37,732 bases of DNA, taken from sequence record SRR31147125_28975; one strand, 5' to 3'. Under the pieces are notes generated by a model. The model had not been told where the DNA came from. It did not search any database and was given only the letters and a program-made list of their open reading frames with translations. The translations under genes were made by a program, and so were the position numbers. Below are positions 1-37,732 of the stretch, piece by piece. Each line of letters begins with the position of its first letter. The first letter of the stretch is position 1.

Positions 1-1590
1 TTTTTTCTTTTTTTCTTTATATAATTTTAAATCCATATTTTGAAGTTTTGGCTTTTTAACGCCTTCTAACCATTGTTTTTTAAAGACTTCAAATATAACA
101 AGCCAATCGCTTCTTAATATGACATAAAAGTTTTCAATGAGCTTTGTTCTACTATTTAATATTTCAAATACTTGTGACTTAATTTCATCATCCATTAATT
201 TTTTACATGAATCAAGATCATTAGTAATTAATAACATCTCTTTATCACTAACAACTTCTAACTCTGATTGTGATAAAAGGTATGCTGCCATTTTCAAATG
301 TGGTTTAGGATAGTCTTTTAAACGTTGCCATCCTTTTAACATCAATGCTTTTTTATCTTTATCACTATGATGCAAAATACGTTCTACATCTTTTATTGTA
401 ACAAGCGGTATTGCTTTTTTAGATGATTTTGCTGTTTGTGTGATAACAGGTTGTTCAGTCATTTGTTGCTTAAGTTTAAACATATCAGATTTAATGTCAG
501 CAATCGCTGCATCATAATCAATGTGTTTTAGTGTTTCATGTTCCATCATTTTGATCATCGCAAGTTCGATATATGCTCTTTTTTGATGGGTCCATTTCAT
601 GTCTTGTTGAAGTTGATTTAACACTTCTAAATAATAGTATATTTTTGGTGTTGATATCAATTCAATTAAATCTTGATATTTAGGTTGTTCAACTGATGTT
701 GTTTTTTCTAATAATATATCTCTTAATGCTAAAATTAAATCATTAACAATTCGGCTTGCTTCTTTGCCTTGTGCGAGTAATTCTTTTAGTAAAACAAGTG
801 CATGCGTGATTTCTTTTTTCGTGATTGCTGATAAAATTTTAGATAATGCCACTTGTGAGACGCTCCCAGCGACTTCATGGACATCATCTTCCGTAATTTT
901 ATCTTCTGCAAAACTAATGGCTTGATCTAATAAACTAATTGCATCTCTTAGTCCACCTTCAGCATTTTCAGCAATGACTCTTATTGCACGTTCATCAATA
1001 TCAATTTGTTCTTGTTGGATAATTTCTTTAAGTTTATCTACGATATCACTAATTTCAATATTTTTAAAGTCATAGCGTTGACATCTTGATAATATCGTTG
1101 AAGGTATTTTATAGACTTCAGTTGTTGCAAGTATAAAGATTACATGTTTTGGAGGTTCTTCTAATGTTTTTAACAAAGCGTTAAACGCGCCTGTTGTAAG
1201 CATATGGACCTCATCAATGATATAAACTTTATACTTACCAACACTTGGCATGTATTTCACTTTATCTCTTAAGTCTCTAATTTCATCAACACCATTGTTT
1301 GATGCTGCATCGATTTCAATCACATCAGCGATATCGCCTTTATCAATGCCTTTGCATACATCACATGTGTTGCATGGTGATCCATCTTTAGGATTTAGAC
1401 AATTTACAGCTTTTGCAAATATTTTTGCAACCGAAGTTTTACCAGTTCCTCTTGGACCACTAAATAAATAAGCATGTTGGATTTTATCATGGATTAACGC
1501 ATTTTTTAATGTGCGTATAACGACTTTTTGCCCTGCTACTTCTTCAAATGATTTCGGTCTATATGTACGATATAATGCGACGTAAGCCAT
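1..1590 (-). CDS. dnaX: DNA polymerase III subunit gamma/tau (3' end runs off the window; not in the ORF track)
   Basis: Manual translation from ATG at 1590: MAYVALYRTYRPKSFEEVAGQ; Walker A GPRGTGKT; zinc motif CLN..PCNTCDVC; EIDAASNNGV, IIDEVHML, ILSRCQR. GGAGG RBS upstream; frame still open at base 1. Confidence 0.97.
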   Translation of the reverse strand, partial: MAYVALYRTYRPKSFEEVAGQKVVIRTLKNALIHDKIQHAYLFSGPRGTGKTSVAKIFAKAVNCLNPKDGSPCNTCDVCKGIDKGDIADVIEIDAASNNGVDEIRDLRDKVKYMPSVGKYKVYIIDEVHMLTTGAFNALLKTLEEPPKHVIFILATTEVYKIPSTILSRCQRYDFKNIEISDIVDKLKEIIQQEQIDIDERAIRVIAENAEGGLRDAISLLDQAISFAEDKITEDDVHEVAGSVSQVALSKILSAITKKEITHALVLLKELLAQGKEASRIVNDLILALRDILLEKTTSVEQPKYQDLIELISTPKIYYYLEVLNQLQQDMKWTHQKRAYIELAMIKMMEHETLKHIDYDAAIADIKSDMFKLKQQMTEQPVITQTAKSSKKAIPLVTIKDVERILHHSDKDKKALMLKGWQRLKDYPKPHLKMAAYLLSQSELEVVSDKEMLLITNDLDSCKKLMDDEIKSQVFEILNSRTKLIENFYVILRSDWLVIFEVFKKQWLEGVKKPKLQNMDLKLYKEKKKK

Positions 1591-1619
1591 AAATAATACC
1601 TCCCTTACTTATCTTTTTT

Positions 1620-1628
1620 ATTATAACA
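1620..1628 (-). promoter_or_regulatory. Putative extended -10 promoter (TGnTATAAT) for dnaX
   Basis: Minus strand reads TGTTATAAT about 30 nt upstream of the dnaX start. Confidence 0.55.
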
Positions 1629-1647
1629 TATATCATATATGTTTCTT

Positions 1648-2991
1648 TTATTTTCCTAAGCAAAACTTAGAGAATAATTCGTCTAGTAAATCATCTTTAT
1701 AGTATTGGCCTAAAATTTCACCTAATAATTTCCATGCGTCTGTTAAATCAATCGCATAGACATCAACAGGCATATCCAAATCAATAGATTCTAAAACAGC
1801 TTCTAGTGAAGAAAGTGCTTGTCTGACTTTAGCGATATGTCTAGCGTTTGATAAAAAGTTCATATCTCTTGTGTCAATATTTTCTAATGCAAGTTTTTTA
1901 AGTATAGCATGTTCTAAATCTTTAAGCCCTGTTTTATTTAAAGCAGAAATGGATATCACTTCATCGAGTTCTAAGTTAGGTGTTAAATCTGACTTATTAC
2001 CAATAATGATTCTTTGGTGATTGCTTGTCATGTCTAATAACTTCTTATCTTCATCAGATAGCGTTTTGCTCATATCAAGCACAAGTAAAACTAAATCCGC
2101 TTTATCGATTGCTTTAATCGATCGATCAACACCTATTTTTTCAACAAAATCTTCGGTTTCTCTAATCCCTGCAGTATCTATTAAATGAAGTGTAACGCCA
2201 CCCATGTTAATATATGATTCAATCGTATCTCTTGTTGTCCCTTCTATATCAGTGACAATCGCCTTTTCTTCGTTTAACAAGGCGTTTAACAAGCTAGACT
2301 TACCAACATTAGGTTTACCTACAATAACGGTTTTAATACCTTCTTTAATTAATTGATTTTTTTCAGATTCTTTTAAAATCACTTTCATTTCTTCAATTAA
2401 CTCAATTGTTTTGGGATATATGATTTCTCTACTCATTTGAATAGCATCGTCATATTCTGGATAATCGATATTCACTTCAATCTGAGCAATGATTGTTAAG
2501 AGTTTTGATCTTAATTCTTCAATAAGTTTTGAAGTTTGTTTTTGTATACCTAGTGAAGCTATTTTTAATGCTTGTTCGTTTTTAGCATGAATAAAATCCA
2601 TAATTGATTCAGCTTCAACCAAATCAATACGACCATTTAAATAAGCGCGTTCACTAAATTCACCTGGATTTGCATGTCTTATATTTAAAGATAATATGCG
2701 CTGAAGAACTTTTTGTACAATTAAAATACCTCCATGTGTAGATACTTCAACCATGTCTTCTTTTGTGAAAGTTTTAGGTGCTTTTAGTACTGCAACCATG
2801 ACCTCATCTAAAAACGATTGATCCTCATTTAACACATGCCCATAGTTTATGGTATGTGATTTTACTTTTGTTAAATCTTTGCCTTTAAATATTTGATTAA
2901 ATAGGGAAATTGCTTCATCGCCGCTAATTCTAATCACTGCAATACCCGCAGTCCCATAAGCAGTTGAAATCGCAGCAATCGTATCAGTCAT
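1648..2991 (-). CDS. mnmE: tRNA U34 modification GTPase MnmE/TrmE
   Basis: DTIAAIST N-terminus, GKPNVGKSS, GTTRD, DTAG, NKSD, C-terminal FCLGK. Start reset to ATG 2991 (GAGGA RBS) instead of 3018. Confidence 0.97.
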   Translation of the reverse strand: MTDTIAAISTAYGTAGIAVIRISGDEAISLFNQIFKGKDLTKVKSHTINYGHVLNEDQSFLDEVMVAVLKAPKTFTKEDMVEVSTHGGILIVQKVLQRILSLNIRHANPGEFSERAYLNGRIDLVEAESIMDFIHAKNEQALKIASLGIQKQTSKLIEELRSKLLTIIAQIEVNIDYPEYDDAIQMSREIIYPKTIELIEEMKVILKESEKNQLIKEGIKTVIVGKPNVGKSSLLNALLNEEKAIVTDIEGTTRDTIESYINMGGVTLHLIDTAGIRETEDFVEKIGVDRSIKAIDKADLVLLVLDMSKTLSDEDKKLLDMTSNHQRIIIGNKSDLTPNLELDEVISISALNKTGLKDLEHAILKKLALENIDTRDMNFLSNARHIAKVRQALSSLEAVLESIDLDMPVDVYAIDLTDAWKLLGEILGQYYKDDLLDELFSKFCLGK

Positions 2992-3520
2992 CTGATTCTT
3001 CCTCAAATCCTTGAGCACGTGCAGATTTCATTGGATTAAATCCTCTTTTGAAATCTCTAAATGCAATTAAACATATCATCACAGCACCAACAACAGCTCC
3101 TAAAATGATATAGCCAGATCCTAAAATAAGTCCTACCATTGCAGTAACCCATATGGTAGAAGCTGTTGTAATTCCTTTAATACCTGCTGAACTATTTTTT
3201 AAAATAGCTCCAGCTCCAATAAAACCTATACCAGTAACAACTTGAGCGATAATACGTTGCCCTTCAGGATTTGTGAAATTTCCAGCATCTATTTGTGCTT
3301 CATACATAAGGCGTTGCATAATGGCAATACCAACACTACCTAATGCGACTAATACATGAGATGATAATCCTGCTGATTTCCCAACATTTTGGCGTTCAAA
3401 ACCAACAAATGCTGCAATCAGTGTAGTCAGTGCAATCGGTAATAACATTTTGAGTAAAATATCTTCAAGCCCTAAACCTAAATCTAGAATTGCTTCGTGA
3501 AAAACATATAAAACCATCAT
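2984..3520 (-). CDS. MgtC/SapB family membrane protein (short form)
   Basis: GFERQ..GKSAGL, RIIAQVVTGIGFIGAGAIL and GITTASTIW motifs; several TM helices; overlaps both neighbours. Confidence 0.9.
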   Translation of the reverse strand: MMVLYVFHEAILDLGLGLEDILLKMLLPIALTTLIAAFVGFERQNVGKSAGLSSHVLVALGSVGIAIMQRLMYEAQIDAGNFTNPEGQRIIAQVVTGIGFIGAGAILKNSSAGIKGITTASTIWVTAMVGLILGSGYIILGAVVGAVMICLIAFRDFKRGFNPMKSARAQGFEEESDD

Positions 3521-4383
3521 GATTTTTTACCTCTTTCTTTATATATTTCATTAAAATGTACTTTTTTATTTTTATACGTATAACCCAAGACTTGTTCAAG
3601 GTTCACATTGGTTGCTGCACGATATATTGATGCATCAACATCTGGATTTACTTTTCTAAGTGCTTGAATAAGTTCTTTGATTTCTCTACGTTTAGATGAT
3701 GTCTTTTCAGCAGCAACCGTACATCCACAATTCATTGATTGTATGCCACTGTTTTGTAACCATCTGATAATGTCTCGTTCTTTCACTTTCATCATTGGAC
3801 GAATCAGTTCAATATCATCAAAATTTAATGCTTCTATTTTAGGAACCATCGTTTTAAATGATCCACCATAAAACATATTTAACATCGTTGTTTCAATCAC
3901 ATCATCAAAATGATGTCCAAGTGCAAGTTTATTACATCCTAGAGATTTTGCTGCATCATACAAAAAACCACGTCTCATTCTTGCACACATATAACAAGGA
4001 TTTTCTTTTGCGATTTTTTCTACGACTTCAAATATATCTGATTCTCTGACTTCTAAAGGTATATTTAAATATTTACAATTCGTCTCTAAGAGTTCGCGAT
4101 TCACTTCATTAAATCCCGGGTCCATCGCAATAAATGCAATCTCAAATGGAATTTTATTGTGTCTTTTTAATTCTTGGAAGAGTTTTGCCATAATGAGACT
4201 ATCTTTACCACCTGAGATACCAATAGCTATTTTATCACCTGGTTGGATGAGTTCAAATTCATTAATCGTTTTAACAAATGGTCTAAAAATATCTTTTTTA
4301 TATGTCGTGATTAAGCTTTTCTCAATATCTTGTAATGGCTTAGTGGGCGCAGTTACCTCAATCATTTCACATACTTGTTTCAT
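3517..4383 (-). CDS. ttcA: tRNA 2-thiocytidine(32) synthetase TtcA family PP-loop ATPase
   Basis: SGGKDS PP-loop, PCYMCARMRRG, LALGHHFDD, LIRPM, C-terminal CGC. Confidence 0.85.
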   Translation of the reverse strand: MKQVCEMIEVTAPTKPLQDIEKSLITTYKKDIFRPFVKTINEFELIQPGDKIAIGISGGKDSLIMAKLFQELKRHNKIPFEIAFIAMDPGFNEVNRELLETNCKYLNIPLEVRESDIFEVVEKIAKENPCYMCARMRRGFLYDAAKSLGCNKLALGHHFDDVIETTMLNMFYGGSFKTMVPKIEALNFDDIELIRPMMKVKERDIIRWLQNSGIQSMNCGCTVAAEKTSSKRREIKELIQALRKVNPDVDASIYRAATNVNLEQVLGYTYKNKKVHFNEIYKERGKKS

Positions 4384-5324
4384 TATTTTTCCTCTAAGTA
4401 AGCAGTCGCTATTTCATTTGCTTTATTAGCAAAATCTTCTAGGTCTTCCCAAGAGTCTAATCTTGCACCTGCTGCTTTTGCATGGCCACCACCACCAAAT
4501 TGATTTGCAAGTGTTGAAATAGTTGGTCCATTTGAACGAAGTCTAATTCTTATTTCATTTGGGTATTCAATAAATAATGCCCATACAGGATATCCATCAA
4601 TACCTGATAGTGCATTGACAACAGATGCTGCTTGTTCATCTGTTACACCAAATGAATCGATAACATCTCTTGTCATCTTGATGTATATAAAATGATCTTT
4701 TGTCACATAATTAGAATAAACATATCCTTTTAATGCGACCATTTGTAATGTTTCTTTTGATAATTGTTGATCTATATATTCTACATCAACACCTTTTTCA
4801 ATAAGTAATCCTGCAAGTTGATGTGTTAATTTTGAAACACCACGATATCTAAATCTCCCTGTATCTGTGACGATACCTGTATATAATGCGATAGCACCAG
4901 TTTTAGTAAGCTTTAATTCATTTCTAAATTTATAATAAAAATATGTAATCATTTGCGCACATGATGGGAAACTTGTATCAACCCATCTTATATCTCCGTA
5001 GTCGTCTACTGGAATATGATGATCAATTTTAATGATGTAATCACCTTTGACATATCTTTCTTCGCTTATTCTTGATTGTGTCGCTGTATCAACAACAATT
5101 GATAATGCGCCTTGATAAACATCATCAGAGATTTCATCAACTTGTCCGACATAGTCAACATAACCACTCATACCACCTACGACATAAACTTTCTTATTCG
5201 GAAATGATGTTGTAATAATATCTTTTAATCCAAATTGTGAACCTAGGCAATCCCCATCTGGTCTTTTATGTCCATGAATAATAATTGTGTCATATGCTTT
5301 TATTTTATCTAATATTCTTTTCAT
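4383..5324 (-). CDS. nrnA: DHH/DHHA1 phosphoesterase (NrnA-like oligoribonuclease/pAp phosphatase), copy 2
   Basis: HKRPDGDCLGS, IDHH, GIVTDTGRF, RLRS, GGGGHAKAAG. Start reset to ATG 5324 by homology with the adjacent paralogue. Confidence 0.9.
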   Translation of the reverse strand: MKRILDKIKAYDTIIIHGHKRPDGDCLGSQFGLKDIITTSFPNKKVYVVGGMSGYVDYVGQVDEISDDVYQGALSIVVDTATQSRISEERYVKGDYIIKIDHHIPVDDYGDIRWVDTSFPSCAQMITYFYYKFRNELKLTKTGAIALYTGIVTDTGRFRYRGVSKLTHQLAGLLIEKGVDVEYIDQQLSKETLQMVALKGYVYSNYVTKDHFIYIKMTRDVIDSFGVTDEQAASVVNALSGIDGYPVWALFIEYPNEIRIRLRSNGPTISTLANQFGGGGHAKAAGARLDSWEDLEDFANKANEIATAYLEEK

Positions 5325-6264
5325 ATTCTTTCGCCCTTTCGTCAAAATCTTTTAATATCTGTTCTACTTCTTCCCAATTTTTAAGTGTTGCTCCACAAGC
5401 TTGAGCATGTCCGCCACCGCCATATTTTTTAGCAATGTCAACAATAGATATGCCTCTAGCTCTAAACTCGCCAATAATGGCATCTTTTTCTGCATCTTCA
5501 GAAAAACTTGCCCATATAGGTACTTCTTTAATACCAGCCATTTGGTTAACCATACCTCGAGATACCGCTTGGAACTCTAACCCACTTTGTTCGATGATTT
5601 CTTTTGTGTTTTTTCTGTAAGCGACATTATGTTTGGTTAATTCAAATGTAGTAAACATATTTTTAACTTTTCTTTTCTCTAGTGATTCCGTATAAATGAA
5701 ATCATAAAAATCTCTAATATTTGGATTGAACTTGGTAATATATGCTGCAAGTTCAAATGTCTTACTTGCTTCTTTTAAAAACATAAATCTTCCTGTGTCA
5801 GTCACCATGCCTGCATAAAGGTATGTGGCAGCATCAGGCGTGATGATGAATTTTTCTTCTTTAGCTAAATCAATGATCATTTCACATGCTGATGCAAAGG
5901 TATCATCTCTATAAAAGATGGATACATCATCAACATTTGTTTCATTGGTATGATGATCAATAATGATACGTTCCTTGGCAAGTTGATATCTTTCATCTGA
6001 TATCATATATGTCACTGCAACATCCGTGATTATTGATAATGCATCTTTAAATATATCATCGGATATATCATTCATGACCGCTTGATAACTCATATCATTT
6101 AAGTCACCAACAACATATATTTTTTTATTAGGATAACGCGCTTTTAATAATAGAGATAGTCCTACTTGTGATCCAATAGCATCCATATCTGGTCTTGTGT
6201 GTCTGTGGATGATAATTGTATCATATGATTCAATTGTTTTAATAATTTCTTTTTTAATATTCAT
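5305..6264 (-). CDS. nrnA: DHH/DHHA1 phosphoesterase (NrnA-like), copy 1
   Basis: HTRPDMDAIGS, IDHH, GMVTDTGRF, GGGGHAQACG; AAGGTAGG RBS. Confidence 0.9.
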   Translation of the reverse strand: MNIKKEIIKTIESYDTIIIHRHTRPDMDAIGSQVGLSLLLKARYPNKKIYVVGDLNDMSYQAVMNDISDDIFKDALSIITDVAVTYMISDERYQLAKERIIIDHHTNETNVDDVSIFYRDDTFASACEMIIDLAKEEKFIITPDAATYLYAGMVTDTGRFMFLKEASKTFELAAYITKFNPNIRDFYDFIYTESLEKRKVKNMFTTFELTKHNVAYRKNTKEIIEQSGLEFQAVSRGMVNQMAGIKEVPIWASFSEDAEKDAIIGEFRARGISIVDIAKKYGGGGHAQACGATLKNWEEVEQILKDFDERAKEYEKNIR

Positions 6265-6284
6265 ATTAAACCTACCTTATGCGG

Positions 6285-6301
6285 ATTATAATAGTATAAC
6301 A
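6285..6301 (-). promoter_or_regulatory. Putative promoter of the nrnA-nrnA-ttcA-mgtC-mnmE operon
   Basis: Minus strand TGTTATACT (extended -10, 6293-6301) and a second TATAAT (6285-6290) just upstream of the RBS. Confidence 0.5.
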
Positions 6302-6345
6302 TATTTTGATGATTTTTAATAATGTATTACGGTTATCTAAGCAAA

Positions 6346-6359
6346 AATAAGCGCTTATT
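6346..6359. promoter_or_regulatory. Perfect 14-bp palindrome AATAAGCGCTTATT, LacI/CcpA-type operator candidate
   Basis: Perfect palindrome with the AAGCGCTT core typical of LacI-family sites; shares 15 bp with 23241-23255. Confidence 0.4.
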
Positions 6360-6626
6360 CGTTGCTTGTTTTTTTAGATGTTTATCATATTTCTCTGCCT
6401 TTAGTGTCATTAAATATATTTTTTCCTTTGTAGGTTTCTTTATAATCTATAAATAGTCCTTATAGTGATTGAGGTCAAAAGCATTTATCCTAGGTAATAC
6501 AATTTTTTTCTTCGACTTTAATTGTATATTCATGTCATCACAATCTTTCATATATAGTATGTACATTTGTTATAACATTTTCAAGACAATGTTTCATATT
6601 TCTATAGTTGTGTTTCATCATTAGCT

Positions 6627-6662
6627 AAAATAAAGACACCGATCTCTATGATATCGGTGTCT
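6627..6662 (-). terminator. Intrinsic terminator of the gal operon
   Basis: 10-bp stem AGACACCGAT/ATCGGTGTCT (6634-6643, 6653-6662) followed on the minus strand by TTATTTT, 32 nt after the galE stop. Confidence 0.85.
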
Positions 6663-6694
6663 ATGACTTCTCTTATTTAATTTATACGTAGTAA

Positions 6695-7657
6695 CTAATT
6701 TATTTTTTTGTGATAATTAAGATCAGATACAATCATATCTTCTAGTGATAATTTAGGCTCCCAACCTAAAACTTTTTTTGCTTGATCATTAGATGCTACG
6801 AGTAAAGCAGGGTCACCATCTCTTCTTGGTGCATAAGCATATTTTACAGGTGTAATTGTTTCTAGTGTTTTTACGACTTCTAGTACACTAAATCCTTGAT
6901 TTGAACCAAGATTCATTGTTTCAGACTTCCCACCTTTTGAAAGATACTCAACACCTAGGACATGGGCTTGTGCAAGATCAGTGACATGTACATAATCTCT
7001 AATACATGTACCATCTCTTGTTTCATAGTCATTACCATAGATGTTTAACTGCTCTCTTATGCCAAGTGCTGCTTCGTTAGCAATAGGGATTAAATGAGTA
7101 GCTTTATTATTTTTATATCCGATTTCTAAAGTTTTATCAGCACCCGCCACATTAAAGTATCTAAAAATGACAAACTTTAAACCATGCGCATTTGCTGTCC
7201 ATTTAATCATTTTTTCTACAGCTAATTTTGTTTCTCCATATGGATTAATTGGTGCTGGGATATCTGTCTCTTTGCAAACACCTTTAGCATCACCATAAAC
7301 AGCTGCAGTAGATGAAAATACAAAGTTTTTCACATTGTGTTTAACAACTGAATCTAATAATACGCGAACGCCTTCTACATTATTATAATAATATGCAAGT
7401 GGTTCTGAGACACTTTCTGGTACAACAATCTTCGCTGCAAAGTGCATCACTGCATCAATATCTTCATTTTCAAATACTTTTTCGACATCTTTAGCTTTTG
7501 TGATATCCCCTAAATAAAACTTAACATCTTTTGGCACAAATTCACGATGCCCTGTTGATAAATTATCAAGTACAACAACTTCATGGTTTGCTCTAATGAG
7601 TTCATATACAGTATGACTACCGATATAACCTGCACCACCTACGACTAATACTTTCAT
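6695..7657 (-). CDS. galE: UDP-glucose 4-epimerase
   Basis: GGAGYIGSH Rossmann motif, FSSTAAVYG, YGETK (YxxxK), RYFNVAGA, DGTCIRDYVHV; AGGAGG RBS. Confidence 0.96.
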   Translation of the reverse strand: MKVLVVGGAGYIGSHTVYELIRANHEVVVLDNLSTGHREFVPKDVKFYLGDITKAKDVEKVFENEDIDAVMHFAAKIVVPESVSEPLAYYYNNVEGVRVLLDSVVKHNVKNFVFSSTAAVYGDAKGVCKETDIPAPINPYGETKLAVEKMIKWTANAHGLKFVIFRYFNVAGADKTLEIGYKNNKATHLIPIANEAALGIREQLNIYGNDYETRDGTCIRDYVHVTDLAQAHVLGVEYLSKGGKSETMNLGSNQGFSVLEVVKTLETITPVKYAYAPRRDGDPALLVASNDQAKKVLGWEPKLSLEDMIVSDLNYHKKIN

Positions 7658-7665
7658 AAATCCTC

Positions 7666-8816
7666 CTAGAGTTTATGTGTGCCTTGTTCAGCACTCACTT
7701 TATAAAATGTTGGTTTGTAACCAATTGCTTTTTCATATAAACTTTCTGTTTTGTCCATATAACTATTTACTTTATCTTTTTCAACGATAGCAACAATACA
7801 TCCACCAAAGCCTGCACCTGTCATACGCGCACCTAGTGCACCTGCTTGTCTTGATGCTTCAACTAATGCATCAAGTTCTCGACCTGTGACTTCAAAATCA
7901 TTTTTAAGTGATGTATGTGAAGCATCCATATATGAAGCAAAATCTGTCATATCATTTTCTTTTAATGCTTTAGCTGATAACATCACGCGCTCTTGTTCTG
8001 TGACTAAATGTCTGACACGTTTAAAGACAATTGGATCTAATAATTTTTCTACATTTTTTAATTCTCTTTTATTTAACTCACATAAATGATTGATTTGATA
8101 AAGAGGTTTTAAAATGTCTAATGCTTGCATACACTCGCTGTATCTTTCATTATACTTAGATTCTGTGAGTCCTCTTGATTTATTCGAGTTAACAACCATT
8201 AACTGATATTTTTCTAATTTAAAAGGGATAAGATCAAATTTAAGTGTTTGTGTATTTAATAACAATGCAGTGTTTTTTTGAGATTGAATGACTGCAAATT
8301 GATCCATAATACCACTATTTAACCCAACATAAACATTTTCTGCATATTGTCCAATCAGTGCCATATCTGTTTTTTCTAAATCCAGTTTTGCTTGTTCGTT
8401 GATCATATACGCAATCAACATTTCAAGTGATGCAGATGATGATAGACCAGCACCTGCTGGCATATTACCAAACATATAAATATCATATCCCGATGTCAAT
8501 TCAATATCTTTTTCCTTAATTCCTTGAATCACACCTTTGACATAATCGCACCATGATGCGTTTTTATCTTTTTTGAAATCTGTGATATCAAATTGATAAA
8601 CTTCTTTAGAAAAATGTTCTGAGTATATACGTACTAGATGATCTGATCTTTTACCAATAATGCCAAATGTTCCAAATTCTAACGCACATGGAAATACATG
8701 TCCGCCATTAAAGTCTGTATATTCACCAATTAAGTTCACTCGACCTGGTGAGAAATAAGATACGCCATCTGTTCTTTCAAATATTTCACTAAATTTATGT
8801 TCTAAAAAATTTTTCA

Positions 8817-8817
<1 letters not shown>
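7666..8817 (-). CDS. galK: Galactokinase
   Basis: PGRVNLIGEYTD signature variant, PAGAGLSSSA GHMP motif, GIMDQF, GARMTGAGFGGC. Confidence 0.95.
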
Positions 8818-11310
<2,493 letters not shown>

Positions 11311-11325
11311 GTAAATATTTACTAA

Positions 11326-11365
11326 ATAAAAAAAGAGCACATATAATAAAATGCCCTTTTTTATT
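11326..11365 (-). terminator. Intrinsic terminator after the ABC/GH43 operon
   Basis: Minus strand AAAAAAGGGCAT-loop-GTGCTCTTTTTTT (stem with G-U pairs, then U tract) shortly after the GH43 stop. Confidence 0.7.
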
Positions 11366-11385
11366 GTCATATTTCTTGATATCTA

Positions 11386-13782
11386 CTAACTTGGGGTTAT
11401 CGATAGATTTTTATAAATACTTCCTGCGCCTTCGGTATAAAAACCAATTTGTCCATATAATATTGCATCAGCATCTATATAATCAAATATTAACTCATCA
11501 TCAACATATACTTTAATATGATTACCTTCCATCGTAACTTTCAAAGTATAAAATACATACGAATCAAGTGTTCTGGCAGTTGCTTCTAAATCATAAGCAG
11601 ATAAATTATAGTTATATCTGTTAATGAAAATCTTATGATTGTTCATACCAATATAATAACCTTGGATACTTTGGTTTGTATCATGCGTTGTAAACGCCGC
11701 GTTATCCGCTCTTAATATGAGCCCTGCCGTTCTTGTTTGTGTATTTCCAACAAAACTAATATCAACTGACATTGAAAAATCAGTCATTGTTTCATCACCG
11801 AAATATAGCAATTGTCTATTGCCTTCAAGTGCATAGTGCCCATCATTTAATTTCCATGAATTTACATAGTTTGCTCCTTGCAATACATATTGTTCTAAAT
11901 TATTTTCAAATGATGGATCACTTATAGATGATTTAAATATCTCAAAACTTGAAAATTGGAAATCTTCTTTAATGTCTACAATTCTTATATAATGTGCACC
12001 TTGCGGTAAATCAAGTTCTGTTAGAACAACATTTACATAATCCATGTCCGATTCCACATTTGGTACCTCAATTCTCATTGGCGTTGCATCATCTATTTGA
12101 AGACCAATTGCTGTGCCTGTGTATGCACGAGGTATTTTCATCTCTATTCCATAATATCCAGCGGCATCAATGTATGTAGCATATTGAACATAATCACCTT
12201 TTTTGCCTAAGAACATGTCGTAAGAGCCATTCAATCCATTATATGTTTCAGATGATTGGTCATTATTTTGTAAAATTAACTTGCTATCTTTTGAAAGATT
12301 AAAGTCTTCTTGGTCATATTGATTAGCTTGTATGCGTGATTGTTTGGCTTCTTCTTGATCACTTAATCCTTTAGCAACATTGCTGAATGCTGTGTATTTA
12401 ACATCAATTGCATTAGCATCAACATAACCAATTGCACCACCTTCCAATGTCATATCTAAGTCTGCAATCTTTCTCATATTATCAAAATACATATCAAATT
12501 TCCCATCTCTATATGCAACTCTCAACGTGTGAAGTACATCATATCGATATGTTTTATTTAAAATTTCCTCATGAAGTAGTGTTTCAACATTATTTTCAAT
12601 ACGAACAACAGAAATATTTTGTCCACTTACACTCACATAATGATAATTTTCTTCATCTTGATAACTAAATACTGCTTTCACACCTTCACCAATAAAATTA
12701 AACTCTGCTGTAAATATATCATTTGATTGTGTATGCGATAAATTGAAACGCCCACTTGTTTCTAATCCAGATATATCATCTACTGCAAATGCTGCACTTG
12801 CAGGCACAAAGTTGCCTTCTATTTCAGGATGATCAACTGTCATGTTTGTTCCATTAAATAGCAATCTACTCAAATTAAAACTTCTATTAGGACCACCAGA
12901 ATTATTTAAGTTATGATAAGCCAAATAATAACTATCCATGTCAGGTCCCATAACTGTACTACTATGTCCTAAACCATTAAAATCTTCATCGGTACTCAAT
13001 AATATATTATCTCCATATGTATACGCATCTCGTGAGAATGTTTCATCAGTTGTATAACTATATGCGATACGGTATCCAGGACTAGTCACATGATTCCCTG
13101 TAAATGTTAAATAATATATACCTTCTCTTTTTAATAAATACGGTCCTTCTGTCCAACTGCCGATAATCGTGTTATCCAATGTATAACCAGTATCCAATGT
13201 CATATCATCGTTGACTTTGATCATTCTAATACCATTGGTTGATGCTCTTAAAAAATAAAGTTGTTCATCATCATCCATAAAAAACGACCCATCTATTTGT
13301 TGACCAATATTATCTGTTATGGCAACAAACGGTCCAGCTGGACTATCAGATGATAATATATAATGTCCAGATCCTCCAGGTGATGTAACCATATAAAATG
13401 TACCATCTATATAGATGACTTCTGGCGCATATGCAGATAACGTTGCTTCATCTGTTGAGACATATCCTGTAGGCATGCCTTCACCAGTAACTTGTTCCCA
13501 ATGAACTAAATCACTAGATGACCAAGCACGCACACCTGTTTCATTATTTTTTGTAGACGCATATAAATAATAAATACCATTGAATCGGTAAACAAAAGGG
13601 TCACCAATGCCATATCCTTCCCATTGTTCTGGAATTAATGCCTCATCAAATTTATTCTCGTATGTTTCTCTTACATCAAATGAATTACCATCTTGAGCAT
13701 AAACAATTGTTTCATCTTTTGCGCATGATGAAAGTGTACATATAACACACATAAAAATAATTATTGCTAGAGTCTTTTTCAT
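11386..13782 (-). CDS. Lipoprotein GH43-family glycoside hydrolase with C-terminal beta-sandwich modules (CBM6/35-like and DUF1080/ConA-like)
   Basis: Lipobox LSSC; GH43 acidic triad contexts GIGDP, QIDGS, WTEGP, plus YAPEV and GHSS. Start reset to ATG 13782 (AGGAG RBS). C-terminal domain names are pattern-based. Confidence 0.85.
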   Translation of the reverse strand: MKKTLAIIIFMCVICTLSSCAKDETIVYAQDGNSFDVRETYENKFDEALIPEQWEGYGIGDPFVYRFNGIYYLYASTKNNETGVRAWSSSDLVHWEQVTGEGMPTGYVSTDEATLSAYAPEVIYIDGTFYMVTSPGGSGHYILSSDSPAGPFVAITDNIGQQIDGSFFMDDDEQLYFLRASTNGIRMIKVNDDMTLDTGYTLDNTIIGSWTEGPYLLKREGIYYLTFTGNHVTSPGYRIAYSYTTDETFSRDAYTYGDNILLSTDEDFNGLGHSSTVMGPDMDSYYLAYHNLNNSGGPNRSFNLSRLLFNGTNMTVDHPEIEGNFVPASAAFAVDDISGLETSGRFNLSHTQSNDIFTAEFNFIGEGVKAVFSYQDEENYHYVSVSGQNISVVRIENNVETLLHEEILNKTYRYDVLHTLRVAYRDGKFDMYFDNMRKIADLDMTLEGGAIGYVDANAIDVKYTAFSNVAKGLSDQEEAKQSRIQANQYDQEDFNLSKDSKLILQNNDQSSETYNGLNGSYDMFLGKKGDYVQYATYIDAAGYYGIEMKIPRAYTGTAIGLQIDDATPMRIEVPNVESDMDYVNVVLTELDLPQGAHYIRIVDIKEDFQFSSFEIFKSSISDPSFENNLEQYVLQGANYVNSWKLNDGHYALEGNRQLLYFGDETMTDFSMSVDISFVGNTQTRTAGLILRADNAAFTTHDTNQSIQGYYIGMNNHKIFINRYNYNLSAYDLEATARTLDSYVFYTLKVTMEGNHIKVYVDDELIFDYIDADAILYGQIGFYTEGAGSIYKNLSITPS

Positions 13783-13792
13783 ATTTATTCTC

Positions 13793-16700
13793 CTATTCAT
13801 TGTTTGCACTTATATATAATTGATTATCTGAACCAATTCTTACATAATTTGTTGGTACCTCTGGTGCTATAAATGAACCATTATAGCCCCATCCATCCCA
13901 ATCAGAAACAAACTCGTTCCATACACCTAAGCTCATACCTACCGCTTCTGTAGATTCGATATCTAAAAATGCATATGGAATATACAACTCAATCGTTTGT
14001 GCATCAATAACTGTAACAACGAATGTGGAACTGTCCCAATTACTGCCACCCCAATTTCCAACTGATTCAATCGTACCATTAGTTCTTAATCGTACAACAT
14101 AATCTGTTGTATCTCTAGTTGCTGCACTTGTTTTTGTATCTAAAAATAGTTCGATAACTTCATGCTGAGTCTCGGAGGTTCTCCATGCAGTTTCTCCAAT
14201 AAAAGTAAAGTATATACCTTCATAACCTCTTTGGACTGATAAACTGCCTGTTGTGAACTCAGCAGATTTTCCAGAGAAATTTCCACTAAAACCTTCAGGC
14301 TGTAATATTTCTATCATTTGCGATGTCCCCAGCCCAACTTGTTCTTGTGTATATGAAACTGTTTCGTCTTCGAACCCAGTATATGTAACAAGTACCCATT
14401 GACTTTCTACATTAACTTGTGTGAATGTAAATAAGCCATTTTCATCTGTAATTGTTTGAACATCATTTAATGTAACAGTCGCTCCCGAAACAACACCGTT
14501 TAAATTAACAACAGTCCCAGTTACTACACCTTCTGCTTCATCTTCAATTAAAGTAACATCTAATATATATGTTGTTTGCGCAGACAAATCTGCTGCACTC
14601 ACTTCTATTTGTTTTGTTTTAAATCCTTGTTTTTCAAATACTAATGCAATATCGCTAGTTGAATCTATGACACCTAAATTATATACTCCATTTTCATCTG
14701 AAAAAACACTGTTTTCTTGGTCACCTAAGAGGTACACCGTAACACCTTCAACATTTACCGCTCCAGTTACAGTTACTGAAGTGATTGAATCAAGACTAAA
14801 ATTTTGGGTCATATATTTCTCTAATTCAACACTTGAATAAGTTTTAACTTCTGATATATATCCTAATTTGCTCGCTGTTAAGGACATATCTTCTCTTGCA
14901 ATTCTCAACGTATAATAACCATTTTCATCAGTAAGCACACCATGAACTTCAACACCTTCAATAGCAGTTTCACCTGATGTCACATGCCCTGAAAATACTG
15001 TTGTTAAGCTATTAGAATCGAATCTGTACAATGTATTGTCAATATCTACTCTTACATAGTTTGATGGTACTTCTGGTGCAATAAATGAGTCTTGATAAGC
15101 CCATCCATCCCAATCTGAAGCAAATTCATTCCACACACCAACACTTACACCAAAGATTTCATCCGAATCTAAGTTTAAGAAACTATATGGTATATAAAGT
15201 AAAATATGATTCTCATCAACTTTTTCAACCTCAAGTGCTGAACTATCTGTGTTAGTGCCACCCCAGTTATTGATCGATGATATGCTACCGTTTGCCTTAA
15301 TACTAATTAAATAATCACTGTTATTTCTTGTACTATCGCTAGTTTTTGTATCAATAAATAGTTCAATGATTTCATTTTGATCAATTGATGTGCGCCATTG
15401 AGTTTCACCTGTAAATCTAAAGTATAAGCCATCAATACCTCGTTGAATCATAAATTCCCCTGCTGTGAATGCTTCATTTTTGCCAGAGAATGTTCCTGAC
15501 GATTGACCTACTTTTAATAATTCATATACATTTGTTTCATTTTCCAATAATGCACTTTGTAAAACTTGTGATTCTACTGTATCATAACCTTCTTTTATTA
15601 AAGTTATTGTGTAGTTCATCAATACGACATCTACAAAGGCAAACATGCCGTTTTCATCAGTGGTGACTATTTGTTCTCCTAGTTGCACATTGACACCTTC
15701 AACATCACCATCAAAACTTAAAACATGGCCTTGATAACTACCTAAAACTTCTTCTTCAATCAATAGAACATCAGCTGTTACGGGGTTAGATGCTTGTAAT
15801 GCTTCTGATGAAAGTATCAGTTCATAAGTGTTATATCCATCCTTTTCAAATACAAGCGTTTGTTCTACTGTATTTAAAATATCGTTGAACGTATAATCAC
15901 CGTTTTCATCAGAAATGACAATGTTTAAGTCATCTGATTTTAAATAAATTGATACACCTTCAACGCCCACATGACCAGAAACTGTTGTATAAAAATCACC
16001 AACTAATTCAATATCTAACATATACGTTTGCATCATATCCTCAGAATCAATATTTAATGTCGTACCTAGATATGATCCTTTAGTTGCTGTAATTGAAATA
16101 TCAGATCTAGGAACTCTTAATTCATAGTATCCCTGAGCATTTGTTAACACGCCATTAACATCTACGTTTTCTAGCAATTGTTCCTCTGATGATACAACGC
16201 CATAGAATAATGTTGTTTTTTCGTTGTTTTGATAAACATATAATTGATTATCTTCACCTATTCTTACATATGATGTTGTAAATTCTGGTGCTACAAATGC
16301 ACCTAAATATGCCCATCCGTCCCAATCGCTGCCACTCCAAACACCAGCTGATATACCAATGACGTCAAGCGAATCAATGCCAAAGAATGCATAAGGTATA
16401 TACGCTTTAACTGTTGCACTTTGATCAGCTTTTGAAACATTTGATGTTATATGTGATGTTGCAAGATCTGTGTTTTCTCCATTTCCAAAGTTTATGATAT
16501 TAATTGACCCTGTTGAAGAAAAATCAATACGATAGTCTGTATTATCTCTATCTGTAATTGAAGTTTGTGTATCAACAAAGAGTTCGATGTGTGCACTTTC
16601 AGGGAAAGCAGATTGTGTATTAAATTCAAAATAGAATCCTTCAAGTCCTCTTGCCACAGTTGCATCAAATACATTAATACCTCTATTGCCGCCAAATGTA

Positions 16701-18031
16701 AACACTTCACTTGATAACAGCATTAAATCCAATTGTTCTAAATCTGTTGTACTATCTGCCATAATTGATGATGAATCAATTGTATATGTTTTATTTTGAT
16801 ATCCAGATTTAGACACCTCAACTGTCATAGTTTCTGAAACAATTGCTTCAATACTAAATACACCTTGTTCATCCGTTGTTGCTTGATAGGTTTTATCGTT
16901 TGTAGTAATCGTTACTGTTGCATCAGCAATTAAACCTTCATAAACATTTTCTACGATACCCACAAATGTTGTTTCAACCTCAATACTTAAATCAATAAGT
17001 GTTATATCAAATACTGTTTCTTCATTTAACGCTCTTGCCTCTTGATTTGTATATGTTTTTTCAAATAATGTAAAATCATCTTTTGATGCAACTATGGTGA
17101 AACTATCATCTCTGTTTATATTTTCTAATGTATACTCACCAAATGCATTTGATGTTGTTTCTTTATCACCTATAGAAACTTTAGCGTTTTCTACTGGTTG
17201 ATTATTTTGATCAACAACTTGTCCACTGATTGAAATATTTTCTAATGGCATATTGTTTCTTGAATAAAACGATTGTTCATCAAAAATGATATAAGAAACT
17301 GGTGATTGTGGATCAATAAATGCGCCTTCAAATACAATACCTGTCCAAAAATAATCTGTGTTAGCAGCATTTCCTGTATCGACTTTATCTACATGACCGA
17401 ATGATACCCCAATGACATCATCTTTACTCATATTAATTTGACTATATGGAATCATTAATTCGATCGCATATCCTGTATCTACATCAGCGTCATCATTTAA
17501 TGTGCCTGTTGTAGCTATAGCAAAGTCAATAAGTCCTGTCCAAGTTCCCCATGAACCATCCGATGCAACAAGTATTCTTGTTTTACCATTTGCCCCAATA
17601 TTAATTTGAATATCATCTTCAACTGGTTGGCTAGCTTCATCATTTGCAATATTTAAATAGATTTCGACGCTATCACCCTTATTGACATCATCGCCTCCAT
17701 CTTCACTTAATGTCAAAATATTTTCATCTATGACATCGAAAAATACAAATAATGCTAGTTCTCCTCGATAAAACTTAACATTTACATGATTATCTTTACC
17801 ATAAGTTAATGTAGTGCTTCCATTATCCCAATCTGAATCATCTGCAATACCATCTATTGTTAATTCTGGTGGTAGATAGTTACCTTCAAAATCAAACTGC
17901 TCATCTGTTGCTGATTTTGAATATGCGTAATCATAATAATATTGTGAATCAACCACAACGCCATCACTACATGCACTTAATACGACAGCAACCAGTAATA
18001 TTGTAATACCTAGTAAATTACGTTTTTTCAT
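13793..18031 (-). CDS. 1412-aa surface lipoprotein with CBM9/DOMON-like modules alternating with carboxypeptidase-regulatory-like beta-sandwich repeats
   Basis: Lipobox LSAC; TIDG..DD.DW / GDSVEIYL / YAIELMIPY CBM9-like pattern; eight G.V...V......TDENG.Y/F type spacers; three DWDGW modules. Confidence 0.8.
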   Translation of the reverse strand: MKKRNLLGITILLVAVVLSACSDGVVVDSQYYYDYAYSKSATDEQFDFEGNYLPPELTIDGIADDSDWDNGSTTLTYGKDNHVNVKFYRGELALFVFFDVIDENILTLSEDGGDDVNKGDSVEIYLNIANDEASQPVEDDIQINIGANGKTRILVASDGSWGTWTGLIDFAIATTGTLNDDADVDTGYAIELMIPYSQINMSKDDVIGVSFGHVDKVDTGNAANTDYFWTGIVFEGAFIDPQSPVSYIIFDEQSFYSRNNMPLENISISGQVVDQNNQPVENAKVSIGDKETTSNAFGEYTLENINRDDSFTIVASKDDFTLFEKTYTNQEARALNEETVFDITLIDLSIEVETTFVGIVENVYEGLIADATVTITTNDKTYQATTDEQGVFSIEAIVSETMTVEVSKSGYQNKTYTIDSSSIMADSTTDLEQLDLMLLSSEVFTFGGNRGINVFDATVARGLEGFYFEFNTQSAFPESAHIELFVDTQTSITDRDNTDYRIDFSSTGSINIINFGNGENTDLATSHITSNVSKADQSATVKAYIPYAFFGIDSLDVIGISAGVWSGSDWDGWAYLGAFVAPEFTTSYVRIGEDNQLYVYQNNEKTTLFYGVVSSEEQLLENVDVNGVLTNAQGYYELRVPRSDISITATKGSYLGTTLNIDSEDMMQTYMLDIELVGDFYTTVSGHVGVEGVSIYLKSDDLNIVISDENGDYTFNDILNTVEQTLVFEKDGYNTYELILSSEALQASNPVTADVLLIEEEVLGSYQGHVLSFDGDVEGVNVQLGEQIVTTDENGMFAFVDVVLMNYTITLIKEGYDTVESQVLQSALLENETNVYELLKVGQSSGTFSGKNEAFTAGEFMIQRGIDGLYFRFTGETQWRTSIDQNEIIELFIDTKTSDSTRNNSDYLISIKANGSISSINNWGGTNTDSSALEVEKVDENHILLYIPYSFLNLDSDEIFGVSVGVWNEFASDWDGWAYQDSFIAPEVPSNYVRVDIDNTLYRFDSNSLTTVFSGHVTSGETAIEGVEVHGVLTDENGYYTLRIAREDMSLTASKLGYISEVKTYSSVELEKYMTQNFSLDSITSVTVTGAVNVEGVTVYLLGDQENSVFSDENGVYNLGVIDSTSDIALVFEKQGFKTKQIEVSAADLSAQTTYILDVTLIEDEAEGVVTGTVVNLNGVVSGATVTLNDVQTITDENGLFTFTQVNVESQWVLVTYTGFEDETVSYTQEQVGLGTSQMIEILQPEGFSGNFSGKSAEFTTGSLSVQRGYEGIYFTFIGETAWRTSETQHEVIELFLDTKTSAATRDTTDYVVRLRTNGTIESVGNWGGSNWDSSTFVVTVIDAQTIELYIPYAFLDIESTEAVGMSLGVWNEFVSDWDGWGYNGSFIAPEVPTNYVRIGSDNQLYISANNE
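13889..16327 (-). repeat. Intragenic super-repeat with a 1212-nt (404-aa) period
   Basis: DWDGW codons at 13889-13903, 15101-15115 and 16313-16327, exactly 1212 nt apart both times. Confidence 0.9.
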
Positions 18032-18046
18032 TTCATTTTCTCCCTT

Positions 18047-20104
18047 TTATTTACATATGATTTCTTTGATGCTAGCATCAATCACTTCATCTTTATAAAT
18101 ACCAATGACGCCTGTACTATAACTCCACGGATCGTATGTTTTAATCTCTAATTGTCCATCGATATATACTTCAATGACGCCTGATTTATATTTTACGTTC
18201 AATGAATATTGCTTATGTACTTGAAGATCATATGGTTTGTCAAATAACCTTTTTAGTCCATAACTTGCTTTTTCAACAACCAATAAAGAGTCTCGAAATC
18301 CGACAAAATAGCCATTATATCCAAATGATGTTTGCCCATCATGTTTAGAATGATTATTAACTTTAAACATCACGCCAAACCGTTGATGATGTTTGATAAC
18401 ATGCATCTCAAATTTCATCTCTAAATCATCAGTATCAAAGTTTGTTAAAATTTCTTCAAACGTTTGTTTTGTATTTAATGGTATGTTTGCAATATTTTTA
18501 GAGAACTGCTTAAACACTTCTTGTAATCTTATCGCTACCATTTCAAACATACCATCAATTAATTCAACATTTAGTTCATCAATCTGTTCAAAAACAAGTT
18601 GACTTAAGTCATATGTATATAACTCATAAGTCGAAATCTTTTTTATCGTAACCGTTTTTGACATATGCTTTGAAGATATTTTAAACGTCGCTTGATCTTT
18701 TAACAAACCATATAATGAAATCATACTGATATGACCTTTTTCACCTTGAAGCTGAAACAGATAAGTTTTTCCTTTATGCATTTGGAGTTTGTTGACTTTT
18801 TGTTGTTCATCGTATACGATTTCTTTTAATCGCATATGATTTGTGACTAAAATTGTGCCTGGTACATCATATGTATATGTTTCTTCGATGTTGGTATATG
18901 CGCAATACCTCATATTTAATGTTTGATCAAATGCAATATATCCACCATGTGATTCGTGATTAATTGCAGTTAAATAGTGATGATTTATATAAATCTTAAG
19001 TATGTGATTTAATTGCATTAAACGCAAATGGACAAAACCATATACATCATCATTAATTGGAATTCGATGCACCTGTTCATTTAATTGCACAGTTACATAA
19101 TGATTATCAATCATAATCCAATGATTAGCACCAAAATACATACGCTGATTTAATCCTTTAAATTCAAAAACAACCACAAAATCTTGATGTGTTTTATATT
19201 GTGACTGCCACATGTTTCCCACTTGAAGAAATTGGTGATTAGATGCTCTATATACTTCATGAGGCATTCTTGGTTTTTGTTTATCATAGTTTGTGACATT
19301 TACCGCTAACAATTTCCCATTAATTTGCAATGCATCAATACATAAATCTCTAGTTGGTATACCATTTTCTTGAACATATAATTGGTGATATGCTATATAA
19401 TAATCTAAAAGATTAGGACCCAATATATTCATTGAATGACCTAACGCTTTAAAATCGTCTTTCGTACTGATTACTAATGGATTGTTGATACCACGTGTAT
19501 AACTACCATTTAATGTTTGTGCATACCCATAATCGACACGATACCCCGCACTTTCTATGAAGTTTCCACAATACGTCATAAAATAAATATTGTCGTGTTG
19601 AATAAAATGTGGCCCTTCTGTCCATCCGTGCATAGGTGCATATAATTCCATGCGATGGCTGCACTCGCCTTGTTTATTCATTTGACTTATCGTGATGCCT
19701 TCGTGATTTGCTCTTCCAAAATACAATTTTTTATTCTCATAATAAAATGTACCGTCAATCATCTCACCAATATTTTCCGTTATACGCTTAAATGGTCCAA
19801 GTGGATGATCTGCAACAAAGATGTAATGGCCATTTCCCCCAGGAGATGTGGCAAGATAAAATTTCCCATATGCGTAAATCACTTCAGGTGCATATGCATT
19901 TTTTGTCAACACATCATCTGTAATTAATCCTTTATATGTCCAATCAACTAAGTTTTCAGACATGAAACACTTTATATTTGTTTCTTCATAGTGTGTGGAT
20001 GGATACAAATAATACATGCCTTCAAATGATAAAATATACGGATCACCTATTGGCGTTTTTTTACCATCTATATATAATTTAATCCCATTTTTATATGTAT
20101 TCAT
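18047..20104 (-). CDS. Cytoplasmic GH43-family glycoside hydrolase, paralogue of 11386-13782
   Basis: PIGDP, AYAPEVIY, MIDGT, WTEGP, LGHS; no signal peptide or lipobox. Confidence 0.85.
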   Translation of the reverse strand: MNTYKNGIKLYIDGKKTPIGDPYILSFEGMYYLYPSTHYEETNIKCFMSENLVDWTYKGLITDDVLTKNAYAPEVIYAYGKFYLATSPGGNGHYIFVADHPLGPFKRITENIGEMIDGTFYYENKKLYFGRANHEGITISQMNKQGECSHRMELYAPMHGWTEGPHFIQHDNIYFMTYCGNFIESAGYRVDYGYAQTLNGSYTRGINNPLVISTKDDFKALGHSMNILGPNLLDYYIAYHQLYVQENGIPTRDLCIDALQINGKLLAVNVTNYDKQKPRMPHEVYRASNHQFLQVGNMWQSQYKTHQDFVVVFEFKGLNQRMYFGANHWIMIDNHYVTVQLNEQVHRIPINDDVYGFVHLRLMQLNHILKIYINHHYLTAINHESHGGYIAFDQTLNMRYCAYTNIEETYTYDVPGTILVTNHMRLKEIVYDEQQKVNKLQMHKGKTYLFQLQGEKGHISMISLYGLLKDQATFKISSKHMSKTVTIKKISTYELYTYDLSQLVFEQIDELNVELIDGMFEMVAIRLQEVFKQFSKNIANIPLNTKQTFEEILTNFDTDDLEMKFEMHVIKHHQRFGVMFKVNNHSKHDGQTSFGYNGYFVGFRDSLLVVEKASYGLKRLFDKPYDLQVHKQYSLNVKYKSGVIEVYIDGQLEIKTYDPWSYSTGVIGIYKDEVIDASIKEIICK

Positions 20105-20949
20105 TCTTTAATACCTACCGATGCAGATGATTGAATAAAATATTTCTGGAAACCAATAAATAATGCAATCATCGGTAATGAAGATACAAAGGCACCAGCC
20201 ATAACAAGTGGAAAGTTTACCCCACTTCCATATGATGAATTTAAAGATGATAATAAAACCTGTAGTGTATATGATTTTTCAGTTGTTAAATATATTGATG
20301 GCGCAAAATAGTCATTCCAAATCCCAACAAACCAAAATACAATTTGCGCAGCCAATGCAGGTTTAGCTAATGGTAGTACGATTTGAAATAATATCCTTGG
20401 ATAAGAAGCCCCATCTATTTTAGCTGCCTCTATCAATGCACTTGGTATACCACGCATATATTGAATCATAAAAAACATCATGGCAACATTTCCAAATAAT
20501 CCTGGTAAAATAAGCGGCCATAGTGTATCCGTTAATCCAAGGCTTTGAAATACTCTGTATTGCGGCAACATCACTGTTGCATAAGGTATCATCATTGAAC
20601 TTAACAATATCAATAGTAAAGTTTTCTTATGTGGCATACGTAATTTTGCAAAAGCAAATGCTGCAGCCGATGAAACAATAGTTCCTGTTACAATTACAAC
20701 AAATTCTATAGTTAGTGTATTCAGAGTTGCTCTAAAAATATTGTATTTTGAAAACAATTCTACATACGCCTCTGTTTGCCATTGATTTGGTAATAATTTA
20801 GGCACAATTGCAAAAGATTCTTGTGAAGTTTTAAAACTTGTAAAAAACATCCACAAATATGGCACTAACATTGTTAACGCGCCTAAGATAATAATGGTAT
20901 ATGCTGCAGTTTTAACTGCTTTTTGATATTGACTTAATTTATATTGCAT
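20101..20949 (-). CDS. Carbohydrate ABC transporter permease (MalG-like)
   Basis: About six TM segments; EAA loop IPSALIEAAKIDGAS; WNDYF. Confidence 0.93.
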   Translation of the reverse strand: MQYKLSQYQKAVKTAAYTIIILGALTMLVPYLWMFFTSFKTSQESFAIVPKLLPNQWQTEAYVELFSKYNIFRATLNTLTIEFVVIVTGTIVSSAAAFAFAKLRMPHKKTLLLILLSSMMIPYATVMLPQYRVFQSLGLTDTLWPLILPGLFGNVAMMFFMIQYMRGIPSALIEAAKIDGASYPRILFQIVLPLAKPALAAQIVFWFVGIWNDYFAPSIYLTTEKSYTLQVLLSSLNSSYGSGVNFPLVMAGAFVSSLPMIALFIGFQKYFIQSSASVGIKE

Positions 20950-20961
20950 AACTCATTCTCC

Positions 20962-21830
20962 CTAATCTTGGACGATATCCATTTTTCTAAACTGTATAAT
21001 GGTAATGATCATAATCATACCACCTAGTATTAATGAAGCTGCTGCTGCAACACCATATTTATTTGCATCTATACCTTTAGACCATATGTAATATACAATG
21101 GTTGCTGCTTGTGGATTGCCACTTGCCATTAATTGAGAATCAGCAAATGACTGTAATCCTGCAATGATACCTGTCACGATAATATAAAAGGTAATTGGAC
21201 GAATAAGCGGTACAGTGATTTTAAAAACTTTTGAATTTTAGAAGCCCCATCCATAGAAGCTGCTTCATAAAATGATTCCGGAATATTGTTTAATCCCGCA
21301 ATATATAAAATCATTGAAACGCCCATACCAGCCCAAATATTTTTAATAATGATTGCTGCTTTTATCGGGAAAAAGCCTGTACCAAGCCAAGCTGTATCTA
21401 TGTTAAATATATAGTTGATTAGTCCATACTCACCATTAAATAAATATTTCCAAACAATGTTTACTGCAACAACACTCGTTACAGCTGGTAAATAATAAAT
21501 TACACGTAATACTTTATTACCTTTAGTAGCTCTTTTTAAACTTGTCCCAAGCAATAATCCGAAAACCATACCTACAAATATGCTTGTTAAAAGTATCAAT
21601 GTATTAAAAATTGATTGTCTAAAATATTTATCTTGAAACAAATCTTTATAGTTTTCAAATAGTACAAATTTTGTTTCTTGTCGAATCGGATTGTAATCGG
21701 TTAAACTATACCAAAATGAAAATCCCATTGGTAAAACTGTAAATATGACGAATCCAATGAGTGGAATTGTGATGAACGCTAGTGACCATCTAATTTCATT
21801 TTTGTATAATTGTCCTGTTTTTTTCTTCAT
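20962..21830 (-). pseudogene. Carbohydrate ABC permease (MalF-like) split by a 1-nt frameshift near 21225
   Basis: ORFs 21174-21830 and 20962-21177 join into a 289-aa permease if one base is added in the T5 run (plus-strand A5 at 21223-21227), giving EAASMDGASKIQKFFKITVPLIRPITFYIIVTG. Confidence 0.85.
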
Positions 21831-21849
21831 TTAATTCATCCTTTGCTGA

Positions 21850-23196
21850 TTAATTGAAATAACTATTACTCTCGTCTAATGCATCTTGTAAAGTATCAGC
21901 ATACATATTCATAAATGATGAAGCTGATCTTGATCCAGTATATACAACTAATAATTCAGTAACAAAATCGTCATACCAAGCAGTATCATATGTATAATAT
22001 GTTGTTCTTGATTTTCCTTGAACATACTCATTACCCTCGATGATTGATAAAAACAATTGTTTATTTGTTGGATAAAGTTGTGTTTCATCATACCCTACGT
22101 TATTTAAGAAATCAGTTTTTGCAATCGACATAAGATTTGGCACTGATTGTCCTAATTGATATGCCATGGTTTGTGATGTTTCAGAAATAGTTAAGTATGC
22201 AGCAAGTTTAGCAGCTGCTTCTTTTTCTTTTGAATCTGCTGATACCGCAATACCCATTGAACCAACCCAAGCAGTAGATTTTGCATCTTCCGCAGGTCCT
22301 ACTGGAATAGGCACTAAATCAAATTCAAAATTTGTGTTTTCCCAATATCCTTTTAAATCCCAAGGTCCCATAAAACTAAATACTGCACCTTGATTTAAAA
22401 ATCTTTGATAGCCATTTGTACTTGCTTGATCATCTGCTGTTGGCATAACATGATATGTTAAATCTAAATCAGCAATAAATTGCACCGCTTCTACAAAATT
22501 AGGATCAGTGGTTGCTTGAGTTCTACCATCAACACTAATAAAATCAGCATTATTGGAGTACACGGCAGCTGCGAGTTCATAATGTGTAATGCCATATACT
22601 TTTGTCCCATTGTAAGTGCCAGTTAGTTGTTGATTTAATGCAATAAATTCATTCCATGTCATTGGTATCTCAGGGTCTGGTGAAGAAATATCAAGATCTT
22701 GACTTTCAACGATTTCATTAAATAAATCGACATTCATAACCATTGAAAAAGGTCCTAAATCCTTAGGGAGTGCATATAAATTCCCTTCTCCTAATGTATA
22801 ATTATTTCTATCATACAAATAATGTTCTGCAGCAATTGGCCACACATCCATTAGCGCTTCATCAGAAACATATTCATCTAAATTTAATAGACGACCTGCA
22901 TCTGCCCACTGAATAAATTCAGTATCTGGCATATAAAATACATCTGGTAAATTGTTGATTTTATTTTTTAGTGTTCTCATATATTGATCAGAAGAAACTG
23001 CACTATATGTTACTAAAATGTCTTCGTTTTCTTCCATAAAACTATTAATGAGTGTTTGAAAGTTTTCTTGTTCTTCAGATGAACCCCATCCAAAAAAGGA
23101 AATTGTTGTTGTACCATCATCAAGAGTTGAATCATTACATCCAACAAGTATGATTGTTATAAATGCAAATACGGTTAAAAGAAATATTTTTTTCAT
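21850..23196 (-). CDS. Carbohydrate ABC transporter substrate-binding lipoprotein (family 1)
   Basis: Lipobox LVGC; ISFFGWG, PDVFYM, LYALPKD, FMGPW; first gene of the operon. Confidence 0.92.
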   Translation of the reverse strand: MKKIFLLTVFAFITIILVGCNDSTLDDGTTTISFFGWGSSEEQENFQTLINSFMEENEDILVTYSAVSSDQYMRTLKNKINNLPDVFYMPDTEFIQWADAGRLLNLDEYVSDEALMDVWPIAAEHYLYDRNNYTLGEGNLYALPKDLGPFSMVMNVDLFNEIVESQDLDISSPDPEIPMTWNEFIALNQQLTGTYNGTKVYGITHYELAAAVYSNNADFISVDGRTQATTDPNFVEAVQFIADLDLTYHVMPTADDQASTNGYQRFLNQGAVFSFMGPWDLKGYWENTNFEFDLVPIPVGPAEDAKSTAWVGSMGIAVSADSKEKEAAAKLAAYLTISETSQTMAYQLGQSVPNLMSIAKTDFLNNVGYDETQLYPTNKQLFLSIIEGNEYVQGKSRTTYYTYDTAWYDDFVTELLVVYTGSRSASSFMNMYADTLQDALDESNSYFN

Positions 23197-23237
23197 TTTT
23201 CTATCCTCTCTTATTTAAAATTCAATTTAAGCATAAT

Positions 23238-23251
23238 TGAAAGCGCTTATT
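23238..23251. promoter_or_regulatory. cre-like / LacI-family operator upstream of the binding-protein gene
   Basis: TGAAAGCGCTTATT resembles the cre consensus TGWAANCGNTNWCA but lacks the final CA. Confidence 0.5.
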
Positions 23252-23318
23252 TTTGTAATGTTTATTTTTAATTTATAACTGACTTATTTTTTTAAAATTC
23301 AACAATCACTATGGACAT

Positions 23319-23362
23319 ATTATACACGATAAATACGTATTGTTCCCTTTATAAGAACAATA
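23319..23362 (-). promoter_or_regulatory. Putative activator-dependent promoter of the ABC/GH43 operon
   Basis: Minus-strand TATAAT at 23319-23324 with no consensus -35; inverted repeat TATTGTTC-N9-GAACAATA (23338-23362) covers the -35 position. Confidence 0.4.
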
Positions 23363-23474
23363 ATTTATAACTATACTTATTTACTTTTTACTATCTTTTT
23401 TTTATAATGATACTATAACAACTATTTTTAAATTAAAAAAATATACTTATAATGAGAATGGAGTTGGTTATCGT

Positions 23475-24320
23475 ATGGATTTTAAATTACACTATTTTGG
23501 ACATGACGTTATTGAAAATGCACCTTTTTCAATTGATAGACCAGAAGGAAGTTACCGGTATATATTTTTTCATTTTACTTCTTCAGTATTCATTGAAACA
23601 AGCGATGGTGTCATTGAAGCTTCTCCTGGAAGTTGCATTTTGTATCAGCCAGGTATAAAACAAAAGTTTTTTGTTGAAAAGCACAGACTTAAACATGATT
23701 ATCTTGATTTTACAATTCATGACCCTGAATTTTTAGATAAAATTCGTTTTCCTCTAAATACGGTTATCTATCCAAGGATGTCTCATGATATATCATCTAC
23801 TATAGAACTCATACACAAAGAGGATAATACAAATAGAGTAGGTAGCGAATACATTATCAGCAGCAAGCTTACACATTTATTTATCAATATCTCAAGAAAG
23901 ATTCATAATCACGCTGTAGGTTCAAATAGGAAATATGCTGAAGAACAACGTCAAAAGTTTGAAAGTTTGAGGTTAAGTATATATCATAATCCTGAACAAT
24001 TTAGTGTAAAAAAAATGTCGAATTCTATAGACTTTTCTCTACCTTATTTTAATCAATTATATAAACGATACTTTGGTATCACACCAATTAAAGATTTGAA
24101 TGCTGCTCGAAAAAAATTTGTAGATAAACTCATTAAAGATCATGAAACTTCGCGCATCATTACAAAGAAACTTGGTTTCTCAAGTGTTGAATACTACTAT
24201 CGCTGGTTTAAAAGTACTTTTGATATGACACCAACACGATATATCAAGTTACTACAAGACAAAGGGGAATTGCCGCATGAAAAAAACAAAATCTTACTTA
24301 CTCAATCATCCAAGACCTGA
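23475..24320 (+). CDS. AraC-family transcriptional regulator
   Basis: N-terminal cupin-like sensor (RPEGS..Y, PGSCILYQPG); C-terminal double HTH (YFNQLYKRYFGITP, LGFSSVEYYYRWFKSTFDMTP); GGAG RBS. Confidence 0.9.
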   Translation: MDFKLHYFGHDVIENAPFSIDRPEGSYRYIFFHFTSSVFIETSDGVIEASPGSCILYQPGIKQKFFVEKHRLKHDYLDFTIHDPEFLDKIRFPLNTVIYPRMSHDISSTIELIHKEDNTNRVGSEYIISSKLTHLFINISRKIHNHAVGSNRKYAEEQRQKFESLRLSIYHNPEQFSVKKMSNSIDFSLPYFNQLYKRYFGITPIKDLNAARKKFVDKLIKDHETSRIITKKLGFSSVEYYYRWFKSTFDMTPTRYIKLLQDKGELPHEKNKILLTQSSKT

Positions 24321-26037
24321 TTCCACAAGAAATATGTGGATAGATTTAAATGGTCTTTGGAAATTTAAATTCGATCCAAACCACATTGGATTATCAAATG
24401 GATGGCAAAATGGATTTGATTCATCTATTGAAATCGAAGTACCTTATGCATATCAAAGCCCTAAAAGTGGCATCAAAGATGATCAAACATATCATGTTGT
24501 TTGGTATGAAAAAACAATAACACTAAATGATGAACTACACAAAAGACCTATTCTACATTTAGAAGGGTCAGATTATTTTACAGATATTTATGTTAATGGG
24601 CAACATATTAAACACAATGAAGGTGGATACAATCAAATCTCTGTTGATTTATCCTTGTATTGTGGACAAACAATAACACTTGTTATTCGTGTTGAAGACG
24701 CGCTAGATGCCACTTTCCCTAGAGGAAAACAACGTTGGAAAACGCCTAGTTACGAATGTTTTTATGTAGAAACGACAGGTATATATAAACCTGTTTGGTT
24801 AGAATACGTTGGTAAATCATATTTATCTAAGTTTAAAATGACAACTGATGTCAATCAACGCTTGCTTGCGGTTGACTACTTTATTGATGGTGATATCGCT
24901 GATTTATATATAGAGACAACGATTGAATTTGATGATACAGTGATTTCAAAATCAAAACAACTTGTCACGAGAGAATCTTTTTCTCTTATACACCCATTAA
25001 CTACTGATCAACAGACTATGAAATTACACTTATGGGATCCAAAACACCCTCATTTGTATGATATTTCTTTTAAACTCATTAAAAATGATATTATTTTAGA
25101 TGAAGTATTATCATATTTTGGTGCAAGAAAAATTGATGTTGTTGGCCCTCAAATATTACTTAATCATGTACCTATATATTTAAAAATGGTGTTAGATCAA
25201 GGGTACTTTAATGATGGTCATATGACTCCTACTGAGGATGATTTAATACGTGATATAAAAATGATGAAGTCTCTTGGATTTAATGGTGTAAGAAAACATG
25301 AAAAAATAGAAGATGCAAGATTTCATTACTATTGCGATATCTTTGGTTTGCTTACTTGGGTAGAAATGCCATCTTTTTATGAGTTTAATCGTCTCGCTAC
25401 ATCACGCATGATGATTCAATGGCAAGATATTGTTGAAGCTCATTATAATTTCCCTTCTGTTATGGCATGGGTTTGCTTAAATGAGTCATGGGGAGTTCCT
25501 GGCATTTTAGATAACAAACATCAACAAGCATTTGCTGATGCGATGTACCATCGTACAAAATCAATTGATCAAAGTAGAATAGTCATTTCTAACGATGGTT
25601 GGGAACATACAACTTCGGATATTATAACCTTGCATAATTATAGAGAAACTTATGATGAACTCTATCATGCATACAAAGATATAAAAGATGTTTTAAACCG
25701 CAAAATAGATTTTAAACTACTTCCAAAATTTCCGTTAGCAAACGGATATTACTATCACGATGAACCAATTATTGTAAGTGAATTTTCAGGTATTGCTTTT
25801 GAAAAAGATGCACATCATGGATGGGGATATGGTCAAAGTGTTAAAGATGAAACAGCTTTTTTAAATAAATTAGAACATCAAATTGATGCACTATTAGCTA
25901 TTCCACAAATTACAGGTTATTGTGTTACACAATTAACCGATGTTCAACAAGAAGTTAACGGTTTATATACTGAAGATAGAATACTTAAAGTTGATATCAA
26001 TCGTTTAAAAGGTATTATTGCTAAAAATCCAAAATAA
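24277..26037 (+). CDS. Cytoplasmic GH2-family glycoside hydrolase
   Basis: HPRP, LNGLWKFKFD, RGKQ, TGIYKPVWLE, LDQGYF, GFNGVRKHEK, NESWG (acid/base Glu), SEFSG (nucleophile Glu), TQLTDVQQEVNGL. Confidence 0.92.
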   Translation: MKKTKSYLLNHPRPDSTRNMWIDLNGLWKFKFDPNHIGLSNGWQNGFDSSIEIEVPYAYQSPKSGIKDDQTYHVVWYEKTITLNDELHKRPILHLEGSDYFTDIYVNGQHIKHNEGGYNQISVDLSLYCGQTITLVIRVEDALDATFPRGKQRWKTPSYECFYVETTGIYKPVWLEYVGKSYLSKFKMTTDVNQRLLAVDYFIDGDIADLYIETTIEFDDTVISKSKQLVTRESFSLIHPLTTDQQTMKLHLWDPKHPHLYDISFKLIKNDIILDEVLSYFGARKIDVVGPQILLNHVPIYLKMVLDQGYFNDGHMTPTEDDLIRDIKMMKSLGFNGVRKHEKIEDARFHYYCDIFGLLTWVEMPSFYEFNRLATSRMMIQWQDIVEAHYNFPSVMAWVCLNESWGVPGILDNKHQQAFADAMYHRTKSIDQSRIVISNDGWEHTTSDIITLHNYRETYDELYHAYKDIKDVLNRKIDFKLLPKFPLANGYYYHDEPIIVSEFSGIAFEKDAHHGWGYGQSVKDETAFLNKLEHQIDALLAIPQITGYCVTQLTDVQQEVNGLYTEDRILKVDINRLKGIIAKNPK

Positions 26038-26060
26038 AAAAGGACAAAAGTCCTTTTTTT
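26036..26060. terminator. Bidirectional intrinsic terminator between convergent genes
   Basis: AAAAAAGGAC-AAAA-GTCCTTTTTTT, a perfect hairpin with A and T tracts touching both stop codons. Confidence 0.85.
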
Positions 26061-26850
26061 ATATATCCATATAATTTTTTTGTTCTTTCTTGTAGTATTT
26101 TGACGGTTCTTTTCTACCCATATATTTTTTTCTAAACACAAACACAATATAAAAACTTAAGATTACCACAACAACGTATACTGCAATTGATATATATAAA
26201 ACTGATAAATAGTCTTCGATTGAATGTATATATTTTGGATATATATGATGATCAATAAGTTCATCAAAAGGTAATTCATCATTTTGATTATCATATGCTG
26301 TCACTTCATCTTCAATGACTAATTGATTATTAGTCACTGTGAAATCATGTGATAAAACTATGTCATCATCTTCATTATATAAATCAAACGTTTCATACCC
26401 ATTTAATAATATCTCAACATCTATGCCATATTCACTGTTGTTTTCGTTTAGCATCATCGCTATATCCAATGATTGAAATTGATAAAACTGCAATGTCAAC
26501 TGCTCATCATCATTAGAAAATGTTATATTATAGTTTTTATCAATGCCTTGATCATATGTTAATAAAGCTGCGATATATGTCGTTACCTCAATACCATTTG
26601 TATTTTCCTTAACATCAGCAACTTCGTAAAATGCGATTCTATAGCCATCTTCTTCTATTTCTAATAAGATTTCATCACTACTGTAATCTCTTGCACTTCC
26701 ATAGAAAAACGCATCGTTTTCATATGTCAGTGCTTCGTTTCCTTTATCTTCAAAATAAAGATAAGACATTCTATTTTGTGCATAATTAAATGTAAACCAG
26801 AATGCGAATACAGCAAGCATCGCATATAAAATACGTCCAATTACTTTCAT
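26059..26850 (-). CDS. Hypothetical membrane protein (N- and C-terminal TM helices, acidic external domain)
   Basis: 263-aa ORF; two hydrophobic segments, basic tail; TAATG coupling to the upstream nuclease gene. Confidence 0.8.
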   Translation of the reverse strand: MKVIGRILYAMLAVFAFWFTFNYAQNRMSYLYFEDKGNEALTYENDAFFYGSARDYSSDEILLEIEEDGYRIAFYEVADVKENTNGIEVTTYIAALLTYDQGIDKNYNITFSNDDEQLTLQFYQFQSLDIAMMLNENNSEYGIDVEILLNGYETFDLYNEDDDIVLSHDFTVTNNQLVIEDEVTAYDNQNDELPFDELIDHHIYPKYIHSIEDYLSVLYISIAVYVVVVILSFYIVFVFRKKYMGRKEPSKYYKKEQKNYMDI

Positions 26851-28475
26851 TAACTATGAATTCCTAACTCGTTTTCTCTTGCGTAAGTTTCAGCGTCTTC
26901 AAACCATCTAAATAAATATCTGTTTTCAAATACTAGTTTTGATTCTGAGTCTAAGTAATTATATGAGAATCCATTTTTAACAAGTTCATAATTAAGCATC
27001 ACGCCATCAACCCACACATATGCTAACGTTCTACCATAAGTTTCTGTAAATCCTAAATCAGGATCACTTTGAAGATAAAATACACTACCATTGTTAATAA
27101 TATTTGTTGTAAATGCTTTAGCTTCTAATCCCCATGGATCAACATTTGGATATGTTTCAGGTGTATCTACACCTAAAAATCTTACACGTGAATCTCCGAG
27201 ATATCCTGGTGTAAATGCAATTGTATCACCATCATTGATTGTTGCTGGTTCTACTTGTTGCATACCACTGACTGTATCTAATCCAATTTGATTATTTAAA
27301 TATTCATCACTAATAGTAAACGATTCTGGAATTGTATTGGGGAACGTACCGAATGGTTCAAAATAGCTAGGAATAAATGCTACCCATTCATTATATGTAT
27401 AATCACGATTACCTTTAACTGTATTTTCATCTCTAATAAATAATTCATTTTCCATAATAAATAATTTATTGCCTAAATCATAGATTGTATCAATATATGT
27501 ATCATTACTATATCTTAGTTGAATGGTATCATTACCATCAAAACTTAAACGATTGGATGTTTTATCCGCTTTATCTTTTAACGTTGTCGATGTGCCACTT
27601 GATACTAATAAATATGTCTCTTGTGGTGCAAGCATGCCATCAAGTGTTACTATAATCGATGCTTCATAAGATCCATTTAAGAAAATAGCAACATGATACT
27701 CTGATAAATCAACAGTTTCATCTGTAGGATTATAGATTTCTAATGCATTATCTGAATTATCGCCTTCTAAATATTTAGAAAAGAATAGGGAATATGCATC
27801 ATCAGTAAATGTATTTTTATATACATGAATCACAATGGTTTCATCTTCATATGCTGGATCTCCAGCTTCATATAAAGCATAGCCAGCAACCTCATCTTCT
27901 GGCATTGAATCATCTGTGATATATTCAAATGTATAATTTTCAATAAATTCATACTCTAATAATTCGGTTGCTTCTGCTTTAGTTAATCCTGTTATTTCTG
28001 GTAAAAAATATCCATCATATGATACATTTACAATTACAATTTCATCTGCAGGAAAACTATCGCCTGCTTGATATCCATCATAATCAATAAATAAATAGTT
28101 TTCTGTTACTGATGCATCATATACATAATTTAGTTCATATGACACGCCTAATGTATCTAACTCATCTTCTATATTAGTAACATCTTCACCAGTTAAATCT
28201 GGTAACTCATAATAGTTATTCGCAACATATATAGTTACAGTAGAATCTTTATCAACAGCATCTCCTGTAGATAAATCTTTATATCCTATAAACTTTCCGC
28301 TTTCAATATCAAGATCTATAAGATATTCAACCTCTGTATTTATGCCTAAATCTTTTAATAAAATAACTGCATTATTTTCAGATTGTCCAGATAAATCCGG
28401 CAATTCAACACTACTATTACATGCTGTTAAAATTAATACTAACGCAAACACCATAAAAGGTATTATTTTTTTCAT
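26850..28475 (-). CDS. Lipoprotein nuclease: three PASTA-like repeats, lamin-tail domain (LTD), thermonuclease (SNase) domain
   Basis: Lipobox LTAC; LPDLSG/LPDLTG/LPEITG repeats; LFFSKYLEG..NALEIYNPT..VDLS (LTD); DGDT, RVRFLGVDTPE, YGRTLAYVWVDG, AR...LGI (SNase). Start reset to ATG 28475 (AAGGAG RBS). Confidence 0.9.
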   Translation of the reverse strand: MKKIIPFMVFALVLILTACNSSVELPDLSGQSENNAVILLKDLGINTEVEYLIDLDIESGKFIGYKDLSTGDAVDKDSTVTIYVANNYYELPDLTGEDVTNIEDELDTLGVSYELNYVYDASVTENYLFIDYDGYQAGDSFPADEIVIVNVSYDGYFLPEITGLTKAEATELLEYEFIENYTFEYITDDSMPEDEVAGYALYEAGDPAYEDETIVIHVYKNTFTDDAYSLFFSKYLEGDNSDNALEIYNPTDETVDLSEYHVAIFLNGSYEASIIVTLDGMLAPQETYLLVSSGTSTTLKDKADKTSNRLSFDGNDTIQLRYSNDTYIDTIYDLGNKLFIMENELFIRDENTVKGNRDYTYNEWVAFIPSYFEPFGTFPNTIPESFTISDEYLNNQIGLDTVSGMQQVEPATINDGDTIAFTPGYLGDSRVRFLGVDTPETYPNVDPWGLEAKAFTTNIINNGSVFYLQSDPDLGFTETYGRTLAYVWVDGVMLNYELVKNGFSYNYLDSESKLVFENRYLFRWFEDAETYARENELGIHS

Positions 28476-28512
28476 TTTCGTGCACTCCTTATTGTTACTT
28501 TGTTCAGTACTT

Positions 28513-28521
28513 ATTATACCA
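28513..28521 (-). promoter_or_regulatory. Extended -10 promoter for the nuclease gene
   Basis: Minus strand TGGTATAAT just downstream of the terminator U tract and 38 nt before the start codon. Confidence 0.6.
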
Positions 28522-28530
28522 TATTGATAT

Positions 28531-28562
28531 AAAAAAAGGTTGTTCTCAAATGAGAACAACCT
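28531..28562 (-). terminator. Strong intrinsic terminator after the 1383-aa lipoprotein gene
   Basis: 12-bp inverted repeat AGGTTGTTCTCA/TGAGAACAACCT followed by a T run on the minus strand. Confidence 0.9.
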
Positions 28563-28596
28563 CTTAAAACTTACTGTCTATATCCAGCTATATCAA

Positions 28597-31500
28597 TTAT
28601 GCTACAACTGAATGTGATCCGATATAATCAAAAGTATCTTGTGCGTATGATGTCCATTCTGAAACTGTATAAGTTGCATTTGAACTTGTCACATCTGCAT
28701 TTCTAACTAATGTCACATCTTTAGCGAAGTTTGAATCATCACCAAGTACACCAACTAAATCAACGATTGCACCATCAAATAATAGTGCTACTGCATCGTT
28801 ACCATTCCAGTTAGGAACACTTGGATAAGCTTGATCATCATCTGCAACTGCTAAGATTTCAGTACCTGCTGCACTGTTAGCTAATACAAATACTTCACCA
28901 GCTCCTAAAGTTACACCTGATAAATCATATGATTGAGTAATATCAGTAGCACCATTCGAATATAATGCTAAACTGTAACCTAATAATGTGATTGATTCAC
29001 CAGTACCATTATAGATTTCTACAGCTTTATTACTTGATGAACCTTCAATATATTCTGAAATAAATACATTTGCTGAAAATTCTACAGGTTTACTTACTGA
29101 TACAACAAATTGAACTTCTTCAGTTTCCGCTCCTACTGTCACAGTTGCAGTTAATGTTACTTCAACTGTTCCTGATTCAGGAAGTGTTACGGCACCTGTA
29201 GATGCATCAATTAATGTATTATCTGATGCCCAAGTAATTGTTGAATATGTACCTGCTGCAGGAAGTGTAATTGTTCCAGCTTCAGTAAATGAAGTTTCAA
29301 TATCTAATACCATTGCATCAGCTACAGCTTTTTCAGCATCAGTTAATGCGCTACCTACAACTAATGAAGTTTCATTTGTGAAGTATAAGTAAGGCCCGAA
29401 ACTCCAAGATAATGCGCCTTCATAATCATAAACGTCACCAACAGCGATTGCATCTAAGAATGCTTGTGCTTCTGTTGATAATGTTGCTCTTGAATCAAAT
29501 TTCATTGTAACATCTGAACCATTTGATAAGTTAACAAGTGTAACATAGGTATTACCATAACTATCAGATGATTTTTCTGAAACATATAAATGATCATAAG
29601 ACACTAACATACCTTGATAATCAATTAGAGCATCGTCTAAAGCCATTGCTGATAAATCAGTAACAGCTGGCATTGCAGGTGCTTCATCAATAATTTCATA
29701 AACTGATAAATCAGTGATTTCAGCTAATCCACCATATGGAGATAATATACCAACAACTTTAACTTCTTTACCTTGGTTAGCAGCAAAGAACGCTTGTACA
29801 TCTGAATCATAAGTGTAGATTGCGATACCACCAGTTTCATCTTGGATGAAATAAGTTCTATAGTATTCACCACCAACGATGACACCTTCTACTTTAACTT
29901 CTGAATCATCATCCATTGCTTTAGCTTCTGAAATTGTAATTGCTGGAGTTTCACCAACATAAATTTCAATTTCAACTTCTTCTGTTTCAGCACCTTTAGT
30001 AAGTGTTGCTGTTAAAGTAACCATAACTTGTGAACCATCAGTAGGCACAACAACATCACCATTTAATGCGATAACCGCTTCGTTATCTGATGCCCATGAA
30101 ATTGCAACACCTAGTTCTTCTGTTGATAATTCTAATGTGAAATCTTCTAAAATATCTTCTTCAAACACAAATCCTTCAGGTAATAAAGCTGCTACAGCTG
30201 CTACAGCTGCTGCATCACTTAAAGTATCAAATGTAATACCTGTAGTATCTGTGAAATATAAGTAAGGATCATTTGACCAAGCTAGAGGATTAGTTACTGT
30301 TACATAAGAACCTTCTATAACTGAGTCTAATAACGCTTGTGCTTCTGTTGATAATGTTACTCTTGAATCTTGTTTCATATCAAGTTCTGCACCATCTGCT
30401 AATCTAACAAATGTGATATATGTATTACCATAACTATCTGATGAAACTTCTGATACATATAAATCTGAAATTTCTACTAATTGACCTTGGTAAGGTAATA
30501 ATGCTTCTGCTGTTAAATCCATAGCATCTAAGTTAACTGCTGTTGGCATCACTGCATCAACATCATTAACAACTGTTAAGAAGTCGCTATCTGGAGATAC
30601 TTGAACCATATCTCTATATGAAGTCATTGAACCTAAGATTTGTACTTCATTACCATAGTTTGCTTGTAAGAAAGCTTCAACGTCTGAATCATATGAATAG
30701 ATTGCAACACCACCAGTAGCATCTTGGATAAAGTATGTGTTTTGATATTCGGCTGCTGTTACAACACCAGTGACTACAACAACTGTTCCAGCATCTTCTG
30801 CTCTTGCTGCTGAAATATCACTATTTGCAGGCACACCTACTGTTACAACGATTTGTACTTCAACTGGTGTGATATCACCTTTAGCAATTGTTGCTGTTAA
30901 AGTTACATCTACTTGTCCTGATGCAGGAATTGCAACTGCACCAGTTGTAGGATTAATTACCGCTTCATCTGATGATGCGTAAGTAATTATTGTATCATAT
31001 AATGATGCTGGTAAATCAAGTGTATCGCCTTCATAGAAGACTTCATCAAACATACCAGGTAAGTTTTCTTGAGCTGCATCAACAGATTGTTGATCAGTTA
31101 AGTGAACTGTAATATCATCTGAATCACCGAAGAAATAAGTATACCAGATGTTTCTATCTGAACGGTAACCGAATAATAATACATCAATTGTAATTTCTTT
31201 ACCATCTAATGCTGCAACATCATCTTTATTTGGTGAACCATAATATACAAGTAATACATCATCTGTTGCATATTCAGTTGCTTTACCATCAGTACCAACG
31301 TTTGTGATCACTGTGTTGCCAGTATAATCAACTGGTACTAAGTATGTATTATAGTTTGATCCACTATTTGTATCTTGTGCATCAACAACAACTTTAACTC
31401 TTAATTGAACATATTCAAATACCATGAAGTTTAAATCACTTGGAGGTGTTCTACCATCTAATAAGTCGGAAATTGTTGAAGTAGAACCTTCTAGTGAAGC

Positions 31501-32748
31501 TGCAACTTCGTCAGATGGAGTTGCTACTAATGGAAGACCAGTATCACTTACTAATTCTGGAATACCATAATATGGTGAGAATACACCGGCAACATCATAT
31601 ACTGAACCAACTTCTACATCATCACCAAATGATGAATCATACACATAAATCATGTTTGTACCATCACTTAAGAACGCGTTTGTTCCAACAATAGCAATAA
31701 CTGTTACACCATTTACTTGTACATAATCACCAGATGCTGCATCTGAGATTGCTGCAATTGAATCAACTAATGTAGGTTCTTCATATGCTAATACAACAAA
31801 TTGATATTCACGTGTAAATGTATCTGATCCTACTGTAATTGATGCAGTAACAGTTACTGTCACATCATCTTCACCAGCAGCAGGTCTAACAACCACACCT
31901 TCACCATCAACGATATCTAAGTTTGCAGGCATATCTGATGACCATGAGATTGCATAAGTTTCATCTTCATAAGTATATGATGGTAAGAATGCTTCTAAAT
32001 CATCAACTGTACCTAACCATGCTTCTGCACCAGTAATACCTTCATTTGCAGGGAATGTTACAACGATATCAAATACTTCGTTAACTGTTTCTGATGCTGT
32101 CTTATCTAATGTTAAAACATATGCATAGAAATTAACTGTATCTGATTCACTACCTTTAGTTAAAGTAGCTGTTAATTGTACTGTTAAACCACTTGCGCCA
32201 TCAGCGTCAGTATAACTTGGTCTATTTACAGTACCGTCAGTAGCAACGATTGCTTCATCATTTGATGCCCATGACACTGATACCCCTTCAATTGTTGTGA
32301 CTAAACTAAGATCATCACTCACTTCATAACTATCATCACCAATAGTCGCTGCATAATTTGCGATAAGTGCTGCTTTCGCAGTATCCACTTGATCAGCTGC
32401 AGGGATCATTGGGACAACCACATCAAATTCAACTTCTTTTTCAGTTTCATTGAGTGTAATTGTAGCAGTTAATGTTAAGTTAACATCATCTTGTTGTCTT
32501 GTTACAACACCAGTGTTTGAAATAACATCTGTATTACTTGAAGACCATGCAATTGTAGCATCACCAACTGAGGTGATTAAATTTAGGTCATCTGTAACCT
32601 CGTAAGCATCAGAGCCGATTGAATCTGCATAATTTGCGATTAAATCTGCTTCTGCTGTATCTAATAATTCATCAGTATTATCACATGCTGTTAGTAAACC
32701 AACAAGTGCAACTGCTAGAACTACTAGTAAAATACGTAGTTTCTTCAT
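28597..32748 (-). CDS. 1383-aa surface lipoprotein, Ig3-(OB-OB-Ig)3-LTD, no recognisable catalytic domain
   Basis: Lipobox LTAC; six I.W.S.N..V....G.V......V.LTAT Ig-like modules; YhcR-like OB modules (VTGVVTA..YFIQDATGGVAIY); C-terminal VFISEYIEGSSSNKAVEIYNGTG LTD; AGGAGG RBS. Confidence 0.85.
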   Translation of the reverse strand: MKKLRILLVVLAVALVGLLTACDNTDELLDTAEADLIANYADSIGSDAYEVTDDLNLITSVGDATIAWSSSNTDVISNTGVVTRQQDDVNLTLTATITLNETEKEVEFDVVVPMIPAADQVDTAKAALIANYAATIGDDSYEVSDDLSLVTTIEGVSVSWASNDEAIVATDGTVNRPSYTDADGASGLTVQLTATLTKGSESDTVNFYAYVLTLDKTASETVNEVFDIVVTFPANEGITGAEAWLGTVDDLEAFLPSYTYEDETYAISWSSDMPANLDIVDGEGVVVRPAAGEDDVTVTVTASITVGSDTFTREYQFVVLAYEEPTLVDSIAAISDAASGDYVQVNGVTVIAIVGTNAFLSDGTNMIYVYDSSFGDDVEVGSVYDVAGVFSPYYGIPELVSDTGLPLVATPSDEVAASLEGSTSTISDLLDGRTPPSDLNFMVFEYVQLRVKVVVDAQDTNSGSNYNTYLVPVDYTGNTVITNVGTDGKATEYATDDVLLVYYGSPNKDDVAALDGKEITIDVLLFGYRSDRNIWYTYFFGDSDDITVHLTDQQSVDAAQENLPGMFDEVFYEGDTLDLPASLYDTIITYASSDEAVINPTTGAVAIPASGQVDVTLTATIAKGDITPVEVQIVVTVGVPANSDISAARAEDAGTVVVVTGVVTAAEYQNTYFIQDATGGVAIYSYDSDVEAFLQANYGNEVQILGSMTSYRDMVQVSPDSDFLTVVNDVDAVMPTAVNLDAMDLTAEALLPYQGQLVEISDLYVSEVSSDSYGNTYITFVRLADGAELDMKQDSRVTLSTEAQALLDSVIEGSYVTVTNPLAWSNDPYLYFTDTTGITFDTLSDAAAVAAVAALLPEGFVFEEDILEDFTLELSTEELGVAISWASDNEAVIALNGDVVVPTDGSQVMVTLTATLTKGAETEEVEIEIYVGETPAITISEAKAMDDDSEVKVEGVIVGGEYYRTYFIQDETGGIAIYTYDSDVQAFFAANQGKEVKVVGILSPYGGLAEITDLSVYEIIDEAPAMPAVTDLSAMALDDALIDYQGMLVSYDHLYVSEKSSDSYGNTYVTLVNLSNGSDVTMKFDSRATLSTEAQAFLDAIAVGDVYDYEGALSWSFGPYLYFTNETSLVVGSALTDAEKAVADAMVLDIETSFTEAGTITLPAAGTYSTITWASDNTLIDASTGAVTLPESGTVEVTLTATVTVGAETEEVQFVVSVSKPVEFSANVFISEYIEGSSSNKAVEIYNGTGESITLLGYSLALYSNGATDITQSYDLSGVTLGAGEVFVLANSAAGTEILAVADDDQAYPSVPNWNGNDAVALLFDGAIVDLVGVLGDDSNFAKDVTLVRNADVTSSNATYTVSEWTSYAQDTFDYIGSHSVVA
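29090..30820 (-). repeat. Intragenic tandem duplication of a ~290-aa OB-OB-Ig unit (boundaries approximate)
   Basis: YFIQDATGGVAIYSYDSDV vs YFIQDETGGIAIYTYDSDV 882 nt apart; identical 24-mer GCTTGTGCTTCTGTTGATAATGTT at 29462 and 30335. Confidence 0.85.
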
Positions 32749-32791
32749 TTGAATCCTCCTATTTTTTTTAATTCTTTCTATATTAAAGAGT

Positions 32792-34816
32792 TTATACTCC
32801 TAATAGACGTTCCGCTTCTGAGACAGCATATGCTAATGCGTTAGAAATTGTGTCTCCTTCAGATGGGTCAATCACTCTTGCAAATGCAACCCCTACAGCA
32901 TCTCTAATACCTGATGAACCAACGAATGCTGGATCATAGAAGAAATAATCTGATTGTTGTGCTGCTGCTCTTGCTGCTTTAGAGCGCATAAGCATTGCAC
33001 CTTCTAATAAAGTTTCGCCATCTGTATCATATCCTGCCATAAAGTTTTGATATGCTTCTGTGACATAAACACTTGAACGGATTGGTGAATAACCAGTTTC
33101 TAATGCAAAGTCTAATTGCACATCTCTACTTGTTAAATATTTTAAGAATAACCAAGATGCAAGTTTTTGTTGATCACTACCTGAATTTGTAAGTGACATA
33201 TTTGTACCTTGTTGAATCACTGCTTTATCATTTGGAAGATCAGCATTATAAGGAATAGGTGCAACTTCGAAGTCAAATAAATATTCTCCGTCTACAGTAG
33301 TTGGTGTATTATAATACGCACCACCTGTAGAACCTACTGTTACAAATGTTTGACCTTTTTTAAATACATCAGATGCATATGCTTGACCCCAATGTGATGG
33401 GATTGTGATTTTATCTTTGTTATTACTAAAATAAGTTAACATATCAATTGCTTCTTGTGAATCAAATAAATATTCTCCATTACCTTCACTGTTTGTTGCA
33501 GTGTATTCTCCGCCCCATTGACGAATAAGTGTAATAAATGCATTATCTTCTGAGTCATAAGAATAAGGAATAAATAAGTCTTTTGCTTCTGTAATCTCAG
33601 CAGCTGTTAAACCTAGTGCTGTACCATATTGATCAATATAGTTATCTGCAACGCCTTCAAATGCTGAAGATGCAGCAAATAATCCTTGCCATGTTGTTGG
33701 CATTTCATCAATTGCACCTGATGATATTAATGCATCTACAACATCAGCATTATAAATAAGTACTTCTGTTGATTTGTTAAATGGTAGTGAGTAGAATTCA
33801 CCCGGTGTAGCATTATCACCAACAAATTGACTATTTTCTTCACGATAATTCCAAAGGATATCTTCTAATGTTTCTGTTTCATCAGTACTATCATATCCCC
33901 ATGTAGGATTATCAATATATGGATTTAAACTTAAGATCACATTGTTGGCAATATATTCTGCCACATGATCAGGATAACCTTGAACGATGTTTGGTAATGT
34001 ACCACCTTTGATTGCGCTGACAACATTTTGTCTAAGTGCATCATAGTTATCACCATTTTTAACAATGTTCACTGTAACATTTGGATAAAGTGCTTCGAAT
34101 TCACCAGCATATGTATTTAATGCGCCTTCAATAGTTGAACCATTTGAATGCCATAGTGTAATTTCGATGTCATCTGATGTTAAATCTGAAGGTATGAAGT
34201 CTACTTCATTTTTAACAGTTAATGAAATCGTTGTTGTTGCACTAGCACCTAACTCATTTTCTACTGATAATGAGAAATTATAGCGACCAGCTCTTGTTAA
34301 TGATGGTAAATCGTTAACAACAATGCTATCTGTTAGATCGACTTCATCACCGTCTTTAGTATCAACTGCTTGTACACCTCTAAGTGGATCATAATCAGTT
34401 GAACCAATATAATAAGTTTGAGCAGTTTGTACATATCTAAGTTCTACAGTTTGTTCAACATTACCAACAACGGTTAGTGTCACTGATTCAGTCGCAGTTA
34501 ATCCGCCTGCATCTTCTACTGAGATTGTATATGAATATACACCACCTGCTTCATTAGATAACCAAGCTTCTTGGAAACCTTCAGCTGTAATTTCACTTGT
34601 TAAATCACCATCTTGTGCATCAGTTGCTGTGACGCCATCAAGTGGATCAAACGTGTCTCCGAAGTCAATTGAAACTTCATTTTCAACACCTGATAAACTT
34701 GGTGCAGTATTTCTAACTTCTACTGAACATGCAGTTAGAATAGCTGCGATAAGTAAGGCTGTAAAAAGACCTGTGAATTTTTTCATCATAGTTCTTTTTG
34801 TTGTTATTTTCTTCAT
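32792..34816 (-). CDS. ABC substrate-binding lipoprotein (family 1/UgpB-like) with two N-terminal Ig-like (DUF5011-type) domains
   Basis: Lipobox LTAC; FDPLDGVTATDAQDGDLT and YDPLRGVQAVDTKDG Ig modules; ITLWHS, PNIVQGYPDHV, SLPFNKST, GSTGG, QQGTN, TGYSP. Start reset to ATG 34816 (AGGAGG RBS). Confidence 0.88.
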   Translation of the reverse strand: MKKITTKRTMMKKFTGLFTALLIAAILTACSVEVRNTAPSLSGVENEVSIDFGDTFDPLDGVTATDAQDGDLTSEITAEGFQEAWLSNEAGGVYSYTISVEDAGGLTATESVTLTVVGNVEQTVELRYVQTAQTYYIGSTDYDPLRGVQAVDTKDGDEVDLTDSIVVNDLPSLTRAGRYNFSLSVENELGASATTTISLTVKNEVDFIPSDLTSDDIEITLWHSNGSTIEGALNTYAGEFEALYPNVTVNIVKNGDNYDALRQNVVSAIKGGTLPNIVQGYPDHVAEYIANNVILSLNPYIDNPTWGYDSTDETETLEDILWNYREENSQFVGDNATPGEFYSLPFNKSTEVLIYNADVVDALISSGAIDEMPTTWQGLFAASSAFEGVADNYIDQYGTALGLTAAEITEAKDLFIPYSYDSEDNAFITLIRQWGGEYTATNSEGNGEYLFDSQEAIDMLTYFSNNKDKITIPSHWGQAYASDVFKKGQTFVTVGSTGGAYYNTPTTVDGEYLFDFEVAPIPYNADLPNDKAVIQQGTNMSLTNSGSDQQKLASWLFLKYLTSRDVQLDFALETGYSPIRSSVYVTEAYQNFMAGYDTDGETLLEGAMLMRSKAARAAAQQSDYFFYDPAFVGSSGIRDAVGVAFARVIDPSEGDTISNALAYAVSEAERLLGV

Positions 34817-34835
34817 CTTCTCTTTTCCTCCTATT

Positions 34836-36266
34836 TTATCCTTTAGTACCGGCTCTACCGACACCTTTAATAATATATTTTCTTAATGCGAGGAAAACAA
34901 TGATTAACGGAATTGTTACCATTGCACTCGCGGCAATTTGCATATTAAACATGACACGTGCTTCTGTACCACCAGTTGTAAAGTCTGCGTCACGAAGTGC
35001 TGCAGAGATTAACCAGTATGCTTGTCCTTCTGTTACATCTCCAACACTTGTTACAAGTCTTGGCCAAATGAATGCATTCCATGAACCAATAACATTTAAG
35101 ATAGTGATGGTGAATAATGTTGGTGCTGCAATTGGAATCATCACTCTTGTTAAATATTTGAAATCACTTGATCCATCAACTTTTGCTGCTTGATAGAGTG
35201 AATTTGGAATTTGTCTAAATGTTTGTCTTAAGAAGAATATATAGAATACACTTGTCATAAATGGTACGATCATAGCAAGGAAATATTGGTTTTCACCAGT
35301 TGCCCCACCAATCCATCCCCAACCAGCTTGTGAAACTGTTAAGAAGTTTGTAATAATATATAATTCACCTGGAATCATCATTGTCATCAATAGGACAGAG
35401 AAAATCGTTTCTCTACCTTTGAAATCTAGTCTTGCAAACGCAAATGCTGCAAGAATGGTTGTAATGATTGTTCCGACTGTTGATAAGACACCTACAATTA
35501 ATGTATTTTTAATATAAATACCAAAATCAATTTCTTGTAAAACATATTTATAATTGACCCATTGCATCTCAGATAATGAAATGAAAAATCTTGGATTATC
35601 TGTTAAATTTGCTTCATAGTATGTTTTAAGTGAAGTAAGTATCATCCAATAAAATGGAATAAAGATAAATAGTGCCATAATTGCTAAAAATCCATAAAGT
35701 AGTGTTGTTGATAATAATTTAGCAAAGACTTGTTTATGCATCTTTCTCTTTAATGCTTCGTCTTCATCTTCATCAACTGGTTTCTTTTTAAATAGATTTT
35801 TAATCGATTGTCCTATTTTCTTAAATAGTACAATAAATCCACCTTCTGTCGTTTGTAGTAAGATTTTTCTTGAAATCAAAATTCTTAATACAAAACTAAA
35901 GGGATTAAATAACACAAGTGATAATAATCCTTGTGTAAGAATTGATCCTGCTGTCCATGCATGATATTCCCAAAATTCTCTATTTCTTACTTTTTTCCAA
36001 TTAATAAATAACATTGGAATACCAACCATCATTAGCAATGCAAGAATACTCATCCAAAAGTTAATGGCAGCTTGTGCAACCGATTGACCAAATATTTGAT
36101 AATCAAATGCGAGTATATCATCAGTTGTCGGTGCAACTGTAGGGACTTTTAGTTGATAGAACAAGTATAGAAACATTGAGACATAAACCACAGCAAACAC
36201 TGCATCTATGATTTGTGTGATATATTCTAATCTTTTAATATCTTTTATTTGTTGTTTATTCATCAT
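34836..36266 (-). CDS. ABC permease (MalG/UgpE-like) with a ~180-aa N-terminal membrane extension
   Basis: PFYWMILTSLK, AAFAFARL, LYQAAKVDGSS loop, SWNAFIWP in the C-terminal ~290 aa. Confidence 0.9.
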   Translation of the reverse strand: MMNKQQIKDIKRLEYITQIIDAVFAVVYVSMFLYLFYQLKVPTVAPTTDDILAFDYQIFGQSVAQAAINFWMSILALLMMVGIPMLFINWKKVRNREFWEYHAWTAGSILTQGLLSLVLFNPFSFVLRILISRKILLQTTEGGFIVLFKKIGQSIKNLFKKKPVDEDEDEALKRKMHKQVFAKLLSTTLLYGFLAIMALFIFIPFYWMILTSLKTYYEANLTDNPRFFISLSEMQWVNYKYVLQEIDFGIYIKNTLIVGVLSTVGTIITTILAAFAFARLDFKGRETIFSVLLMTMMIPGELYIITNFLTVSQAGWGWIGGATGENQYFLAMIVPFMTSVFYIFFLRQTFRQIPNSLYQAAKVDGSSDFKYLTRVMIPIAAPTLFTITILNVIGSWNAFIWPRLVTSVGDVTEGQAYWLISAALRDADFTTGGTEARVMFNMQIAASAMVTIPLIIVFLALRKYIIKGVGRAGTKG

Positions 36267-36276
36267 TTGCTCCTTC

Positions 36277-37317
36277 TTAGTAGTGAACGCGCTTTTTACT
36301 CAATTGCATTTGAATAAGTGTTAATACTAAAATAAATGCAAATAGAATAATTGAACCAGCTGCAGCAAGTGATAAGTTTTCGCCACTATAAATATAGTCA
36401 TAAATATAGAATACAATTGTTTTTAATGTATAATTCGCGCTATCCGGTTGTCCAACGTCACCAAATATCGCAACAACTGAAGTATATGTTTTAAATGCAC
36501 CAATAAATGAAGTCACAATAATATAGAATATCATTGGTGAAATCAAAGGTACTGTAATTCTTCTAAACACTTTAAATTTAGGTGTTGAATCGATAGCAGC
36601 TGCTTGATAATATTGTTTATCAATGCCTTGCATACCAGATAAGAAAACCATAATCTTAAATGCCATACCATCCCAAACACCAAATAATATCAAGACTGAC
36701 ATGGCACGCCAATAAGTTGCTCCACGCTCAACCCAGGATAATGGTTCGATACCAAAAATACCTAAGAATTGATTCACAAGTCCTGAATTTCCTGATTTAA
36801 ACATATAAGCAAACACTAAACCAATCGCTAGTGTATTTGTAATATAAGGTAAGAAAAAGATTGTTTGTAAAAATCCTTGTAACGGTTTAATATTGTTAAG
36901 TGCTGCGGAAACAAATAGTGATAACAATACTGAAATCGGTACTGAGATGAAAACAATCGCTAGTGTGTTAAGTAAAACACTAGATCCTGTGTGTGTTGAA
37001 GGTAATAAGAAATTATCTGTATTTAAAATCGTTGCAAAATTCCCAAATAATGTATATCCTGTAATACTTTCAACTAAATTACCTGAGCCATCAGATACAT
37101 GCATGTATCCTTCATAGATCACTAATCTAAATGCATTTAGAATAGGATAAAATGTGAAGATACCAAGTAATAGTAAAGCAGGAGATAAATATATCAGCGC
37201 TTTAGCCCACACTGGAAGATTAATATTGTTAAGATGCAACACATCTTTAACTTTTGACTTAACTTTATTTATATTAAGTCTAATATTCCAGATCCAATTT
37301 TTTAACGTATTTATCAT
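36277..37317 (-). CDS. ABC permease (MalF/UgpA-like)
   Basis: YLSPALLLLGIFTFYP, FFLPYIT, YYQAAAIDST loop, ITVPLISP. Confidence 0.92.
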   Translation of the reverse strand: MINTLKNWIWNIRLNINKVKSKVKDVLHLNNINLPVWAKALIYLSPALLLLGIFTFYPILNAFRLVIYEGYMHVSDGSGNLVESITGYTLFGNFATILNTDNFLLPSTHTGSSVLLNTLAIVFISVPISVLLSLFVSAALNNIKPLQGFLQTIFFLPYITNTLAIGLVFAYMFKSGNSGLVNQFLGIFGIEPLSWVERGATYWRAMSVLILFGVWDGMAFKIMVFLSGMQGIDKQYYQAAAIDSTPKFKVFRRITVPLISPMIFYIIVTSFIGAFKTYTSVVAIFGDVGQPDSANYTLKTIVFYIYDYIYSGENLSLAAAGSIILFAFILVLTLIQMQLSKKRVHY

Positions 37318-37732
37318 TAGATCACGTCACCACTTTCAGGATCAAATAATAAAATTTTGTGGTCTCTTACTGTTAAAATGACTTTTTCTGCTGCTTCATA
37401 TGATTCAGAGTCAACAAGTGCTCTGATTTGTGTATTATTTAAATTAAATCTAACCATTGTATCTCTACCAATTGTATCAATTTCTGCATCTTGAATTTCG
37501 ATACCTTCTTTTGTAGAGATTTTGAAATCTTCTGGACGAAGTCCAACATCATATAACCCGTTTTTAGCTTTTTTATGACCGAATTTTATACCATCAACAT
37601 ATAAAACGTTTGATTTAACTTCACCTTTTACGATGTTAATTGGTGGATTTCCTAAAAATTCAGCAACGAATCTATTTTTTGGGTGAAGATAAACGTTTTG
37701 AGGTTCATCTTTTTGTTGTTCAACACCTAGCT
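37317..37732 (-). CDS. ABC ATP-binding protein (MalK/UgpC-like), C-terminal part only; not in the ORF track
   Basis: Manual translation LGVEQQKDEPQNVYLHPKNRFVAEFLGNPPINI...VGLRPEDF...FDPESGDVI*; TAATG overlap with the permease start. Confidence 0.9.
   Translation of the reverse strand, partial: LGVEQQKDEPQNVYLHPKNRFVAEFLGNPPINIVKGEVKSNVLYVDGIKFGHKKAKNGLYDVGLRPEDFKISTKEGIEIQDAEIDTIGRDTMVRFNLNNTQIRALVDSESYEAAEKVILTVRDHKILLFDPESGDVI

Follow-up and report, generated by a model that had tools for sequence, protein, structure and literature searches.

The 37,732-nt stretch of DNA analysed here (record SRR31147125_28975; hereafter the window) carries a block of seven co-oriented minus-strand genes (26059–37732) that is probably the Acholeplasmataceae form of a nuclease-coupled ABC importer of nucleic-acid fragments conserved across wall-less Bacillota lineages. 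A "capture, cut, import" reading of the block is well supported because the block is conserved, its substrate-binding lipoprotein (SBP) stays linked to SNase genes in distant relatives, and the SBP is homologous to the mycoplasma lipoprotein MslA. For the binding steps, the imported molecule and the roles of a two-transmembrane (two-TM) protein and an NrnA-like enzyme pair, we infer the following course. A giant lipoprotein, whose Ig-like stalk bears three OB-type modules plus a lamin-tail domain (LTD), would keep extracellular DNA or RNA bound to the cell surface. A PASTA-LTD-SNase lipoprotein, expressed along with the two-TM partner from its own promoter, would cut the polymer into small 3′-phosphorylated fragments. 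The Ig-tethered, UgpB-like SBP would take the phosphorylated fragments (mono- to short oligonucleotides), two permeases and a UgpC-like ATPase would bring them into the cell, and two cytoplasmic NrnA-like DHH/DHHA1 enzymes would process them to usable nucleotides. The initial annotation had proposed capture, cutting and import of oligonucleotides. The conserved ABC/nuclease/OB context upholds that framework, whereas oligonucleotide import itself is suggested by this context, with short phosphorylated fragments fitting best as the imported molecule.

Results

ORF reading together with Pfam and NCBIfam matches agreed with the ABC/nuclease content annotated for 26059–37732, and the ORFs were identical under translation tables 11 and 4. 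The annotated extent took in the seven genes but left out two NrnA-like genes (4383–6264) that would functionally belong with them. The first gene (37317–37732) encodes the C-terminal 137 aa of an ABC ATPase of the UgpC/MalK type, its 5′ end lying beyond the window; the fragment matched NCBIfam UgpC (NF008653, E 3.8e-15, model positions 211–353 of 357), and full-length orthologues in relatives have 348–400 aa. Its stop shares 1 nt with the start of permease 1 (UgpA/MalF-like, 346 aa, 36277–37317), which has six hydrophobic windows and scored 46.7 bits against Pfam BPD_transp_1 (cut-off 26.4 bits) and E 1.4e-24 against NCBIfam UgpA, far under the equivalog cut-off. Permease 2 (UgpE/MalG-like, 476 aa, 34836–36266) matched BPD_transp_1 at residues 271–469 (51.2 bits) and has nine hydrophobic windows, some of them in an N-terminal extension of ~190 aa. 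This extension is kept in close relatives (469–546 aa) and missing from short-SBP relatives and mycoplasmas (~295–345 aa).

The SBP (674 aa, 32792–34816) consists of a lipobox (LTAC), two Ig-like domains and a UgpB-like SBP_bac_8 core (E 1.5e-30, residues 252–607 covering positions 2–273 of 279). Cys30 was invariant across 14 sequences, and in the Ig-like part He_PIG scored above its Pfam cut-off and Bact_surface_Ig-like slightly below. Among solved structures the SBP comes closest to UgpB proteins, with partial matches (E 7e-19). For all four transporter parts, the closest characterized system is accordingly named in the top NCBIfam matches (UgpC, UgpA, UgpE/GlcU and UgpB): the UgpB-UgpAEC importer of sn-glycerol-3-phosphate (G3P) and glycerophosphodiesters of E. 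coli and M. tuberculosis. This importer is of type I, has a MalK-like ATPase and takes a phosphate ester or phosphodiester as its ligand. Compared with Ugp, however, long insertions occur in the SBP core and two Ig-like domains are added, the neighbouring genes are nucleases and not genes of glycerol metabolism, and equivalog scores were far below cut-offs (SBP 50 vs 411 bits, UgpA 87 vs 335, UgpE 73 vs 297). Sources label SBP homologues as glycerol-3-phosphate or multiple-sugar binding proteins, as the initial annotation had anticipated for automatic pipelines.

The giant lipoprotein (1383 aa, 28597–32748) was searched with Pfam as a whole and in ten pieces. It comprises three aBig_2 domains, module X1 (OB-type), aBig_2, X2, aBig_2, X3, aBig_2 and a C-terminal LTD (E 1.1e-14), giving six aBig_2 domains alongside DUF5689/BOF OB-type modules. 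Modules X2 and X3 share 50% identity (E 2e-58) and X1 is distantly similar (E 5e-4); the OB-type assignment of X1 and X2 draws on this internal similarity and on sub-threshold matches. Extracellular nucleases of the ExeM/NucH family share two features with this protein, an OB-type module placed before their catalytic domain and the ExeM-type LTD (C-terminus against the N-terminal LTD part of Shewanella ExeM, E 4.4e-39). Residues 659–809, however, matched only positions 1–154 of 546 of the ExeM/NucH model (50 bits vs a cut-off of 300), and no catalytic or nuclease domain was found by Pfam in the whole protein or the ten pieces. The giant lipoprotein lacks the endonuclease/exonuclease/phosphatase part of ExeM/NucH and is therefore a predicted binding scaffold outside that enzyme family.

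The nuclease lipoprotein (541 aa, 26850–28475) contains PASTA (E 1.3e-13), LTD (E 1.4e-10) and SNase (E 5.8e-15) domains, all above Pfam cut-offs. The start previously set at the TTG that opens the longest ORF was moved to the ATG at 28475, which has the ribosome-binding site AAGGAG. Alignment with nuclease chains of S. aureus shows the SNase catalytic residues to be intact: DGDT, R, DTPE and YGR are all retained, and these positions are invariant or nearly so in 25 orthologues. Catalytic and Ca-binding positions are likewise shared with staphylococcal thermonuclease and the mycoplasma homologues MGA_0676, Mpn133, MG_186 and mhp379, and the mycoplasma enzymes are described as lipoprotein-anchored too (PMC12115388). 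The window enzyme differs from them in having three PASTA-like repeats and an LTD before the SNase domain, and a dedicated two-TM partner gene.

The partner (263 aa, 26059–26850) has a hydrophobic segment at each end, an ectodomain of ~190 aa and a basic tail. The stop of the nuclease gene and the start of the partner gene share 1 nt, and the partner is translationally coupled to the nuclease gene. It had no match in Pfam, NCBIfam or PDB, and 1.84 billion proteins yielded only 128 representatives of its family. The block looks like two transcription units because a terminator-like hairpin (14 pairs, 28534–28565) with a T-run and a TGgTATAAT box separate the giant and nuclease genes; the box follows the hairpin and precedes the AAGGAG and ATG of the nuclease. 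Of 28 related loci with gene order A, 10 passed script filters, and 9 of these have a hairpin with T-run 3′ of the giant gene. RNA evidence for the locus is thin, and the nuclease unit had no coverage. A further terminator-like hairpin (26036–26059) ends the block and is common to it and a convergent GH2 gene.

Two NrnA-like DHH/DHHA1 phosphoesterase genes stand in tandem on the minus strand. The first (319 aa, 5305–6264) has Pfam DHH and DHHA1 domains and no signal peptide, and matched NCBIfam NrnA with E 2.6e-71, below the equivalog cut-off. The second (4383–5345, likely start ATG ~5324) has DHH and GGGH motifs (NrnA E 1.7e-82). NrnA-like enzymes act on short oligonucleotides and bisphosphates, and NrnA-type enzymes are also housekeeping. 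Such a pair lay downstream of the block on the same strand in 24/27 evaluable loci, 63–65 nt after it in four of them (L003, L004, L010 and L012; SBP identity with the window 66–67%). In the window a 19.8-kb sugar-utilization island lies between block and pair, which at this distance cannot share a transcript. The position of the pair may reflect old synteny, which counts against a functional link.

Conservation and alternative readings

We surveyed 80 related loci. The giant gene followed the SBP gene in 70/71 evaluable loci and the two-TM gene followed the LTD-SNase nuclease gene in all 47 evaluable ones. The complete seven-gene set was present in 40/80, with many contigs ending early. Two gene orders occurred (28 and 20 loci), between which the nuclease and two-TM genes shift as one module. 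Distant relatives with a short SBP had the order ATPase-permease-permease-SBP-SNase in 12/12 loci. Had the ABC genes not been conserved beside nuclease/OB genes in relatives, the initial reading was to be given up; the neighbourhood survey showed decisively the opposite.

The system is not new, and the novelty implied by the initial annotation was overstated. Loci of Candidatus Izemoplasmatales published as "DNA-degradation loci" (Wasmund et al. 2021, PMC8289736; the zrk13 cluster of X. coldseepsis, Zheng et al. 2021, PMC8397711) already include a large LTD protein and an ABC transporter reinterpreted through its nuclease neighbours. Both they and the "nucleotide transporter operon" of mycoplasmas represent the same system as the window block. 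Between the window and Izemoplasmatales, orthology extends over SBP, permeases, ATPase, LTD-SNase, two-TM protein, giant aBig/OB/LTD protein and NrnA-like pair, with the gene-by-gene match to Fig. 6 of Wasmund et al. deduced from that paper's text (PMC8289736). Izemoplasmatales loci (e.g. L020, L034 and L036) add Endonuclease_1 lipoproteins and a Na/Pi-PhoU gene, in keeping with the published descriptions; the window block has neither Endonuclease_1 nor phosphate transporter genes. In the window the nuclease and two-TM genes follow the giant gene, whereas in Izemoplasmatales they precede the ATPase gene. The window SBP also differs in its two Ig-like domains and the NrnA-like pair in being split off by the sugar island, and a 1,049-aa Izemoplasmatales protein is said in the published account to hold a nuclease domain, which the window giant protein lacks. 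Izemoplasma relatives degrade DNA and grow on it (PMC8289736, PMC8397711).

A homologous lipoprotein-SNase-ABC operon in mycoplasmas, named in the initial annotation, was confirmed by P68 loci and hhalign. This "putative nucleotide transporter operon" (MBOVPG45_0307-0311; in M. gallisepticum, mslA and an adjoining 276-aa nuclease lipoprotein) has been assigned the same function that we propose (PMC4045577). Its ATPase and both permeases are homologous to those of the window (phmmer E 1e-22 to 1e-89), and its SNase lipoprotein adjoins the ABC genes, as in the window. A P68 lipoprotein headed the ATPase-permease-permease set in 19/20 mycoplasma P68 loci, and 18 of these 19 had a further lipoprotein in between. 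This was an SNase by HMM in 8 loci and, in a further 5, by Pfam at E ≤ 0.01, with 3 of them over cut-off; the other 5 had the SNase motif only, read by eye. The giant OB/LTD protein, correctly suspected to be foreign to the mycoplasma version, was not found in the 20 loci, nor were an LTD or PASTA on the nuclease or a two-TM partner. The mycoplasma ATPase is about twice as long (577–758 aa) and the gene order is a circular permutation of the window's. By its score against NCBIfam lipo_P68 (E 7e-10; 38 bits vs a cut-off of 200) the window SBP does not qualify as a P68 member. The mycoplasma MslA/P68/P80 lipoproteins, MslA being the name given to one P68 member, are nonetheless divergent homologues of the window-type SBP, as shown by a profile comparison that reached 99.2% (E 9.2e-20; 96.8%, E 2.9e-10, with the other SBP profile). 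Across a sample of 299 genomes of the phylum, the SBP type occurred in 46, the P68 type in 73 and both in none. MslA reportedly binds DNA, both single- and double-stranded (PMC4045577), and growth of M. bovis on DNase-digested DNA stops once small polynucleotides are removed (PMC6895004).

Within the same capture-and-cut system, the ABC transporter could instead import nucleosides or nucleobases after extracellular dephosphorylation, which we consider unlikely. This is the published Izemoplasmatales reading: Wasmund et al. wrote of "probable nucleoside or nucleobase transporters" from nuclease neighbours of SBP homologues, noted that membranes are impermeable to nucleotides, and found extracellular 5′-nucleotidases encoded in their genomes (PMC8289736). 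Against it, neither the window block nor the recognized genes of Acholeplasmataceae-type loci include a nucleotidase, the closest solved SBP relatives bind phosphate esters and not nucleosides, and the locus-linked NrnA-like enzymes would be left without substrate if nucleosides alone entered. Bmp-family proteins are the usual binding proteins for nucleoside uptake, and all three related genomes already encode a separate one elsewhere.

It is distinctly improbable that the SBP-like lipoprotein is a surface nucleic-acid receptor feeding the nuclease, as proposed for MslA, with permeases that use another binding protein or none. The C-terminal third of P68 has no recognizable SBP similarity, and the zrk2 paralogue joins an SBP domain and a nuclease in one protein and has no adjoining ABC genes, both of which would suit a receptor. 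The window SBP core, however, is a full SBP_bac_8 domain, its gene comes directly after those of the permeases, an arrangement shared with canonical type I importers, and the block holds no second binding-protein gene. Type I importers of the MalFGK/UgpAEC class require a binding protein.

The transporter is hardly credible as the annotated importer of G3P, glycerophosphodiesters or sugars, with the nuclease genes beside it only as part of a general phosphate/carbon-scavenging neighbourhood: the Ugp-type matches and labels above, the Na/Pi cotransporter-PhoU gene closing Izemoplasma loci and the drawing of M. pneumoniae MPN134-136 as a putative G3P transporter (PMC3178575) are set against Ugp scores all far under equivalog cut-off, the DNA binding reported for MslA, and SBP-SNase adjacency persisting in very distant relatives with differing genetic codes (the short-SBP loci and the P68 loci with ABC genes). 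A single natural SBP-OB-SNase fusion was also found.

Relation to published loci

Extracellular DNA is a major pool of phosphorus, nitrogen and carbon, and wall-less bacteria, whether free-living in sediment or pathogenic to animals, rely on scavenged nucleic-acid building blocks. To our knowledge, genome-reduced mycoplasmas are unable to make nucleotides. The block of seven minus-strand genes at 26059–37732 adds a member to a locus type already in print and, as a genome finding, repeats that type without being a system of a new kind. Four aspects may be new: homology of its substrate-binding lipoprotein (SBP) to mycoplasma MslA/P68, phylum-wide linkage of SBP and SNase-type nuclease, a module of the nuclease with a two-TM protein, and an argument for phosphorylated cargo.

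In the available parts of two papers, the mycoplasma genes are termed a putative nucleotide transporter operon (PMC4045577; PMC12115388). The surface lipoprotein MslA is reported there to bind single- and double-stranded DNA (PMC4045577), and is proposed to pass oligonucleotides to the nuclease, with nucleotides entering via the ABC transporter (PMC4045577; PMC12115388). For Izemoplasmatales, as far as the accessible texts go, Wasmund et al. take the gene neighbourhood of SBP homologues to indicate transport of nucleosides or nucleobases (PMC8289736), Zheng et al. describe a similar cluster in a cultured DNA-degrading isolate (PMC8397711), and in another isolate a locus that includes NrnA and ABC genes is responsive to nucleic acids (PMC10470597).

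As in the Izemoplasmatales DNA-degradation locus, an ABC transporter with binding-protein homologues lies near nucleases, and the large secreted nucleic-acid-binding/lamin-tail protein of that locus has its counterpart in a 1383-aa lipoprotein with OB-type modules and a lamin-tail domain (LTD). The published large protein is said, in the excerpts available, to have a nuclease domain, whereas none was found in the 1383-aa protein. Where the Izemoplasmatales locus combines a phosphate transporter with several extracellular nuclease genes, the window contains one SNase gene and neither an Endonuclease_1 nor a phosphate transporter gene. The further 3'-5' nuclease/phosphohydrolase genes of that locus correspond to an NrnA-like pair 19.8 kb from the block. 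Consistent with the accessible published text, the Izemoplasmatales loci that we examined add Endonuclease_1 lipoproteins and a Na/Pi-PhoU gene to the shared set. We found no publication in which the mycoplasma operon and the Izemoplasma loci are connected, and among the matches listed none pairs MslA with Izemoplasma.

Gene organization and domain architecture

All seven ORFs occupy the final 11.7 kb of the window and are identical under translation tables 11 and 4, so an alternative genetic code (TGA=W) was rejected for the window. The first gene in transcription order encodes a UgpC/MalK-type ABC ATPase, whose 5' end is outside the window; its C-terminal 137 aa, the part within the window, matched NCBIfam UgpC (E = 3.8e-15) and, for the regulatory OB domain that ends such ATPases, scored 17.3 bits against OB_MalK (cut-off 27), and full-length orthologues in relatives comprise 348–400 aa. 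Permease 1 (UgpA-like, 346 aa) and permease 2 (UgpE/MalG-like, 476 aa, with an N-terminal extension of ~190 aa) matched BPD_transp_1 at 46.7 and 51.2 bits (cut-off 26.4), as do type I importers of the CUT1/Ugp-Mal kind. The SBP gene (32792–34816) encodes a 674-aa lipoprotein in which two Ig-like domains precede an SBP_bac_8 core (107 bits, cut-off 27), and its position beside the permeases is that of a type I importer binding protein. It is followed by the genes for the 1383-aa giant lipoprotein (28597–32748), a PASTA–LTD–SNase lipoprotein (26850–28475) and the two-TM protein (26059–26850), which has 263 aa, a hydrophobic segment at either end and no family match. One-base overlaps join the ATPase to permease 1 and the nuclease to the two-TM protein, and the remaining neighbours are 10–43 nt apart. 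A lipobox cysteine is present in all three lipoproteins, invariant in the SBP alignment (14 sequences) and nearly invariant in that of the nuclease (25 sequences).

The permease 2 extension (residues 1–190; 35700–36266, minus strand) contains approximately three additional hydrophobic segments. It is kept in loci with Ig-extended SBPs (469–546 aa) and absent from short-SBP and mycoplasma relatives (~295–345 aa). Its occurrence together with the giant protein and the tethered SBP makes it a possible docking site.

Pfam searches with the whole giant protein and ten pieces of it placed three aBig_2 domains at residues 32–112, 121–212 and 264–321, followed by three modules, X1 (331–560), X2 (651–860) and X3 (936–1135), with single aBig_2 domains after each (577–630, 866–932 and 1158–1219), and a terminal LTD (1226–1334). 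In the whole-protein scan, X3 scored narrowly above the cut-offs of DUF5689, BOF and an NCBIfam OB-fold domain. X2 and X3 share 50% identity (E = 2e-58), and X1 is only distantly similar (E = 5e-4); by this indirect route, X1 and X2 are also probable OB-type modules. The C-terminus matched the lamin-tail part of ExeM (E = 4.4e-39), X2 aligned with positions 1–154 of the 546 in the ExeM/NucH model NF033681 (50.3 bits, cut-off 300), and the giant protein with positions 12–175 of the 884 in NF033680. In ExeM/NucH nucleases a catalytic domain follows the LTD and OB parts, whereas the giant protein lacks it (NCBIfam). Given ExeM-type LTD and OB matches without the catalytic part, the giant protein looks like the non-catalytic front of such a nuclease, multiplied and set on a stalk, and presumably binds nucleic acids. 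Its matches among PDB sequences were limited to Ig-like regions of arabinanases (E = 1e-4).

The SNase domain (PF00565) scored 56.1 bits (cut-off 21). Aligned to S. aureus nuclease, whose residue numbering we take to assign the Ca-binding and catalytic positions, the enzyme retains the DGDT, Arg, DTPE and YGR positions; the Ca-binding Asp/Asp/Thr and catalytic Arg/Glu/Arg are invariant or nearly so in 25 orthologues. Its residues ~30–250 (27750–28420, minus strand) form three PASTA-like repeats (Pfam E = 1.3e-13; also the NCBIfam Stk1 PASTA kinase region). PASTA domains are usually linked to peptidoglycan sensing, and the lineage of the window presumably has no cell wall; the repeats may be a spacer or bind something else.

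Between the giant gene and the nuclease, the stop codon is followed by a 14-pair hairpin with a T-run (28565–28534), a TGgTATAAT box, an AAGGAG and the ATG at 28475, which we took as the nuclease start; a TTG at 28559, giving the longest ORF, was rejected as an over-read. A hairpin with T-run is found 3' of the giant gene in 9 of 10 filter-passing loci with the same gene order (28 such loci in all), with stem sequences that vary among loci, and a second terminator-like hairpin lies at the block end (26059–26036). Because of the terminator-like hairpins and the TGgTATAAT box before the nuclease ATG, the block is read as two putative transcription units, one from the ATPase to the giant protein and one of the nuclease with the two-TM protein.

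Contigs of two marine metatranscriptomes (runs X16 and X17) contained short pieces of the giant and SBP genes, though such contigs show neither strand nor level, may derive from DNA carry-over and are not proof of transcription. Pieces matching permease 2 were exact in X16 and differed at 4 of 54 nt in X17, the sole run that also covered permease 1 and the ATPase, though thinly. No pieces in the contigs of either run fell on the nuclease, two-TM or GH2 genes, and none was placed from two raw-read RNA runs.

Conservation in relatives

A scan of species-representative genomes returned 583 SBP relatives; the best 80 loci of the 583 were analysed by searching their ORFs with the window proteins and with HMMs built from the resulting matches. 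Acholeplasmataceae, Izemoplasmatales and other Mycoplasmatota MAGs commonly encode members of the SBP family, which their sources label G3P or multiple-sugar binding proteins. The window shows that Acholeplasmataceae possess the same putative capture–cut–import block as Izemoplasmatales. The gene set described in the initial annotation is real and strongly conserved. Among loci with >1.5 kb downstream of the SBP, the giant protein lies within two genes of it in 70/71, the sole exception being a fusion paralogue, and the two-TM protein follows the LTD–SNase nuclease in all 47 loci with room (41 by phmmer, six added by HMM), most commonly with a gene overlap of 4 nt or 1 nt. Linkage of the ABC genes to nuclease and OB-protein genes, on whose conservation in relatives that annotation depended, is clearly conserved, and the complete seven-gene set is present in 40 of the 80 loci, many contigs stopping within the block.

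The giant gene precedes the nuclease gene, as in the window, in 28 loci, and in 20 others (Izemoplasmatales type) the nuclease and two-TM protein lie upstream of the ATPase. These two gene orders indicate that the nuclease and two-TM pair moves as a module, in agreement with the terminator and promoter before the nuclease gene. In fourteen loci the SBP and giant genes flank an additional, LTD-less SNase gene, which is absent from the window.

The two-TM protein was detected in 50/80 loci, confined to those with an LTD-type nuclease, and in none of 12 short-SBP or 20 mycoplasma loci. Its family gave 128 matches in a profile search of 1.84 billion representatives. Ten longer members had nothing above Pfam cut-offs, the two-TM protein matched no PDB sequence, and its best ESM Atlas match (0.88) was a Mycoplasmatota cluster that offered no lead. 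We suggest, with low confidence, that it is a membrane partner of the LTD-type nuclease.

Among longer proteins, one SBP–nuclease fusion was found, and being a single protein it makes a weak Rosetta-stone argument. This sole SBP–OB–SNase protein (1318 aa; locus L040, 9242–13198, Mycoplasmatota bacterium zrk2, CP076020.1) consists of cohesin, dockerin, Ig-like, SBP_bac_8 core, aBig_2, OB-type and SNase parts. Its SBP core is 53% identical to that of the window SBP, no ABC genes adjoin it, and the zrk2 genome also carries a canonical locus (L034). In three Izemoplasmatales-type loci, L034, L036 and L020, permease 2 and the SBP are separated by a small lipoprotein gene (179–227 aa, no Pfam family), and in the stretch from the giant gene to the NrnA pair the opposite strand carries one or two Endonuclease_1 lipoprotein genes. 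A Na/Pi cotransporter–PhoU fusion gene follows the NrnA pair in L034 and L036; L020 ends inside the second NrnA gene.

Homology to the mycoplasma MslA/P68 operon

In a phylum sample of 299 scored genomes, the SBP profile matched 46 at E ≤ 1e-60, all of 1.0–2.3 Mb, and the NCBIfam P68 lipoprotein model was above cut-off in 73, all of ~0.6–1.2 Mb and with TGA=W; none of the 299 had both. Regions around weaker SBP matches lacking Ig domains (short SBPs) show the order ATPase–permease–permease–SBP–SNase in 12/12, three of them in TGA=W genomes and two with the NrnA pair as well. In the P68 regions, a homologous ATPase–permease–permease set directly follows the lipoprotein in 19/20, and another lipoprotein stands between P68 and the ABC set in 18/19. 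These 18 intervening lipoproteins comprise eight recognized as SNase by HMM, five more by Pfam at E ≤ 0.01 (three above cut-off), and five in which a DGDT...IDT[PL]E motif alone was read by eye.

With hhalign, P68 aligned to the Ig-extended SBPs (96.8%, E = 2.9e-10, 274 columns) and to the short SBPs (99.2%, E = 9.2e-20, 315 columns), from the lipobox to a common IGSTAGY-type motif. The window SBP is not a member of the P68 family model NF045826 (38 bits, cut-off 200) and has no Pfam Lipoprotein_X or Lipoprotein_10 match; these profile comparisons support a distant homology of SBP and P68. One P68 protein is named 'mycoplasma specific lipoprotein A' (MslA), of the P68 or P80 family, by its sources, contains Lipoprotein_X (MG185/MG260) and Lipoprotein_10 in Pfam, and neighbours a 276-aa nuclease-like lipoprotein. 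The likeness to the mycoplasma MG185/MslA operon that had been proposed was thus borne out and reaches further than assumed, as these comparisons tie the block to the MslA–nuclease–ABC operon by homology, binding protein included.

Mycoplasma P68 loci (L105–L124) differ in size and neighbours. Their ATPases are 577–758 aa long versus ~350 aa in the window type and therefore contain a large insertion. NrnA-like DHH genes adjoin the operon in 2/20 (L120 and L123), and an additional lipoprotein gene often follows the permeases.

The NrnA-like pair

Two tandem DHH/DHHA1 genes at 4383–6264 (minus strand) encode NrnA-like proteins (E = 1.7e-82 and 2.6e-71) without signal peptides. They scored 276.9 and 240.2 bits against NF053633, the equivalog model of NrnA bifunctional oligoribonuclease/pAp phosphatases (cut-off 350), and DHH and GGGH motifs are readable in both. 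Of the 27 loci in which at least 3 kb follow the block, 24 have the pair just 3' of it in the same orientation (33/80 overall). The pair begins 63–65 nt after the two-TM gene in four loci whose SBPs are 66–67% identical to that of the window (L003, L004, L010 and L012), and L003 shares the window's genes beyond the pair (TtcA-like, MgtC and MnmE); the position of the pair could be inherited synteny. In the window, a 19.8-kb carbohydrate island (6264–26059) separates the block from the pair, having been inserted between them. The closest complete genome of the compared set has 6.7 kb in this place.

Proposed mechanism and cargo

Capture, cutting and import of extracellular nucleic acids, the function first proposed for the block, is the best-supported reading. 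Building on the observed parts list, intact nuclease site, modular layout, conservation and homologies, we propose that the giant lipoprotein would keep the polymer at a distance from the membrane while the LTD–SNase enzyme cuts it. SNase-type enzymes yield 3'-phosphate ends. The tethered SBP would gather the small phosphorylated products, the type I importer would bring them into the cell, and the NrnA-like pair would degrade them there.

We favour phosphorylated fragments rather than nucleosides as the probable SBP cargo because the nearest solved relatives of the SBP bind a phosphate ester, because the locus is linked, in different lineages, to cytoplasmic enzymes that act on short oligonucleotides, because a separate Bmp-type binding protein occurs elsewhere in 3/3 related genomes, and because removal of small polynucleotides, according to the available part of the source, ends the benefit that M. 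bovis draws from digested DNA (PMC6895004).

An honest rival is that the transporter imports glycerol-3-phosphate (G3P). The transporter parts resemble Ugp and relatives carry G3P labels; the window SBP scored 50.1 bits against the UgpB equivalog NF008211, far below its cut-off of 411. A study reportedly tied M. pneumoniae lipoproteins to glycerol uptake. The same ABC genes in M. pneumoniae are drawn as a putative G3P system in the accessible part of one paper (PMC3178575).

Import of nucleic-acid fragments could extend to the whole clade, a reading that we put forward tentatively and consider somewhat doubtful. Here, one phylum-wide ABC importer family would unite the Ig-extended SBPs (Acholeplasmataceae and Izemoplasmatales), the short SBPs found in other lineages and mycoplasma MslA/P68/P80. 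It would be dedicated to phosphorylated oligonucleotides of short length, from dinucleotides up to a few residues and bearing SNase-made 3'-phosphate ends, with a dedicated internal NrnA pair finishing the products and the two-TM protein an obligatory membrane partner of the LTD-type nuclease. If true, the family would rank as the first ABC importer of oligonucleotides and would name the long-sought nucleotide supply route of genome-reduced mycoplasmas. If the cargo proved to be short oligonucleotides, transporter annotations in the phylum as 'glycerol-3-phosphate' or 'sugar' would be wrong in thousands of cases, and a new substrate class for ABC importers could be tested with one purified protein.

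The carbohydrate island

The island between the block and the NrnA pair encodes the Leloir genes galE, galK and galT, LacI, two GH43, AraC, GH2, a 1412-aa CBM9/CarboxypepD_reg protein, and a sugar SBP with two permeases and without an ATPase. The ATPase of the nuclease-linked transporter may also serve this sugar system. The first island permease gene (20962–21830, minus strand) is split by a frameshift: the ORF at 21174–21830 stops at 218 aa, and a different frame at 20962–21237 encodes the remaining, conserved C-terminal part, making the gene either a pseudogene or an assembly error.
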